From an uncultured virus (IMG/VR IMGVR_UViG_3300035698_026924) (lineage: Duplodnaviria; Heunggongvirae; Uroviricota; Caudoviricetes), in the IMG/VR virus record IMGVR_UViG_3300035698_026924: a DNA stretch of 64,000 nucleotides; one strand, 5' to 3'. Within the stretch, counting starts at the first letter, position 1. The number at the start of each line of letters is the position of its first letter. A program made the translations under genes and the position numbers. This document shows positions 1-64,000 of the stretch, piece by piece. Under the pieces are notes generated by a model. The model was not told the DNA's origin and did no database searches. It saw only the letters and a list, made by a program, of their open reading frames with translations.

Positions 1-627
1 ATCTTTTAGGATATTAACTTTTTTTTGGCATCTAATTTCTAACGTTGGATTTTTGGGTAACACACCCTTTTTAAATCCATTTTGTGCAGCCCCTTTAAAT
101 TCCCTAATGATTGATTCACCGTTGTTTGCTTCAATAGTCATGATGCTATCATGCCAATTAAAATGGAAAGCCAACGTGTTATCTAAAACAAAGCAATCAA
201 TAGAAGAATAACTTCTCCATTTTAAATCATATTTATTACCATTTTTTGTCACTACCAAGTCTTGATTCGAACGAATCCAAACGCCCTCAAACAAGTCGCC
301 TTTTGGCGTCTGGTCATCAATATTGATATTATTTATTTCAATCAATATTTTGTCTAAGCTGCCAACAGCTTCAAAAAAACCACGAGATTTTTCATCGTTG
401 ATATTGTAACGAAGAATTTCTTTGTGTATAGCAGCTTGATCAACAAAACTCATTCCGTTAGAAATGCTCTTTTTAAGTTCCTTAACAACTCTATTGCCTG
501 CATCATCAATAGCTTTGTCGATTTTAGCCATAGTTTCTGTGTATTCATTGACAGCGCGTTGAGCATTCTTTGGAAGCTCAGCACCTGCACACATAGTTAT
601 TAAAAAAATCAATATGATAGATTTCAT
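1..627 (-). CDS. Secreted hypothetical protein, runs off the left edge of the window
   Basis: Not in the ORF track; read by hand: ATG at 627 preceded by AGGAGG, MKSIILIFLITMCAGAELPKNAQRAVNEYTETMAKIDKAIDDAG..., signal-peptide-like N-terminus then a helical segment. Confidence 0.75.
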   Translation of the reverse strand, partial: MKSIILIFLITMCAGAELPKNAQRAVNEYTETMAKIDKAIDDAGNRVVKELKKSISNGMSFVDQAAIHKEILRYNINDEKSRGFFEAVGSLDKILIEINNINIDDQTPKGDLFEGVWIRSNQDLVVTKNGNKYDLKWRSYSSIDCFVLDNTLAFHFNWHDSIMTIEANNGESIIREFKGAAQNGFKKGVLPKNPTLEIRCQKKVNILKD

Positions 628-645
628 ATCATTTCCTCCTAATCA

Positions 646-654
646 TTTGTAACA
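646..654 (-). promoter_or_regulatory. TGTTACAAA upstream motif (representative copy)
   Basis: Exact or 1-mismatch copies just upstream of starts at 646, 868, 2209, 3980, 7005, 11144, 12363, 14812, 37066(+), 60380. Confidence 0.7.
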
Positions 655-665
655 ACAACAATCAG

Positions 666-848
666 CTAATTAATATTATTTATAAATTCTGATTCTAATT
701 CATACCATTCCACGAAATCGTCTACCATATCGTGATATCTTTTTATTGACTCTTCTACTGCCGCTGCTGTTTCATTATCCATCGGCTTATCATTTTTTAA
801 CGCAAAGTCAATATATGCCATATCGATATCATTCAATTCTGCTGTCAT
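666..848 (-). CDS. Hypothetical acidic protein (60 aa)
   Basis: ORF with AGGGAG RBS and TGTTACAAA motif upstream. Confidence 0.75.
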   Translation of the reverse strand: MTAELNDIDMAYIDFALKNDKPMDNETAAAVEESIKRYHDMVDDFVEWYELESEFINNIN

Positions 849-896
849 GGAAATCTCCCTGCAACTGTTTGTAACAGCAGATCATTATCAATAAAT

Positions 897-1190
897 CTAC
901 TCTTTTCTTTTTATCAATCTATTAACAGAAATCTGTTCTTTTAATCCAGGAGCTGATTTTTTCAACAGCTGCGCAAGCCCTTTATAAGTTCGCGCTGCTT
1001 CTTGAATATCATCATAAGAAAAATCATCGCCACCAGTTTCAGCTATAGATCTCAGTACTGCTATACCGCCAGTGTAATCATCATCATTAATACTTTCCAA
1101 ATCATGACCATCAAATATGCTTTCGATCAGCAGTACCAGATTTGAAATTGCGCTGTCTTCCAGCATTACGTTAAGATTATTTAGTTTCAT
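897..1190 (-). CDS. Hypothetical protein, possible internal head protein
   Basis: Likely start MKLNNLNVMLE at 1190, directly after the upstream stop. Confidence 0.7.
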   Translation of the reverse strand: MKLNNLNVMLEDSAISNLVLLIESIFDGHDLESINDDDYTGGIAVLRSIAETGGDDFSYDDIQEAARTYKGLAQLLKKSAPGLKEQISVNRLIKRKE

Positions 1191-1191
1191 G

Positions 1192-1938
1192 TTATACCTT
1201 TGCTTCATATATACAAACAAGTGAATTGTCATTGATCATTGCGATACCGTTGTTTTCAACAACGATTATTGATTCTAATAATTTTACACTTTCATAAGTA
1301 ACTGAATCGTCGTCGTATTGGTTTTTAGAATCTGATGGATAGTGAACGTCTTTTTTAGCTTCTAACCATTTTTGAACTATATCTTTTATTTCTTCTTTTA
1401 CATCACTAGGCAAATCTTGCATCATTTCTTTTGATTGCATGTAGAGTGGTTGCCAAGCCGACTTAATAAATTGTTTGTCACCATACTCGCTCATCTCAAG
1501 AGTATTCCATATATCTTCATCATTATAATTTTCTGGAACAACACCTAAACCAGCAGCGGCATAAAGATCAGGATCAACTTTAAATCTAGCTGCTAAAACT
1601 CTAACATGATCTTTCGATTTCCAAAATTTATATAGATATTTTAAAACAGCAACCACAGCTTCGTCATTTAACTTGTCTTCTTTTGTTGGCGCTTCCGTAT
1701 TTTTATCAATTTCAGGATGGTCCATTAAAGGAATGTCACCGCTGTTGTCCTGGCCTTCTAATTCTTTTTCTAAATCAAGCAACAAAGACAAAAACACGCC
1801 ATAGTCATGCTTAGAATCGTTCCATAGTTTTTTAGTTACTGATGGCTTAATTCCATAAGAAAGACGCAATCTTTTTTCTAAAGTTTCAGCTTTGTCCATG
1901 CTGGACAAATTTTCTGATATAATGTCAAGTATCTTCAT
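1192..1938 (-). CDS. Hypothetical acidic protein, possible internal head protein
   Basis: 248-aa ORF starting MKILDIISE; ACAAATATA motif just upstream. Confidence 0.75.
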   Translation of the reverse strand: MKILDIISENLSSMDKAETLEKRLRLSYGIKPSVTKKLWNDSKHDYGVFLSLLLDLEKELEGQDNSGDIPLMDHPEIDKNTEAPTKEDKLNDEAVVAVLKYLYKFWKSKDHVRVLAARFKVDPDLYAAAGLGVVPENYNDEDIWNTLEMSEYGDKQFIKSAWQPLYMQSKEMMQDLPSDVKEEIKDIVQKWLEAKKDVHYPSDSKNQYDDDSVTYESVKLLESIIVVENNGIAMINDNSLVCIYEAKV

Positions 1939-2209
1939 GTTCTATATTTGTCTCATATATGCCACAATAATTTTTGAATTTATTCCACGCTGTTTTGTCT
2001 ATACTGTGGTCTACAATTTTTCCATCGCAATTGATGGCATGAAGGATACCGTTTGGCACCATATATTCAAGAGATGACGTAAATATCATATCATCTAACA
2101 ATGCTACCACAGTTGATTCTTCAGCATTGAAACACAGGTAATATTTTACACTGTTGTTTCCAACAATGAACATTACCATATTTTTAATGATACTGGTATC
2201 CATAGTCAT
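1925..2209 (-). CDS. Hypothetical protein
   Basis: ORF in tandem with neighbours; start placed at ATG abutting the TGTTACAAA motif. Confidence 0.65.
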   Translation of the reverse strand: MTMDTSIIKNMVMFIVGNNSVKYYLCFNAEESTVVALLDDMIFTSSLEYMVPNGILHAINCDGKIVDHSIDKTAWNKFKNYCGIYETNIEHEDT

Positions 2210-2232
2210 TTGTAACAATGACTAAAGACTAA

Positions 2233-2523
2233 TTAATCATGCACATCTTCGCATTCATCAATGTTTTTATTCCATACTTCGATAGAATACGACATGGTCG
2301 CTTTTAATGATTTTCCTTCTAATCTAGGATCAGAAGAAGCCCATTGTCTGCTAGAAATTGTTTTCACCATTTGCTCAGCACATTCCTCTAATATGTCTTC
2401 AGGAACAATTCCTTCATGTTTAAAACACATTCCTAAAAACAATACGGAATGCTGATTTTCTTCTTTCATATATAATTCCATTTCTATTCCGAATTTTTTT
2501 AATAAGACATCAACATCTCTCAT
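2233..2523 (-). CDS. Hypothetical protein
   Basis: 96-aa ORF; GTATTTAA motif at 2527-2534. Confidence 0.7.
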   Translation of the reverse strand: MRDVDVLLKKFGIEMELYMKEENQHSVLFLGMCFKHEGIVPEDILEECAEQMVKTISSRQWASSDPRLEGKSLKATMSYSIEVWNKNIDECEDVHD

Positions 2524-2597
2524 AAATTAAATACCGATGTTGCACACAAGAGTAATTATGTTTAATAAAATATATCACAACCACTAGGAGAAAATTC

Positions 2598-3170
2598 ATG
2601 CGTTTATTACACATAACTTTACTGATGATGTCGCCAGCGATATTATTAGCAGAAGAAGCGGTCGCTTCGGGGTCAGATGGGACCTTTAGCTCTATTATTG
2701 CTATAATAGTTTTAGCTATTGGGGGTATTGTTTCAGCTTTTGCAACCAAATACTTAAACAATAAAAGTAAAGAATCCAAAGCTAAGGCCGAAGAATCCGG
2801 TATTTCCACAATTCAGAAAGTGCGTTATTTAGCCGAAGCATCATTATACGGCGCTGTGTCTCAAATAAACGAAACTGAAATACCAAAATTAATGGCATCT
2901 GCTCAAGACGGTAACATCACTAAGGAGGAGGCTAAAAAGTTACTGTACAGCTTAAAAGACAAAGCGATTGAGATAGCTAAAAAAGATCTCGCAGGCCAAG
3001 GTATTGATTTAGTATCTAGCCTTGGTACGGATTGGGTAGAGAGCAAAGTCAGAACAATTGTTGATGAACAAAGCCCATTCTTAGGGCCAACAGTTGACGC
3101 TCTATTTGATGATAGCAGTAGCCTGTTAAGCGACTACGGCAAAAAATTGCTTAACAAGTACGTCAAGTAA
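2598..3170 (+). CDS. Membrane protein, possibly holin-like (LL-H-type layout)
   Basis: AGGAG RBS; signal-like N-terminus, one TM helix (IIAIIVLAIGGIVSAF), basic patch, then helical domain ending DWVESKVRTIV; followed by terminator. Confidence 0.45.
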   Translation: MRLLHITLLMMSPAILLAEEAVASGSDGTFSSIIAIIVLAIGGIVSAFATKYLNNKSKESKAKAEESGISTIQKVRYLAEASLYGAVSQINETEIPKLMASAQDGNITKEEAKKLLYSLKDKAIEIAKKDLAGQGIDLVSSLGTDWVESKVRTIVDEQSPFLGPTVDALFDDSSSLLSDYGKKLLNKYVK

Positions 3171-3178
3171 TACCAAAA

Positions 3179-3204
3179 TTGGGGGTCGCAATTGCGACCC
3201 CCAA
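3179..3204. terminator. Bidirectional intrinsic terminator-like palindrome
   Basis: TTGGGGGTCGCAATTGCGACCCCCAA perfect inverted repeat between convergent genes. Confidence 0.85.
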
Positions 3205-3224
3205 AAAGTATTCAGACTAAAAGT

Positions 3225-3974
3225 CTAATCTTTAGAAGCAAGTTTTTCAAGCTCTTCAATGCTTAAATCAGAAAGCTCTTCATCTTTCTTTTTAGCGATA
3301 AGCTCACGAATACGAGCCCGTTCTTGATTCTTTTTGGTCTTTTCAGCGGCATTACTAGCAGCTTCGCGCTTGGTAGTAAAGATATCAACAATAATGTCAT
3401 ACTTTAACTTGGCTTCTACATCTTTGGCTTTAGTTTCAAATAAGCTAGATTTTTCACTAGCCTCAATCTCAGCCTGCAAGCTAGATGCAGCTGCATCCAG
3501 TTGTTTAAGGGATAAATCACAAAGATCTTCTGTTGTTACATCTTCACCATTACTTCTAGCCAAGACAGCAGCGATTTTTCCAACACCATTCTTAAAACCG
3601 CCATCAACAAAAACAGCTTCTTTCATGTTTTTTGCAGAAAGATCACTTTTAGCGCGGTCAATATTTTTACCAATTTCTACAGTTCTTCTTACAACGTTAA
3701 GGCCAACGTTTTTACCAATTTCTGCAGTTTTATTCGTAGCGCTAGTGCTAATCGGTCTGTATTTATTAATTCTTGAAATCATGTTTTTTGCAGAAAAGCT
3801 AAAAGAAGTTTTTTTATCATCAAACAATTTGAATTTTAAACCATCATTAACAATCCAAACATGCCACTTGTTGCCAGAATAGCACACTTGCATGTGGCAT
3901 TCAGTGTTTACTCGTACAGCATGCTTGCCAAAGGCTGTAACCAATTCTTCAATTAACTTATCAACCTTGCTCAT
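3225..3974 (-). CDS. Apparently chimeric protein: unknown N-terminus + start of an RNase H-like fold + phage coiled-coil protein
   Basis: AVFVDGGFKNGVGKIAAVL resembles RNase H strand 1-2; C-terminal TTEDLCDLSLKQLD...IRELIAKKKDEELSDLSIEELEKL resembles a widespread small phage protein. Confidence 0.55.
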   Translation of the reverse strand: MSKVDKLIEELVTAFGKHAVRVNTECHMQVCYSGNKWHVWIVNDGLKFKLFDDKKTSFSFSAKNMISRINKYRPISTSATNKTAEIGKNVGLNVVRRTVEIGKNIDRAKSDLSAKNMKEAVFVDGGFKNGVGKIAAVLARSNGEDVTTEDLCDLSLKQLDAAASSLQAEIEASEKSSLFETKAKDVEAKLKYDIIVDIFTTKREAASNAAEKTKKNQERARIRELIAKKKDEELSDLSIEELEKLASKD

Positions 3975-4003
3975 TGCTTTTTGTAACAACAACACAGACC
4001 TGA

Positions 4004-4576
4004 TTAATCACAAGTTATTAACTCTTCAACTATCTTTCTTATTTCCACTGTTGCTTTTATGTCACTCAATGCATCATGAGCCTGAATTTTTATATCAAGA
4101 GCATCACAAACAGTTTCTAGTTTATAATTAGGAAGTGATATCTGACCCATAAAATCAAGCATTCTAAGAATATACAACGGATCTATTTGTGCGTTAAGCT
4201 TAAGCCAAGATCCTATATATTGATTGTCGTTTTTCTGACAAAACTGAATCAAAAAGTTAGTATCAAATGCGATATTGTAACCACACGGATAGAACTTGTC
4301 ATTTTTGTCATATCTATCAACATATTTATCAAGAATGCTAACAAATTCTTCATGTGCGTCAACTGGACTAGGCCATTTTTCAATTTCATCCCTAGTCCTA
4401 TTTTGTATTTCCAATGCTTTATCATCAATTAAATCATCAGAAAACGGTCGCATTTTTAGATCAAATTCATCAACTACTTTGTTGCCTATCTCGATAACCC
4501 CAGCTAACTGCACTATTCCGTGCGTGTTAGCAAATAAGCCAGTAGTTTCAACGTCAAAATTTAGTACTTTTCTCAT
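4004..4576 (-). CDS. DnaQ-like DEDDh 3'-5' exonuclease
   Basis: Motifs FDVETTGL, GYNIAFD, AHDALSDI; likely start MRKVLNF. Confidence 0.92.
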   Translation of the reverse strand: MRKVLNFDVETTGLFANTHGIVQLAGVIEIGNKVVDEFDLKMRPFSDDLIDDKALEIQNRTRDEIEKWPSPVDAHEEFVSILDKYVDRYDKNDKFYPCGYNIAFDTNFLIQFCQKNDNQYIGSWLKLNAQIDPLYILRMLDFMGQISLPNYKLETVCDALDIKIQAHDALSDIKATVEIRKIVEELITCD

Positions 4577-4590
4577 AAAAATAAAATACA

Positions 4591-4599
4591 TCAAATATA
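4591..4599 (+). promoter_or_regulatory. T[C/A]AAATATA upstream motif (representative copy, putative late promoter)
   Basis: Copies at 2566(+), 4591(+), 18985(-), 30832(-), 44991(-), 53392(-), 57974(+), 59202(-), each shortly upstream of a start codon. Confidence 0.65.
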
Positions 4600-4603
4600 T
4601 CAT

Positions 4604-5125
4604 ATGAAAAATCTAAAGGTAACAGATTTAGTCTATCACGGCAATGGTGCGACAATAGCTTTCAGCGATAATTCTGTAGTCGAGTTAGTGCATAACATAA
4701 AGTGGGATGCGACTGCTGCTCAAAAGTTAGCCATAGACAAGCATAACATGACATGCAAAGGCGATATCAAAGAAGATCTAAGATTCGAATTTGGTAAAGA
4801 TGTTATAGAAGGCAACAATCACACTGTTTTTGTTGACAGAATAAACTCGGCTCCAGGTATCATCTACTTTAACAACCCAACAGATTTACAAATAGAGATA
4901 TACAGATATACAAGACATACAAGTGGTGAGCACTCTTCACCGCCAGAGGTATATTCTGATAGAAAAGGCAAAAGATACAAGCCGTACAACATGCTTCCTA
5001 AGAGCACAACCAAATGGACATTGCCTGATTCTTGGACTAGAAAAGAAAAAAGGCAATACTTAAAATTTGGTACTTGGGACCCAATAACTAAAACAAGATA
5101 CGCTCCTGGTCCTGACAAGCCTTAA
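4604..5125 (+). CDS. Hypothetical protein
   Basis: 173-aa ORF, TCAAATATA immediately upstream. Confidence 0.75.
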   Translation: MKNLKVTDLVYHGNGATIAFSDNSVVELVHNIKWDATAAQKLAIDKHNMTCKGDIKEDLRFEFGKDVIEGNNHTVFVDRINSAPGIIYFNNPTDLQIEIYRYTRHTSGEHSSPPEVYSDRKGKRYKPYNMLPKSTTKWTLPDSWTRKEKRQYLKFGTWDPITKTRYAPGPDKP

Positions 5126-5268
5126 AGATAGAAATAATGGGGCAGGCAAACTTCTTATAACAGACATTCATTGAAAATTGTTTGAAGGAAGCTCTACGTT
5201 CTCCTAGTTTCGGCGAGAGAACTCAACGATGCCCTAGCTCTGCCCTGGCTTTGCGAGGCTTCTAAACG

Positions 5269-5592
5269 CTACCCACCGAACTTTTCAAAACAGTATCTGG
5301 TTTCACAAGATCTGGTTGACCTTACCTCAAATTCCTTAGAAGTAGCAATACCAGCATCTATTAACGAGCCTATCATCAATCTGCAGTAATTGTCGTCTGG
5401 TATAAATCCATGTTTTAACCCAACATATGTTTCTGCACATTTACAAAAATTACTAAACGACAAAAACAAATCTTCATGTCTCTCTGTCATCCAGTCATAA
5501 AAATCCACAAAGTCAATATCTTCTATTTTCAATTTGTAAATATTTTGTGACACAAGAAATCCCAAAACAATATCATAGGTTACTAAAAACAA
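5269..5592 (-). CDS. Hypothetical protein (true start probably downstream of 5592)
   Basis: ORF track; its 5' part overlaps a plausible plus-strand small gene. Confidence 0.55.
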   Translation of the reverse strand: MFLVTYDIVLGFLVSQNIYKLKIEDIDFVDFYDWMTERHEDLFLSFSNFCKCAETYVGLKHGFIPDDNYCRLMIGSLIDAGIATSKEFEVRSTRSCETRYCFEKFGG

Positions 5593-5717
5593 ATTCAGAT
5601 GCCATAATCAAGGCATCCACAGAAATTTTGGCTGTAATGGGTGAAATAGGCTATAACGCATACAGACTCCAGAAAGACAATTTAGTAATCGAAATTACCA
5701 CCAAAAAATCCGATTAA
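5547..5717 (+). CDS. Small hypothetical protein (56 aa, GTG start)
   Basis: Read by hand: VTQEIPKQYHRLLKTNSDAIIKASTEILAVMGEIGYNAYRLQKDNLVIEITTKKSD; fills an otherwise empty gap. Confidence 0.55.
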   Translation: MTQEIPKQYHRLLKTNSDAIIKASTEILAVMGEIGYNAYRLQKDNLVIEITTKKSD

Positions 5718-5719
5718 TT

Positions 5720-6109
5720 TCAGTCGTCATTCATGACAAATTGCTGATGATTATCTTCAAAATCGCCGTTTTTGTCTGGCCAAATTATTTGCAATGTATC
5801 TGGTGCACGGTCATGATTATAGTAATAAGATTGACATAAATATTTTTCTACACATTCGCTACTGACATTTACTACTCTGGCAGCATATCCTTCAAACAAT
5901 TCTGAATAATCACCTTCTTTTTTGCACTTACCAATAGCATTACAAATTATAGAATGCGCTGTTTTCGCATCTAATCCAACTATAACTAATTCCGGCATTC
6001 CCTTATCTTTAAATCCTATAGTATATGTGTACGGAACACCAAATTCAGTAGCAGTGCTAATACACGACCATCCATATTTTTCAATATTTTCAAGAATAAA
6101 ATTAAACAT
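5720..6109 (-). CDS. DUF4262-like protein
   Basis: IEKYGW...YTYTIG...G.PELVIVGL...LQIIWPDKNG pattern. Confidence 0.8.
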   Translation of the reverse strand: MFNFILENIEKYGWSCISTATEFGVPYTYTIGFKDKGMPELVIVGLDAKTAHSIICNAIGKCKKEGDYSELFEGYAARVVNVSSECVEKYLCQSYYYNHDRAPDTLQIIWPDKNGDFEDNHQQFVMNDD

Positions 6110-6118
6110 TCATATCTC

Positions 6119-6385
6119 CTACGAAAAATGTTTTTTAACAATTGATGCCCAGTTATCTTCCTGGACAATTTTTTCAAATTTTTCTAAAGAAATCCTAACT
6201 TCATAAGGAAATTCCGATCCTGTGCTGACAATTGATCCAGTAGTGCGTGCTGCTATTTTATTGCCCATGGATTCTGTAGCGCAAGCTATTGCTGCATCTT
6301 CGTTGGTGACTTCAACTACTGGATAATCGCTCTTGTTGAATACACAAAGAGAGATACCGCTACTGACTTTTATTAAAGTGTTCAT
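6119..6385 (-). CDS. Hypothetical protein
   Basis: 88-aa ORF in operon-like tandem. Confidence 0.7.
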   Translation of the reverse strand: MNTLIKVSSGISLCVFNKSDYPVVEVTNEDAAIACATESMGNKIAARTTGSIVSTGSEFPYEVRISLEKFEKIVQEDNWASIVKKHFS

Positions 6386-6387
6386 CT

Positions 6388-6990
6388 TTACTCCGTAACT
6401 ATCTTAAATATTTCATCAGCATTAACTTCACTATATGCACCACCTGCTAAATTAACTAAAAAGTCGATATCATTTAATACAGCATTAGATATATTCTCAT
6501 CAAATTCATCAATGAATTTAGATTTAAACACCATATACAATGGCCAAGCTTGAAGAGCATACTTTGCGGCGTATTTAGCATCTGTTTCAAGATAATTATT
6601 AACATTACAAAATCTGTCGGCAATTTTAATAACAACCGACTCTTTTGACTTGGATTCAAAGCTTTTTAAGAAAGACCATTTTTCAACTTTTGTTACATCA
6701 TCTCCACCAACGCGTGTACATTCTTTGATGATATCGGCAACTCTCAGTCCAAATACACTGCACAATTCTTCATATGTCGTTTCAGTATCTTCAATCAAGT
6801 CATGACCAAGAGAACTATTCTGCATTGTTTCTATATATATAACATTATTAATGCCATGCTGATTAAAGCCATAATGACTAACGCGGCTTGTTACATCAAA
6901 CAGGTGCATACAATACGGAATTTTAGACTTTTTCCGCTCTTGTCCTTTGTGTTTCTCAATTACATAAGATATAGTCTGTTCGACGTTCAT
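6388..6990 (-). CDS. HD-domain hydrolase, RelA/SpoT-hydrolase (Mesh1/SAH)-like
   Basis: HKGQERKKSKIPYCMHL, LGHDLIEDT, VIKIADRFCN; likely start MNVEQT at 6990. Confidence 0.85.
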   Translation of the reverse strand: MNVEQTISYVIEKHKGQERKKSKIPYCMHLFDVTSRVSHYGFNQHGINNVIYIETMQNSSLGHDLIEDTETTYEELCSVFGLRVADIIKECTRVGGDDVTKVEKWSFLKSFESKSKESVVIKIADRFCNVNNYLETDAKYAAKYALQAWPLYMVFKSKFIDEFDENISNAVLNDIDFLVNLAGGAYSEVNADEIFKIVTE

Positions 6991-7028
6991 TTTTTCTCTA
7001 CGATTTTGTAACAAAGTCTGCTTGTAAG

Positions 7029-7868
7029 TTAAGTAGTTGTAAAACTGTCTGCAAACAAAGAAGAACCAGCGGCAGCACCAAATGCGGTAGCACCAAGAGG
7101 CGTTCCTCCAAGAATACCAGATTCTAAAACTTGTCTTAAACATTCAGACACATCAATAGAACAAGCAAATGCCAAGCTGCTCGCAAACCCAAATCCAGCC
7201 CCTGCAGAGAGACATAATATATCAACTTGTGCGTTTGTTGGAAGCCCCTCCATTCCTCCCAAAGTTTCCTTAACAGCGCTGGACAGCCTTTCCGTCGTCT
7301 TTTTTGTCAATTCTAAATAAGCTTTTTCAGCTGCTTCTATACTGCTTTCCATCGCTTTTATCAAATCTGGACAATCTTCTGATGGTGGTGGTGATGGAAT
7401 ATCAGGAAGATCAATTGTGGGAGGAATAATAGATTCTATTGGTATAGTTCCTACTGAAACTCCTGAATCAGGAACATTAAAAGGAGGTTTAAAGTTGCCA
7501 GTGATTGCATCAACAAAAGTCGCGGCAGCAAGAGCAGCACCAGCTTGCACTGGGCCAGCAGCCCCAACTGGTGGTGGATTTGCAAAACTGGATAGAACAC
7601 CAGAATCAACAACTTCTTTTAAACATCCAGAAGGATCGAACGTGCAGCTATTTCTTAATGCGTTGAAATCTTCAACAGCACCTGTTACTGCGACACACAA
7701 AGCCTCTCTTTGTTCTTTAGTAGTGCCAGATGGCGGACTACCAGTAGCATCATCAAGATTGTCAGAAACACCAGACAAAACATCTTTTTGTCCTTCTAAA
7801 TATGCTTCATCTACTGATTTAATAGCTTCTTTAAGATTTTCTACTGGATCTGGGCAATCTTCAGCCAT
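7029..7868 (-). CDS. Hypothetical Cys-containing two-repeat protein, likely virion-associated
   Basis: Two homologous halves each starting EDCPD, joined by a Pro-rich linker. Confidence 0.7.
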   Translation of the reverse strand: MAEDCPDPVENLKEAIKSVDEAYLEGQKDVLSGVSDNLDDATGSPPSGTTKEQREALCVAVTGAVEDFNALRNSCTFDPSGCLKEVVDSGVLSSFANPPPVGAAGPVQAGAALAAATFVDAITGNFKPPFNVPDSGVSVGTIPIESIIPPTIDLPDIPSPPPSEDCPDLIKAMESSIEAAEKAYLELTKKTTERLSSAVKETLGGMEGLPTNAQVDILCLSAGAGFGFASSLAFACSIDVSECLRQVLESGILGGTPLGATAFGAAAGSSLFADSFTTT

Positions 7869-7901
7869 TACTGTTCTCCAAATTATGTATTTTAGATTTA
7901 A

Positions 7902-8165
7902 ATGACAAAAAGCTTAGAAGACTACGATTTTGGACCAATAAACGCCGAGTTGTTAAAATACGGCTTTAATATTATCGACATTATCAGCTCAGCGTACGTT
8001 GATGAACACGGATCAAATTGGATTAATGCAAAAAGATTAGAATGCCATGACAAAAACAAATTTGACTCCATTTTGGCAGTCCTAAAATCGAATGGATTTT
8101 TAGGAGGAAGTATCGGAGACATGGGCGGAAGATGGATGTACAACAACTTTAAGTTGGCCATATGA
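7902..8165 (+). CDS. Hypothetical protein
   Basis: 87-aa ORF; GTATTTTA motif at 7887. Confidence 0.65.
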   Translation: MTKSLEDYDFGPINAELLKYGFNIIDIISSAYVDEHGSNWINAKRLECHDKNKFDSILAVLKSNGFLGGSIGDMGGRWMYNNFKLAI

Positions 8166-8401
8166 TCAACATATCACAAACAGTATCAGAGTTGTCTTCT
8201 AATATATTGGAAGACAGAGAAAAGATAAATTACAAATTAATTCACAAAATGTGGAGAAGTCTGTGCAGAGCATTGCCACAGCCAGATATCGCAATGAACT
8301 ACATCCAAAAAAATATAATACAACAAGGTAAGTCAGCCGTGGAACTAGGCCAAGCAATGGAAAATTTGCGGTGGTCAATCAAGAAAGTTAATAAAAAATA
8401 G
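8162..8401 (+). CDS. Hypothetical protein
   Basis: ATGA overlap with upstream gene. Confidence 0.65.
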   Translation: MINISQTVSELSSNILEDREKINYKLIHKMWRSLCRALPQPDIAMNYIQKNIIQQGKSAVELGQAMENLRWSIKKVNKK

Positions 8402-8403
8402 CT

Positions 8404-9981
8404 ATGGCTTTATTCAAGATATTATCAAAAAGTTACAGGCGATACGACCGTTTATCCAGAAAAGCTGATTGGGCACCAACGCATGCCCTGACACTAGCTT
8501 CTTTTTTTCGTGGTACTCATGCGCCATTCGATCAGCATCTAATCGGCATGGAGACTATGGGATACAGGCTGTTTTTAAAGGCAAAAGATGGGAAATCACA
8601 TTTAGCTGCAACCATTGGACGTTTTGAATTAGTGGACCCAGAGCCAATCGAAAAATCTACATGGTTGCATGGTATCATAACTTGGAATGGCGAAACAGCA
8701 ATATTACATAAAAATGGTGAAGAAGTAGATGCAGCAAAAGTTACTAGAATAGATTATTCTGGGTCTTTATATGGAAGATCGATTTGGGCTTTTAATGAAA
8801 CAAATGGTGGCAACTCATATCAGTTGGGATTAAATCTATTAACTATATGGGGAGACCCAATAACAGCCGACGAAGCCAAATACTTATCTGAGGGCGGTAA
8901 TCCAGCACACGTTACTTATTATGGAATAAGACTATGTGATTATCTGGATTTTGATACAACCAGTGAGATCTGCGGAGATTACTTACCAGAATCAGTAACG
9001 AATATTGATATTATTCATCTTGACTTTTCACCTTTTGAAGAAGGTGTGGTTCCTTATCCAGTACCAGATCTGCAACTTAGCAGTTCAGATACTAGCGAAT
9101 CCAGTGAATCTAGCGAATCCAGTAATTCCAGCGAATCCAGTTCAGATTCTAGTTTAAGTTCAATAAGTAGTGACAGCAGCAGTTTAAGTTCAACAAGTGA
9201 TAGTTCTCCATTTGATGAAACAAGCAGTAGTAGCGTTGATACTTCTAAATTTTTCTATGACACACCTGGAACATATACTCTAAACATACCATCAGATATT
9301 GAAGAAATCGACAGCATACTGGTGTGGGGCGCTGGTGGCGGCGGTGCTCTTGGAAGAGTGTACCGTAGTGGCTATAGGCGCTATTCTATTGGTGGTGGGG
9401 CTGGCGGCGGCGGTGCCTATAGCACTAGCAAAAACATACCAATAAGCGTTGGTACAGTATTAACAATAAGAGTTGGCAAAGGTGGCAAAGGTGGCTATGT
9501 CGCATCATCTTTTAAAAGTTCTAGAAATCTTGTAAATGCAACCCACGGCAGCCAATCATATATAAAAATAAATGGTGTTCTTTATACCAATATGGGGGGC
9601 GGCGGAATAGGCAACAATCACAACGGTGGAGAAGGTGGTTCAACAAACGGAGAATTAAAAGGAACTAAAGGAAACAAGGGCGAAGACGGAGATTCAATAG
9701 CATATTTTGATAGCAATCCGCCATCGGTTGGTAATTCTCTAGGTGGATTAAGCGGAAATGATGATTATTATGGTAGAGGCGGTGCTGGAGGTGATGTCAA
9801 TGAAGAAGGATTTGACGGTGCTACAGGTAGAGTAGAAATACGTTACACAAGAGATGTATCAAGTAGCTCAAGTTCTGAGAGTTCTCCAGATGTAGATTCT
9901 ACATCAAGTGACTCAAGCTCTTATAGCTCATCTACTGGATCTAGTGAAACATCATCAGACAGTCAATCTAGCGCTGGTTAA
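8404..9981 (+). CDS. Putative virion surface/fiber protein: LamG-like domain, Ser-rich linker, glycine-rich domain, Ser-rich tail
   Basis: WLHGIITWNGETAILHKNGEEV (concanavalin/LamG-like), two long Ser tracts, VWGAGGGG...GGGAGGGGAYS glycine-rich domain. Confidence 0.7.
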   Translation: MALFKILSKSYRRYDRLSRKADWAPTHALTLASFFRGTHAPFDQHLIGMETMGYRLFLKAKDGKSHLAATIGRFELVDPEPIEKSTWLHGIITWNGETAILHKNGEEVDAAKVTRIDYSGSLYGRSIWAFNETNGGNSYQLGLNLLTIWGDPITADEAKYLSEGGNPAHVTYYGIRLCDYLDFDTTSEICGDYLPESVTNIDIIHLDFSPFEEGVVPYPVPDLQLSSSDTSESSESSESSNSSESSSDSSLSSISSDSSSLSSTSDSSPFDETSSSSVDTSKFFYDTPGTYTLNIPSDIEEIDSILVWGAGGGGALGRVYRSGYRRYSIGGGAGGGGAYSTSKNIPISVGTVLTIRVGKGGKGGYVASSFKSSRNLVNATHGSQSYIKINGVLYTNMGGGGIGNNHNGGEGGSTNGELKGTKGNKGEDGDSIAYFDSNPPSVGNSLGGLSGNDDYYGRGGAGGDVNEEGFDGATGRVEIRYTRDVSSSSSSESSPDVDSTSSDSSSYSSSTGSSETSSDSQSSAG

Positions 9982-10016
9982 ATCTGCTTTGTATAGCGCT
10001 GGTTAAATCTGCTTTG
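9969..10016. repeat. 23-bp direct repeat (25-bp period) at a convergent gene junction
   Basis: TAGCGCTGGTTAAATCTGCTTTG at 9969-9991 and 9994-10016. Confidence 0.95.
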
Positions 10017-10154
10017 CACACCATCATACAGTTGAAAGGCAATATCAATTGACCTTTCAACTGCATCCTCATCTTCTAACATGTGCGGCAACAAAACAGA
10101 TGCAATCGACAGTATAGCAGCTTTTTCCTGTTCTATCTTTATTTCTTCATGCAT
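9978..10154 (-). CDS. Small hypothetical protein
   Basis: Likely start MHEEIKIEQ overlapping the upstream stop. Confidence 0.55.
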   Translation of the reverse strand: MHEEIKIEQEKAAILSIASVLLPHMLEDEDAVERSIDIAFQLYDGVQSRFNQRYTKQI

Positions 10155-10491
10155 TACTATTTGACCTACGCTTTTCTCGCCTACGAGCGTTGTTCTTGTT
10201 TTTGGAAATCTGTTTAGAAACTTCCTTAGTATGCCGAACGTGCTGAATGTCACTTGTCGCAACATAACGAGTATCGCCATCAAGTTGGCCGTCAGCGCCC
10301 AAAGTGTTGATAACAACAATTTGTCGCTTAGTTTCTTCATCGTAGCGCAATGTTTCCCACATTATATTTTTGGGATCAACGCCACGATATTCATCGCCTT
10401 TAATTTTTGCACGTTCTTCAACACGCGCTTTTAATGCGTCAACATCAAGACGTTTAGGTTGACGTTTCTTCTTTGCGGGTTCTGACATCAT
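10147..10491 (-). CDS. Hypothetical basic protein
   Basis: 114-aa ORF. Confidence 0.75.
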   Translation of the reverse strand: MMSEPAKKKRQPKRLDVDALKARVEERAKIKGDEYRGVDPKNIMWETLRYDEETKRQIVVINTLGADGQLDGDTRYVATSDIQHVRHTKEVSKQISKNKNNARRREKRRSNSNA

Positions 10492-10518
10492 ATGCCCTTT
10501 GGGGAGAATGAAGGGTTA

Positions 10519-11124
10519 TTAACGAATAGCTGGCTTGAAAGGCTCTACTAGCCCTTCATCAATGACACCATCAATATTCTTATCTTCACTGAGGAATCGA
10601 TCTTGATGGAATTTGCTGGTTGGTTTAATGTGATGACTAACTTTGAAAAACTTGGTGAAATTTTCTTTACCAACTGCTTCGATCAATTTAGTTAAGATTT
10701 CTTTGTCTTCAAGAGCAGCTTTAGTCAGCTTAACATCAAGAACTTTTTCAAAACATTCACTGTACTTGTCACCAAATTTTTCTTTAAGCTCGTCCTCTCG
10801 CTCAACATTAATCTTTTTGTACTGTTCCTTAGCGACATCAACATCGACAGATACTTCTTCATTTTTAACCTGAGTCTGAAGCTTTACAGTAGAAATAACA
10901 CTGTCACTGGTCTGATCTTTGTGAAATTTTCTAGCTATTGGAATCAATTCTTCAGCAAGGATCTTAACTTTAGCTTCCTCTGTAGCAATAGTATCTTTAG
11001 ATTTACGGTAGCCAACAATAGCTTTAATCGTCTTTTTGTCCTTAACTTCAAAAACAGGAACATTTGATTTCTTTTTCTTAGAACCGCTCTTGGCAGCGTT
11101 TGAAATGATGGCGTCTACGTCCAT
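10519..11124 (-). CDS. Hypothetical Lys-rich protein
   Basis: 201-aa ORF with AAGGAG RBS and TGTTACAAA motif. Confidence 0.8.
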   Translation of the reverse strand: MDVDAIISNAAKSGSKKKKSNVPVFEVKDKKTIKAIVGYRKSKDTIATEEAKVKILAEELIPIARKFHKDQTSDSVISTVKLQTQVKNEEVSVDVDVAKEQYKKINVEREDELKEKFGDKYSECFEKVLDVKLTKAALEDKEILTKLIEAVGKENFTKFFKVSHHIKPTSKFHQDRFLSEDKNIDGVIDEGLVEPFKPAIR

Positions 11125-11189
11125 TATGATCTCCTTGTAATGATTTGTAACAGGTTGTTGTTATTCGTAAATGTATATTAAAATGTTTA

Positions 11190-12347
11190 TTAAAGATAAA
11201 AATCAGTATTCTTATCAAAATTGGTGCTAGCACCTTCTAAATCAAATTCGGCAGCAAGAATTTCTCCAACAAATGCTGAAATTCTTCTTTGCTGGTCGTG
11301 ATCAGCGCGATGAGTTGACAGTTCACTAGCAAGATTAATCAAATCCATAACCTTGCATTCAACCGGAACAACTTTGCGCTTCTTTGTGCTAAGCTGGTCA
11401 AGGCTGATAAGGCCATATTTTTCCATAAGGTCAGATCCAGCCAAATTATGCAAAGCACGTGTCACATCAGATTGAAATTCTGTGGTGTCAGAAGTATTTG
11501 CATCTATTTTGTTATGGATCTTTTGCATATTACAACCAGTAAGAATTCTATACAATTTATTGAACTCATCCAAACTAGCTGGAGTTTTACTAGCAGTGTG
11601 CATTCTGTCAGTTAAAACATGAAAACCTTCTTCATCATTGTGGCTTTCAATAAATTTCTTTAAAGTTGGTGCAGCATTGTTTATAATCCTACCGCCAACT
11701 GTGGTTTGTTCACCAAGACTAATAGAAGATTTAAATGCTGGTGCTTCGCCAATCATACCATTAGAACAAACTAAACGAGTAATTTGAAGATATGCAGATG
11801 GAAGACCATATCCATCAATAGGAACATCCATTACAAATCGACGGACCATTTCATCTCCGCCAACTTCAATCTTATTATTCCCCATCACTGACGGCACATG
11901 TTCACTTCTTACCACGCCGTTAGAATATTTGATATTGTCTCTATCAATGCCCATTTTGTGCAGCAATTCAAAAAGATCAAAAGATTCAATCAACGATTTT
12001 GTAGGTTTAATAACAGCCAATGCAGTATGACTATCATCAGTGTTTCTCTGAAGAGCAATTCGAACACGATCGCCTTTTCCAGACCCAACTAATCGCTCTG
12101 TGACTTCTTCATGAGAAAACAAATTAAAAATCGATTTTGACAACCCAAATAACCCACAAAACGAATTAAAGAATCTATCAGTGCAATGCACTTCAGAATC
12201 TACCCCTTTTATTTGCATATTGTTAATGATCGTTTTTGTATTATGCGTTCCTTGAATTCTATGAAGCAAGATATCTGATATGCTGACAGTAGTATAATCG
12301 ACAACCGGAATAGGATGATCAATAGAAATAGATTGAGCAATCGTCAT
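11190..12347 (-). CDS. DUF932-like phage protein
   Basis: DGYG...YLQITRLVCSNGMI motif; start MTIAQS after AGGAG. Confidence 0.65.
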   Translation of the reverse strand: MTIAQSISIDHPIPVVDYTTVSISDILLHRIQGTHNTKTIINNMQIKGVDSEVHCTDRFFNSFCGLFGLSKSIFNLFSHEEVTERLVGSGKGDRVRIALQRNTDDSHTALAVIKPTKSLIESFDLFELLHKMGIDRDNIKYSNGVVRSEHVPSVMGNNKIEVGGDEMVRRFVMDVPIDGYGLPSAYLQITRLVCSNGMIGEAPAFKSSISLGEQTTVGGRIINNAAPTLKKFIESHNDEEGFHVLTDRMHTASKTPASLDEFNKLYRILTGCNMQKIHNKIDANTSDTTEFQSDVTRALHNLAGSDLMEKYGLISLDQLSTKKRKVVPVECKVMDLINLASELSTHRADHDQQRRISAFVGEILAAEFDLEGASTNFDKNTDFYL

Positions 12348-12393
12348 GTTTTCTCCTGACAATTTATAACAATAGTATATAGTGGGTAAATTA

Positions 12394-13545
12394 TTATGCT
12401 ATAATTTTCCTTTTTCCTTTTCTTGACATTGATTTTAATCTTATTAACATTTTTTCATCAACTTTAGAATTAGCTAATTGTTTTATCATATCTTGTGCGG
12501 CTTTTTCTACTAAATCACTCTTGCCGATATATTTCCACCCGCCATTGTGCCATAAATGCTGGCGATTAGCAATATTGGCTGTTCTTGTGAATGGCCAACG
12601 AGTTTTAACAGATTGGACTATATTGGCCACAGAGATTTCAGGATGAGGTCGCAACACTCTTCCAGACATTTGGATCGTTGGTAATTCCCCACTGTCTCTA
12701 ACAAATACAGTTTTTAATGAAGAACAATCAAATCCTTCTGTGAGAACAAACATATTAACCAAAACATCAATATCACCATTTTCAAATTTTTCAATTTGTG
12801 ATTCTCTATCGGTTTCCCCTGTTACTAAGTCAACTTTAATATTATTGTTATTAAGAATTTTAACCGCTTCTTCACATTCTTCTCGCGATGGGAAAAATAT
12901 AATGCTTTTACCCCATATTTCTTTATCTCTTAAATAATGACCAACAACAGAATTTGGCTGCCAATCAGGTAACATCCAATGATCAAATTTTGATAGCCAT
13001 CCTTCATCAATTAGAGTATAAAACCCAGCATCGACATAAGTTTTTTGGAAACAAAGCTTTGCATTATCCGTTCGCTTTGGTGTAGCTGATAAACCAAGCA
13101 TATAACCTGGATCAATTGCATTAATAATACCATGCATTGACGAACATGCCTCATGGTGCGCTTCGTCAATTACAAGAAGAACAACCTTGTATTCAAGCAA
13201 TTTAGGAGAAACAGTATTAGCAAATTGAGATAAAAAGTGAACATCAGGACATTTAATCATTGTTTCATTTTCTATCATAGCCTGACGAAGAAGATTTCGT
13301 CTACCAGCAACCCATCCAATACCAACATCTTTAGAATCACATCCACAAATATCTTTAGCATTATCTTTAAACATTTTGGCCAATTTAAAACCCATGACAG
13401 TTTTGCCAGATCCTGGTGGGCTCTGAATAACACCAGATTTAACCTTAACTCCGTATTTATTACGACCAATCCAGTCATTGAATACATTATTAATCAGTCT
13501 AGTTTGATATGGTCTGTCTTGAAAATTATTGATCATTATCTTCAT
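12394..13545 (-). CDS. Superfamily 2 DExH helicase (ResIII/UvsW-like)
   Basis: RPYQ, SPPGSGKT, DEAHH, GLSATP, LTEGFD, QMSGRVLR motifs. Confidence 0.92.
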   Translation of the reverse strand: MKIMINNFQDRPYQTRLINNVFNDWIGRNKYGVKVKSGVIQSPPGSGKTVMGFKLAKMFKDNAKDICGCDSKDVGIGWVAGRRNLLRQAMIENETMIKCPDVHFLSQFANTVSPKLLEYKVVLLVIDEAHHEACSSMHGIINAIDPGYMLGLSATPKRTDNAKLCFQKTYVDAGFYTLIDEGWLSKFDHWMLPDWQPNSVVGHYLRDKEIWGKSIIFFPSREECEEAVKILNNNNIKVDLVTGETDRESQIEKFENGDIDVLVNMFVLTEGFDCSSLKTVFVRDSGELPTIQMSGRVLRPHPEISVANIVQSVKTRWPFTRTANIANRQHLWHNGGWKYIGKSDLVEKAAQDMIKQLANSKVDEKMLIRLKSMSRKGKRKIIA

Positions 13546-13726
13546 TCTTATTAAAGAAAGGCATTATAACAAGCACTGGCAGCGCTATATGGGATAACAA
13601 AAATAAAGCTATCATTTTGTTAAGAATGGTGGGACAATTATTCCACCAATCGTACCCATTTTTGAAAAAAGACACAGCCAATATAGCGGATGTATTTATC
13701 ATTAAGATATACAAATAAACTTCCAT
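13526..13726 (-). CDS. Small membrane protein
   Basis: 66 aa, two hydrophobic segments, GGAG RBS. Confidence 0.6.
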   Translation of the reverse strand: MEVYLYILMINTSAILAVSFFKNGYDWWNNCPTILNKMIALFLLSHIALPVLVIMPFFNKNEDNDQ

Positions 13727-13749
13727 GTTTTCTCCAAATCTGAAGGGTG

Positions 13750-14475
13750 CTAGTTACCAATTGCTTCATTCACCAGATCATCAATAGATTTTTCTTCAAC
13801 AGGTTGATATGTAATAGTGCTAGTGCTGATTTCAGATATGCTAAGCTTAGCCTTAACCCTAGCAATCTCGTCAGACGTTCCAGAATCATCAATATTCAAT
13901 CCAGTGTTTAGAGAATTTTGTAATTGTTGCAGGTTAGCAGTATGCTCAAGCATTGCAATCTGACTTTCATTACTCCTAACCTTAGAAATAACCTCATTGA
14001 TAGACACTCGCATTTCTGATTCTGCTTTAATCATCGTTGCCAAGTATTCTTGCTTAGACTTTATCTCATTTCTCATAGTTTGCAAATCACCAATCTTGGC
14101 TCTAAGATCATTTTCTACTTCTGAAGATTCATAATTAATTCCATTTATGTCGATATTACCGCCATTGGCTGTGCGCAGCATGTCATGACCAACCCTAATA
14201 TCATTTTCTAACAAACCAATCTTAGGAAGTTCATCAGATTTGATTTGATTCCGCGCTCGTTCAATCTTCACAACGAGCATTGCATGATTTTGACGGACCA
14301 TGCGTAGTCCTTGGTTGTCTCGTTTTGCCATTTCTTTTAACTTCTCAATGTCATACTCAATAGGAGCATTTTCATTGATGGTGTTGGAAACAGCGTTAAC
14401 AGCCGCTTGGCCGTTAACAGAAAAGAAACCCACGGCACAAGCGATAATGACCGCTATAACAAGAATGGTTTTCAT
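13750..14475 (-). CDS. Signal-anchored coiled-coil protein (PspA-like; resembles a planctomycete family)
   Basis: GGAGG RBS, MKTILVIAVII..., PIEYDIEK, INGINYESSEVENDL, long coiled coil, IDDS. Confidence 0.65.
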   Translation of the reverse strand: MKTILVIAVIIACAVGFFSVNGQAAVNAVSNTINENAPIEYDIEKLKEMAKRDNQGLRMVRQNHAMLVVKIERARNQIKSDELPKIGLLENDIRVGHDMLRTANGGNIDINGINYESSEVENDLRAKIGDLQTMRNEIKSKQEYLATMIKAESEMRVSINEVISKVRSNESQIAMLEHTANLQQLQNSLNTGLNIDDSGTSDEIARVKAKLSISEISTSTITYQPVEEKSIDDLVNEAIGN

Positions 14476-14513
14476 TTTAAATCCTCCGATTGCTAATAGA
14501 AACAACATCGTCT

Positions 14514-14795
14514 CTACTCGTTTGTGGCAGTTGATGGTTGATAATTAATAGAAGAATCTTCTTTTAATCTACTAAAAACAGTCATATTTTGTTCATTTAT
14601 AACAAAGCATTTCACTACACCTTTGTCATAAACATAAACACAAAGCTCGCCATTATCATAACAAACTTCACCAGAACTTGGCGGCTTTGGATTTTTCCAT
14701 TGTTCAAAAAGATGACTACCCATCATAATGGAAGCAAACACAGTCAACAAAAAAGCAATTATGACGACTGATAACAACAATTCTTTTATCATCAT
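14514..14795 (-). CDS. Membrane-anchored hypothetical protein
   Basis: AGGAGG RBS, N-terminal TM, TGCTACAAA motif. Confidence 0.7.
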   Translation of the reverse strand: MMIKELLLSVVIIAFLLTVFASIMMGSHLFEQWKNPKPPSSGEVCYDNGELCVYVYDKGVVKCFVINEQNMTVFSRLKEDSSINYQPSTATNE

Positions 14796-14860
14796 TGTCT
14801 CCTCCTACCAATTTGTAGCAGTGACGATTCAATATTAAAACTAGTAATTGCGCGTTAACG

Positions 14861-15037
14861 CTATTTAGGCTTGTCTTCTCGATCAAGCAAAAGACACAAA
14901 ATCCAGCTACCAATACAAATGACAACAATCGAACCGATCATCACTAAGCCAAGTCATTCTGGGGTTGTAGCTGGATTCGTTCCAATTTCAGTCGCCCAAT
15001 CATCTCCATAGGGCTTAGGAATTACTACTGGGGTCAT
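14861..15037 (-). pseudogene. Small membrane-protein gene with an in-frame TGA
   Basis: MTPVVIPKPYGDDWATEIGTNPATTPE*LGLVMIGSIVVICIGSWILCLLLDREDKPK*; TGA at 14954-14956. Confidence 0.45.
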
Positions 15038-15113
15038 AAATCTTCTTCGCTCATTTGTTGAGAACGAACATCTCCAACTACATATTTTAGTGTGTTCATT
15101 GGTTTCCTTTTAG

Positions 15114-15380
15114 TCAACTACTTAACTCATTAGCTAATAATTCAATTTGGCCGATCCACGTTAATTCTTTATTGCTGAGAACTTTTATCTTCATTACAGA
15201 CAAAGGTGAGTCCTCATTCATTTGATACAAAACTCCAAACTTTAACGCCATTCTGTACGGTGAAGAGAATGGGACTGCATCACCAGTCATTATATACGCA
15301 TTGCCTTTTCCGTCATGTGCAAGCCTTAAATCTCCTTTCATAGCATCGTATACCAAGTCAGTTACGTTGGCTTTTATCAT
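15114..15380 (-). CDS. Hypothetical protein
   Basis: 88-aa ORF with AGGAG RBS. Confidence 0.7.
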   Translation of the reverse strand: MIKANVTDLVYDAMKGDLRLAHDGKGNAYIMTGDAVPFSSPYRMALKFGVLYQMNEDSPLSVMKIKVLSNKELTWIGQIELLANELSS

Positions 15381-15670
15381 AGTGGGTCACTCCTGATTAT
15401 TTCTACAAATTACGATTATTATCGTAAATTCCACCAAATCATATTTGTCGTGCCTGTTTCTTCTATTGTTTGTTGCACAATCACAATGACCAATAAGTAT
15501 ATATGCAGAAGCCTCTGATTCAAGATAAGATTTAAAGAAAAGAAAAAATTAACAAGCACAAAAAGACAAACAAAACAGCAAAAAACAAAAATTCCTAAAA
15601 TGCGATTAACATAATATCCCCCATTTCTGGAAAAAGATAATTCAGTGATAATCAGAATTTGTACAGCCTT

Positions 15671-15678
15671 GTATTTAA
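15671..15678 (+). promoter_or_regulatory. GTATTTWA upstream motif (representative copy)
   Basis: Copies upstream of the exonuclease, RNR, thyA, dUTPase, deaminase, sialidase-like and four hypothetical genes. Confidence 0.6.
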
Positions 15679-15738
15679 AATAGCAATAATAATTGCAATA
15701 ACCAATTTACCACAGCTTCTCCCAAGGGAAAACAAAAA

Positions 15739-17862
15739 ATGACGGATGATTCATCTCCACATACAGCACAAATGACGACAGATCCCATTAGTTCTAATCA
15801 CTTGCAAGCAATGAGTGAATATACGGTTGTTACCAAATATGCAAGATATGATGACAAAAAGGGCAGAAGAGAAACTTGGGATGAGATGATCAACAGAGTA
15901 CGCGACATGCATCTGTTTCGATATGGCGCATGCGCTATTAATGACGACATAAATTGGGCATTTGAGCAGGTTAAAAACAAAAAAGTTTTACCAAGCATGA
16001 GGTCATTGCAATATGGTGGTGATGCAATTATTGCAAACGACGCTAGAATTTACAATTGTTCATACTCTTTAGCAGATAGACCAAGATTTTTTAGTGAATG
16101 TTTGTGGCTTCTTCTTTCTGGTACTGGTACTGGGTTTAGTGTTCAAAAGCAACATATAGAAAAACTTCCAAAGCTTATTGTTCATTCTGATTCTACTGAA
16201 AAAGAAATTATGTCTTACACTGTTGGAGATACAATTGAAGGTTGGTCAGACGCGCTTCAAATTTTAATCGACTCGCATTTTCAGGGAACTCCACTCAGTG
16301 GTAAAGAAATCTTTTTCGATTACACCAAAATTAGACGAAAAGGGTCAAAATTAAGAACTTCTGGTGGTCGTGCTCCTGGACCAAAGCCACTGCAAAAGGC
16401 ACTAAAAAGAATAAAACGAGTCTTACTTGATGCAACTGAATCAGGCCAAGAAAAGTTGAAAACAATACAAGTGTACGATATTATTACAATGGCTGCTGAT
16501 TGCGTTTTAGCTGGTGGTATAAGAAGATCGGCCACAATAGCTTTATTTTCAAAAGATGATGAAGATATGATGAAAGCCAAAGTAGGATTTTATCAAAATG
16601 TCAGTGTTTTAACAGACAAAAGGAAAGATGGTTCTTGGATAACAGACGCTGGCATAGCCTATGACTTATATAAAAGCGACGGAGAAGAACCACAAAAAGG
16701 CGAAGCATGTGACGTAGGATGGTATAATCTTTATCCGTGGCGTCAACTCTCAAACAATAGCGTAGCATTGCTAAGAAAAGATTGCGAATTTGATGATTTC
16801 AACGAAATTATAAACTGCGCTAAATCATACGGTGAACCAGGATTTGTTTTCTTAGATAATTTAGACTACGGATACAACCCATGTGTAGAGATTGGTCTTA
16901 ATCCAGTTGATCCTAAAACAAAGGAAACTGGTTGGGGCGTGTGCAATTTAACTGAAATAAATGGTGGCGCAATAACAACTAAAGAAGATTTTAAAGATGC
17001 AATAAGAGCTGCAGCAATAATTGGCACTCTACAAGCTGGTTATACTTATTTTAGTTATTTAGCAGATGCTAGCAGAAATGTCATTAGGCGCGAAGCTCTT
17101 CTTGGTGTTAGTGTGACTGGATGGATGGACAACCCAGACCTGCTACTTAACCCAGAGATTCAACAAGAGATGGCAAAATACGCCATAGAAGTAAACAAAA
17201 AATTCTCTAAGAAAATAAACATAAATCCAGCCGCAAGAGTCACCTGCACTAAGCCAGCTGGGACAACTTCTGTTGTATTTGGTACAGGGTCTGGTATTCA
17301 CCCTCACCATGCTAGGCGTTATTTCCGCAGAATCAGAATCAATAAAAACGAAAAGCCAGCACAATATTTTAAATTGCACAATCCGCACATGGTGGAAGCA
17401 TCAGTTTCAAACGAAAATGATGATATAATAACTTTCTGTGTGCAAGTGCCAGAATCAGCGATTGTAAAAAAGGATATAGGAGCAGTTTACTTTTTAGAGA
17501 TGGTCAAAAACACTTATGAAAATTGGGTTCTTCCTGGTACTGCAAACCCTAGTTCTAGCCCTGGCCTACATCACAATGTATCCAACACTGTTACAATAAA
17601 GTCCGATGAGTGGGATAAAGTAGCAAAGTATGTTTATGATAATCGTGAATATTTTTCTGGAATCTCTATGTTGGCCGATTTTGGCGACAAGGCTTATCGA
17701 CAAGCACCAATGGAGAAAGTAGAATCAGAAGAAGATGTATTAAAGTGGAATGTCTTGGTAGAAAATTACCAGCCAGTTGATTGGTCTCTATTCAAAGAAA
17801 ACGATGATTTTACTGAAAGAAGGCTAACAGCGGCATGTGCTAATGGCAAATGCTCGATTTAA
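15739..17862 (+). CDS. nrdJ: Class II (adenosylcobalamin-dependent, monomeric RTPR-type) ribonucleotide reductase
   Basis: KYARY..RRETW, PSMRSLQYGG, YNCSY, GGIRRSATIAL, NPCVEIGL, CNLTEING, TCTKPAGTTS, C-terminal ACANGKC; no small subunit in window. Confidence 0.9.
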   Translation: MTDDSSPHTAQMTTDPISSNHLQAMSEYTVVTKYARYDDKKGRRETWDEMINRVRDMHLFRYGACAINDDINWAFEQVKNKKVLPSMRSLQYGGDAIIANDARIYNCSYSLADRPRFFSECLWLLLSGTGTGFSVQKQHIEKLPKLIVHSDSTEKEIMSYTVGDTIEGWSDALQILIDSHFQGTPLSGKEIFFDYTKIRRKGSKLRTSGGRAPGPKPLQKALKRIKRVLLDATESGQEKLKTIQVYDIITMAADCVLAGGIRRSATIALFSKDDEDMMKAKVGFYQNVSVLTDKRKDGSWITDAGIAYDLYKSDGEEPQKGEACDVGWYNLYPWRQLSNNSVALLRKDCEFDDFNEIINCAKSYGEPGFVFLDNLDYGYNPCVEIGLNPVDPKTKETGWGVCNLTEINGGAITTKEDFKDAIRAAAIIGTLQAGYTYFSYLADASRNVIRREALLGVSVTGWMDNPDLLLNPEIQQEMAKYAIEVNKKFSKKININPAARVTCTKPAGTTSVVFGTGSGIHPHHARRYFRRIRINKNEKPAQYFKLHNPHMVEASVSNENDDIITFCVQVPESAIVKKDIGAVYFLEMVKNTYENWVLPGTANPSSSPGLHHNVSNTVTIKSDEWDKVAKYVYDNREYFSGISMLADFGDKAYRQAPMEKVESEEDVLKWNVLVENYQPVDWSLFKENDDFTERRLTAACANGKCSI

Positions 17863-17876
17863 TTTTTAATTGAATC

Positions 17877-17914
17877 TAATTTTTGAGGCGGGGATATCCC
17901 CGCCTCAAAAATTA
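17877..17914. terminator. Bidirectional intrinsic terminator
   Basis: 38-bp perfect palindrome TAATTTTTGAGGCGGGGATATCCCCGCCTCAAAAATTA between convergent genes. Confidence 0.9.
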
Positions 17915-18064
17915 TTCTGCGTCTTTAATTGTTACTTTACCATCATCAATTGTAAGAATTTCATCTATATCGCCCAAGTCGCCCAAGTCTGTATTTTCTT
18001 TTATTGGTACATTAACAAACGTATCCCAGTTTAATACATTCAAATGAACTTCAGGGGGATACAT
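17912..18064 (-). CDS. Small acidic hypothetical protein (50 aa)
   Basis: Read by hand: MYPPEVHLNVLNWDTFVNVPIKENTDLGDLGDIDEILTIDDGKVTIKDAE; TGATG coupling with upstream gene. Confidence 0.6.
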   Translation of the reverse strand: MYPPEVHLNVLNWDTFVNVPIKENTDLGDLGDIDEILTIDDGKVTIKDAE

Positions 18065-18549
18065 CAAATTCCCTGTAAAACTATCTGTTTTAAATCACTA
18101 AAAACTTTTGATTTTCTTATTTGCAATATATGTTTAGCCACATTACCGTCAGATGGCTCTTCTACTTCATTAAAATCATAAGACATTTTTTTATGAGGTA
18201 TTACAGATACGTCGTCATTGTTGGAAATATAATCTCGTATTTTAGCAAATGTTTCTGAACCAATAGATAGAAATAGAGCATCAGCTTTCTTTCTTCTGTT
18301 CATACCTTCCCATCCAGGTATGTTTTTTAATCCATGTTGATGGACTTGTGGGTCAGAAGTCAATGCAAGCATCAAATACCCTTGTGCTTTAGCCCAACTA
18401 ACTTCTGCCTCAAACAAAACTTTATTTATATCCAAAAGCAATGAATCTTTCTCATAAAGAATCTCGCAATATTCTTTTATTGATTCAGAAGTGTCTTTAC
18501 CACAATAAAAGTCTTCTATGATACTTTTTAAAATTACGTCACTATCCAC
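18064..18549 (-). CDS. Hypothetical protein
   Basis: 161-aa ORF, GTG start. Confidence 0.7.
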   Translation of the reverse strand: MDSDVILKSIIEDFYCGKDTSESIKEYCEILYEKDSLLLDINKVLFEAEVSWAKAQGYLMLALTSDPQVHQHGLKNIPGWEGMNRRKKADALFLSIGSETFAKIRDYISNNDDVSVIPHKKMSYDFNEVEEPSDGNVAKHILQIRKSKVFSDLKQIVLQGI

Positions 18550-18558
18550 AAAAGCCCC

Positions 18559-18756
18559 CTAATGGAAGTCAAAAAACATTCTTAGTTTTTTAGACGTTTC
18601 CTTCCATACAGTAATTTTGTCTTCCATTAAAAGCAAACAATCTTTGCGTTTATGATAAAATATTTCTATTAATGACTCAAGATTATTTTCGTCATAAGCA
18701 TCGTATTTGCTGTGGTATTCATCAATAATTAACAATATTACTTCGTTTTTATTCAT
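18559..18756 (-). CDS. Hypothetical protein
   Basis: 65-aa ORF overlapping upstream stop. Confidence 0.6.
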   Translation of the reverse strand: MNKNEVILLIIDEYHSKYDAYDENNLESLIEIFYHKRKDCLLLMEDKITVWKETSKKLRMFFDFH

Positions 18757-18967
18757 CGTCTACCTCATCTAAGCTATCACTATCTACTACTAAAAAGTAA
18801 TCCTCTTTTTCTATAATATAAAATACTTCATTGCAGTCTTTGCACTGTTCTTCATCAGCATTACAACAACCATATCCTTCTTTGGTCTTTATTGATTTAA
18901 CTGATAAGTTATATTCATATCCACAACTTGGACATTTTAATAAATCATCACCAACTAATTCTATCAT
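18749..18967 (-). CDS. Small zinc-ribbon protein
   Basis: CPSC...CKDC; AGGAG RBS; TCAAATATA upstream. Confidence 0.75.
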   Translation of the reverse strand: MIELVGDDLLKCPSCGYEYNLSVKSIKTKEGYGCCNADEEQCKDCNEVFYIIEKEDYFLVVDSDSLDEVDDE

Positions 18968-19011
18968 AATACTCTCCTAATGGCTATATTTGAAGAATAT
19001 TTATATATTTA

Positions 19012-19677
19012 TTAAAAAGAAATTGGCAGGTCAGGTGCGCTAATCAAATCAGCGTCACCGCCAACATCAATTATGTCATCATATTTTAACCACCAATTTT
19101 CGCCAGCCGTACCCACAGCAATTACAATTTGATGCCCAAGACGCTTTGGAGTGGGTTCTTCATGCTTGGAATCCATCACTCTCCATACAGGCGATGTTGC
19201 AACTGGCATGGTAGCATGTTGATACAGTATCACATGTTCATCATAAATATAATTAGTTCTTAAAGATTCCCATGCATCTTTTGCAGAAGACGCATGGCAT
19301 TCATTGGTGCTGCTTTTATCTTGGTTTGACATTATAAAATGATAAAGTTTTTCTATTTTGCCTTCTTGGTTATTGTCAGTAAAATAACCATTATCAACAA
19401 CAACGCTATTTTTTGAATCACCATTTATTTCAGACAACACCGCCGCTTCTTTTTTGGTTTTATCTCTCGCTCGTTTTAATGCTTCATTTTCACTTCTAGC
19501 ATTAATGTCAAACCACCCACAAAACGAATATATCTTCCATGCCCCATTAAGAGAGCTTTTTATTTCTATTCCACTGACATCATCGGTTGCTTTATAAATA
19601 ACCTTGGCGGCTTTTATCCGTGCATCTTCAATGTCATTAGCTTCTAATTCAAACCAGCCATTGTAATCGTACTTCAT
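19012..19677 (-). CDS. Hypothetical protein with short internal repeats
   Basis: Y.Y.GWF..[E/N]A....[D/E]A repeated twice plus a weaker third copy. Confidence 0.75.
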   Translation of the reverse strand: MKYDYNGWFELEANDIEDARIKAAKVIYKATDDVSGIEIKSSLNGAWKIYSFCGWFDINARSENEALKRARDKTKKEAAVLSEINGDSKNSVVVDNGYFTDNNQEGKIEKLYHFIMSNQDKSSTNECHASSAKDAWESLRTNYIYDEHVILYQHATMPVATSPVWRVMDSKHEEPTPKRLGHQIVIAVGTAGENWWLKYDDIIDVGGDADLISAPDLPISF

Positions 19678-19718
19678 TGAGAATCTCCTACAATTTTATA
19701 TTATTTCTAAAAACCCTG

Positions 19719-20375
19719 TCAATTGTGCTTATCAATGTCTATTGGCAATAATTTTCCGTTGTTATTGTCAATTAATCCTGTTTTTGCCCATTTCATAAAC
19801 AACTCATAAGCATACATCCATGGTTTTAAAAAGAACCAATATTTATCAATTGCTACTTTAGGCTCTTCTTCATCTAATATTATCTCAAGCCATGCACTAA
19901 CATGCCCTACACCAAATTCTTTGCTATTTTTTGATACAAGTGTGTATTTGGATGGTTTTGGCTCCATAGACATAGTCTGCCACCATGTCCAAAATTCATC
20001 AAGGACTTCTTTAGGAGATTTGTTATTGAATAAATCAGCCATGACATCATTTAATGTCGTATCAACATTATTCTCGCCTAACCATAAACGAAGATAATCA
20101 CCACCATTAGAATCATCTTTTACAACAGATAGCATCTTAGTGTCAATTTCATATCTTTTAATAAAAGATTTATTGCCACTCAAAACCATACAACAGTTGG
20201 TATCAATCCATTCTATGTCGGCATAAGTCATATCATTATTTGTATCAACATTTTTTGGCTTAGTATTAGCTAAATTTTGTAAAAAAGACATCCATTCGTC
20301 ATGATTTAAGATAACCTTAGATATAGATTCTTCTTTGCCATCAGTATGTTTAGCGCCATATTTTTCAATTTTCAT
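19719..20375 (-). CDS. Hypothetical protein
   Basis: 218-aa ORF. Confidence 0.75.
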   Translation of the reverse strand: MKIEKYGAKHTDGKEESISKVILNHDEWMSFLQNLANTKPKNVDTNNDMTYADIEWIDTNCCMVLSGNKSFIKRYEIDTKMLSVVKDDSNGGDYLRLWLGENNVDTTLNDVMADLFNNKSPKEVLDEFWTWWQTMSMEPKPSKYTLVSKNSKEFGVGHVSAWLEIILDEEEPKVAIDKYWFFLKPWMYAYELFMKWAKTGLIDNNNGKLLPIDIDKHN

Positions 20376-20595
20376 TGCTAGCCTGCCATGCAGAATGCAT
20401 TATTTTTTCAAGTTCCGGAATGCCAGCCAAATTAAAACCAGCAAACCATTCATCAAAGTTGCTTATATTTTTATCAGCAAGCCACGCTCTATGTGCTACT
20501 TTTTTGACAATTGCTAATGGATTTTCATCATCTGGTAGATTTTCCACCAGAGTTCCATAACCAGTAGAATCCCACCAGTCATTGAATGTAGTCAT
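20365..20595 (-). CDS. Hypothetical protein with duplicated F..W...AW.A unit
   Basis: TFNDWW...RAWLA and NFDEWF...SAWQA. Confidence 0.7.
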   Translation of the reverse strand: MTTFNDWWDSTGYGTLVENLPDDENPLAIVKKVAHRAWLADKNISNFDEWFAGFNLAGIPELEKIMHSAWQASNEN

Positions 20596-20864
20596 TGCGC
20601 TTTACAAATTTTTGTGGTTTCTTTATTAGTTTTTGCTACAATGTCACTTATAATGCTTTTTAAAGTTTTCTCTGCCCATTCTGATCCTCTGGCTTTTTTG
20701 TATTCAGAATAAAGATCATTACATATCTTCTCCATTCTTTTTGCATTTCTACATTGTTTTGCAAGAATAATCCATCTAGCTACAAATTGTGGAAACACAT
20801 GTACGACAACAATAGCCATCAACACGACAACTGCTGCTTTTGCAATAAATTCTACTATATCCAT
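20592..20864 (-). CDS. Membrane-anchored hypothetical protein
   Basis: N-terminal hydrophobic helix. Confidence 0.65.
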   Translation of the reverse strand: MDIVEFIAKAAVVVLMAIVVVHVFPQFVARWIILAKQCRNAKRMEKICNDLYSEYKKARGSEWAEKTLKSIISDIVAKTNKETTKICKAQ

Positions 20865-20865
20865 A

Positions 20866-21192
20866 TCATTCTCCGTTATTATTTTTTACGTCCAATACTT
20901 CTGTGAGGCAATCGACCAGTTTGTCTTTGACACTTTCTAAAAATTCTTTATGATCACCCTTAAAATTCTTAATAAAATCTTCTTCAGTTTTTAACAAAGA
21001 AAATTTGTTTTCGTTAGCAGCCACTATTAAACAATCGTATTTATCACCAAATGGCTTGCATTTACTTACCCAGTCTCTAATTTGCGCCATTTTGGCTGTA
21101 ACACCATATGACGGTAAGTCAGAAATGTCAACAAACCATACCGCATATTCTTTATTAGTCGTCAATGTAATTCTCCGATATTGCGCCGTCAA
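20866..21192 (-). CDS. Hypothetical protein
   Basis: 108-aa ORF in tandem. Confidence 0.6.
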   Translation of the reverse strand: MTAQYRRITLTTNKEYAVWFVDISDLPSYGVTAKMAQIRDWVSKCKPFGDKYDCLIVAANENKFSLLKTEEDFIKNFKGDHKEFLESVKDKLVDCLTEVLDVKNNNGE

Positions 21193-22015
21193 TTGTTAGC
21201 CAATCTTTATTACTTCTGTACTTTTTGTTGTCATCCCATGAAGAACACATCACAGAGTTTGTTGTTGAATATTGATCTGCTAGGAATCTAAGAGCATTAA
21301 GGTCCTTCGGAAAACACTTGCCTCCCCATCCCTTATCTCCATCTGGTCCTGGTACTTGCAAATGAGTAGGTCCAACCCTGTTATCACACGAAAACGCTTC
21401 TACAAGATCGTTCCAATCACCGTCGATTCCGTCTTCTTGAAGTTTACTCCATAGTTCATAATATTCATTCATCAATGATACCTTGACAGCAAACCATACA
21501 TTAGTCATATATTTCGCCATCATTCCAGCTTCAGCAGACACTTCAGCTATCCTAGCATCAGGAAACATCTTTTTATACATTTCTTTAAGCGGTTTTATGT
21601 CTTCTTTATCACCGCCCAAAACAACCCACTTAGAATCAACAAAATCTTGTCTAGCTGATCTTTCAGTTAAAAACTCCGGATTGGTTGTTAACCTTATGTC
21701 AACGTACTTGTTTTTAAATTTGTTTACAGATGTTGGCAATAAAGTTGATTTAATTGTTACTACTGATTTGCATTTTAACAATGATAATTCTTTTAAAACG
21801 CAATCAACAATAGTATCATCAAGCTCTCCACCTTTACCCATAGGAGTTGGGACACATATGAAAATCACTTCACAATTAATGACATCTTCTATCTTGGAAT
21901 CTGGCAATTTATGCGGATCATACGATACACACTTGATGTCGTATTGTTCAAGGCCAAATTTTAAAGCATCGCCAACAAAGCCAAGCCCAATTATTCCAAT
22001 TTTATTTTCTGACAT
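21155..22015 (-). CDS. UDP-glucose/GDP-mannose dehydrogenase family protein (short phage form)
   Basis: IGIIGLGFVG, FICVPTP, IKST, NPEFL, AKYMTN, GWGGKCFPKD; lacks the C-terminal UDP-binding domain. Confidence 0.9.
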   Translation of the reverse strand: MSENKIGIIGLGFVGDALKFGLEQYDIKCVSYDPHKLPDSKIEDVINCEVIFICVPTPMGKGGELDDTIVDCVLKELSLLKCKSVVTIKSTLLPTSVNKFKNKYVDIRLTTNPEFLTERSARQDFVDSKWVVLGGDKEDIKPLKEMYKKMFPDARIAEVSAEAGMMAKYMTNVWFAVKVSLMNEYYELWSKLQEDGIDGDWNDLVEAFSCDNRVGPTHLQVPGPDGDKGWGGKCFPKDLNALRFLADQYSTTNSVMCSSWDDNKKYRSNKDWLTIDGAISENYIDD

Positions 22016-22455
22016 AAGTGCTAACCCTTGCGTTGTTAGATAATAATGTTATTCCTGACAACAACATATCTTTCAAGATACTTTTATCAAAAAACATCAC
22101 AATTGTGCTGCCCTTTTATCGAAGTCACATGAAAACGATCATAATACGGCTCATACAACTTATATATCTTCAAACCACCAATAACATATAACACTTCATC
22201 ATTTGCAGGCCACACAATATCATCTGATACAACAACATCACCAATATCAAGATTACTATTACGCGATATGACAATGTTATTTCTGCCAGGAAGTGGTTTT
22301 ATGGGTAGAGTATCCCATGTTACTCTACCCATAACCACATTGCTACCATTCGTAGTTCTTTTAAAATGCTTTAAATCCTCTGGGCAGCTCCAAGGCATAT
22401 CTCCATCTTTGGCTATGCCCCATTCATGATCTACTGCAACAATTCCGATAATCAT
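22002..22455 (-). CDS. folA: Dihydrofolate reductase, split by a frameshift near its 3' end
   Basis: GIAKDGDMPW..PEDLKHFK, VMGRVTWDTL, PLPGRNNIV, VIGG; frame stops at CDVF* (22087) and +1 frame continues DKSILKDM...STYVRK* to 22002. Confidence 0.85.
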
Positions 22456-22664
22456 CTAGAGCTAGTTGGTATTCTTAAGTCATCCGCTTTACCAGATAAA
22501 CTTTTAAAATACTCAACATTCCAATCTTGATCATTTTCAATGACATAGTCAACTTCCTGTTTTACATTTTGCAATACAGTCCATCCGACTCTTTTTTCGC
22601 CAGCATTGATATAATGATCAACGATTGCTTTTTCTAAATTTTCTATCTTTTTGTGCAGGTGCAT
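22452..22664 (-). CDS. Hypothetical protein
   Basis: 70-aa ORF between thyA and DHFR. Confidence 0.65.
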   Translation of the reverse strand: MHLHKKIENLEKAIVDHYINAGEKRVGWTVLQNVKQEVDYVIENDQDWNVEYFKSLSGKADDLRIPTSSR

Positions 22665-22674
22665 GTCATTTCCA

Positions 22675-23544
22675 TCATATAGCCACAGGGGCTTTTATTC
22701 CTGAATGAGGGTTGTATCCCTCTATAGTTAAATCTTTGTACTCAAAGCTAGTTAAAGTTTCAATACCTCTACCCTTAAGATTAGGATTAATTACCAATTT
22801 TGGTAATTCTTTCGGTTCTCTTGATAGCTGCTTGTCTACTTGTTCTAAGTGATTTTTGTAAATGTGGAAATCACCAAATGTATGGATAAAGTCGCCAACT
22901 TCTAGATCAGTAGCAAACGCAATTAAGCTAGTCAACAAAGCGTACGACGCTAAATTGAATGGAACTCCTAAAAACATGTCAGCGCTTCTCTGGTACAATT
23001 GAAGACTGACTTTACCATTTCTGACATACACCTGCCACAATGTATGACAAGGAGGAAGAGTAACATTATCAGCGTCAACTGGATTCCATCCAGTGACTAT
23101 AAGTCTTCTTGAATTAGGATTATTCTTTATTTCATTAATGAGCCACAAAATTTGGTCAAATCCGCATTTTTTAATGGTTCTAACCTTTTCATTGTATACT
23201 ACTGGAGAACCACCAAAATTTCTCCATTGATGACCATAGATTGGTCCCAAATCACCTTCTTCTCTACCAAATTCAGCACATTTTTCTTTAGTTGCCCATT
23301 CATTCCAAATAGTAACTTTCTGGTCTTCTAGCCACTTGTTATCAGTGCGCCCTCTTAACATCCACATCAATTCAACAAATATTGATTTAGTATGCAGCTT
23401 TTTAGTTGTTAATAAAGGAAATCCTTTACTAAGATCAACTCTGTACTGCCCACCAAACATAGAAAGAGTGCCAACACCAGTTCTATCATCACTGTCTGAC
23501 CCTTCGAACCTAACTTTTTTAAGCATGTCTAAATATTGTCTCAT
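22675..23544 (-). CDS. thyA: Thymidylate synthase ThyA
   Basis: DRTGVGT, FPLLTTKK, LGPIYGHQWR, LPPCH, YQRSADMFLGVPFN, HIYKNH. Confidence 0.97.
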   Translation of the reverse strand: MRQYLDMLKKVRFEGSDSDDRTGVGTLSMFGGQYRVDLSKGFPLLTTKKLHTKSIFVELMWMLRGRTDNKWLEDQKVTIWNEWATKEKCAEFGREEGDLGPIYGHQWRNFGGSPVVYNEKVRTIKKCGFDQILWLINEIKNNPNSRRLIVTGWNPVDADNVTLPPCHTLWQVYVRNGKVSLQLYQRSADMFLGVPFNLASYALLTSLIAFATDLEVGDFIHTFGDFHIYKNHLEQVDKQLSREPKELPKLVINPNLKGRGIETLTSFEYKDLTIEGYNPHSGIKAPVAI

Positions 23545-23587
23545 GGTTTCTCCTTGTTAATAAAATACCCCAAGATAAATATAAAAT

Positions 23588-23725
23588 ATGAAATTAAAAA
23601 CAATCAATGAATTTAGTACCCTATACGGCCATAGTGCGTACAGAAGAAGATATTTAAATAGATATCCATCACAATATTTTAGAAATAAAAAGCCTAAACA
23701 AAAAACTTCCCAGAATGACAAGTAA
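23588..23725 (+). CDS. Small very basic protein (45 aa)
   Basis: Read by hand: MKLKTINEFSTLYGHSAYRRRYLNRYPSQYFRNKKPKQKTSQNDK; TAAAATATG at the start. Confidence 0.5.
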   Translation: MKLKTINEFSTLYGHSAYRRRYLNRYPSQYFRNKKPKQKTSQNDK

Positions 23726-23960
23726 TAATTTTTAAACTAACCATCACATTAACAAATCCTAACCATTTATTAGTTTGTTCACAATCAAAATCCCATTCCC
23801 AGTCTTTATCTGATATTACCTCAGTGCCAAACTCTTCTTGTACTTTTCTACATATCCATGTTTTATTAAAATCTTTACCTTTATACTTATCAACAAATCT
23901 ATAAGTTTTAAACCAATCAAATTTCTCCATATCCGGCAGTAAATAAAAGCGATGCGCCAT
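23694..23960 (-). CDS. Hypothetical protein
   Basis: Likely start MAHRF at 23960 just after GTATTTAA. Confidence 0.6.
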   Translation of the reverse strand: MAHRFYLLPDMEKFDWFKTYRFVDKYKGKDFNKTWICRKVQEEFGTEVISDKDWEWDFDCEQTNKWLGFVNVMVSLKIITCHSGKFFV

Positions 23961-23984
23961 TACTTTTAAATACAAAGATAACAT

Positions 23985-24929
23985 ATGAAATTCTTAGAAA
24001 ATCTAGAGTCCAAATTAACAGACAACGCCGAAGAGTTTGCTGACAAATTAGGTCAGACTAATATTAGGCCATGGATTATAAAACAATTTAATAACGGTCA
24101 TAAGTCACTTAATGACTATCAAAAAATAGTTGACTGGTCGTTAAATGTATCTCCCAACATAGATGAATTTGACTTCAACAGTGCTTTGAAAAAAGCTTCT
24201 GAGTTTAATGAAGAACAGCGTGACAATTCAGAATTTAATCCATACGCTAAACTAGATTCTAATTTAGTAACCATGGAATTTGACGACGGCAAAGAATGGC
24301 TAGAAATACCAAAAGAAGATTTCAATTCTGTATGCCACAGACTGCAATACGACTGTTCGAACGAGTTAAAACAGTCTCAAGAAAACAACAAATCGTGTTG
24401 GGCGCTTCAAGATCCTCAAGATAACACTATTTGCATATTCATTGAAAAAGAGCCATTTGGTATTGTTATAGGACAATACGGAAAAGAACCACAAGGACAA
24501 CAAAAAGAGATAAAATCGCTATGTGTAAGAAAAGGAATAAGTATTGTTCCAGAAGGATACGACACAGCTTCATTAGTGAAAGCTTTATCGACAAAAGAAA
24601 TTGATATAGAATCATTTCCAGATATATCCAAAATAATAAAAAGATTAAAACCAAACGATATCATAAGCTGCGATTTATTAAATTATTCTCACCATGCGTC
24701 AATAAAAACAATTTATGATTTATACCAAAAAACAAATCATGTATGTTTACTAAAATATGCCATTTGTTATTTAATATCATACGGCTTAACAAAAACAGAA
24801 GCATACAACAAAATCAAAAAAGAAGTAGAAAAAAACCAAGAGATATCAAATCTTCTTCACTTAGGAAACAGCGCAGCACCATATTCCAAGGAAATGGAAA
24901 AAGCTGTTATTGATATTTCAAACCTTTAA
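23985..24929 (+). CDS. Hypothetical protein
   Basis: 314-aa ORF starting MKFLENLE. Confidence 0.8.
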   Translation: MKFLENLESKLTDNAEEFADKLGQTNIRPWIIKQFNNGHKSLNDYQKIVDWSLNVSPNIDEFDFNSALKKASEFNEEQRDNSEFNPYAKLDSNLVTMEFDDGKEWLEIPKEDFNSVCHRLQYDCSNELKQSQENNKSCWALQDPQDNTICIFIEKEPFGIVIGQYGKEPQGQQKEIKSLCVRKGISIVPEGYDTASLVKALSTKEIDIESFPDISKIIKRLKPNDIISCDLLNYSHHASIKTIYDLYQKTNHVCLLKYAICYLISYGLTKTEAYNKIKKEVEKNQEISNLLHLGNSAAPYSKEMEKAVIDISNL

Positions 24930-25474
24930 AATGGCGGATCATCATCATAAGATGCAGCTGACTCTCTTCTAAGAGGCTTTACCGCAGATTTATTGCCAAC
25001 ACCATTAATTAAACGCAATCTTTCAAAAAAAGAAACCCTTGCATCTTTGCATTCAATAACGTTTTTAAATATCTTGTTGTCACACAACTCAAGAAATTGT
25101 TCTGCAGATTTTTTCCATCCATTAAATTCGCTATCTTTAACAGTAACTAAAATATTAAAAGTCTTTATTATTTCGCCGTCTTCGTCGTCATAATGATCGT
25201 CTCTGTCATCATATTCGACATAGTCTTTATCAAAGACTATGATTTTAAATCCAAAAGTTGGTAAGTCACTGTTTTCACTATATCTAGACAGTTTACTCAT
25301 ATCTACAAATGACTTTAAAGCGTCAGGTTTTACAACATAATCCCAGTCAGATTCCTCTGTTTCAACACCAAATCTCCTAGACCCAACAAGAATCCCATCA
25401 GATAAAACCACATTTAGAACAGCTTTGACATCATTGATAACACGGGCAGGATTAACACGAATTACTTTAGCCAT
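24926..25474 (-). CDS. Nucleotidyltransferase-fold protein
   Basis: LVGSRRFG...SDWDYVV (GS..DxD signature). Confidence 0.65.
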   Translation of the reverse strand: MAKVIRVNPARVINDVKAVLNVVLSDGILVGSRRFGVETEESDWDYVVKPDALKSFVDMSKLSRYSENSDLPTFGFKIIVFDKDYVEYDDRDDHYDDEDGEIIKTFNILVTVKDSEFNGWKKSAEQFLELCDNKIFKNVIECKDARVSFFERLRLINGVGNKSAVKPLRRESAASYDDDPPF

Positions 25475-26597
25475 TCTTCCATCCTTTTAAATAATTACCA
25501 TTTATCTTGACATATCCTTCAGGTTGGCAATGTTTAGAAGAATCATTATTTAAAGCTGCAATTTCTTTCTTGTTTTTAACATCATTCATTGCTGCATCAA
25601 AGGCATTAATTGCTGCCCTGCATCTTTTTGATTCAGATATTTCAATAACAGCCTGTGCCATATTTATTCTAGCTTCTGGTAGTCCACATCTTTCAACTGC
25701 CATACAAGCAGATAATGCAGCAGTCTGGGCATGCGGATTATCAGCAGCATCTTCAGCAGCTGATATCATTATTCTTCTGCATATATAAGCAGGATCTTCA
25801 ACCAAAGTCCACTTTGCCAACCAATATATAGCTGAGTTAGTATCACTATTTTGAATAGCTGTTTGCATCATTTGAGCATAATCAAAATGCTCATTGCCGC
25901 TTTTGTCGAAGTGAATATGCTTATCAGGAACCGCTAATTCAACATCTTCTATTTTAATCTTGTTATCTTCATCTAAAAATAATTCCACAATCGTTTCGGT
26001 TGCAGTTATTAATTTTCTAGCATCGCCAGAACTAAGCCTTATCAATTTCAATGCTGCATCTTTATTTATTGATAAAATATTGCCATTTCTTTTATAATGG
26101 TCCATCACTCTTATGAGAACTTTCATTAAGTCAGCATCTGACAATTGTTTTAATTCAAAAATTTGGCATCTAGAAACTAAAGCAGAATTAACAGCAAAAA
26201 CAGGCTTTTCAGTAGTTGCCCCAACTAATATGATATCACCATTTTCAACACTTGGCAGTAAAACGTCCTGCTGACTCTTGCTAAAGCGATGCACTTCATC
26301 AATGAACAATATAGTATCAGTGCCAGACTTTTTTCTTTTTATTGCGTTCTCAATAACTTTTCTAACATCAGCTACTTTTGCGCTTGTTGCATTTAATGTC
26401 TGAAAATCACAAGCGGTGTCATTAGCAAGACATCTAGCAATAGTGGTTTTGCCGATACCAGCTTTACCCCACAGTACCATTGATATTATGGAGTCTTTTT
26501 TGACCATTAGTCTAACAATACCTTCTTCACCAAGAAGATGCTGCTGTCCAATTATTTCGGATATTGATTCTGGTCTTAAGTCGTAGGCTAATGGCAT
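25467..26597 (-). CDS. rarA: RarA/MgsA-like AAA+ ATPase
   Basis: PLAYDLRP, IIGQQHL, WGKAGIGKTT, FIDEVHRFSKSQQDVLLP, GATTE.P, AIYWLA. Confidence 0.92.
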   Translation of the reverse strand: MPLAYDLRPESISEIIGQQHLLGEEGIVRLMVKKDSIISMVLWGKAGIGKTTIARCLANDTACDFQTLNATSAKVADVRKVIENAIKRKKSGTDTILFIDEVHRFSKSQQDVLLPSVENGDIILVGATTEKPVFAVNSALVSRCQIFELKQLSDADLMKVLIRVMDHYKRNGNILSINKDAALKLIRLSSGDARKLITATETIVELFLDEDNKIKIEDVELAVPDKHIHFDKSGNEHFDYAQMMQTAIQNSDTNSAIYWLAKWTLVEDPAYICRRIMISAAEDAADNPHAQTAALSACMAVERCGLPEARINMAQAVIEISESKRCRAAINAFDAAMNDVKNKKEIAALNNDSSKHCQPEGYVKINGNYLKGWKNG

Positions 26598-26631
26598 ATG
26601 CTTTTATACAGAAAAAGCACACAAGTAAATG

Positions 26632-27015
26632 TTATGTTATTTCATGCCTAATTTGTTTAAATTCATCATCACCCATCATGTATCCGTGATCCTGTCTGTC
26701 AATGTCTTTATCCATATTTTCAACCCAATACCATTCCAAAGCTACTGTGTCTTCAATAGCAACAAATCTATGCATCTCGCCGCTTTTAGCAACAGTTTTT
26801 AATCCACTAGTTAAGACTGTTCTGTCCGTCAAATCATAATCGTTTTTAATAACTTCTATAACCAATTTTCCACTTTCAACGTAAAAAGCATTATATCGCA
26901 TGTCATGTTTGTGGGTTGAACACACATAGCCTTTTTTAATAAATATTCTATGACATTCAACGCCATTATGCTTAAATAAAAGTTCTGTGGTTCCCCATAC
27001 TTTACCTTGAATCAT
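26632..27015 (-). CDS. Cupin-domain protein (sugar isomerase-like)
   Basis: GKVWG.TE, CSTHKH...FYVESGKL, GEMHRF.A.ED. Confidence 0.75.
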   Translation of the reverse strand: MIQGKVWGTTELLFKHNGVECHRIFIKKGYVCSTHKHDMRYNAFYVESGKLVIEVIKNDYDLTDRTVLTSGLKTVAKSGEMHRFVAIEDTVALEWYWVENMDKDIDRQDHGYMMGDDEFKQIRHEIT

Positions 27016-27470
27016 CTTTTTCCCCTATTACAAATACGATGATTTTCTCTCACAACAACAAACTTTTTCTCAAAATGATCCTGGGCTTCTAACATTGCTT
27101 TTTCTCTTCTTCTCTCAACTAAAGAATCAACAGAAGGAACACAATTGATATGGCCACAAATGCATACTGAATTTTTACCAGCTTTCACAAAAGGAACTTC
27201 ATACCTAACAGAACACTTTTCACATTTCATACTAATAATACTTGTTTCTTCTTCAATGTGATGGAAGATAGAAATTCTACTTGGATATTTTTGTCTTAGT
27301 GCTTGAGACAGATATGTCTTTTCTTTTTGAAAATCTGATCCATCAAAAAGATAAATATTAGAATCACCAGCTATCTCTATTGGCTTAAAATGAATATAAG
27401 GACCATGAAGCTTAACGTCTTTGTTTTTTTCTTCTGACACCAATGAATAAAATATGTAAATGCTTTTCAT
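27012..27470 (-). CDS. Hypothetical protein with zinc ribbon
   Basis: CEKC...CICG; AGGAG RBS. Confidence 0.7.
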   Translation of the reverse strand: MKSIYIFYSLVSEEKNKDVKLHGPYIHFKPIEIAGDSNIYLFDGSDFQKEKTYLSQALRQKYPSRISIFHHIEEETSIISMKCEKCSVRYEVPFVKAGKNSVCICGHINCVPSVDSLVERRREKAMLEAQDHFEKKFVVVRENHRICNRGKR

Positions 27471-27494
27471 CTTATCTCCTAAGAATTGTTATAA

Positions 27495-28112
27495 TTATTT
27501 GCCGCTTGATCCGAATCCTCGATTTCCTCTACTTGATGGCCTTAAATCGTTTGATTGTTCAATCCCAAATGGTGCAGTTTTTGCTAAAATCATCTGAGCC
27601 ATTCTGTCTCCATGATAAACTTCAACATTGCAATTGTTGCCATTATGAGCTTGAATCAATATTTCACCACGGTAGTCATCAATGATTCCTTCGATTATTC
27701 TAAGACGATGTTTTTTCTCTGTACTACTGCGGTGGACAATTCTTCCCCAATACCCAACTGGGAATTCCATCACTATACCAGTATGTAACATCTCTCTTTC
27801 ATTAGGCCAAATCTTTTTACATCCATGATCTTGATCTTCTTTAGATAATACAACAGGCAAGTCAAAACCAGCATCTCCTTCATAAGCCCTTTTCATTGTA
27901 CTAAGTTCATGAAGTTTTTTGGCTGATTCTCCGTACTCGTCATTAGTATAAGAAAATCTTATTTTTTCAGAATCAATTTTAATTCTTTCACTAACGTTAA
28001 ATAATTCCATTATACAATCAACAACAGACTCGTTCAAACTAAAATCATGAACAAAACGAATTTTCATTTTTTCAATTTCTTTAGTTAATCGTTGTTTATT
28101 AGTCGTGTGCAT
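27495..28112 (-). CDS. dut: Trimeric dUTPase with N-terminal extension
   Basis: GDAGFDL, RSS, GIIDDYRGEI, GDRMAQ, RGNRGFGSSG. Confidence 0.92.
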   Translation of the reverse strand: MHTTNKQRLTKEIEKMKIRFVHDFSLNESVVDCIMELFNVSERIKIDSEKIRFSYTNDEYGESAKKLHELSTMKRAYEGDAGFDLPVVLSKEDQDHGCKKIWPNEREMLHTGIVMEFPVGYWGRIVHRSSTEKKHRLRIIEGIIDDYRGEILIQAHNGNNCNVEVYHGDRMAQMILAKTAPFGIEQSNDLRPSSRGNRGFGSSGK

Positions 28113-28155
28113 TTGCTTTATCTCCTAAAGTTAAATACATATGTATTTTACAAAA

Positions 28156-28431
28156 ATGGCCATTTGGAAATACGTAGGATGCAAAACCACTAACATCCCT
28201 AAAGAAATCCTAAAAGACAGTTCAAAACTTGATTCATCTAATATAAGACAAATAATAGAATCAGTGCCAATTGAGGAAGGCGAAATCGAAGCATCAAACA
28301 CAGATGCAGTAGTGGCTCTGTTGTTTGCTGATAGTATTTTTCCATTAAAAATACATATGCTCAATCCCAAGGAAATCCATTCAAAGAAACTCAAGAAATT
28401 GAGAAATCGTCTTAGAAGAATGATACGCTAA
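28156..28431 (+). CDS. Hypothetical protein
   Basis: Likely start MAIWKY downstream of the GTATTTTA motif. Confidence 0.6.
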   Translation: MAIWKYVGCKTTNIPKEILKDSSKLDSSNIRQIIESVPIEEGEIEASNTDAVVALLFADSIFPLKIHMLNPKEIHSKKLKKLRNRLRRMIR

Positions 28432-29531
28432 TTAAAAATTATTGACCACCTAATTGTTATTTCAAATGACGAGCTTTTTTGGACAGGAGCACTTAAAATT
28501 CTCTGAGAAAATAGCTTAAGTGTGTCTCTAAATACGCCTATCTCTCCAGTTAATGCTTCACCATTTGAGTTAACTGGTACCCTGTCCAGCTCTATATCTC
28601 TTCCACCAGAAGTGCTAGTAATCAAATAATGAGGATTAATTTGATTAAGATCGTTATAACTATCCTGAGTGCCACTTCTGTTAACAATTTTTACTTGATC
28701 ACCTTCACTAAATACTAAAGAGGAAGTTGGTTCTGAAGAGTCTACAGAAATAACATTAGAACCATTAGCAACTGCTGGCACTGACATTTCATAACTGTCA
28801 TCACCAGTTCCAACACTCCCAGTTGTCGATTGAACACCCTGTAGAAACAAGTCTTTAGGATTCAATCCACATTGTTCTACAACATCAAATTTTCTTCCAC
28901 CAGCCAATGCTACTTCAGTTATTGTAAAAAAATCATCATCCGACCCACTAAATCCATTATACTCATCAGTTCTTAAAATAGTCTCTACAACCAATATGCT
29001 ATTAATTGCTCTAACATTAGAATCAACCAAAGGACTACCAGTAGGTTGATAAGTAGAATCGTATCTTATGCTCTCTATTTTTTTCAATGGCCTTTCTGGC
29101 TCAGCTATTGGTATAGCATTTATTAACCCGCCATCATTATCAGCAGCTGGAGAGACTCTTACCGGAACATACTGACCAGAAATAGGATCTTGAGTGTAAT
29201 ACCTAGTGTCATTGGTTCCTAATGGTGTTCCCTCTTCATCAAATGACGCACCCAGCAAGATATATCTAGCAGAAAATTCGTCATTGAAAGAAGTGTCAGA
29301 AGATGCCCATCCACCAGCTCCACCATTGGCTTGAGGGTCCCAGATTTCTGATCCAGGTATTCGATGTGACAACATTTCTTTTGCAAAGATCTTAATTGCA
29401 TTCTTTTCAATGACTCTGCTGATTACAGCGCCACTACGATCTTTAGTTATTATTTCTAGTATACCAGTGGCACCTTTTTTGTCATCAGGGCTCAAAGTAT
29501 CATAAAAATCTAAAACACTAAATTGACTCAC
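28428..29531 (-). CDS. Putative baseplate/tail-fiber attachment protein
   Basis: G.LEI..KD..G.V....EKN N-terminus, FTITEVAL and LFSQRI..PVQKSSSFEITIRWSI C-terminus typical of myovirus baseplate/tail-collar proteins. Confidence 0.65.
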   Translation of the reverse strand: MSQFSVLDFYDTLSPDDKKGATGILEIITKDRSGAVISRVIEKNAIKIFAKEMLSHRIPGSEIWDPQANGGAGGWASSDTSFNDEFSARYILLGASFDEEGTPLGTNDTRYYTQDPISGQYVPVRVSPAADNDGGLINAIPIAEPERPLKKIESIRYDSTYQPTGSPLVDSNVRAINSILVVETILRTDEYNGFSGSDDDFFTITEVALAGGRKFDVVEQCGLNPKDLFLQGVQSTTGSVGTGDDSYEMSVPAVANGSNVISVDSSEPTSSLVFSEGDQVKIVNRSGTQDSYNDLNQINPHYLITSTSGGRDIELDRVPVNSNGEALTGEIGVFRDTLKLFSQRILSAPVQKSSSFEITIRWSIIFN

Positions 29532-30178
29532 TTTGACCCTCCTGGGTTAGGTGCTGGCACAGTTTCTTCTTTTAATGCAGCTATGTTTTCCAACATAACT
29601 GTATATGTATCTCTTGGATTTGCGTTAGTTTTTAACACAACATACGCAGGATTCATAACTTCAATTATCGACAATCTAGGATCAATTAACAATCCATTAA
29701 TATAAACTACAGCTCTTATTCCTTCTATTCTTGCATACCCTTGGTATTCTTCTGGAATAGGTATAGTGTTATTCTCATCAGATGTGAAAATACCAGACCA
29801 GACAATCTTTGGGCTCACATATTTTAAACTTAGCAAAATGTCATTTAAAACTTTTTGTAGGCTAATAGTTGACTCTTCAGATATATTAATACCTATATGA
29901 TCAGATAAAGACGCAAAACATTCGCCATCGAATATTTTTAAAAAAGAAGAATCTTTTTCAAACCACGTGGTACCAGTTCTTTTTTCACGTGGTTCACCAT
30001 CATCAGACAAAGAGGAAGACTGATTAGACAAAAGCCCAATTAAATATGTTCTCATTAAATCATATCTGGACGCAGTCTTTGGAGATGGATAATCGTCATG
30101 CAGCTCATGAGTCTCTCCAGACTTAGAAAAATCGACTGGATATTCGTCAAGTCTTATTCTGTTGTCTTTATCAGTCAT
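29528..30178 (-). CDS. Putative virion structural protein
   Basis: Coupled to the baseplate-like gene; P....GTTWF and VYINGLL motifs. Confidence 0.55.
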   Translation of the reverse strand: MTDKDNRIRLDEYPVDFSKSGETHELHDDYPSPKTASRYDLMRTYLIGLLSNQSSSLSDDGEPREKRTGTTWFEKDSSFLKIFDGECFASLSDHIGINISEESTISLQKVLNDILLSLKYVSPKIVWSGIFTSDENNTIPIPEEYQGYARIEGIRAVVYINGLLIDPRLSIIEVMNPAYVVLKTNANPRDTYTVMLENIAALKEETVPAPNPGGSK

Positions 30179-30387
30179 ACAAGCCCCATCAAGCGTTTAT
30201 TTATCTTTTCTGAAATTTTGTCACCGTCATTACCCATTACCCCAACTATATGTTGCTTTTTAGCATCTTCGTCATCACTAAAGGGTGATCTATCTACCTT
30301 AGTTGTCTTTTTTTTCTTAATACTGCTAATTAACCCAGGATGGTCAGTTTTGACAGCATATTGGCCTACTCTCTGTGGTTTATTCAT
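30175..30387 (-). CDS. Hypothetical protein
   Basis: ATGA overlaps on both sides. Confidence 0.65.
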   Translation of the reverse strand: MNKPQRVGQYAVKTDHPGLISSIKKKKTTKVDRSPFSDDEDAKKQHIVGVMGNDGDKISEKINKRLMGLV

Positions 30388-30812
30388 ACCAATGACCTAA
30401 AATGATTGTTAAAATAGTTAACCATCCTATTGGCCATATCGCACAACGAACAATTAAGACTAAGACACTCTGGATGCTTTTTAGCAAACATGGCACCAAA
30501 TTCAGTAGAATCAAAATTCCAACATCCTTCATATGGTTTAACAACACAACTAATAAATCTAGTTCTATACCCTACATCACAGCAATTAGTTTTAATAGAA
30601 GCCGTCAGCCCAGGTTGTAATTTTCTTACTTCAGTTGACAATTCTGCGCACATTTTGTCAACAGCAGATATCAGCTCTTTTTCAACTGCCTTTTGCTGTT
30701 CTTTAAAGTCAAGTATTCTGCTAATACAATTAGATATCTCTTCACTGTGAATATGAGACATTTGAATATCATCAAGAGATCTATCTAAATTATCTGTAAA
30801 CGTTCCAGTCAT
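30384..30812 (-). CDS. Hypothetical protein
   Basis: 142 aa; TCAAATATA upstream. Confidence 0.7.
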   Translation of the reverse strand: MTGTFTDNLDRSLDDIQMSHIHSEEISNCISRILDFKEQQKAVEKELISAVDKMCAELSTEVRKLQPGLTASIKTNCCDVGYRTRFISCVVKPYEGCWNFDSTEFGAMFAKKHPECLSLNCSLCDMANRMVNYFNNHFRSLV

Positions 30813-30840
30813 TAAATGTGCCCTCGTCAGGTATATTTGA

Positions 30841-31338
30841 TTAATCTTCTTCGCTTAGATCGCAATAATACGAACACGCATTTAAATTAAAATACCCAGT
30901 CATTTTAAAACCAGTCAACTTCTTATCAATTCTTTTAATATTTATAAAATCATCAGTAGACACATCAAACGATATATTATTACATCTATATCTTTCATTT
31001 AAGAACAATACACTTCCAATAAGCAATCCATGAACCCCAGCTGTTATCACTCCATTTTCCCCATAATCATTATTTACAATAAATCCACGCATTTTAAGAT
31101 ATTTTTTCAATGACGGTGGTATACCATCACTAATGTTTATATGTTTTACAAACATCGCCGTTAAAATATTCATATTTTCAACTTCTGAAGCTGATACAGT
31201 TGACCAATTCCAATTCGCACATTCACCATTGAGTATCTTCTTAAGACTAATCCCATTACTGTGGCTTACAATAAAAGGAACAGATCCTTCCACTGCACCA
31301 ATCTGACTCTTTTTTATTTTTTTAAGACCTTTTATCAT
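30841..31338 (-). CDS. Hypothetical protein, possibly degenerate RNase HII-like
   Basis: WSTVSASEVENMNILTAM resembles the RNase HII EID..NIL.A motif; catalytic DE absent. Confidence 0.4.
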   Translation of the reverse strand: MIKGLKKIKKSQIGAVEGSVPFIVSHSNGISLKKILNGECANWNWSTVSASEVENMNILTAMFVKHINISDGIPPSLKKYLKMRGFIVNNDYGENGVITAGVHGLLIGSVLFLNERYRCNNISFDVSTDDFINIKRIDKKLTGFKMTGYFNLNACSYYCDLSEED

Positions 31339-32420
31339 ATGTCATTAAGAATCTTACAAACTTTTATTATATCTTCTTCTTCAAGACCTGGACCACTAGG
31401 TAAAGTTATTCCGTTGTTAGTTAACGATTCTGAAACACTAAAATTTTTATCTTTGTTGTCTTCTTTCCATGGCGGCATTTTTGGCATTGGTCTGAATATT
31501 GGCCTACTTTCATATCCACCTTGCAATAGTGCCTCATTGGCAAGGTCATAAAAATTGCCGTGACCGTGATTGACAACAGATACCATCCACCAGCAGTGAA
31601 CACTATTGTCAATTATTTTTTGAAATTTTAGATGTTTTGGCATGTGTTTTCTGTACACTTTGGCATTGTTCTGTATTTTGCTAAAAGTGCTGTCAAATCT
31701 GTTAAACTGTGATAATATCAATGCAGATTGTAGATTAGTTATCCTAAAATTATGTCCTATAGCTTCATGCCAAAATTTTTTATTTTTAGATAACGCTTGA
31801 CCTCTAAATAAAGATGCCTTTTCTTTAACATAATCAAGGTCAGTTAAAAGAATGCCTCCCTCACCGCCAGTTATCATTTTATTACCATAAAAGCTAAAAA
31901 CAGAAACATCACCCATTCTGCCAGCTGGAATTCCTTTAGATGATGACCCAAAAGCTTCACAAGCATCCTCAATAATATAGAATTTATACCTATCAGATAG
32001 ATCTTTTAATCTGTCATAATCATACGGATTACCATAATTATGAACAGCTATTACAGCATCTATGCGAGTTTTTTTGCATTCTTCTTCCAGCAAACCTAAA
32101 TCCATATTCCAATCGTTTTTATCAACATCAACAAATACAGTGTTGCAATTAAGGTACGCAGGAGCAAACCCAACAGCAGCGAAGGCACACGCTGGAACGG
32201 CTATGGTTTTAGATTCTAGGTTTAGTGCCACAAGGGCTAAATGCAACCCAGTAGTGCCATTAGAACACGACAAAGCATATTTTCTATCAAAATGCTTTTT
32301 AAACGTTTTTTCTAATTCTTTTGTTTCTTTCCCAATATGGGTCACATACTGGGAAAGGACCACATTGTAAACTGCTTGAGCGTCGTCTTCAGTAAAAATT
32401 TGGTTATAAACTGGTTTCAT
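31335..32420 (-). CDS. DegT/DnrJ/EryC1/StrS PLP aminotransferase, GDP-perosamine synthase-like
   Basis: SNGTTGLHLAL, VHNYG, IIEDACEAFG, FSFYGNKMITGGEGG, GHNFRITNLQSAL, GITLPS; likely start MKPVY. Confidence 0.9.
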   Translation of the reverse strand: MKPVYNQIFTEDDAQAVYNVVLSQYVTHIGKETKELEKTFKKHFDRKYALSCSNGTTGLHLALVALNLESKTIAVPACAFAAVGFAPAYLNCNTVFVDVDKNDWNMDLGLLEEECKKTRIDAVIAVHNYGNPYDYDRLKDLSDRYKFYIIEDACEAFGSSSKGIPAGRMGDVSVFSFYGNKMITGGEGGILLTDLDYVKEKASLFRGQALSKNKKFWHEAIGHNFRITNLQSALILSQFNRFDSTFSKIQNNAKVYRKHMPKHLKFQKIIDNSVHCWWMVSVVNHGHGNFYDLANEALLQGGYESRPIFRPMPKMPPWKEDNKDKNFSVSESLTNNGITLPSGPGLEEEDIIKVCKILNDI

Positions 32421-32438
32421 TTTTATAGTACCTAATAA

Positions 32439-33092
32439 GTGAACAGACAAATTATATATCGTCGTGGTTATTTTGGCATTTATGACGTAAATTCTATGAG
32501 AATAGTAGAAGGAATATACGCATTTAATCATTCTAGATATTCTGGTATTTCAGTAGAAAAAGCCTTTCTATTAAAAACCGGAAGAAATCCAAATGAGCAA
32601 GATAAAGATTATTTAGAAAGATTAAAAAACGGGGAAAAAGCACCTCATGGTGTATACGCAAATTGGTATGTCTATGCCTCGCAAAATGTCATAATAAAAC
32701 ATCCGATATTGCCACCATCAACCAAAGAAATAAGGTCAATATCAGAAAGTTTATTAGGCCACAAAATAGAAGACAGGCACATATTATCAATCAATAAAAT
32801 GGTCAGAGAAAAATTGCATGACCTTAGTACAGGATATTACGGAGTAAACATATGGCAAATAATGGAAATAACAGCATCTTTAGAATCGATAAAAACAGAA
32901 AAGTCACAAGAAGCAATTAATTTTTTATTTAATAAAATATATAAAAGAGAACCACAAAAACACGAAGTATCTTTATGCCAAACAATAAACTTAGGCAATC
33001 CAGAGGAAGTTAAAAATGAAATTGAATCGACTATCCAGACTAAACGAAGAGATGTCCTCGTTGCTAGCAGAGGATTCATTAGGGGGCCTTGA
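32439..33092 (+). CDS. Hypothetical protein
   Basis: 217-aa ORF; start uncertain. Confidence 0.7.
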   Translation: MNRQIIYRRGYFGIYDVNSMRIVEGIYAFNHSRYSGISVEKAFLLKTGRNPNEQDKDYLERLKNGEKAPHGVYANWYVYASQNVIIKHPILPPSTKEIRSISESLLGHKIEDRHILSINKMVREKLHDLSTGYYGVNIWQIMEITASLESIKTEKSQEAINFLFNKIYKREPQKHEVSLCQTINLGNPEEVKNEIESTIQTKRRDVLVASRGFIRGP

Positions 33093-33407
33093 TGCTAATG
33101 CAAAAGAGGAATTAGATGGAACAAGTCTAGAAGATGAATTAATGGAACCAGATCTGGATAGCCAAGAGTCAGAATTAGAAAAAGAAATAAATGTTGAAAA
33201 CGGAATAGAAGACGCTTCACCACCTGGACAAAAAATACTGGGTATAATATCAGTAATGCGACATCACAGTTAAATGGGATGATAGAAAAGTGGTTTCGTT
33301 TAGCTCAAAGTATATCTCCAGAGAAAAAGGAATCATTTCTTAAACTTGGGGATAGATTATCAGAAATATCAGAAATATTAAATTCGGAGTTCTCTGATGG
33401 CCAATAG
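33016..33407 (+). CDS. Acidic protein, probably one gene split by a -1 frameshift at an A6 run
   Basis: Frame 0 stops at 33273; -1 frame open 33198-33407 encodes NTGYNISNATSQLNGMIEKWFRLAQ...SDGQ* and overlaps the next start. Confidence 0.6.
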
Positions 33408-34035
33408 AAGCGCAGAAGAAATAATAAACAATCCAATAAATCCAGATGAATTTAAATCCGATTCTCCTGAAACAAAGGATGACATAGTTGGTTTAGAAGA
33501 TATGGATATGGACGACGAGTTTAACATCGATGACAGCGAAGTTGATCCAATGGGTGATGACGCTTTGGATGATAACAATTTTGAAAAAGAATTAGAAGAT
33601 GATGGTCTCGATTTGCCAGAGCCTATAGAACAACCAGAGATGATACCCCCAGAAGAACAAATAAAATGGACTCCTGTTCCCCAAGAAAATGGCGATGTGT
33701 GGTCCGAGCATGTAAATGGATACATATTAAGAGCTAGACCTCTAAGCTCCAAAGAAGAAGATAAAATCAAGTATGCAGTTCAATTATTTGAAGGCGACAG
33801 ACTTTTAGAAAAAGGAGTTATATGGATAGAACAAAACTCTGACCCAAGAGAATTTTTACAAAATGTTTCAGATAGAATTTTAGATAGAATGGGTCTTTTA
33901 AATGTTAGCAAAATGGATGCTGAACCAGAGGAACCAGAAATCGATCTAGACGAAGTTGGAGCCGAAGAAGAATTAGACTTGGACAGTGAGGGTGAAGAAG
34001 ATCTAGATCTAGAAGATATAGACTTAGAAATCTAA
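33397..34035 (+). CDS. Highly acidic protein, possible head core/scaffold component
   Basis: D/E-rich termini around a small globular core. Confidence 0.7.
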   Translation: MANRSAEEIINNPINPDEFKSDSPETKDDIVGLEDMDMDDEFNIDDSEVDPMGDDALDDNNFEKELEDDGLDLPEPIEQPEMIPPEEQIKWTPVPQENGDVWSEHVNGYILRARPLSSKEEDKIKYAVQLFEGDRLLEKGVIWIEQNSDPREFLQNVSDRILDRMGLLNVSKMDAEPEEPEIDLDEVGAEEELDLDSEGEEDLDLEDIDLEI

Positions 34036-35276
34036 TTTTCTTCATAATCATGTTTTATTAAAACAACATCTCCCCATATACCTTGATCTTTAACATAAGA
34101 CTCGCCTTCACTCCCAACAATAACCCATGTTACTGGGTATGATCTTTCCTCTGGAATAATATCGTACCCATCAGTTAATACAACATTCATACTGCCAACC
34201 ATTTTGTTTTCTTCAATGTAGTCAAAAAAGTCAGAAAAGCTAGTACCTCCCCTGCCTTTTAATTCCAAATGTTTCCAATCACCTTTATGATATTCACTGA
34301 CTTTCTGAACAATGCTGTCGAATTGCACTAGCATAATTTTAAAATGACTAGACATTTTTTCAATTTCAGTAAAAATTCTTTGTAACATTCTCTGAGACAC
34401 AGAACCGCTAACATCAACTCCAATAGTTAATTTTATAGATGCTCTTCTACTGTACCCTTTTACGCCAAAATTGTCATTTTTCCTATTTCTTCTAGAATAT
34501 GTCGTTCTTTTGTTGCCAGCTGCACGACCTATTAAATTTCTCCATTTGTAAATCCAATTATGTTGCGGTTTATCTAAATTATTGATAGAGTCAGTTAACC
34601 CACCAGGAACTTTACCCGCATTTTTAGTAGCAGTCTGACACAATTCTCTTGTTATTTTTCTCATTTCTTCTGACGATGTATTACAATTTTGCCAAATATC
34701 GTGATTATCAATCGTCTGCGAATCAATAACAACACCAGTATTAGTCATTCTTCCAGTTACGTGGCCACATTTAATTTCTTTGCTGTTATTTATTATCCAT
34801 TCATAAAATTCTTCTGCTATCCAATTACTGTCTATATCATTAATAGCCTTTCCCCACATTTTTTTATCGTCTTTGTTGTTTTTGTCAGGTATGAAACACC
34901 CAATCTTCGGCAGATTTTCAATTCGTGGGTTATTTTTGTAGCCATCAATAACCCAGTCACATGCGATATTCCATATGAGAAACAGGTCTTTTCTATCTTT
35001 AATGTATTTAACCCTAGTTAAATGCATTCTAACTATATGTTCTATTTCATGCTTTAAAACTGCTATGAGTTCATCAACGCTGTACCTGCCGATAAACTCA
35101 TCAGAATATTCACATTGTATCATTCCGTCAGATGCAAATCTTACGCCAATAGTCTTTACTGATGGATTTTCTTTCCATTTAAATCTTGATACAAAGGTCC
35201 CATACCAAGGGTCAATAATAAGAGCCCTGCACCTAGCATCTACTAGCTTTTGTTTATGATTTGAAAGTTTCGCCAC
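34032..35276 (-). CDS. DUF2201-like metallopeptidase-motif + VWA domain protein
   Basis: LKHEIEHIVRMH (HExxH), WNIACD, VDVSGS, GRGGTSF, LTDG. Confidence 0.9.
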   Translation of the reverse strand: MAKLSNHKQKLVDARCRALIIDPWYGTFVSRFKWKENPSVKTIGVRFASDGMIQCEYSDEFIGRYSVDELIAVLKHEIEHIVRMHLTRVKYIKDRKDLFLIWNIACDWVIDGYKNNPRIENLPKIGCFIPDKNNKDDKKMWGKAINDIDSNWIAEEFYEWIINNSKEIKCGHVTGRMTNTGVVIDSQTIDNHDIWQNCNTSSEEMRKITRELCQTATKNAGKVPGGLTDSINNLDKPQHNWIYKWRNLIGRAAGNKRTTYSRRNRKNDNFGVKGYSRRASIKLTIGVDVSGSVSQRMLQRIFTEIEKMSSHFKIMLVQFDSIVQKVSEYHKGDWKHLELKGRGGTSFSDFFDYIEENKMVGSMNVVLTDGYDIIPEERSYPVTWVIVGSEGESYVKDQGIWGDVVLIKHDYEEN

Positions 35277-36558
35277 GATGACTCTTAGAAATTAAGGTGT
35301 TGAGTTCTGAATCTGCCCTTATTTTTTTGTAGAAAACTGATTTATCAGTATTACCAAGGTTGTCTAACAACTTTTGAATTGATTTGTTGGCAAACGACAG
35401 TCGCCTAATGTTAGAATCCTGTTCTGTACTCAAAACAGTATCAAAATACGCAACAGCTAAATCTCTATTGTCATCTCTTCTTGAAATCATCCATTTACCG
35501 AAAGCAATAACATTATCAATTTGAGCTTCTAACGGGTCTTTCATCTTTTTTGCCACGTTGGCAATACCCCAACTTAATGCTTGAATCTGGTTTCTTGAAT
35601 ATTTTTCAAGTTTTTTAATAATGTCGTTAACCAGTCCACATGTGATGACATCATTAGGCATGACATCAACTAATGTATTAATGTAAGAAATAGCCAAATC
35701 AATACCGATTACGCCGCCAATCATCTCTCTACGCACTCTATTGATAATTTCGCGTTCATCCGACGTTTTAAAGTCAATTTCAGAAATAACTTTATCAATA
35801 CGAGCAACAAATTCCCATGATCTAGGACTAGGTTTTATATGAAAGTCATCACTTTCTTCAGCTTCTCTGTGTAAATTGCCTTCATCCAGCATGCAAAATT
35901 GAATTATTTTAGATGAAATTTCATTTGGTATATCCAGATCAGACATATACGAAGCCCAGCTGCTTTTGTACGCTTCATCAATGTTGACAGATACATGACA
36001 CCATCTATCTTTAAAAGCATCATCATCAGTAAACGAATTAACAGTAAAGTTGCCACTATTCGGATTACCAGCAGCTATAATACCCCAACCGGATGGTAAT
36101 TCATAATGGGTTCCTATTTTTCTGTCATAAACAAGCTGAAAACATGCGCTTAAAACGTCATCCTCACCTCTGTTTATTTCATCCGCAAACAAAATACCAC
36201 GATGTAATGCCCATTTTGTGTTATCGGAATCTTCTGGTTTTTTACTACCAGTTTTACCAGTAGTTTCTCCATGGTTGTTTATCCATTCACCAATCGGAAG
36301 TTCCTCTGGAGAAAAATAAGTAACTCTTTTTGTTTCCATATCTTTATCAGGAAGACCACGAATATCAGATGCTTCCATTTGTGCACATCTCAGATCGACA
36401 AAGCCATATGGAATATTGCCATCTGAAAAATGAAAATTGTTTTTGGTGTACATTTCACAACTCTTGCTTTTACCAACTCCTTGAAGACCGCTAACATAAA
36501 GCGGAACTTTTGATTTATGACTAATATGTATAGCTATACTAAGCTCGTCAATATTCAT
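35254..36558 (-). CDS. MoxR-like AAA+ ATPase partner of the VWA protein
   Basis: GLQGVGKS, DIRGLP, ILFADEINR, AAGNP, PSPRSW. Confidence 0.9.
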   Translation of the reverse strand: MNIDELSIAIHISHKSKVPLYVSGLQGVGKSKSCEMYTKNNFHFSDGNIPYGFVDLRCAQMEASDIRGLPDKDMETKRVTYFSPEELPIGEWINNHGETTGKTGSKKPEDSDNTKWALHRGILFADEINRGEDDVLSACFQLVYDRKIGTHYELPSGWGIIAAGNPNSGNFTVNSFTDDDAFKDRWCHVSVNIDEAYKSSWASYMSDLDIPNEISSKIIQFCMLDEGNLHREAEESDDFHIKPSPRSWEFVARIDKVISEIDFKTSDEREIINRVRREMIGGVIGIDLAISYINTLVDVMPNDVITCGLVNDIIKKLEKYSRNQIQALSWGIANVAKKMKDPLEAQIDNVIAFGKWMISRRDDNRDLAVAYFDTVLSTEQDSNIRRLSFANKSIQKLLDNLGNTDKSVFYKKIRADSELNTLISKSHRGETFKS

Positions 36559-37004
36559 TTTTGCCTTTCAGACTTTATGTATCCTTTTCGAACTAATTTC
36601 ATCACCAATGAATCGATGCTTTTCATTGGGTATTCCATAGCTTTTTTAGCAGTTCCATCATATGTGTTAATAGACTTGTAAAATCCTTCACTTGGAACAA
36701 CTATCGCAAAAGTTTTGCAATTCATTGAGTTAAAGCCATTATTCTCTTTGATCCACACTTGTCCACCTTCCGGTAGATTCAACCACGGATCAAATTCAGA
36801 ACTTTCTATTAGACATTCATCTGAAATGCCCACATTTTTTTCATTACTGTCTGCCAAAAAAACCCGATCAGAAAAAATCCTTAAGACTTCTCCACTGGGC
36901 TTTTTTATTCTGCAAAAAGCATCTTTAATTTCGACAAGCTCGCACACAAGATCGTCAACTTCATTTTGATTGTTTTTGAATTTTACTTTATCGCCTTTTT
37001 CCAT
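36555..37004 (-). CDS. Hypothetical protein (SH3-like N-terminus)
   Basis: MEKGDKVKF...; ATGA-coupled to the ATPase. Confidence 0.7.
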   Translation of the reverse strand: MEKGDKVKFKNNQNEVDDLVCELVEIKDAFCRIKKPSGEVLRIFSDRVFLADSNEKNVGISDECLIESSEFDPWLNLPEGGQVWIKENNGFNSMNCKTFAIVVPSEGFYKSINTYDGTAKKAMEYPMKSIDSLVMKLVRKGYIKSERQK

Positions 37005-37090
37005 AATCGTTAATATGGCACATCATACAAGCGTAAACTACCGTATTATTTCTCAAACAACACCCTGTTACCAATTATCAGGAGGCAGTT

Positions 37091-37261
37091 ATGGGATGGC
37101 GTTTCATACAACCGACAAAACCTGTAATATTTCAAACACCATCAATTAACGGCAAATCAGCTTTGGATTTTTATGAAAGTCAAAAGTTGTTCCCACTTAG
37201 TGAAGTAGTTGTTGTTAAAAAGTTAGGCTCGCCTTGGTACAAGGTCAAGTACCGCGAGTAG
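37091..37261 (+). CDS. Small hypothetical protein (56 aa)
   Basis: Read by hand: TGTTACCAA motif, AGGAGG RBS, MGWRFIQPTKPVIFQTPSINGKSALDFYESQKLFPLSEVVVVKKLGSPWYKVKYRE. Confidence 0.7.
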   Translation: MGWRFIQPTKPVIFQTPSINGKSALDFYESQKLFPLSEVVVVKKLGSPWYKVKYRE

Positions 37262-37283
37262 TATTAGTGTGCAAGACAATACC

Positions 37284-37311
37284 TTGACAAGTAGTTCCTC
37301 TTATATATTCT
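37284..37311 (+). promoter_or_regulatory. Host sigma70-type promoter
   Basis: TTGACA (37284-37289), 16-nt spacer, TATTCT (37306-37311), 30 nt before the sigma-factor ATG. Confidence 0.6.
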
Positions 37312-37341
37312 ATTAACCCCCCCAGCTTATAGAGAGATCCC

Positions 37342-38286
37342 ATGCAAAAAGATGCTAAAACTCCCACATCACCAACTCTGTGCAAATGCATCCAACCATG
37401 GAAAAAGCCAGGAGTGACCGTTGAAGACATAATGTACGATCTTCAGGGGTGTGTACGTTCGTTTCACAAAAAGTACGACCCAGAAAATAGATTCTCCATT
37501 GAAGAAATTATGCAAGCAGCATACGACGGCATAGCATTGGCTATCAAAAAAGACCACGAAGCGCCTAAGATTAGCGGGAAGACTGCTACTTGCAAAGAAT
37601 GCAAAGAGGTGTTTAGAATCGGAGAATGCCCAGGAGATGAAAGAGCAGACCAAATCTATATTAATTCTCCATTTGGAAGAGCACCAAGATTTCGTAATAT
37701 ACAAATAACATGCACTCATTGTGGATCTCATCAAATCCAAAAAGTGTACAAAACAATGTTTAGCACTTTTTCTTTTTATCAAATCCGCAGAGCAATTCAA
37801 CGCTTTGTGTTTAATGAGATGGGGATCTCAAACAATATTGACATAGACACTGTCGATGTTATCACTTCAAAGAAAGAAGACACCAAATTGCCAGCAAGTA
37901 TCTCAATATTGCTCAATAGCGCAATAAATGATGCCTTTGATGGATTTACTGACAAGCAGAAAGTTATTGCTTCTTTAGGGTTTGGTGTCGGCGGTCATTG
38001 CGATTTAACAATTTCTAAAGAAATAAAATGTCGACACGCAGACTGCAATCACAAATTCGCTGGCAATATTGATTATTCAAAACCAGCGAACATGTCAGTG
38101 TGCCCAGAATGTGGCACTGAAAATGAGATCGATATGAGATTAAGCCAAGTCGATATAGCCAGTCATTTAGAAGTAACAAAGCAGCGCATTTGCGGTGTTC
38201 TTAAAAAGGTTCGTGGTCGCCTTCAAGACAGACTAGGCGACATCCCATTAGATTGGGATCATCAGAATTCTTTAGGTATGATTTAA
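37342..38286 (+). CDS. Sigma70-family RNA polymerase sigma factor with two zinc-ribbon insertions
   Basis: Region 2-like EEIMQAAYDGIALAIKKD and FSTFSFYQIRRAIQRFV; region 4-like FTDKQKVIASLGFG and LSQVDIASHLEVTKQRICGVLKK; CxxC pairs inserted. Confidence 0.8.
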   Translation: MQKDAKTPTSPTLCKCIQPWKKPGVTVEDIMYDLQGCVRSFHKKYDPENRFSIEEIMQAAYDGIALAIKKDHEAPKISGKTATCKECKEVFRIGECPGDERADQIYINSPFGRAPRFRNIQITCTHCGSHQIQKVYKTMFSTFSFYQIRRAIQRFVFNEMGISNNIDIDTVDVITSKKEDTKLPASISILLNSAINDAFDGFTDKQKVIASLGFGVGGHCDLTISKEIKCRHADCNHKFAGNIDYSKPANMSVCPECGTENEIDMRLSQVDIASHLEVTKQRICGVLKKVRGRLQDRLGDIPLDWDHQNSLGMI

Positions 38287-38894
38287 GATATACCTAAAGA
38301 ATTCTTGTAGGTAGAAATTGACCTTTTAAACTTATCAACATTTTTGATATTATCCTTGAATTTTGCGTCAAAGTATTCAACATATCCATGCCAAAATTCA
38401 GGGCCTTTTAATATTATATAATCAGTGTCAATTTTTGTAGAAACAAATTTTGAAACTTTGTTCATAACCGCTTCTTTTGTTGAATCAATGAATATCATTC
38501 TTTGCGGAATAAACAACATTTTTGGTCTATAAATACTAAAAACTTTATGATAATTCATTTTGTCATAAAGTTGTGATGGAGTATTAGCAACTAGCTCTTT
38601 TGGTATTGATTTTACTATGTCGTCATGATTTTTAGATCTCTTCTTTTCTTCTTTTTCAACTATAACCATGTAGGGATGTTTAGCTAACATGTAATCTTTT
38701 AATTCTTTTTCTTTATTTCTTCTCTTCACTTCATCGTAGATTTCTACCATTTTCTTTTTATTAGAATTACAACTTTCACCAAGTTGCAAATGATTTAGCA
38801 ATTTTTGATATAAGTCAGGAGCTATTCCACGTAAAAATACTTGGAAATTTTTATCACGCGCTAAATTGCAAAATCTATCTTTTAATATCTTCAT
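38283..38894 (-). CDS. Hypothetical basic protein
   Basis: 203-aa ORF, ATGA-coupled. Confidence 0.75.
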   Translation of the reverse strand: MKILKDRFCNLARDKNFQVFLRGIAPDLYQKLLNHLQLGESCNSNKKKMVEIYDEVKRRNKEKELKDYMLAKHPYMVIVEKEEKKRSKNHDDIVKSIPKELVANTPSQLYDKMNYHKVFSIYRPKMLFIPQRMIFIDSTKEAVMNKVSKFVSTKIDTDYIILKGPEFWHGYVEYFDAKFKDNIKNVDKFKRSISTYKNSLGIS

Positions 38895-41197
38895 AATGTT
38901 GGAACAACTATTGATGTTAAATTAGATATGTCTCCAATTGTTCTTATGACATCTCCACTTTTTATTTTGTCCATTATGATATCTGATATAATCTTATCGT
39001 ATTCGACTGTCACAATAGTATCGCCATCCTCAGGTAATCCAAAAAACGTTTCTCCATCTATGGTAGGCCAGGCCAAAGAAACTTGCTCTTTTAGTAGATT
39101 GCTATAATGTTCAATAAATGGAGTATCCTCATACTCACCGCCGCCACAGCTGCAGTCAACGCCAATACTCTTAAATACTACCAAAAATTCATCGCCGTCA
39201 ACATCAACCAATGCGCCACAGCAAGCGTTGGTACGCCATCCTCTTTCATAAAACGATGCGTGCGAAGCACGAATATAAGATTTATTTGGTATATTTATGT
39301 CTGGCAAATCAGACGGACCAAGCTCGCTACATGCTAAGGCATATGTAAATTCGGACTCGGAATTATTAGCAGTTATTACTACTAAAACTTGCGTTCCTTT
39401 AGTGCCTAAATCATCATAATTAAAATCAAGAGTTCCAGATCCAACAACTGAACCAGTAGACCCAACCAAATTTGATGGCATTTCTATAGCTGGGTGATAA
39501 ACATTCAAAGTGCTCGGCTTAGTAAACATGTCATATATGACAGTTATCATGCCTGGAATATTGTTTAAAACATGCACAAGACTCTTGCCTGGAGCTTTAC
39601 CGAATATCAAAAACGACTCATCACATTCTATCGGATTTGGTGAAACGCATGACGACTGAAAACAGGTAGACGGTTGAACACACAAAGTTATACCATTGCC
39701 GACACCAACAGCAGGAATAACTTCTCCATAAAATTCAACCACACCGCCAAAATGTCTAAATGACAAACTGTCGCCTGTATATTTCATTCTGTCTTCGTTT
39801 TTATTAAACAAGCCACGATCATTCAAAGCAACGCTAGCTCTTTCTCCTTTTTCATCAGTATAAACAACGGTAAACACACCAGTTCCACCAACTCCGTTAT
39901 AAAACATACAACAATCTATTATTGTTGCAACATAGTCAAAAGCTGGCAACATTAACTTAACAGATCTTGTTGGGCCAAGATTAGTTTTATCGATTTTTAT
40001 CTGAGCATAACAATCATCACACCCAAATTGCACTGGACTTAAGTCAATGTCACCATTTATTATCACATTTTGATTTGGTGGGCCAATTTTTTCACCAGTG
40101 AAATCGCTTGGAAGCTGTTGTGGTTCATCTCTAGGCTGCGACTTTTCAACTTGATCAGAAACAGAAAACGCATATCCGGCCTGAGCTGCTTGATATCTGC
40201 CATCAGCCCAAATATCTCTAATATTTTGGTTCACTTTTCTTGATACAGCTGCTTCTAGCGCACAACAAACAGCTTCTCTTTGCTGTGCAAATATGTTAGA
40301 TAAGTATTCAATATATCCACCAGCTATTGCTTCCTTTTCTTCCTTCATGCCTCCTGTTATTTTGTTAAATCTTTCTTCTAATTTCTCCAATATTGGTTCT
40401 AAATCAACATATACTAAATTACCAGATGGCACACAATCAGAAACTCCACAATCGAATACTCTATCAGCAAGGCCCAAAATCCAAGGACTATTTTTATTCT
40501 TCCAGTTAACAGTTTTTGGTCCAACTCCTGGATTGCCTATATTACCAATGGTGACAATTATTTTACTAGGATTAGCTTCATCATTTCTAACGTTAACCAC
40601 AGCTTTATTGGTTGGGACACTCTGGTTTAGATCCTCTATTATAGATCCTGGAAAAGGGGCATTTAATCCAGATTGTCCTTCATCGCCTACTGGCCCAGTA
40701 TCAATCCTGTCTTCTCCTGGATCACCCCTGTCACCACGCGGTCCTTGATCACCTTGTATAGAATTAAATCTTAAATTGCCTCTACTTTCAAGTTCACTAA
40801 TCAAATTGTTAATATTTATTTTAAAATCGATTCCAACTGTGTTATTATGGATAATAAAATCTTTTTCTTCCACTTTTCCATCTGGATTGTAAAGTTTTAA
40901 CTTTTCTGATATTTCTATATCATTATTAGAACTTTCTAACGTTATTTTTCCATCAGTAAAAACAGAATCACAATTTTGACCAGTTATAGTAGTGTCAAAA
41001 ACAGGTATTAATATTTCCTGAACTTTAACAAAGTCTTCTGACGACATCAAGCCAGCATCAGTAACAGTTGCTAAACCAAGATTGTCAAATCCGGATATTC
41101 TATTCCAAGAATTAGTAATTGAATCATACTGATACACCACTTCATCATTTACTTGGTATACTTCTCCATTTTCTGGATCTGGCGAAAAGCTAGTCAT
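38891..41197 (-). CDS. Putative tail fiber/virion protein with collagen-like segment
   Basis: Likely start MTSFSPDP; LAT...AGLMSSED motif, GDQGPRGDRGDPG repeat, Cys-rich C-terminal domains. Confidence 0.7.
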   Translation of the reverse strand: MTSFSPDPENGEVYQVNDEVVYQYDSITNSWNRISGFDNLGLATVTDAGLMSSEDFVKVQEILIPVFDTTITGQNCDSVFTDGKITLESSNNDIEISEKLKLYNPDGKVEEKDFIIHNNTVGIDFKININNLISELESRGNLRFNSIQGDQGPRGDRGDPGEDRIDTGPVGDEGQSGLNAPFPGSIIEDLNQSVPTNKAVVNVRNDEANPSKIIVTIGNIGNPGVGPKTVNWKNKNSPWILGLADRVFDCGVSDCVPSGNLVYVDLEPILEKLEERFNKITGGMKEEKEAIAGGYIEYLSNIFAQQREAVCCALEAAVSRKVNQNIRDIWADGRYQAAQAGYAFSVSDQVEKSQPRDEPQQLPSDFTGEKIGPPNQNVIINGDIDLSPVQFGCDDCYAQIKIDKTNLGPTRSVKLMLPAFDYVATIIDCCMFYNGVGGTGVFTVVYTDEKGERASVALNDRGLFNKNEDRMKYTGDSLSFRHFGGVVEFYGEVIPAVGVGNGITLCVQPSTCFQSSCVSPNPIECDESFLIFGKAPGKSLVHVLNNIPGMITVIYDMFTKPSTLNVYHPAIEMPSNLVGSTGSVVGSGTLDFNYDDLGTKGTQVLVVITANNSESEFTYALACSELGPSDLPDINIPNKSYIRASHASFYERGWRTNACCGALVDVDGDEFLVVFKSIGVDCSCGGGEYEDTPFIEHYSNLLKEQVSLAWPTIDGETFFGLPEDGDTIVTVEYDKIISDIIMDKIKSGDVIRTIGDISNLTSIVVPTL

Positions 41198-43107
41198 GAT
41201 AACGATCCCACGCATTTACTGCAATGCGTGACTGATAAGTCGATAGATCCATAAGATTTGTCTCCTTCAACCACTGCTTCTATCATCAGTCTGTCACCAC
41301 TGTTAATTACAGCTCCAACAGCTATTTCTGTGATTGGCCCAAGCTTATATGAACTTTCCACTTCATCTGGATCAAGTGGATTATCATTCAGAGATGATTC
41401 AGGCCATGGTATGATAACTTCCTCCACCCCATCATTTGTATTCTTAAATAATGTTATCACAAGACCTATTGTTTCTCTTCCCGCTCCAACTACGTATCCA
41501 CACGCTGGATTGTCAGAATCATAAATTGTACCACCTATATATTGTATCACATAAGCGCCAGCTTTAAGAGTAGGTCCAGTACTGCTGTCAGTTATCACCT
41601 TAGTCTGACCAGGAGATAAAGAAAATTGGCCAAGTGGTTGAGAAACAGAATCCTGACAAAAGTCTTCAACTTCTGTGAATCCACTAGCTTCAAGTATTGA
41701 CTGAGAAAATTGACATATACCAACTGAATATTGATCATATTGAGAACTTGAAAAGGCCTGAGAAGACACTAAACCAGCATTTTGCGACAGGGTTGACACA
41801 CCATAATCTTGTGTTATTTCGTTGTTAATGCCAACTGCTAAATCGCTATGGCCAGAACTGATAGACAAACCAGAAGCATTAGCAATATCTTCTAATTTAT
41901 CAGCTATGTTATCAAGAGACAAAACAATACTATCACCAGGATTGTTATAGGGGTCTTGCCTCATTTTGCGCAGTTCATTACATTGACATTGACCACAAGC
42001 ACCATTATCAATAAGACTCATGCAGTATTCAAATTTCTCGTGAAATTCTTCATCGCTCAATTTCTGAACTAATGAATCTAATGCTCTTCTAGCTTCTTCG
42101 TCTTTTTTAAATATATATTCTTTTATTTGTTCGTCATATCCTTCTGATGTTTCTATGATCGTTTCTTCGTATTTGTCGATTACTTGATTTATGTAGTCGC
42201 TAAGTCTCTTAGAAACAACTTCCGTGGCATCTGCTTCTTCACAACAGCAGCCAGACGCATTAACCTTAAATCTGACATTTTTGTCTGGATCAAAGTCAGC
42301 ACCAAAAGCAAGAACGTTGTTGTCTAAAGAAGATTCAACTGGATCTGAAGTTCCTGGAATTCTTATTATGTTATAACTAAAATTATCTTCATTGCTAAAT
42401 TCGATATCTCTTGGCAAATTAGCAGCAGTAACTTCACTGGCTGGGGTATTTTCATCTGGTACCAATGCTTCTGATTTAGTAACCGACAAGATAGATCTAT
42501 CACTATCAAGTATGACATCAACGACAGCGGCATTATAATAGGCTTCTGATACTTCTACTTCTATGCCATCAACATGAGACAAGCCGCTGGCATCTGCGCC
42601 TACAAGGCCAGTATCTCCTTTTGGGCCATCACCAGTTCCTGGTTTTCCTGGCTCTCCTTTTGGTCCTTTATACCCCACTGGTCCTTTATTTCCTGGCACT
42701 TCAACGCATACAGTGTCGAGAAATTTTTCACTAAAATTAAAATCAATAGAAGAATTTCGGTTTAGTTCTATGTTTTCTGGCCTAGAATTGCACTCTATAG
42801 ATAGGCTTTCTGAAACAAGCCTTACGTCACCACTAAGAACGCCCTTATAATTATTACTAACAGCTTTTCCATATGAATCACCAGCAATAATACCAAATCC
42901 ACCAGTTCTTTTATGTAATCCATTAATAGTAGATTTTAACTGAGGGCTTAATAATCCAACCTCATTTTGACTTGCCATCGGTATTAATGGCACAAATCCA
43001 TCAAACCTCCAACAATTTGTTTTACTTTCAAATATCCATCTACGACGCCATTTGTCCGTAAATTTCATCCCATCAAAGGGTTTGTTAGGAAATACAGTAG
43101 TAGACAT
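41194..43107 (-). CDS. Putative tail fiber/virion protein with collagen-like segment, paralog of the downstream gene
   Basis: FPNKPFDG, MAS..EVGLLS, GNKGPVGYKGPKGEPGKPG, coiled coil, Cys clusters. Confidence 0.7.
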   Translation of the reverse strand: MSTTVFPNKPFDGMKFTDKWRRRWIFESKTNCWRFDGFVPLIPMASQNEVGLLSPQLKSTINGLHKRTGGFGIIAGDSYGKAVSNNYKGVLSGDVRLVSESLSIECNSRPENIELNRNSSIDFNFSEKFLDTVCVEVPGNKGPVGYKGPKGEPGKPGTGDGPKGDTGLVGADASGLSHVDGIEVEVSEAYYNAAVVDVILDSDRSILSVTKSEALVPDENTPASEVTAANLPRDIEFSNEDNFSYNIIRIPGTSDPVESSLDNNVLAFGADFDPDKNVRFKVNASGCCCEEADATEVVSKRLSDYINQVIDKYEETIIETSEGYDEQIKEYIFKKDEEARRALDSLVQKLSDEEFHEKFEYCMSLIDNGACGQCQCNELRKMRQDPYNNPGDSIVLSLDNIADKLEDIANASGLSISSGHSDLAVGINNEITQDYGVSTLSQNAGLVSSQAFSSSQYDQYSVGICQFSQSILEASGFTEVEDFCQDSVSQPLGQFSLSPGQTKVITDSSTGPTLKAGAYVIQYIGGTIYDSDNPACGYVVGAGRETIGLVITLFKNTNDGVEEVIIPWPESSLNDNPLDPDEVESSYKLGPITEIAVGAVINSGDRLMIEAVVEGDKSYGSIDLSVTHCSKCVGSLS

Positions 43108-43177
43108 AAATTATTTATTCACCCTACTTAGTTTTGAATCTAAAATTTCATATTCATTTGTTAATGCTCTGATATAA

Positions 43178-43223
43178 TGTTCTGCTAATGCATCGTCAAC
43201 ATATTCGGTGCATTAGCAGAACA
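43178..43223. other. 15-bp inverted repeat (stem-loop) in intergenic region
   Basis: TGTTCTGCTAATGCA-16 nt-TGCATTAGCAGAACA. Confidence 0.8.
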
Positions 43224-43251
43224 CTAAAAAAACAAGAGGCAATAGTTAGTA

Positions 43252-44973
43252 CTAACCGATCCAAGCTTGACTTAGTTGGTCATATTTCTTAAACGTTGTG
43301 CCGTCAAACCATTCATCTCCTTGAATTGGAGAACGACCTATTAACGATTGTATTCTTGGCAATATGTCATCTTCATAATTAAAATTAGCATTATTGGCAG
43401 TGTTTACCCTGATAACAAAAGACAAAGTAGCAAGAGAACCGCGATACGCTATTGGATTGATATCTTTATTATCAGTGATGTCAGGATTTTCTCTGAAGTC
43501 TACTTCGTCACCCAAACCTTGATCAACTTCAGTTATAAATCTATTATCAGTAGACGGGTGTATTGGTATTTTTCTTCTAGATGTGCTGCCATACAAGGCA
43601 TCAGACTGACCAATAGTTGGTATATTAGGAGGAGTTCTATGCAATGCAAAATCATTAAGACTAGAATTAAAATATCTGCTGGGCGGATTTGCTACTATTC
43701 CTAAAAAACTATCAAAAAAGTCATTGATGGCAGTATTTGTAGCCCATTCTGTGCTTAGTATTACATAACCAGAACCAAAATTCTGATTAAACAACTGAGA
43801 ATCAGCATCTTGATTGTCTCTTAAATTATTTAGTATACCCATTTCCAAGACAGTTCCTGGACCACCAGCGCTTAAAAGACTTCTATCAAGAATTAAACTG
43901 GAAAATTCTATAAGCTCATCAGATGTGCTACCAACAATAGTATTAGTAGTACTAAAAACCATTTTTAACTGATCTGCTTTTACATCTAGACGTTCGATAC
44001 TAGTGCAATATACTGGAAAGTTTTCTTCTGAAGTTCCTTGCTTTCTTTCACCCATAGGTGCATTGATCTGAAATTGACTAAACAACAAAGATGGTATGGT
44101 TGTTTTTTGGTCAGTTGAAACAAGACTTGTCCCATTTCTCCATGGGTAATTTAATGCTTCCAAAACAGCATTCTCATCAACACCTATTGGAGGAACAACA
44201 TTGTAAGCACTCGGTATGTTTAAACCTGTTCCATGAGACATAGGAGCAAACGAAAAATCGTTGTTTACATCTGTGCCACCAGCGCCAGTATCTGTTATTT
44301 CATAATCGATTACATACCCATCACCAGTCGTCTCTTCAAAGGGAGCTAATGCAGCTAAAAATTCAGCATTTTCAACTAAGTCTAATGTTCTAAAGTTAAC
44401 AAATCCAGCAATTGACCCTTCTTGTTCTGTCGGCAATGACGGATCAAATTCAGATACAGTACACGGTTTGACTGTTCTGATTTGGTAAGTTAACGAACTG
44501 TCGATTTCATAATCAACATAAAACATGCCGATTTCAGAAGTGCTACCAATAATATTAGCAGTAAACACAAATCTCATTTTGCCAGTGAAATTGGCTTTAT
44601 CTATGTCACTTTCACCTGGATACCTCTGTATTTTGGCTAGCCTGAGGTTTTCCCAGCTATCATTAAGAGTAATATGCATATCCCATATCCAGGAAGCTGG
44701 CAAATACAGCTGGCTGGTTGAAACATCCACTTGTGCTGGTATTAAGAACGGAAAATTAGACTGATGACTAATTCTAAGACCAAGCTGGTCCAATGATTTT
44801 GCTATAATAAGCTGACGAATAACAATATCAGACATAGGACGATTATAAGTGTCAAAATAATGCGGATCCTCTGGTATCAAGAATCTGACACTCAAAGTAT
44901 CGTTATCGGTTAACGCTGGGAATACATTTCCTGGCGTTACTAATGGAATTAAATTTTCGTCAATTGTTGGCAT
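43252..44973 (-). CDS. Putative virion structural protein
   Basis: 573 aa, acidic, beta-rich, TCAAATATA upstream, in the structural block. Confidence 0.65.
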   Translation of the reverse strand: MPTIDENLIPLVTPGNVFPALTDNDTLSVRFLIPEDPHYFDTYNRPMSDIVIRQLIIAKSLDQLGLRISHQSNFPFLIPAQVDVSTSQLYLPASWIWDMHITLNDSWENLRLAKIQRYPGESDIDKANFTGKMRFVFTANIIGSTSEIGMFYVDYEIDSSLTYQIRTVKPCTVSEFDPSLPTEQEGSIAGFVNFRTLDLVENAEFLAALAPFEETTGDGYVIDYEITDTGAGGTDVNNDFSFAPMSHGTGLNIPSAYNVVPPIGVDENAVLEALNYPWRNGTSLVSTDQKTTIPSLLFSQFQINAPMGERKQGTSEENFPVYCTSIERLDVKADQLKMVFSTTNTIVGSTSDELIEFSSLILDRSLLSAGGPGTVLEMGILNNLRDNQDADSQLFNQNFGSGYVILSTEWATNTAINDFFDSFLGIVANPPSRYFNSSLNDFALHRTPPNIPTIGQSDALYGSTSRRKIPIHPSTDNRFITEVDQGLGDEVDFRENPDITDNKDINPIAYRGSLATLSFVIRVNTANNANFNYEDDILPRIQSLIGRSPIQGDEWFDGTTFKKYDQLSQAWIG

Positions 44974-45003
44974 AGTTTGTCCCAGTAGAATATATTTGAC
45001 AAA

Positions 45004-45240
45004 TTACTTGTCACGTTTTAGAGAGAATTTCTCTTTATTAATTTTGGTTTTGATGTTTTTTGCAATTGCAGACATATGTGCCGATTTTGCATCCACATGC
45101 TTCCAGACATCAGACGCTTTTTTGACATCAGCATGAATCTGATTCCAAGCCACATCTCTATCACCAACAGGAATTGCTTCCAGCAATTTCATTAAATATT
45201 CTGACCCAGAGCTAGTTAGTTTTAAGTATGTATCTTTCAT
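45004..45240 (-). CDS. Hypothetical protein
   Basis: 78 aa, ATGA-coupled. Confidence 0.65.
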   Translation of the reverse strand: MKDTYLKLTSSGSEYLMKLLEAIPVGDRDVAWNQIHADVKKASDVWKHVDAKSAHMSAIAKNIKTKINKEKFSLKRDK

Positions 45241-45638
45241 TTTCTCTTCTTCGGGTCTTTCCTAGCGCAAATGTTACCGCTATATGTTCCATATTCACAC
45301 TTAGTTACCTCCAAATATTTAGAAGGCCCTTTTGTTTCAATCAACAAATTATAAAAGTCACTTACTTCCAACAACAAATCGCTCAAAGCAATGCATAATT
45401 TTATGTTATTCTTTGTTTTTTCCATTTTTTCTTGAATGTCACCGATTAGCACTTCCGTTTTTCTTAATGCTTCGCCACTTGTTACAAAATAACGTGATGG
45501 ATCAATACCGCCAACCTCTTTAAAAGATTTTGACACATCTGGAAACAACCACGCATTTTTAATCTTAGACTCGTCTATTTTATTACCAAGCCTAGTATAC
45601 GGAGTAGAGTCGCAGTCTTTGGGAAAAACCAATATCAT
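45237..45638 (-). CDS. Hypothetical protein
   Basis: Likely start MILVFPKD overlapping the fcl stop. Confidence 0.65.
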   Translation of the reverse strand: MILVFPKDCDSTPYTRLGNKIDESKIKNAWLFPDVSKSFKEVGGIDPSRYFVTSGEALRKTEVLIGDIQEKMEKTKNNIKLCIALSDLLLEVSDFYNLLIETKGPSKYLEVTKCEYGTYSGNICARKDPKKRK

Positions 45639-46561
45639 TTTAATGCTTCCTTTCTGTACCAAGAGACAGTCTTTCGTAAACCGTCTATCAGCTTTACCTT
45701 TGAAGACCAGCCAAGAATATTCTTGGCTTTATTGACATCAAGACAACGTCTATTTTGACCATTCATTTTCATGTTCCATTTAAAATCACCTTTGTATCCC
45801 ATCACATCAGATAAAATTCCAACCAATTCCTTTATGCTAGTTTCTTTTCCAACACCAATATTTATGAATTCATTGGTGCTAACGTCAGATTGAACAGCAG
45901 TCATTATGGCATCAGCACAATCGTTAGCATACAAAAATTCTCTTGATACAGAACCGTCTCCCCATACTTCAACCGTATCATCGCCATTATCAATAGCCTT
46001 TTGTATTTTGTTAATCAATGCTGGTATGACATGCGAATTTTCTAAACCAAAGTGATCGTGTATTCCGTACATATTGACTGGTATTAAATTGACAACATTG
46101 ATGCCATGTTGACTGTTAGCTGCTTGGGCTCCAAATAATCCGTTAAGCTTTGATACTCCATATGCCCTATTAGTTTCTTCTGGCAGTCCATGACACATCA
46201 AATCATCTTCTTTAAATGGTACTGGTGCGTCAGACGCATAACTGCAAACTGTTCCTACCATTACCACTTTTTTTACACAGCAATCAATGCAAGCATCTAA
46301 AACATTAGCTGTTATTCTAGTCGTGGCGGACCATAATTTGTATGGTTCTTTTCTATTTAAATTTATTCCACCACATATAGCAGCTAAATTAACAACGCAA
46401 TCGATTTTGTTTTTTATTATCCATTTGCACAAAGAGTCATAATTGGTAGCATCAATTCCCAATGATCTACTACCACCAACAATTTTTATTTTATTTTGTT
46501 CAAAAACATCAACAACATTTTTACCAAGAAACCCAGTAGATCCCAAAATGCCAACCATCAT
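45635..46561 (-). CDS. fcl: GDP-L-fucose synthase (GDP-4-keto-6-deoxymannose epimerase/reductase)
   Basis: GSTGFLG, LAAICGGI..N, GTVCSY, YGVSK, PVNMYG..DHF...SHVIPALI, VWGDGSVSREFLY. Confidence 0.92.
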   Translation of the reverse strand: MMVGILGSTGFLGKNVVDVFEQNKIKIVGGSRSLGIDATNYDSLCKWIIKNKIDCVVNLAAICGGINLNRKEPYKLWSATTRITANVLDACIDCCVKKVVMVGTVCSYASDAPVPFKEDDLMCHGLPEETNRAYGVSKLNGLFGAQAANSQHGINVVNLIPVNMYGIHDHFGLENSHVIPALINKIQKAIDNGDDTVEVWGDGSVSREFLYANDCADAIMTAVQSDVSTNEFINIGVGKETSIKELVGILSDVMGYKGDFKWNMKMNGQNRRCLDVNKAKNILGWSSKVKLIDGLRKTVSWYRKEALK

Positions 46562-47508
46562 TGCAATCCTCCTTTTATGAACATCGCTACATCTTCTGGC
46601 TGTTTATTATTAAAAGTAACACTGTCAGCATATCCACAGCTTTTCATTTGAATCGATTCAGAAACACCAATCTCAATTATTTTAGGACACGGCTTAGCAC
46701 ATGCTGCAAGCATTGTTATTCCTGACCCAATACCAACAAAGTAGTCACATTTAGATAAAGTTGCTATAGTTCTTCTCCAAGGCATTCCCCTAGCGTCAAT
46801 AGTTCCAGGAATTATTCCTTCATTTTTCCCAGAAAAAGATATGCATTCATATCCAAAACCCCTTACAATATCAACCAGCATCTTGAATTTATCAACTCTC
46901 CACGGAACTGGATGAGAATAGCTATTGTATTCTAAACCAATACACTTCTTTTTGCCAACAAAGGAATTGGCAAAAGCAATGTCTTCCTCAGTAACAGGAG
47001 CATTCAGTTTTCCTCCACCTTTTATTGACCCCTGAGGCCTTACCTCAGCATTATGGAAATACTGATCAGATATTATTGGGTACGACCATTTATGAGAGTC
47101 CCAAATTTCTCCAAACGGGAAAATAGATGGACATAGCACTTGATCAATACCCTTAATTTGCATCATGTGCCTACCAATAGCGAGTCTTTCTTGAGCGTTA
47201 AGAGTGCCATTTATTGAAATTATTTTGTCAAAATCTTTATTATATTGATGAGCGCTATAATAATTGTTACCAACTATAAAAACTATTTTGCAGTCAGGAT
47301 AAATAGTTTTATAATGTCTAGCTATTGGAGTTACATGTAATGTATCTCCAAGATTTCTAGTTTGTTTTATTAAAATCTTATGGCCATTTTGCTTTTTTAG
47401 CCATTCAGCAGCGTCATCAATATTTTGAATAGCAGACTTCAAATTCATAGAATTGACATGCTGTTTCTGTCTTTTTTGGCCTGCATTAGTAACATTTATT
47501 CTTTTCAC
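46558..47508 (-). CDS. GT9-like (heptosyltransferase-fold) glycosyltransferase
   Basis: RNLGDTLHVTPIARHYK..YPDCKI; IDARG; FVGIGSGITMLAA. Confidence 0.75.
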   Translation of the reverse strand: MKRINVTNAGQKRQKQHVNSMNLKSAIQNIDDAAEWLKKQNGHKILIKQTRNLGDTLHVTPIARHYKTIYPDCKIVFIVGNNYYSAHQYNKDFDKIISINGTLNAQERLAIGRHMMQIKGIDQVLCPSIFPFGEIWDSHKWSYPIISDQYFHNAEVRPQGSIKGGGKLNAPVTEEDIAFANSFVGKKKCIGLEYNSYSHPVPWRVDKFKMLVDIVRGFGYECISFSGKNEGIIPGTIDARGMPWRRTIATLSKCDYFVGIGSGITMLAACAKPCPKIIEIGVSESIQMKSCGYADSVTFNNKQPEDVAMFIKGGLQ

Positions 47509-48416
47509 TTTTTAGCTCTTTTAATTTTAAACATATACTTGTTTATTGCTTCTGCTATTTTAGAAGGGCTGTCTGTTTTGATAGATGCTGAATTAACTCC
47601 ATATATTGATTTTACACTAAGCGGTGATCCTATATTGATTTCAATAATATAAGTGCTCAATCCTTCTGATGCTGCTAAAACACTAAGGCCACTGCCACAC
47701 CCAACCACGCAAGCAGCCCTCTCTATCATCACTTTAGCTTGTTTCCATGTACATCCTCTAGCATCGACGCCACCTTCTAGCGGTGGGTCGTCTTTAGATC
47801 CAGTCCATACAACTGGTATATCAAGATTTCTTAATAATTCATTATACTTATCTATTGACCACGTACATTCATGTGGCGGTTTAGATAAAGTATAACTGTT
47901 ATATTCTAAGACAATGTACTGATCGCCTTTTAATCCATGCTTTTGGCAGAATCCGTCATGCCAAGAATAATCGTTAATACCATGAGGGAAACAGGGTCTT
48001 TTAGGAATTTTTAAAGATTTTATGCCACCATTGTGCAAAACATTATCAACAATATTTCCACCTATGTTCCAGCCAGACACACCAACCAGTGGAAATACGG
48101 ATTTAAATAATCCTAAATTATCACAATATTTTTTCCAACCTTGCCTATCTTCTATAGATGCATGAGGCAATGGTAAAACCAACACTCCCAAGCAATTGGC
48201 GGCTTCATCAAATTGCTTGTAATATCTTTCGCTAATTCCCCACACAATATTGTGATTAGGATATTCACTTCTATAATGTCTTACAACAACGGAACTATGA
48301 AGAACATCACCAAAATTACGACATCCTTCAATGAATATAGTTTTATTTTTAGGCCAATCATTATATATTTCAAGAATTTTGTCTATCCTGTCAATACCAT
48401 CTTGATAAAGACTCAT
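47505..48416 (-). CDS. GT9-like glycosyltransferase, paralog of the downstream gene
   Basis: RNFGDVLHSSVVVRHYR..YP; LEYNSY; VDARG; VVGCGSGLSVLAA. Confidence 0.75.
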   Translation of the reverse strand: MSLYQDGIDRIDKILEIYNDWPKNKTIFIEGCRNFGDVLHSSVVVRHYRSEYPNHNIVWGISERYYKQFDEAANCLGVLVLPLPHASIEDRQGWKKYCDNLGLFKSVFPLVGVSGWNIGGNIVDNVLHNGGIKSLKIPKRPCFPHGINDYSWHDGFCQKHGLKGDQYIVLEYNSYTLSKPPHECTWSIDKYNELLRNLDIPVVWTGSKDDPPLEGGVDARGCTWKQAKVMIERAACVVGCGSGLSVLAASEGLSTYIIEINIGSPLSVKSIYGVNSASIKTDSPSKIAEAINKYMFKIKRAKK

Positions 48417-49036
48417 TTTTTTCTCCTCAAATCCCAGTCGTTTTTACTAAAAACAGAAGCTGGATTGCCAATCGCTACATGATTATCAGGAACATCTTTA
48501 ATAACTACAGCACCCATACCGATTATTGAATTTTTTCCTATTTTTATTCCTTCTTTTATCAATGCGCCAGCGCCAATATAGACTTTATTTCCAATATCAC
48601 AATTACCACCAACAGCGGCATTAGGACCAACAGTACTAAAATCACCAATGACAGTGTCGTGTCCAATAGTTGCGTTATAATTAATTAAAACATGACTTTT
48701 AATTGTTGAATTCGGAGCTACAACAGATCCTGGAGCTAATATTGACCCATAGCCAGTAGACCCACAAGATCCATAAGTTTTAGAATCAACATTAAAACAT
48801 TTTCCTATCTTAATCACATCACTCAAATATGGTTCTATTTCTTTCAACATTCTTTCTTTAATATCACATTTTCCTGATCCAAGATATAAATTAGAACATT
48901 CATCTATTTCATTGATTTTGCACGTTCTAAAGCAATGAATATCATTGTTAGTTATTAATTTGGAATATAATCCACTCTTTTCGGCGTATAAATACAATTC
49001 CTTAGCAAATGAACCATCTCCGATGATCACTATCAC
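48413..49036 (-). CDS. PerB/NeuD/PglD-like sugar acetyltransferase
   Basis: IIGDGSFAKE N-terminus, hexapeptide repeats, IGHD, IGMGAVVIKDVP...GNPA. Confidence 0.88.
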   Translation of the reverse strand: MIVIIGDGSFAKELYLYAEKSGLYSKLITNNDIHCFRTCKINEIDECSNLYLGSGKCDIKERMLKEIEPYLSDVIKIGKCFNVDSKTYGSCGSTGYGSILAPGSVVAPNSTIKSHVLINYNATIGHDTVIGDFSTVGPNAAVGGNCDIGNKVYIGAGALIKEGIKIGKNSIIGMGAVVIKDVPDNHVAIGNPASVFSKNDWDLRRKK

Positions 49037-50286
49037 CTAACAATTCCCCAAATTTTGTTTTTTTCAGCTTCACAATTTTTAAAATCATCTCTTGTGTTAT
49101 TGATGCCCATTTGCGTTTTAAATAATTTAGAGCATTGCTTATCCGATGGGGGCTCATTTTTGTCTATCCATTCTTTTAAACCATTAAAGACTTTTATCAT
49201 TTCGTCATTTGTAGGACACCTTAATTTATGAGCCCACATAAAACATTCTTTCTCATGTCCTGGAAACATAGACTGAAGATGTAAATTCTGAGCTTCTTTA
49301 CAATCTGTGAGCTTCTTTCTTAAATCATCAAGTTTTACTTTAGCATTTATTCTGTCTTCTTCACTATATTTTTCTGCTATTTTTCTTGCTTCCTGAACAG
49401 CCGCTGACTTCTCAGCATCAGCTTGTCTCGTGTACATGCCGGAGGTTTTTTCATTTTCAGGAATAGACTTCGTTACTTTGTCAATAGCCTTGTCAAAAGA
49501 CACGTATGGGAATGCTTTTAGAGAACTTTCTTTATTACAATTGTATACATTATAATTCATCTTTTTGAAAGTCCCGTTTAACTCACCAAACCATGCCTTC
49601 ATGCTGTTATAGGTGCTCATATTACCATTAATGCTGCCTCTATTTCTGTCTTGTTCAAAATGATATTTAGTGCTGTTGTCCATATAAAAATCAACACCAA
49701 GAAGATACACATTTCTTATGCCCATGAGATATAAAATTCTCATCGCCGCCATGAAAACAGATCTTCCGCCACCAACTTTTGAATGGTTGCCCCAATTGAT
49801 TGTATCCTCAAACATATATTGATCAGTGTTTACTACTTCATTTCTTCTATAATAAGTAACATTTGGGCAGTCCCCAACTTTTGTATTAACATCTTTCCAT
49901 TCGCCACTATTAAAGAGTCTTTTCTCTATATGAGATATTGGAACAATCTTTTCAATTTTTGGGTCAAGCCAAATAGAAGCCAAAAAGTTAGATGGGCTAT
50001 CAACACAGGTCCACAAGTTTGGTCTAAAGCTAGATGGGCTATTGTTTATACCAATAGTTAAAACCCCAGGCCTACTAAGCTTTTCTTTATCAATTTTTTT
50101 AAAGCTAGGACCACCTGCTATAAGAAATGCGCTACCGCCGTTATACCTATTCAAAGGAATATTAGCTAAATCCTTTGAAAAAAACATAGGCGACGTAGAA
50201 AAGAAGTCACCAAATTTCAAGTCACCATTATCGAAATCAGGACGAAACACATCAACTTTTGCATAGTCTTCTTCAATATTACTCAT
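49033..50286 (-). CDS. DUF115/MptE-like (Maf-type) protein, possible glycosyltransferase
   Basis: FLIAGGPSF, IGINN, WTCVD, LYLMGIRNVYLLGVDF, VYNCNKESSL. Confidence 0.65.
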   Translation of the reverse strand: MSNIEEDYAKVDVFRPDFDNGDLKFGDFFSTSPMFFSKDLANIPLNRYNGGSAFLIAGGPSFKKIDKEKLSRPGVLTIGINNSPSSFRPNLWTCVDSPSNFLASIWLDPKIEKIVPISHIEKRLFNSGEWKDVNTKVGDCPNVTYYRRNEVVNTDQYMFEDTINWGNHSKVGGGRSVFMAAMRILYLMGIRNVYLLGVDFYMDNSTKYHFEQDRNRGSINGNMSTYNSMKAWFGELNGTFKKMNYNVYNCNKESSLKAFPYVSFDKAIDKVTKSIPENEKTSGMYTRQADAEKSAAVQEARKIAEKYSEEDRINAKVKLDDLRKKLTDCKEAQNLHLQSMFPGHEKECFMWAHKLRCPTNDEMIKVFNGLKEWIDKNEPPSDKQCSKLFKTQMGINNTRDDFKNCEAEKNKIWGIVR

Positions 50287-50317
50287 ACAAATAAGTACTG
50301 AAGAAGATCACAAAAGA

Positions 50318-53098
50318 CTAACAGTTTATTTGAAGTTGTCCAAGAACAAATTCATTAAATCCCTTATTTTGATCGCTTATTTTGGCGTCTCTTATCATGG
50401 TGCCTGGCCACATCCTATATCCTATTTTGCCAAGAGGCAAAGAACTAACTGGGAAATAAGGAGTGGTAACAGCTACTGGAACTGGCAATTGCGAAGATGC
50501 AACTTGACTTGGTGTAACCAAGTAACCATTCCACCATATCCATAACTGATTGTCACGTTTCATTACCAGAAAATCATTCCATTTTTCAGTGTCAACACCA
50601 ACTGGATTTGGTAAAAAGCCGCCTTCATAAACTCTGAATTCTTCTGGGTTGGAATCAACATCGGCTCCAATACCATCAGAGATAAAACCAGTCTGAATAA
50701 ACGGATCACTAATAGAAAATTCTCCTGGTAAGAATCCTCTCACATAATCGTCATTAGTTGTTTCTGGATCATTAAGTCCATACGCTGTGCTCATGCTTAA
50801 AGTGCCAGCAATCACCTGCAGTTGAACTGACTCTTGTCCTTGAGTCCTATTAATACTAAATTCTAATCTGACCGCTGGAGCCGTGAAGTCAGAATGTAAC
50901 AATTGAATTACTACAGTGTTTGTTGGAACTGAAACAAGCTCTTGCGGGAATGTTGTTATATCAGTGGCACCAGTAATAGATGTTACAGACGTTATAGATG
51001 TAATATCAGTGACACCAGTTGGACATCCATAGCCAGAATAACTTAATATAAAATCTTCATCAAATGGAAAAATATCATCATAACCAACTAGTATGATATT
51101 GTCTCCATCAAATACCTTAGTCTGATATTTCCAAACAATATCTCTGTAAACGCCTATCAATACCCTCATTGCACCGCTAGATGGAAGATCGCTCCAACTA
51201 ACACCACTAACTTTTATAAACGGAAGATTTGCAAATGGGCCAGTTTCATAAATTCCACGTTCAATAACTTTAGTATAAATATCAGTAACATGATCTATTG
51301 GACCACCAACTATTAAGTCTATAGGTGGAAAAGAATCTTGTTCTGACGTTGGCATACCAATTTTAGATTCAAATAAAAAATTAGCATGGTTTTGTCTATC
51401 CCAAAGCCATATAGGCCTATCACTAACACCAGATGCAGTAACATTCATATTTGTCGCTAATATAGCCAGATCTCTAACATCAATTATTCCGTCTTTGTTT
51501 AGATCAGCATCTTGGTTATAACATTGATCACCTTCAACAGTATTCATTGCGTCCATTAAAATTTTTAAATCTTTATCATCAACAATGCCATCGCCATTGA
51601 TGTCGCCACGATTATCTCTTGGAGTCTCAGTGACTAGCATTCCTGGAATGCCATAATCAATAGTTGCTTGTATCCTATTGTTTACCAGAGTGCCACCAGG
51701 TTCATATTCGTTATCTTCATTAATGCAACCATCATCTGGAAGAAGAAGATTATTTTCTAAATTAGTTATGCCCCACTGGTCCTGTTCAAATAACCTTACA
51801 TCAGAAACATCACTTATAGCTGCTCTTGTCTCTGTTCCAGTGCCGTAGGTTCCTATTTGATGATTTTCTTCATCTCTCTGTTCAAATAAATCACCAAACC
51901 GCACACCGCCAGATAACGACCAAACATGGTCAGGATTCATTTGTGGCTGTTTATTAAAAAATGACTGAAATATTCTAGTTCCGTTTTGTTCGTCAGTTTG
52001 AAACTGATATAATTCTATGATATCCCCAACTTCCAACAGCTGTACAGTTTTATCTAAAGTTAATGACGTTGGAGTTGCATCACCATTTTCTGGATTTGAA
52101 TAATTCCATACATTCTGTGCCATAAAGTCTTCGCCGATAACTTCTGCATCTTGTATAGACCATTTCTTTACTTTATAAAGGTTGTTAGACAATACATTTT
52201 GGTCATAGCCAGTCACAACAGCGTTTATTCTGGTTATTGTTGCCCCGTTATATAATAAAGATCCTAAAAGACCAGGCTCTGATTCTTGATTTAGTTCAAA
52301 CTTTACTTGACGACCTTCATTATCGCTGCCCATAAACCATACGCATTCTGGTATCTGCGCTGGCCCAGGGGTCATTGACCACCCAACATTAGTTTCTAAA
52401 TTGTCTCTTCTTTTTAACACCAGTTCTAATTGTGATGTATTAACATCATTGCCATGTTCATATCTCTTAAATAATAACGCTGGTACTGAACTCTTATTAT
52501 TAAAAAATTCTTCTGGTTTATTAGGATTAAAAATAGTACTTTCTGGATAAGAATATATCTTCATTTCGCCATAACCAGTAATATCTGGCATTATACCATT
52601 ACAACTTGGCGGTCTGACAGCTCTAGTTTCAGACTCATCTTGAATCCAAAAGATTTGAGCACATTCTTCACAATTGCAAGAAAGCGGTATTGGAGAGTCG
52701 ACAGTAAATCTTATTACATTACCAACTCTTTCAAGACTGATAAATTCACTGCCTGCTGCAAGAATAATATCACCCTGCATGAACCCGCCATCATCTGGGA
52801 ATCCAGCTCCTTGAAACCCTAATACACCAAGCCTCATTTGAGTGATAGAGTCTAACCTAGCTTTATCTTCTGCAGACAACAAACCGCGCAAATATTGGCT
52901 GGCTTCTGGAATAGGATCTTCAGCCACATGGGTTGGGCCATGAAAGCTTGGGATAATTATTTGAGATTCTCTACGAATTAAAGTGTTAGTCTCTTTATCG
53001 TATTGATAAGCTGTAGTAGATCCATCTGGGCCTGGGATCTCAATGAACTGCCTATCAACTAGAGAATTAGCGGGTGGAATACCAATAGTTAGTGACAT
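50318..53098 (-). CDS. Large virion-type protein with dockerin-like repeat and Thr/Ser-rich tract
   Basis: RGLLSAEDKARLD fiber motif; GDINGDGIVDDKDL...ADLNKDGIIDVRDL; TDITSITSVTSITGATDITT. Confidence 0.75.
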   Translation of the reverse strand: MSLTIGIPPANSLVDRQFIEIPGPDGSTTAYQYDKETNTLIRRESQIIIPSFHGPTHVAEDPIPEASQYLRGLLSAEDKARLDSITQMRLGVLGFQGAGFPDDGGFMQGDIILAAGSEFISLERVGNVIRFTVDSPIPLSCNCEECAQIFWIQDESETRAVRPPSCNGIMPDITGYGEMKIYSYPESTIFNPNKPEEFFNNKSSVPALLFKRYEHGNDVNTSQLELVLKRRDNLETNVGWSMTPGPAQIPECVWFMGSDNEGRQVKFELNQESEPGLLGSLLYNGATITRINAVVTGYDQNVLSNNLYKVKKWSIQDAEVIGEDFMAQNVWNYSNPENGDATPTSLTLDKTVQLLEVGDIIELYQFQTDEQNGTRIFQSFFNKQPQMNPDHVWSLSGGVRFGDLFEQRDEENHQIGTYGTGTETRAAISDVSDVRLFEQDQWGITNLENNLLLPDDGCINEDNEYEPGGTLVNNRIQATIDYGIPGMLVTETPRDNRGDINGDGIVDDKDLKILMDAMNTVEGDQCYNQDADLNKDGIIDVRDLAILATNMNVTASGVSDRPIWLWDRQNHANFLFESKIGMPTSEQDSFPPIDLIVGGPIDHVTDIYTKVIERGIYETGPFANLPFIKVSGVSWSDLPSSGAMRVLIGVYRDIVWKYQTKVFDGDNIILVGYDDIFPFDEDFILSYSGYGCPTGVTDITSITSVTSITGATDITTFPQELVSVPTNTVVIQLLHSDFTAPAVRLEFSINRTQGQESVQLQVIAGTLSMSTAYGLNDPETTNDDYVRGFLPGEFSISDPFIQTGFISDGIGADVDSNPEEFRVYEGGFLPNPVGVDTEKWNDFLVMKRDNQLWIWWNGYLVTPSQVASSQLPVPVAVTTPYFPVSSLPLGKIGYRMWPGTMIRDAKISDQNKGFNEFVLGQLQINC

Positions 53099-53120
53099 AT
53101 TTACCTCTCATTAAATTTGA

Positions 53121-53384
53121 TTAGGCTATGTTAACTGGCTGCCACACAGCTTGTATCTTACTGATACTCTTTTTAACATATAAGATATTTAAGCGTGTAT
53201 TGTAATAATACTCATCATGGCTATATCTTGGGTCAGGTTCTTTAAACAGCATAGGAACTCTATCTGAACCAAGATGCTCGTTAAGCCAGAGAGATTCACC
53301 ACCTTGAGATGGTATTCCTCTTTTCTCTGACAATGTGTCAAAGAACTGCCTTCTGTTTTCTAATTTGTCGTTTTCAGTGCTCAT
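53121..53384 (-). CDS. Hypothetical protein
   Basis: 87 aa; TAAAATATA upstream. Confidence 0.7.
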   Translation of the reverse strand: MSTENDKLENRRQFFDTLSEKRGIPSQGGESLWLNEHLGSDRVPMLFKEPDPRYSHDEYYYNTRLNILYVKKSISKIQAVWQPVNIA

Positions 53385-53397
53385 CTGAATTTATATT

Positions 53398-54459
53398 TTA
53401 ACTCAAAATTTTGTAATTTGGAATGACATCATGGCAGTCGAAATTAACCATTTCTCTAGCAATATCATTATAGTCAAGAGTTGGCTCCCACCCTAATATT
53501 GATTTCGCCTTAGAATTATCTCCTAAAAGAAAATCAACTTCAGTTGGTCTAAAATATCTAGGATCAATTTCTATCATCAACTTACCATCGACATATCCTT
53601 TTTCATCTAAACCTTCCCCATTCCACTCAAGTTCGTATCCTTTTTCTTTAAAACAAAATTCAACCCAGTTTTTGATCGAGTATGTTTTTGACGTTGCGAT
53701 AACAAAATCATCTGCATTATTTTGCTGAAGCATCATCCACATTGCTCTAACGTAATCATAACTATGTCCTTCATCTCTGAAAGCATATAAATTCCCTAAT
53801 TTTAAAACACCACTTTTATCTTTATTTCCTAACCATCTGGTTACTTTTCTGGTTAAAAATGTCTCTCCTCTTCTGTATGAACTATGGTTAAACAATATCC
53901 CGTTACAAATAAATAGACCGTACGCTTCTCTGTAGTTTTTGCAAATCCAGTATCCATATTGTTTAGCCACGCCATACGGTGATCTAGGATGAAAAGGAAC
54001 ATCTTCGTTATATCCTGCAGATGGCATATTAGATTTTAAACCGCCAAAACATTCCGAAGTACAAGCAAAATAAACTTTTGTTCCTGGAGAATGGATTCTA
54101 ACAGCTTCTATTACTCTAAGAGTACCCAGCGCATCAACATCAGCAGTGTATTCTGGTATCTCAAAAGATACTTTAACATGAGAATTTGCAGCCAATTCAT
54201 ATAATTCGTCTGGTTTTATTTCAGCAATTAGTCTATTAGTGTTGCTGCTGTCAGTGATATCGCCATAATGAAGAAAAAATTTATCATTTTTCAAAGGATC
54301 ATTAATCAAGTGATCATTAATCAAGTGATCAATTCTAGAAGTGTTAAATGTAGAATTTCTCCTTACTACTCCATGTACTTCGTACCCCTTGTCCAACAAA
54401 AAGTCAGCTAAGTGACTTCCGTCCATTCCTGTTATTCCGTATATTAATGCAGTCCTCAT
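53398..54459 (-). CDS. gmd: GDP-mannose 4,6-dehydratase
   Basis: GITGMDGSHLADFLLDKGYEVHG, SHVKVSFEIPEYT, PRSPYGVAK, NGILFNH, YFRPTEVDFLLGD. Confidence 0.97.
   Translation of the reverse strand: MRTALIYGITGMDGSHLADFLLDKGYEVHGVVRRNSTFNTSRIDHLINDHLINDPLKNDKFFLHYGDITDSSNTNRLIAEIKPDELYELAANSHVKVSFEIPEYTADVDALGTLRVIEAVRIHSPGTKVYFACTSECFGGLKSNMPSAGYNEDVPFHPRSPYGVAKQYGYWICKNYREAYGLFICNGILFNHSSYRRGETFLTRKVTRWLGNKDKSGVLKLGNLYAFRDEGHSYDYVRAMWMMLQQNNADDFVIATSKTYSIKNWVEFCFKEKGYELEWNGEGLDEKGYVDGKLMIEIDPRYFRPTEVDFLLGDNSKAKSILGWEPTLDYNDIAREMVNFDCHDVIPNYKILS
54297..54331. repeat. 15-bp in-frame tandem duplication inside gmd
   Basis: GATCATTAATCAAGT twice, giving DHLINDHLIND. Confidence 0.9.
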
Positions 54460-54560
54460 TGTTTATTCCTCGTTGTTGTTTAGTTTAGCGCATTAACATT
54501 TATTTACAAAATTGTATGCTATAAAAGGATTAGTATTTATTAATAACTAAAGGAATATAC

Positions 54561-55505
54561 ATGAAATGTGACCTTCATCGCCATTTTTGTGGTTCAATAT
54601 CTTGCGATACAGTTTCTAAAATTAGCGGCATTAATTTAGATGATGTAAAAAAATTCATGACTTATCAAGATAATGACCCAAGAGATTACCAATATTTTTT
54701 CCAAAAATTTAAGATAATGGATAAAATAAAATGGGACAAATCCAATATAGAAATGTCAGTCATGGATGTTGTATGGGGTTTAAAAAGAGAAAAAATTGAT
54801 TATTGCGAAATAAAGTTTTCAATAAACAAATATTTAAAATTCCTTGATTGTGAAGAAGAAGAAATAATAACGTTGTTAGCATATTTTTTTGAAAAACATT
54901 CATCTCAATGGGGAATCCACATAGATTTAATTCTATCACTTAAACATAATATGGATAAAGACAGGCAATTGTCAATTTCTAAATGCATAAAAAACGAAAT
55001 TGTAGCAGAGTCAATTGCCGGAATAGACATTGTTGGTGACGAAAATCATTTTGATGTAGGCTTTTATGAGCCAATATTTAACATGTGGAACGACGCTGGC
55101 AAAATTTGTATGGCACATGTTGGCGAAATAAACAAGCCACAAAATGTTATTGATGCCATATCTAAATTAAAATTAGACAGAGTATGCCACGGAATAGCAG
55201 TATGCGACAATAAAGATATTGCAAAAATGTCTAGAGATTTAATGATTCCATTTGATATATGCTTAACAAGCAACATCTACACAGGAGTGGCAAAAAAAGA
55301 AAGTCACCCAGTAATAAAAATGTTAGAAAATGGTTTTTTAATAACCATAGGAACTGATGATCCGTCCATTCTTGACACAACCATAGAAAAAGAATATTCA
55401 TTGTTGAAAGAAATAACAAATTTAAACGACGAAGAAATAAGTATGATAAAAGAAGCAACTCCTGCATTTTCAGCATCTGAAATACTAAAGCGTAAACAAA
55501 GTTAA
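54561..55505 (+). CDS. Adenosine/adenine deaminase family protein
   Basis: DLHRHFCGS, AHVGE, RVCHGI, ICLTSN, IGTDDP: metal and catalytic residues present. Confidence 0.92.
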   Translation: MKCDLHRHFCGSISCDTVSKISGINLDDVKKFMTYQDNDPRDYQYFFQKFKIMDKIKWDKSNIEMSVMDVVWGLKREKIDYCEIKFSINKYLKFLDCEEEEIITLLAYFFEKHSSQWGIHIDLILSLKHNMDKDRQLSISKCIKNEIVAESIAGIDIVGDENHFDVGFYEPIFNMWNDAGKICMAHVGEINKPQNVIDAISKLKLDRVCHGIAVCDNKDIAKMSRDLMIPFDICLTSNIYTGVAKKESHPVIKMLENGFLITIGTDDPSILDTTIEKEYSLLKEITNLNDEEISMIKEATPAFSASEILKRKQS

Positions 55506-55508
55506 AAT

Positions 55509-56213
55509 ATGAAGTTATACGAAATGAACAACGATAAAAACGACTCAAACCGCCTTGTATTTGTGCAGAAAGGCGTTTTATTGACATGTGGGTACGGTCG
55601 TGTTTATGATTTTGATTATAACAATTGGCACGCCGATCCAAGACCAAAGGCTTTATCACTAGGAAAATTCAAATCGAATAAAGGCAACAATTTATTTGCT
55701 GGTATAAATCTTAATTATTTGTCACCAGAACAAGTGCAAAGATTACAACAAAATCTGCAGCCAATACTAAGAAATCGCAATTTAAGACACAGAGCAAGAA
55801 AATTAAGAGCGTTAATGCCAGACGTTTTTAATTCAGCTTATAGAACATATAACAAAGGTGAAATGGATACAGTTGACCCAAGTACTCTCAGATTCATGAG
55901 TGTGCAAAAAGATGCTGATAGACCGCCAGTTTCAAAAGATTTTAATGCCCCAACACCAGAAGAAGATCCAACTTCCACTACTAGTGTTGATGACGTTGAA
56001 CAAATGGCAACCAGCCTTGGTGGCAACCTAGCAGATAGGATAAAATCACGTCATGACGATCCAGAAGCAGTAGATAAAGAGACACCGAATTTAGATCCAA
56101 AAAGTCCAATAAAGACTATTAAGCCAGAAAAAACCACTGATGAACCAAAAGAATTAGGCAGCGATGAAACCGAACCATCAGAGGAAGAGACAGAGGAAGA
56201 GGAAGAAATATAG
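55509..56213 (+). CDS. T4 gp2-like DNA end protector (putative) with acidic tail
   Basis: DPRP..L, FAGINLNYLS, AYRTY recall the gp2 G[L/I]NLHYL motif. Confidence 0.55.
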   Translation: MKLYEMNNDKNDSNRLVFVQKGVLLTCGYGRVYDFDYNNWHADPRPKALSLGKFKSNKGNNLFAGINLNYLSPEQVQRLQQNLQPILRNRNLRHRARKLRALMPDVFNSAYRTYNKGEMDTVDPSTLRFMSVQKDADRPPVSKDFNAPTPEEDPTSTTSVDDVEQMATSLGGNLADRIKSRHDDPEAVDKETPNLDPKSPIKTIKPEKTTDEPKELGSDETEPSEEETEEEEEI

Positions 56214-56808
56214 CGCCAATGTCGATTCTTCTTCAATAGATTCATTAAAAGATTTTTTTGAAGAACATGATGATTATACAAATCCAGAAATAGCCTGTAA
56301 ATACCAAATACCAATAAGCACTGTCAGATATTGGCGCAAAAAAATAGGCCAAAAAGGCAAGGCCATTTTAGAGTATACAAGGAAACCACAAAAAGTAGAA
56401 CGATTACCAGAAGAAGTGTGGGACAACGCAGAGTGGTTCAAAAAAACATATGCTGACCAAAAAATTGGCGCTTACACAATAGCTAGAATAATCGGAATGT
56501 CAGCGCCAACTGTCTATAAAAGATTAAAAAGATACGGCATACAACAAAGAAACCACAAAGATGCAGTAAAATCAAAAAATGAATACTATAGCAAAGACTG
56601 GCTTGTAGAGAATTATTTAAGAGGTGGAAGATCATTAAGAGACATGGCAAGAGAAGCTAAAGTTAGTCCATACACAATATCAAATTGGTTAATAAGTTTT
56701 GGTATCATGCCTAGAAGTATAAACGCCAATGTGCCAAGAAGAATCATGAAAGATAGCATACAAAGATACATAGATAACAATGGAACAAGCGTACAGAAGA
56801 CTGATTAA
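56164..56808 (+). CDS. Multi-HTH DNA-binding protein
   Basis: Three HTH-like units: EIACKYQIPISTVRYW, TIARIIGMSAPTVYKRL, DMAREAKVSPYTISNWL. Confidence 0.8.
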   Translation: MKPNHQRKRQRKRKKYSANVDSSSIDSLKDFFEEHDDYTNPEIACKYQIPISTVRYWRKKIGQKGKAILEYTRKPQKVERLPEEVWDNAEWFKKTYADQKIGAYTIARIIGMSAPTVYKRLKRYGIQQRNHKDAVKSKNEYYSKDWLVENYLRGGRSLRDMAREAKVSPYTISNWLISFGIMPRSINANVPRRIMKDSIQRYIDNNGTSVQKTD

Positions 56809-57973
56809 AAATTTAGAAAACCATCGATTAGTTAAAAAAATAATCGATGTTAATTATTATGAAATAAAGATTGAATGGAATTCTGGTATAAAAGAGAGAT
56901 TAGTTTTATTCAGATTTGAATCATATAAAAAGAGAATTGGAAGATATTTAAGGTCTCAAGTATATAGGCCACAATTTATGCCCCCAGCAACTTGGTGGGA
57001 AGATTTATCTAACGGATATAAAATAAATTACGGATTTAAAGACGATATTAACGAACTAGACAATGCTGGTGATTTCAAAAGTCTAATAAATTGGGATTGG
57101 AATGAATTTAAAAAAGGTGGTTTTTATGAAAGATTAATAACAATACACACAATACTAGAATTTTTTATAAAAAACGGTTGGCAACCAACTAAATATCCAG
57201 AAAACACCATAAACAACAGTCTTCAACTATCGTACAATGAAGATCTTAATTTATATTACAGCCATAGATCAAGATCTTACATAATGAGAAAATTCGGAAA
57301 CAAGGAAAGACCATCAGAAAAATTGCTAAAACATTTTTTACCTCTAGGGTTTGATGGAAATCCATCGCATTTATTTGACTGCAAAAATTACAACTCAACA
57401 AAAAGATTATATCTGGCAATAATGAATGTCATAAACAACAATAAAATTTTAGAATCTAAAGGTAAATTATTCAGACATGATTTTAATTATGAATCAGTCT
57501 TAAAAATGATAAGAAACAAATACGTCAAATCAAGAAAATTCAGATTATACAATTTCAGACAACCTGGGTTATATAGAAAAGTAATAAAAGATTTAGGATT
57601 AAGCGAATCGTCTTTTTACGACATTGATCCATTGATGGGTGAACTAGCAATCGCTGCTCACTTGGAAAAATGTCCTTATTATTTTAGGCCAACCTGCCCC
57701 TTTGATATGTATTTTGAAGGTATTAAAAAACATACAAACGCAGAATTTAATGAAGATGATTCTGGTCAATATGATTTTGGAATATTCGATAATAATAAAA
57801 AAGATGATCCATTAATATGGGAAGCAACAATCGACAATCTGTCTAAAAAAGTTGATACTGCAATATATTTTTCTTTTACTGGAGATATGTCATTTTTTAA
57901 AGATATACAAGAAGTAAGAAAATTTAGGTGGTACGGAAACACCAACAGCAGAATAGTAATTTGCCAACATTAA
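56780..57973 (+). CDS. Hypothetical protein with degenerate methyltransferase-like C-terminus
   Basis: NFRQPGLYRKVI...SFYDIDPLMGELAIAA resembles a decayed SAM-binding motif I. Confidence 0.45.
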   Translation: MEQAYRRLIKNLENHRLVKKIIDVNYYEIKIEWNSGIKERLVLFRFESYKKRIGRYLRSQVYRPQFMPPATWWEDLSNGYKINYGFKDDINELDNAGDFKSLINWDWNEFKKGGFYERLITIHTILEFFIKNGWQPTKYPENTINNSLQLSYNEDLNLYYSHRSRSYIMRKFGNKERPSEKLLKHFLPLGFDGNPSHLFDCKNYNSTKRLYLAIMNVINNNKILESKGKLFRHDFNYESVLKMIRNKYVKSRKFRLYNFRQPGLYRKVIKDLGLSESSFYDIDPLMGELAIAAHLEKCPYYFRPTCPFDMYFEGIKKHTNAEFNEDDSGQYDFGIFDNNKKDDPLIWEATIDNLSKKVDTAIYFSFTGDMSFFKDIQEVRKFRWYGNTNSRIVICQH

Positions 57974-57986
57974 TCAAATATATAGC

Positions 57987-58340
57987 ATGTCATTTAATAC
58001 TATCACAATAGAACGACGCCAACCAATTTTAGACAAAAAATTTGTCAAAATCCCTGGTGCAGAAAATCATGAATTACCACCAATAACTTATGATGAGGCG
58101 ATCGAAGGAATCAATACTCCTACCAATGGTGATGATGGCAGAGTTGGTCTACTAAATTTTGGCAACGGAAAAAGAAGAAATTTTTTACCTTTTTATCAAA
58201 AGAACTTGAATTTAGACTTTTTAACTTACGAAGTGGTAAACACTAAGGGTTATCCAATAAGCGCTGGTATTGGCCCTGTTGATGATATCCAACAGTCCAT
58301 CAGAGACATGGCATCAGCAAAATACAACATTAAACATTAA
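57987..58340 (+). CDS. Hypothetical protein, likely late/structural
   Basis: TCAAATATA upstream. Confidence 0.7.
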   Translation: MSFNTITIERRQPILDKKFVKIPGAENHELPPITYDEAIEGINTPTNGDDGRVGLLNFGNGKRRNFLPFYQKNLNLDFLTYEVVNTKGYPISAGIGPVDDIQQSIRDMASAKYNIKH

Positions 58341-58605
58341 TCAATTTTACTTTATCCCACGGCACCTTGTTGTCTTTGCCGCCAAGATCCAAAAGCATTA
58401 TTATTCTGTCACCAGCACTAAAATTATACGCAGGTTGTTTAAAATAATGGCCAATCCCTAAAACACATCTATTTTTACCATTATATAAAACAATTGATCC
58501 AACTTTGAATCCACTTCCTAAATATAAACCAGCGCAATTAAGCGCTGGCCTTACTTCCTCAACGTTATTTGACAATCGTACGCCACGTATTCTTGGATCG
58601 TGCAT
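58330..58605 (-). CDS. Hypothetical protein
   Basis: TAATG coupling with upstream gene. Confidence 0.65.
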   Translation of the reverse strand: MHDPRIRGVRLSNNVEEVRPALNCAGLYLGSGFKVGSIVLYNGKNRCVLGIGHYFKQPAYNFSAGDRIIMLLDLGGKDNKVPWDKVKLINV

Positions 58606-59174
58606 TAAAAATGTCTAGTGCCACGACCATACGAAACAGAACTAGTTTCAACTTTTATGACTTCTATGTATTTAGAAAGCAGTGAGTTAAATAAATCTTT
58701 TAAATCATTAGCGTTTTTGTTAACAATTTCATCAGGTTTTAAAGTGCCAGTATTATATGACTGACCAGTTTTAACTTGACTACTGCTTATTATAGTAACA
58801 TCTTCTGCAATCTTTTTAGGAGGATTAAAGATTGAATCACCAGAAGTATCAACACCTTCTGTGACTCTAGATCCTTTTACTGCCCCTCGTATTGTAATTC
58901 TTGATGGTTCGTTACCAAATTGTCTGGTGAACGCCACTGGAAACGAAAAATTGAAATCATATTCTGGATAATCAGTAGATCCTTCAACCAATGTCCTTAA
59001 ATCGTCTTCTACCAAATTAGCAACTTTTTGTTCAGCTCTATATCGTTCCCACCTATTACCAGCCATGGGATTAGTAGCAGTTTGAAGAAATCTTCCATAA
59101 ACAGTAAAAGGAACAAACAAGTTATGGTTTGTTATTGGGCTTGGACTAAAAGGCCCTGTTGACAGAATCGTCAT
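58605..59174 (-). CDS. Hypothetical protein, likely virion-associated
   Basis: 189 aa, GGAG RBS. Confidence 0.75.
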   Translation of the reverse strand: MTILSTGPFSPSPITNHNLFVPFTVYGRFLQTATNPMAGNRWERYRAEQKVANLVEDDLRTLVEGSTDYPEYDFNFSFPVAFTRQFGNEPSRITIRGAVKGSRVTEGVDTSGDSIFNPPKKIAEDVTIISSSQVKTGQSYNTGTLKPDEIVNKNANDLKDLFNSLLSKYIEVIKVETSSVSYGRGTRHF

Positions 59175-59189
59175 AGCTTCTCCAAAAAG

Positions 59190-59225
59190 TTGTGGCTTCC
59201 CTATATTTTAACAGGGAAGCCACAA
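59190..59225 (-). terminator. Intrinsic terminator-like hairpin
   Basis: TTGTGGCTTCCCT-10 nt-AGGGAAGCCACAA followed by a T-run on the minus strand. Confidence 0.8.
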
Positions 59226-59239
59226 AAAATCACTTTACA

Positions 59240-59668
59240 TTAGACGATTTCGACAAGACCACGGGGAGGAAGAGAATTCAGGCGAACATCTTCGTACAAG
59301 TCGTTGCCAGCTTCAGCTTCAACATTTTCAATGAAAACATCTTGGCGGGTGCCAACAAGCTTCTTGGGAAAGTCTAATGTGCCAGCATCAGGATCAGCAT
59401 TAACAGCAGCGAACATGTCGCCAACACTGGAACGAACGCGCTGGTTGACACTGACAGGCATGCCGTATCTCCATGCAGGGTTAGGACCTGGAGCACTAGC
59501 GCCAGTACTATCAAGAATTTGATAAACATCAATTTCTTCACCTGGCGTCATAACGACTTGTTCACCCAAACGCTGAGTGCGTTGCTTGACAGAATCAAAC
59601 AAACCGGATTCAACTCTTGTTCTGACTGTTCTGCGAACAGAAATCTGGGTATTTGCTGGTTGCGACAT
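59240..59668 (-). CDS. Hypothetical protein, probably abundant virion protein
   Basis: GGAGG RBS before MSQPANTQ; visibly GC-richer codons; own terminator. Confidence 0.75.
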   Translation of the reverse strand: MSQPANTQISVRRTVRTRVESGLFDSVKQRTQRLGEQVVMTPGEEIDVYQILDSTGASAPGPNPAWRYGMPVSVNQRVRSSVGDMFAAVNADPDAGTLDFPKKLVGTRQDVFIENVEAEAGNDLYEDVRLNSLPPRGLVEIV

Positions 59669-59761
59669 GATAACCTCCATGGCTCTTGGCCAAATGATTG
59701 ATTGATTGGTTGTATAATATATTTTCTGTAGCAAACAAGCAAAATTAAATTTGAAAACGAT

Positions 59762-60121
59762 ATGTCATATAGGATACTAATGTATAGCTATCACAAATAC
59801 AAATTGATGTTAGACAGTGAAATAAAAAGTTACTTAGAATTCGCATACAACCAAGAGGGTCATCAAATAAAAGAAATATCAGATTATCTTGGATGTAGCA
59901 AAGCAACAGTATCAAGATTAATGAAAAAATACAAAATACCAACTGAACTACATTCATCAAGAATTCCATATAAAAAGTACGGATTTGACAGCGTTGCTCA
60001 TTTGATGTTAACAATAGCAGAATGTCTAAAAGAAGACATGACTCAAGAAATTATCGCTGTTAATATAGGATGTAGCAGAAGAACTATAATAAGGCTATGT
60101 AAAAAGTTTAGTCTTAAATAA
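59762..60121 (+). CDS. Double-HTH DNA-binding protein
   Basis: IKEISDYLGCSKATVSRLM and TQEIIAVNIGCSRRTIIRL. Confidence 0.8.
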   Translation: MSYRILMYSYHKYKLMLDSEIKSYLEFAYNQEGHQIKEISDYLGCSKATVSRLMKKYKIPTELHSSRIPYKKYGFDSVAHLMLTIAECLKEDMTQEIIAVNIGCSRRTIIRLCKKFSLK

Positions 60122-60332
60122 TGCTTTCTATCATTGCTTGAAAACGAATCAGTGATTCTGATATAGCATCTGCTGCTTCTTTTCCATGTTTTTTAGAAAT
60201 GTCTTCATAATTCATTCCTCTTGTGTTACAAATATGCCAACTAATATACTCCATATCTATATCATTTATTGAATTGGCTAATTCTTTTATTTTATCTAAA
60301 CTATACCCCATATCTGACAACGTTTGTACCAT
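60114..60332 (-). CDS. Hypothetical protein
   Basis: AAGGAG RBS; TGTTACAAA upstream. Confidence 0.7.
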   Translation of the reverse strand: MVQTLSDMGYSLDKIKELANSINDIDMEYISWHICNTRGMNYEDISKKHGKEAADAISESLIRFQAMIESII

Positions 60333-60442
60333 ATCTTCTCCTTTACAATAATATTTGTACTACGCCTTTCTCCTAACAATTTGTAACAATAATGAACCAT
60401 CATGCAAGATCGTAAAGGTCTGACCAACAGTATTTAATAAAT

Positions 60443-61462
60443 ATGAAACATAACATAGAAATACTAAAAACTTCAAACGAAATGCACCATTGTTCATCCA
60501 TGGCTGTGACTAGAAATGGATATTTTATTGTATATTATCAAGGACAAGAATGTACTGATAAACAAAGAGTAATCATTTTGTACCGTGGCAGAAATGGCCA
60601 CCAAGAAACGTTAGAGCTAGAGTCAAAAACTGGCAATCCAATTGTGTGGGTAGAAGAAGACAGAGTAATGTTAATGTATTCTATCTTTACAGACGCAACT
60701 GAAGAAGGCACTAAAATAGACTTCGGAAAGTATTTGGTTCGAAGATGGATGCACTGCGACAATTACTTAGCTGAGATATCAATGGGAAATTCCTTACATA
60801 TAAAAAACGTTAAAAAGATAAATGGTGCTTATGGTTTGTTAGCAAGATGCCAGCCAATCCAAGTCAATAACACAACTCTTATACCATTATACAGAGAGAA
60901 AAATCCAGAGTGTCAAATATGGAAAAGTGATGGTGATAACATCGAATTATTATCAAAATTTGGCACCAATTCAACATCTTTAAAATCAAAATGTAAAGAA
61001 TTAGGATATGAATATGGCAATTTAGGAGAAGGAGCAGCGATTCAGCCAACACTAATATGTGCTGGTGGCAAAATACATGCATTTTGCAGAAATACATGCT
61101 TCAATAATGCAAGAAAAACATACGCTTGGTTAAGTACATCAAAAGACAATGGTTTAAATTGGTCTGATTTAGAAAAAATCAATGTGCCAAATCATCATAA
61201 TTCGTTGGTGGCCATACCCAAAGACGACGGCAGTTTTTATTTGGTAATCAATACAGATCCGCCAAGATCTAATATGATTTTGTACGACACTAAAACTGGT
61301 CACAGTATCCCGTTAAGTTCACCGATGTTTAACAAAAGAAATTCTTTTAGTTATCCAAATTACGCTTGGGATGAAGATACTTTACATATAATACATACCA
61401 ATTGTCAGCTAATAGCATGGCATAGCATTGACAAGGAATTTTTAAATGAAGCGTTTGGATAA
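60443..61462 (+). CDS. BNR/Asp-box sialidase-like beta-propeller protein
   Basis: GNPIV, IPLY, IQPTL, STSKDNGLNWS (Asp box), SYP. Confidence 0.8.
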   Translation: MKHNIEILKTSNEMHHCSSMAVTRNGYFIVYYQGQECTDKQRVIILYRGRNGHQETLELESKTGNPIVWVEEDRVMLMYSIFTDATEEGTKIDFGKYLVRRWMHCDNYLAEISMGNSLHIKNVKKINGAYGLLARCQPIQVNNTTLIPLYREKNPECQIWKSDGDNIELLSKFGTNSTSLKSKCKELGYEYGNLGEGAAIQPTLICAGGKIHAFCRNTCFNNARKTYAWLSTSKDNGLNWSDLEKINVPNHHNSLVAIPKDDGSFYLVINTDPPRSNMILYDTKTGHSIPLSSPMFNKRNSFSYPNYAWDEDTLHIIHTNCQLIAWHSIDKEFLNEAFG

Positions 61463-61784
61463 AGATTTACAAAAGATACAAGATAAAAAATCTTCTGGTG
61501 TTTGTATTAATAAACTTAGGTCTTTAGGTCTAATAAAAAAATCAATTAACTGTACATCAAGTTATCTAATTCCAGAAGGTGCTCCAAAATGGGCTGCAAA
61601 GTTTAAGTTTTGCAGAAAAAAGTATGGAGTAACGGAACACAAAGAAGAAAAATCAACGTGGATTTTAACTCAAAAAGGCAACAAGCGCTTAAAAAACAGC
61701 AAAAAAGACAAAAAAGAAGAAGTTGAAAAGTCTCCAGAGCCAACATCAGAGCCAACATCAGAGCCAGTAGCAGACAAAGATTAA
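61446..61784 (+). CDS. Hypothetical basic protein with EPTS repeats
   Basis: 112 aa; 12-bp tandem repeat near the 3' end. Confidence 0.65.
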   Translation: MKRLDKDLQKIQDKKSSGVCINKLRSLGLIKKSINCTSSYLIPEGAPKWAAKFKFCRKKYGVTEHKEEKSTWILTQKGNKRLKNSKKDKKEEVEKSPEPTSEPTSEPVADKD

Positions 61785-63991
61785 GTGTTATATCTAGTGT
61801 CTGCTACTGAGCCACCAAAGGAGCTGCCCATCATCATTTCATTCATAATGCTGTCAAGAGTTTGATTCATTTTGGTAAGTTCTTCTGAATCATCTTTGTT
61901 ATTTTCAATAATTGCTTCTTTAATGTCCGATAATATTTCTAACATTTCATCATCCCTACCAGATAATTCGCCTTCTATCTTAATATTTAAACCAGATTTT
62001 AATTCTTCAGCCATAGCTGAAGCTCTATTAGCAGCTATGCTCTTATCAGCTCTTATTTGAGCATTAGATGTAACATTAGCTATGTGCTGTATTGGTCCAG
62101 ATAACTTATACAATGCCTTTCTCAAATCCTCAGCATCATCAACATCAACGCCTAAGTCCATAGCTTTGGCTAAGTGCTCAACACCACGTGCCATGTCCCT
62201 AAATCCTCTACCTGCAGCTCCACCATTTTTAGACATAGAATTTATTGGAACAGAAAGTTTACCCATAGCCTTAGCTAATTGCTTGGCGTTTTCAACTTTA
62301 TCGCCAGTGAAAAATTCGATTATGCCACCCCTACTTAAGGCGCGACCCATAGTAACCAGACCATTACCTATAGCTCCGAATACTGCTGCACCTGTGGGAC
62401 CAATGCTAGCAATGCTTTCTATAGGGCTCTTCATTACTACCATTGCTTCTGCTAGTTTAGTAGCATTATCAACCATTCCGCTACTAAAGAATTCAATAAC
62501 AGCGCCAGTCATTAATGCGGATGCTATTTGTGATAATCCCCTGCCTATTATTCCAAATGAACTAGCAGCCTCTGGCCCCAATGCAGCCATGGCTGCAACT
62601 GGTTCTACTAATACATTTAGCGCAGCGCCCATACTGGATGCTGTAGAAACAAAATCACCACCTAAGAATTCCATTACTGCGCCTGCTGTCAAAGCAGTTC
62701 CAAATGCAATAAGCCCAGCAGATAAAGATACTAAATTTCTACCAGTTGATGATTTAATAAGTCCCAAAGCACCAGTAAACTTACCTAATGATGTTCCTAT
62801 TTTTACTAGCGAACCACTTGACTTAGACAACACCACAACAGCCGCTGCCACTCCAGCAGCGATTACTGGTAAAGCTGCCGCTCCAATTATTGCCGCTGGG
62901 GCCAAAAGAGCCAAAGCAGCCAAAGCAGCGGTAGCTATTAACAATCCAGCAACAACTATTCCAAGAGTCTCCACTTGGCTTGGGTCCATAGCACCAGCTG
63001 CTAATCCTAAAAGAGTAATAGCCCCAGCTAAAGCAGCGCCAACTGCTAATAGCGCTAAAGCGCCAAGTAACGCCGGAACTGCAATGAGGCCTATAGCAGC
63101 AGTTAAGGCAGTAGTTACCAACAATCCAGCAACCACTAAACCAAGCATGGCTGCTTTTTGTGGAGTCATTAACTTAGCAGATAATCCAAGTAAAGCTATG
63201 GCTCCAGCTAGTGCGGCACCAACCGCTAATAATGCTAAAGCACCAAGTAATGCTGGCCCTGCTACAGTGCCTATGGCAGCCGCAAGAGCAGTCGTGACTA
63301 CCAGTCCAGCAACTACCAGTCCAAGCATAGCTGCTTCTTCTGGGGTCATCATCTTAGCTGCTAATCCAAGTAAGGCTATAGCGCCAGCCAAAGCAGCGCC
63401 AACTGCAAGCATAGCTAAGGCACCAAGTAATGCCTGTCCTACCACAGCGCCTATACCAGCTGCAAGATATGAAGCGGTTATTATACCAGCAAGAATTACT
63501 AATAATCCTCCTATTCTGTCTGGCGGAATTAAAGTGGCAGCCATGCCTATTGCCGCTACACCAATGCCTAAGGCAATGCCAACAGCAGCGATACCTAAGG
63601 CAGCTTTAAGAGCTGCTGCTGGTTGAATTTCACATAATTTTTTGAAAAAATTAGCTATGGATTCACCCATCTTAGACATACCACCGCCAGATGCACCTTT
63701 GGCAGCACTGCCCAACCCTTTAACACTTGCTATAATGCTGGTAATTATCCCAGACAAGCCGAGTAATCCACCACCTATTCCCAAAACCCAGCCAGTCATG
63801 GAATTATCTTTTGCTATTGATGCTTGAGCTTCAACAAATTTCTCCATTTCAATAGCAACTTTTGAATATACTTTAGCTGTTTCTTCCATTACTTCCTGCA
63901 ATGAACGTTTACTATTCTTAGAAGCATCGGTCTGCGATTGTTCAGCTTTCTGCGCATCTTGCACTACTTTGAGAGCATCTTCATAAGACAT
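61781..63991 (-). CDS. Tape-measure-like Ala/Gly-rich hydrophobic repeat protein
   Basis: 736 aa, repeated ALLGALALLAVGAALAGAI.LLGL units, helical termini. Confidence 0.65.
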   Translation of the reverse strand: MSYEDALKVVQDAQKAEQSQTDASKNSKRSLQEVMEETAKVYSKVAIEMEKFVEAQASIAKDNSMTGWVLGIGGGLLGLSGIITSIIASVKGLGSAAKGASGGGMSKMGESIANFFKKLCEIQPAAALKAALGIAAVGIALGIGVAAIGMAATLIPPDRIGGLLVILAGIITASYLAAGIGAVVGQALLGALAMLAVGAALAGAIALLGLAAKMMTPEEAAMLGLVVAGLVVTTALAAAIGTVAGPALLGALALLAVGAALAGAIALLGLSAKLMTPQKAAMLGLVVAGLLVTTALTAAIGLIAVPALLGALALLAVGAALAGAITLLGLAAGAMDPSQVETLGIVVAGLLIATAALAALALLAPAAIIGAAALPVIAAGVAAAVVVLSKSSGSLVKIGTSLGKFTGALGLIKSSTGRNLVSLSAGLIAFGTALTAGAVMEFLGGDFVSTASSMGAALNVLVEPVAAMAALGPEAASSFGIIGRGLSQIASALMTGAVIEFFSSGMVDNATKLAEAMVVMKSPIESIASIGPTGAAVFGAIGNGLVTMGRALSRGGIIEFFTGDKVENAKQLAKAMGKLSVPINSMSKNGGAAGRGFRDMARGVEHLAKAMDLGVDVDDAEDLRKALYKLSGPIQHIANVTSNAQIRADKSIAANRASAMAEELKSGLNIKIEGELSGRDDEMLEILSDIKEAIIENNKDDSEELTKMNQTLDSIMNEMMMGSSFGGSVADTRYNT

Positions 63992-64000
63992 ATTGCTTTC

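Follow-up and report, generated by a model that had tools for sequence, protein, structure and literature searches.

A phage-encoded nucleotide-sugar and glycosyltransferase module beside fibre-like genes of an uncultured giant T4-like phage: a candidate glycan-building system

Introduction

In Escherichia coli O157 and Caulobacter, GDP-N-acetylperosamine is made by enzymes of the Gmd, Per and PerB families, and the O157 antigen combines PerNAc with L-fucose. The locus described here contains the same families in the same logical order, and this bacterial pathway is the source of the best solved-structure matches for its aminotransferase and acetyltransferase. The bacterial products are Wzx/Wzy-dependent O-antigens built on undecaprenyl phosphate, whereas no such genes are seen in the window, that is, the whole 64,000-nucleotide stretch of DNA analysed (IMG/VR record IMGVR_UViG_3300035698_026924). 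A Pfam scan of the 61 window ORFs, which covers the window only, found no Wzx/Wzy- or ABC-type initiating phosphoglycosyltransferase, flippase or transporter, or polymerase. In Brucella, N-formylperosamine arises by formyl transfer at the acyl step, and one relative of our phage (L001) likewise differs from the E. coli O157 and Caulobacter pathway in carrying formyl rather than acetyl transfer at this step. Perosamine and viosamine are epimers that differ at C-2.

Pathways for viosamine and fucose are known from giant viruses: according to PMC9614988, Mimivirus produces UDP-N-acetylviosamine (R141, L136, L142) and chloroviruses encode GMD/GMER. As described there, a viral 4,6-dehydratase, aminotransferase and N-acetyltransferase yield an N-acyl-4-amino-4,6-dideoxyhexose in Mimivirus, viral Gmd and Fcl-type enzymes yield GDP-fucose in chloroviruses, and the glycans lie on virion fibrils or the capsid. 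The phage locus resembles both in its enzymes; however, those are viruses of eukaryotes with other transferase families, and the Mimivirus sugar is UDP-linked and gluco-configured, whereas the one predicted here is GDP-linked and manno-configured.

Among phages, mycobacteriophage capsids and tail tubes provide the precedent for virion glycosylation (PMC12619734, summarising Freeman et al. 2023). In that summary, as in our locus, phage glycosyltransferases adjoin structural genes, and the glycans are placed on virion proteins that are synthesised cytoplasmically. In contrast with that system, full nucleotide-sugar pathways are also phage-encoded here, the transferases are of GT9-fold and DUF115-like type, the phage is a giant T4-like myovirus instead of an actinobacterial siphovirus, and the neighbouring genes are fibre-like instead of capsid or tail-tube genes; our system is known from its genes alone. 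Jumbo cyanophages such as P-SSM2 are, like this phage, myoviruses of large size, and their LPS/capsule clusters, polymorphic between relatives, combine paralogous NAD-dependent epimerases/dehydratases and cupins with glycosyltransferases of several families. The account in PMC7824862 interprets such jumbo-phage clusters, which have close host homologs, as host-surface modification in pseudolysogeny. The present locus differs from them in its phage-specific transferases and in the coupling of its operon to fibre-like genes.

Results

Organization of the module

The phage is uncultured and belongs to a giant T4-like lineage; its relatives have genes for T4 Gp23 (E about 1e-79) and for a tail sheath. 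The lineage has no cultured member, four module proteins having no tblastn match in 50,697 phage records. A Pfam scan revealed no integrase or lysogeny gene in the window. From 54459 to 43252, the minus-strand order is gmd, o87, p926, maf417, the acetyltransferase gene, GT9b, GT9a, fcl, o133, o78 and p573 (Table 1). The preliminary description had placed these ORFs on one strand with several ATGA junctions, and both the positions and the coupling were verified: there are six successive 4-nt overlaps, of which four read ATGA and two GTGA, followed by a 30-nt gap between o78 and p573. Since promoter and terminator scans were at chance level, it is the overlaps alone that suggest co-transcription. 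No module protein contains a hydrophobic 19-aa window above 1.52, and hence none has a membrane segment; the only polytopic-looking ORF of the window is a repetitive Ala/Gly/Leu protein.

Table 1. Features of the glycan module and of associated genes in the window
Feature	Coordinates	Strand	Basis
gmd, GDP-mannose 4,6-dehydratase, 353 aa	53398..54459	-	TIGR01472, Pfam GDP_Man_Dehyd
o87, small conserved ORF, companion of gmd	53121..53384	-	adjoins gmd in relatives
p926, large conserved dockerin protein, 926 aa	50318..53098	-	Pfam Dockerin_1, PDB dockerin profile
maf417, putative DUF115/MptE-like (GT42/Maf-type) glycosyltransferase with C-terminal helical tail	49033..50286	-	sub-threshold Pfam, PHROG, Atlas
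NeuD/PglB/VioB/PerB N-acetyltransferase, left-handed beta-helix, 207 aa	48413..49036	-	TIGR03570, PDB
GT9b, GT9-fold paralog, 303 aa	47505..48416	-	identity to GT9a, RNFGDVLH motif
GT9a, GT9-fold glycosyltransferase, 316 aa	46558..47508	-	GT9 fold
fcl, GDP-L-fucose synthase-like epimerase/reductase, 308 aa	45635..46561	-	NF047922, PDB
o133, conserved small module ORF, ATG start at 45638	45237..45638	-	ATGA overlap with fcl
o78, conserved small module ORF	45004..45240	-	ATGA overlap with o133; orthologs
p573, beta-rich, highly conserved, 573 aa; candidate acceptor or partner	43252..44973	-	homologs, AF2 model
p637, fibre-like, short collagen-like Gly-X-Y run	41194..43107	-	PHROG tail-fibre matches, sequence
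p774, fibre-like, short collagen-like runs	38891..41215	-	PHROG 10972, sequence
p203, conserved ORF, ATGA-coupled to p774	38283..38894	-	overlap, relatives
per, GDP-perosamine-synthase-like DegT aminotransferase, 13 kb from the module	31335..32531	-	Pfam DegT, PDB

Nucleotide-sugar enzymes

The proposal that Gmd feeds two branches holds on family matches, PDB matches and comparative data. Gmd is a full-length family member (TIGR01472, 447.3 bits against a cut-off of 415, residues 3-343; Pfam match 1e-118). The top NCBIfam and PDB matches of Fcl are GDP-L-fucose synthases, as had been proposed (NF047922, 229 bits, below the cut-off of 500; PDB, 1.6e-45). In the PDB match alignment, its T/C, YxxxK and H catalytic positions are aligned, with GTVC over GSSC, AYGVSK over AYAIAK and SHVIPALI over SHVLPALI of 7ll6; we take the roles of the SDR Ser/Thr-Tyr-Lys triad, and of the Cys and His in epimerisation, to be those in E. 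coli GMER. The acetyltransferase falls, as first described, in the PerB/NeuD-like family, with TIGR03570 at 136.4 bits (cut-off, 160.8; residues 2-193), VioB at 2.9e-20, PerB at 1.1e-17 and hexapeptide repeats (Hexapep) at 1.3e-16. Its His-Asp pair is retained, "GHD" lying over "SHG" or "EHD" of VioB and homologs at the position mutated in 4eab, and the His presumably plays the catalytic role known for left-handed beta-helix N-acetyltransferases from PglD and PerB.

The aminotransferase is perosamine-synthase-like, as originally suggested: it matches Pfam DegT at 1.3e-78, and perosamine synthetases lead its PDB matches (201 bits, 1.9e-58) over the next class (168 bits, 3.4e-48). NCBIfam ranks LegC (233) and PseC (209) on top, both below cut-off, with no perosamine-synthase model among the matches. 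The genomic context favours a GDP-sugar substrate, Gmd being the only 4,6-dehydratase detected by Pfam among the 61 window ORFs. The true start of per is probably internal, with homology beginning near aa 36-47. Two branches from Gmd are thus well supported, one through Fcl to GDP-L-fucose and the other through Per and an N-acyltransferase to GDP-N-acyl-perosamine. Two further assignments proved weaker than first stated: the UDP-glucose dehydrogenase family ORF lacks the C-terminal nucleotide-sugar domain, and the cupin is sub-threshold (26.2 versus 27.2), its link to sugars being putative.

Transferase-like proteins

GT9a and GT9b are indeed tandem paralogs (27% identity, E 3e-25). Their GT9-like assignment stands for the fold of GT9a, a GT-B fold nearest to GT9 structures with an N-terminal Gly-Asp motif, but neither paralog matches Pfam GT9 (PF01075) at E 0.01, and NCBIfam gives just a 24.9-bit N-terminal match to TIGR02201. 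GT9b retains the RNFGDVLH motif of GT9a. The nearest folds to GT9a are the LPS-core heptosyltransferases WaaC and WaaF and the protein-modifying TibC, at 13-16% identity; the 50 fold matches listed do not include T4 beta-glucosyltransferase. GT9a has 43 metagenomic homologs, on contigs of up to 370 kb, and a pattern-seeded scan of one genome per prokaryotic species confirmed no relative. Both paralogs are conserved at about the level of p926 and p573. Pfam picked up no gene of ADP-heptose synthesis among the window ORFs.

The DUF115/Maf-like assignment of maf417 proved weaker than first claimed: its Pfam matches are sub-threshold (PF01973 at 23.6 bits, gathering score 34.6; CST-I at 18.6), and it is backed by PHROG 4603 (1.5e-8) and by an Atlas model (pLDDT 0.69) with MptE-like neighbours at TM 0.68-0.86 and also WaaZ-like ones. 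Its profile reaches no better than E 0.44 against a GT42 sialyltransferase. The domain has 1304 related clusters; of 53 relatives scanned, 11 likewise match PF01973 only below threshold, and the fusion partner is GT9 in 3 and another transferase domain in 17 (GT2, GT32-type, GT8 and GT29). That the nearest folds and the DUF115/GT42 relatives include LPS-core heptosyltransferases, LOS sialyltransferases and Kdo transferases counts against a virion acceptor.

Judged from sequence, with conserved catalytic motifs in all three transferase-like proteins, it is plausible that, as had been supposed, sugar transfer too is the work of the phage's own enzymes. However, two relatives retain all three yet have no fcl, and consequently no transferase can be attributed to fucose.

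Large conserved and fibre-like proteins

Two large neighbours had been called structural-type, a description that is stronger than their sequences warrant. The N-terminal part of p926 is Cys-rich with a fibre-like motif. The protein also carries a type I dockerin (aa 498-550; Dockerin_1 3.9e-6; PDB dockerin profile 2.1e-7), a Ser/Thr-rich linker of variable sequence (aa ~692-722) and a beta-rich C-terminal part. It has homologs at 10 viral loci and is 53-68% identical across three relatives, the linker being variable. p573 has 158 homologs of uniform length and an AF2 model (pLDDT 83), for which structure comparison gave no significant match; this lack of a recognisable fold counts against a virion acceptor. 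Since, in addition, a comparison with T4 gp34-38 showed no homology, we infer rather than observe a virion role for p573 and p926. Downstream, p637 matches PHROG tail-fibre families at 1e-5 (aa 138-171), and p774 matches PHROG 10972 tail fibre at 1.2e-4. Neither o87 (Pfam, PHROG) nor o133 matched any family.

Comparison with relatives

Module order is the same in three other contigs (L001-L003), at 48-67% identity. These also carry orthologs of GT9b, o78 and o133, the last of which occur nowhere else. Among five relatives' records, per is present in three, exactly the module carriers, and in L001 the acyl slot is occupied by an ArnA-like, sugar-formyltransferase-like gene (Formyl_trans_N, 8e-23); this restriction of per together with the formyl switch strengthens the two-branch pathway. 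Moreover, o87 adjoins gmd in all six gmd-bearing loci, including an inverted pair in L017, and fcl adjoins p573, on either side, in three of four fcl-bearing relatives.

Other glycan genes recur beside p926 or p573. In L011, p573 is flanked by fcl and a GT10-like gene; L017 has GT8, mannosyltransferase-like and GT9 genes and gmd, all within 8 kb of p926; and L012, L018 and L022 have GT2 genes close to p926 or p573. A GT9a homolog of L004 accompanies KdsA and a CMP-sugar synthetase. The p926-p573 interval is a plasticity zone too. That of L009 is occupied by RF-1, GNAT and patatin genes but by no transferase, and the same borders carry genes of the Mom family, a Cas3-like gene and LAGLIDADG endonucleases in other relatives. 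No transferase was found in the examined flanks of 6 of the 15 contigs with p926 or p573 (115 of 163 ORFs scanned). Because the interval collects unrelated cargo, co-location of glycan genes may reflect a permissive insertion site, and this gathering of accessory genes counts against a virion acceptor.

Discussion

Since the phage carries enzymes for two rare sugars and three transferase genes amid fibre-like genes, it probably builds a glycan of its own in a self-contained manner. In the well-supported part of the proposed scheme, Gmd would convert host GDP-mannose to GDP-4-keto-6-deoxymannose, one part of which Fcl would turn into GDP-L-fucose, while Per and the PerB/VioB-type acetyltransferase would convert the remainder to GDP-N-acetylperosamine. 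The next step, assembly of a short glycan in the cytoplasm, would fall to the three soluble transferases, GT9a and GT9b acting as phage-specific GT9-fold enzymes and maf417 possibly using a CMP-activated ulosonic acid, for example host CMP-Kdo.

The leading idea for the acceptor, to which we give a probability of roughly 0.45, is a virion protein, which would be a conserved protein of the fibre module: p926, p573 or the collagen-like p637 or p774. It leads because of the operon's coupling to fibre-like genes and because glycan genes are found repeatedly next to two conserved proteins, p926 and p573; the lack of membrane segments in module proteins also counts in its favour. The preliminary description had drawn the same conclusion from a missing flippase, polymerase and lipid-carrier transferase. 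Their absence from the 61 window ORFs was borne out, but the argument is weak, since LPS-core transferases of the WaaC/WaaF type act on the cytoplasmic face and use host export.

It is also possible, though we hold it less probable, that the transferases add the phage-made sugars to nascent LPS core or another lipid-linked glycan at the cytoplasmic face, the host exporting a product that would block superinfection or stop progeny from sticking to infected cells and debris. Core-type transferases function without a phage flippase, LOS sialyltransferases and a WaaZ Kdo-transferase cluster are found among the DUF115/GT42 relatives, the gene set around the GT9a homolog of L004 is LPS-core-like, and the diversity of glycan cassettes among relatives fits selection on a receptor surface. 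This is also the view taken of jumbo-phage and cyanophage sugar clusters in the account cited above (PMC7824862). On the contrary, the GT9-like pair is phage-specific and old, while a host-specific acceptor would favour recent capture of host genes; the coupling to fibre-like, presumably late genes would leave a lytic T4-like phage little time for LPS export; and the window shows no lysogeny gene.

We consider it improbable that the module is a moron-like cassette inserted where the fibre region has a permissive gap, with a host protein, a small molecule or an oligosaccharide, free or secreted, as its target. The varied cargo of the same gap in relatives is in line with this, as are the long multi-transferase proteins, typical of polysaccharide synthesis, in which DUF115-like relatives occur. 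However, gene order, the paralog pair and the small ORFs are conserved in four phages, translational coupling runs tightly into p573, and fcl keeps its place beside p573 in most fcl-bearing relatives.

T4 glucosylates 5-hydroxymethylcytosine. Glycosylation of modified bases in the phage genome, raised earlier as an alternative, has in its favour the T4-like lineage, phage GT-B enzymes described as placing Kdo and heptose on 5hmC (bioRxiv 10.1101/2023.12.21.572611) and Mom-family genes adjoining gmd or p573 in some relatives, but it is now weakened to a very slight chance: the window has a single thymidylate-synthase homolog, which lies next to DHFR and is a genuine ThyA (383 bits, cut-off 327), the records of five relatives hold one ThyA (PF00303) or none (none in a complete 395-kb relative), Pfam detected no hydroxymethylase, TET/5mYOX or C5-methyltransferase in the window, GT9a groups by fold with GT9, and the genes lie in the fibre block, away from nucleotide metabolism.

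With a virion protein as the acceptor, the glycan would exit the cell on the virion. Among the relatives, the transferases are kept while the sugar chemistry varies, formyl replacing acetyl and fucose being present or not, which suggests selection on an exposed surface.

Organization and genomic setting of the module

The glycan genes lie in a minus-strand block running from 54459 to 38283 in the order gmd (353 aa), o87, p926, maf417 (417 aa), an acetyltransferase gene (207 aa), GT9b (303 aa), GT9a (316 aa), fcl (308 aa), o133, o78, p573, p637, p774, and p203, in which o87, o133, and o78 are small conserved ORFs and p203 is a conserved ORF. From maf417 to o78, each of the six junctions is a 4-nt overlap (GTGA, ATGA, GTGA, ATGA, ATGA, and ATGA, respectively), and a gap of 30 nt separates o78 from p573. 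Promoter-like and terminator-like sites occur at chance frequency (78 versus 69.4 ± 8.4 and 9 versus 8.4 ± 2.9 in shuffles, respectively), and the maximal hydrophobicity of any 19-residue window in the block proteins never exceeds 1.52. Apart from numerous ORFs without a family assignment, the window (G+C content, approximately 35%) carries genes for a class II ribonucleotide reductase, ThyA, DHFR, dUTPase, and helicases; no tRNA genes were found in it. Among 50,697 phage records, megablast with positions 45000 to 55000 revealed no close cultured relative, and tblastn gave no match for maf417, GT9a, p573, or p926. No link was found between this phage and the "moraphage" lineage, for which four core glycosyltransferase groups have been described (PMC12619734). 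Other features of the window and its relatives are listed in the table.

Coordinates of features in the window and in loci on related viral contigs (L numbers)
Sequence	Coordinates	Feature	Observation
Window	21155-22015	UDP-glucose/GDP-mannose dehydrogenase family, 286 aa	Rossmann GxGxxG and GGKCFPKD catalytic-Cys region kept; no C-terminal nucleotide-sugar-binding domain
Window	31335-32531	Aminotransferase Per	DegT family (1.3e-78)
Window	34032-36558	DUF2201 metallopeptidase/VWA-like protein and MoxR-like AAA ATPase	Pair kept adjoining per in relatives
Window	43252-44973	p573	
Window	50318-53098	p926	aa 498-550, canonical type I dockerin; no cohesin-like partner identified
Window	53121-53384	o87, small ORF after gmd	
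Window	54561-55505	Adenosine deaminase homolog	Pfam 4.5e-41; TIGR01430 153 bits, under cutoff; divergent from gmd; kept in L001, L014, L015, L016, L018, L021
Window	60443-61462	BNR_2 protein (sialidase-like beta-propeller)	2.1e-18
Window	61781-64000	ORF of >736 aa	G+C-rich (0.445); about 14 hydrophobic segments; near-perfect Ala/Gly/Leu repeats of about 60 aa; no family match
L001	2451-3983	Mom-family (adenine-modifying) gene	This and the two other Mom-family genes adjoin gmd/p926 or lie directly upstream of p573
L008	8433-10013	Mom-family gene	
L012	5401-6261	Mom-family gene	
L001	3974-4249	Small ORF after gmd	
L002	4249-4470	Small ORF after gmd	
L003	4232-4471	Small ORF after gmd	
L009	2565-2789	Small ORF after gmd	
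L017	20163-20408	Small ORF after gmd	gmd and small-ORF pair inverted, 8 kb from p926
L002	2263-3189	LAGLIDADG homing-endonuclease gene	Directly upstream of gmd
L003	2246-3166	LAGLIDADG homing-endonuclease gene	Directly upstream of gmd
L017	21442-22374	LAGLIDADG homing-endonuclease gene	Directly upstream of gmd
L004 (371-kb contig)	505-10879	GT9a homolog within large glycan cluster	LbH acetyltransferase, GT29-like sialyltransferase, KdsA (256 bits, cutoff 242), PseF/KdsB-like cytidylyltransferase, DHDPS-like aldolase, 2 GT2 genes, several methyltransferases
L008	12983-15622 and 3639-4889	Cas3-like protein (HD, helicase, Cas3 C-terminal domain; 879 aa) and TnsA-like endonuclease	Near p573
L009	5724-8281	Release factor homolog (PCRF and RF-1 domains), GNAT, patatin-like phospholipase	p926-p573 gap of the complete 395-kb relative
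L001's record	22939-24540	Thymidylate synthase match in two pieces	About 770 nt apart in one 540-aa open frame, suggesting an in-frame insertion, e.g., intein or endonuclease domain

Sugar-nucleotide enzymes and transferases

The preliminary description attributed to the phage the synthesis of GDP-sugars by Gmd, Fcl, a perosamine-synthase-like aminotransferase (Per), and a PerB/NeuD-like acetyltransferase, and these pathways are very probably present as proposed. The identity of Gmd was borne out by a score above the curated equivalog cutoff (447 versus 415 bits). Fcl stays below its own cutoff (229 versus 500 bits), but its top matches are all GDP-L-fucose synthases (PDB, 1.6e-45) and its alignment keeps the catalytic Ser/Thr, Cys, Tyr-x3-Lys, and His positions of E. 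coli GMER. The solved structures nearest to Per are the Caulobacter perosamine synthetases (1.9e-58; next class, 3.4e-48); however, NCBIfam ranks LegC and then PseC models first, both under cutoff, so its GDP specificity rests partly on context, Gmd being the only 4,6-dehydratase detected in the 61 ORFs scanned. The acetyltransferase, a member of the NeuD/PglB/VioB group with a score under the cutoff (136 versus 160.8 bits), is nearest to VioB and PerB and retains the His-Asp pair. The small ORF following gmd (73 to 91 aa; motif EPDPxT..EYYYNTRxNxLYxK) was present in six of six gmd-bearing loci and may be a Gmd partner.

Glycan assembly can probably be assigned to three transferase-like proteins, GT9a, GT9b, and maf417. 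Pfam recognizes neither of the GT9 paralogs, which share 27% identity (E 3e-25). An AF2 model of GT9a, built from an alignment of 39 homologs (43 metagenomic homologs were found), reached a pLDDT of 93.8, and Foldseek placed GT9 structures on top (3tov, 2.4e-15; WaaF, 2e-10; WaaC, 8.5e-10; TibC, 2.8e-8); the family profile also matches 3tov by sequence (9.6e-8). The invariant N-L-G-D motif of the GT9a family, which this profile lines up with Gly-Asp in 3tov and WaaC, occurs in GT9b as well. In species-representative genomes, none of 33 pattern-matching stretches was confirmed as a bacterial GT9a relative, in a pattern-seeded scan that may miss distant relatives.

The transferase assignment of maf417 is less secure. 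A DUF115/Maf-like protein had been proposed, in agreement with a match to PHROG 4603 ("alpha-2,3-sialyltransferase"; 1.5e-8) and with the MptE-like and WaaZ-like structural neighbors of its Atlas model, but the matches to PF01973 and CST-I are subthreshold. An exhaustive search recovered 1304 related clusters; among 53 relatives scanned, MptE-like matches are below threshold in 11, extra transferase domains occur in 20, three of which (P0219, P0227, and P0271) carry a GT9 domain, a fusion that mirrors the adjacency of the maf417 and GT9 genes in the window.

Conservation in related phages

When maf417 and GT9a were each used as a single query, scans of viral contigs came up empty; relatives were recovered only by alignment-seeded scans (GT9a family, 4 loci; p573, 8; p926, 10), which together yielded 14 distinct contigs ranging in length from 4.8 to 408 kb. 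Mapping by tblastn and Pfam revealed a common backbone, hth214-p397-(gmd-o87)-p926-[variable]-p573-...-p637-p774-p203. In the synteny comparison suggested in the preliminary description, the full module recurs in identical order in three contigs (L001, L002, and L003; 48 to 67% identity). In L001, a formyltransferase (8e-23; ArnA-like and dTDP-amino-sugar formyltransferase-like) takes the place of the acetyltransferase, and L002 and L003 lack fcl and carry per at the block end. Searches of five relatives' records located per in the three module-bearing ones, a T4 Gp23-type capsid protein in four (intact in three, E ~1e-79, and in two pieces in L003's record), and a tail sheath in three; neither Gp23 nor sheath was detected in the contig behind L008 and L017, a 247-kb record that its source classifies as a provirus. 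Copies of fcl are present on the contigs of L001 and L011 and in the complete 395-kb relative, where p573 lies about 20 kb away. Since fcl presence does not track transferase number, no transferase is assigned to the fucose branch.

Candidate acceptors of the glycan

The neighboring proteins p926, p573, p637, and p774 are putative virion proteins, and p926 and p573 had earlier been described as structural type. The p637 and p774 proteins contain short Gly-X-Y runs and match tail fiber PHROGs (~1e-5). The N-terminal motifs of p637 and p774 resemble "GLLSAEDKARLD" of p926, which combines a true dockerin module with a Ser/Thr-rich linker whose length varies. With 158 homologs, p573 is a widespread and uniform core protein. 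Its own model in the Atlas is uninformative (pLDDT 0.31), and its AF2 model (pLDDT 83, pTM 0.48) gave no real match in the PDB by Foldseek (best E 4e-4 but TM 0.08, among beta-sandwich proteins) and none in BFVD at E ≤0.001. Homology of the p926, p573, p637, p774, and p203 families to the T4 long tail fiber proteins (gp34 to gp38) was rejected, all hhalign probabilities being ≤1.2%. Elsewhere in the window, the BNR_2 protein may be a virion protein that binds or cleaves glycan, and the ORF at the window end looks like a tape-measure-like or internal membrane-active protein.

We give a probability of roughly 0.45 to a virion protein as the acceptor. Soluble enzymes, tight coupling to fiber-like genes, phage-specific conserved transferases, and the recurrence of glycan genes beside p926 and p573 would all point in this direction. 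The transferases are about as conserved as p926 and p573; in L011, p573 lies between a GT10-like gene and fcl, and a GT9a homolog is located just beyond the fiber block of its contig; GT8, mannosyltransferase-like, and GT9 genes accompany gmd-o87 within 8 kb of p926 in L017; and GT2 genes lie near p926 or p573 in L012, L018, and L022. Against this, 6 of 15 contigs, the window included, have no transferase in the examined flanks, in a scan that covered 115 of 163 ORFs and omitted small and distal ones. Moreover, the unrelated cargo in the p926-p573 interval (RF-1, GNAT, and patatin genes in L009; elsewhere Mom-family, LAGLIDADG, and Cas3-like genes) means that it may be a mere insertion hot spot.

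Modification of the host envelope is a possible, if rather doubtful, alternative; the lack of a flippase, previously taken as an argument for virion proteins, cannot separate the two since core-type transferases use host export. Some other target is improbable. DNA as the acceptor is very unlikely, because ThyA is genuine (383 versus 327 bits) and adjoins DHFR, each relative has one or no PF00303 match, and the GT9a fold is not grouped with T4 beta-glucosyltransferase, which is absent among the 50 matches listed (a distant likeness may still exist). The small chance that we retain reflects the existence of phage GT-B enzymes with 5hmC as acceptor and Kdo or heptose as the sugar transferred, and the genome beyond the window.

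With virion proteins as acceptors, we tentatively propose a swappable, self-sufficient O-glycosylation cassette in the fiber block of giant T4-like phages. It would place a bacterial-surface-like oligosaccharide of N-acyl-perosamine, fucose, and perhaps Kdo on the phage's own fiber or baseplate proteins, through a phage-only GT9-fold branch switched from lipid to protein acceptors. The glycan would vary among relatives as O-antigens do, by acetyl or formyl groups, the presence or absence of fucose, and other transferase sets.

Relation to known systems and significance

To our knowledge, phage-particle glycans have been demonstrated experimentally only in mycobacteriophages. A search for a characterized phage perosamine system, or for virion glycosylation outside mycobacteriophages, retrieved only listings of auxiliary metabolic genes and reviews, subscription papers lying outside its coverage. 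Mycobacteriophage virion glycans are reported to change antibody recognition (summarized in PMC12619734), and gmd, fcl, and perosamine synthase have been tabulated as viral auxiliary metabolic genes in viromes (PMC8226683). Glycan systems encoded by viruses, the glycosylation of phage virions, and a viral auxiliary role of gmd, fcl, and per have precedents; what is new is the conserved operon within the fiber region of giant T4-like phages, the phage-only pair with a predicted GT9 fold, and the acetyl/formyl swap in the acyl slot.

The module is a compact soluble enzyme set predicted to make GDP-N-acetyl- and N-formyl-perosamine, together with a new GT9-fold branch. If the target were host LPS, a lytic phage would possess core transferases of a phage-specific type, which would be new as well. 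If the virion reading is true, giant T4-like phages of a widespread, uncultured lineage would synthesize rare sugars de novo and place them on their own fibers, many sugar "auxiliary metabolic genes" of viromes (gmd, fcl, and perosamine synthase) would gain a function, and virion glycosylation would reach a second, very different phage group, in parallel with the giant viruses of eukaryotes.
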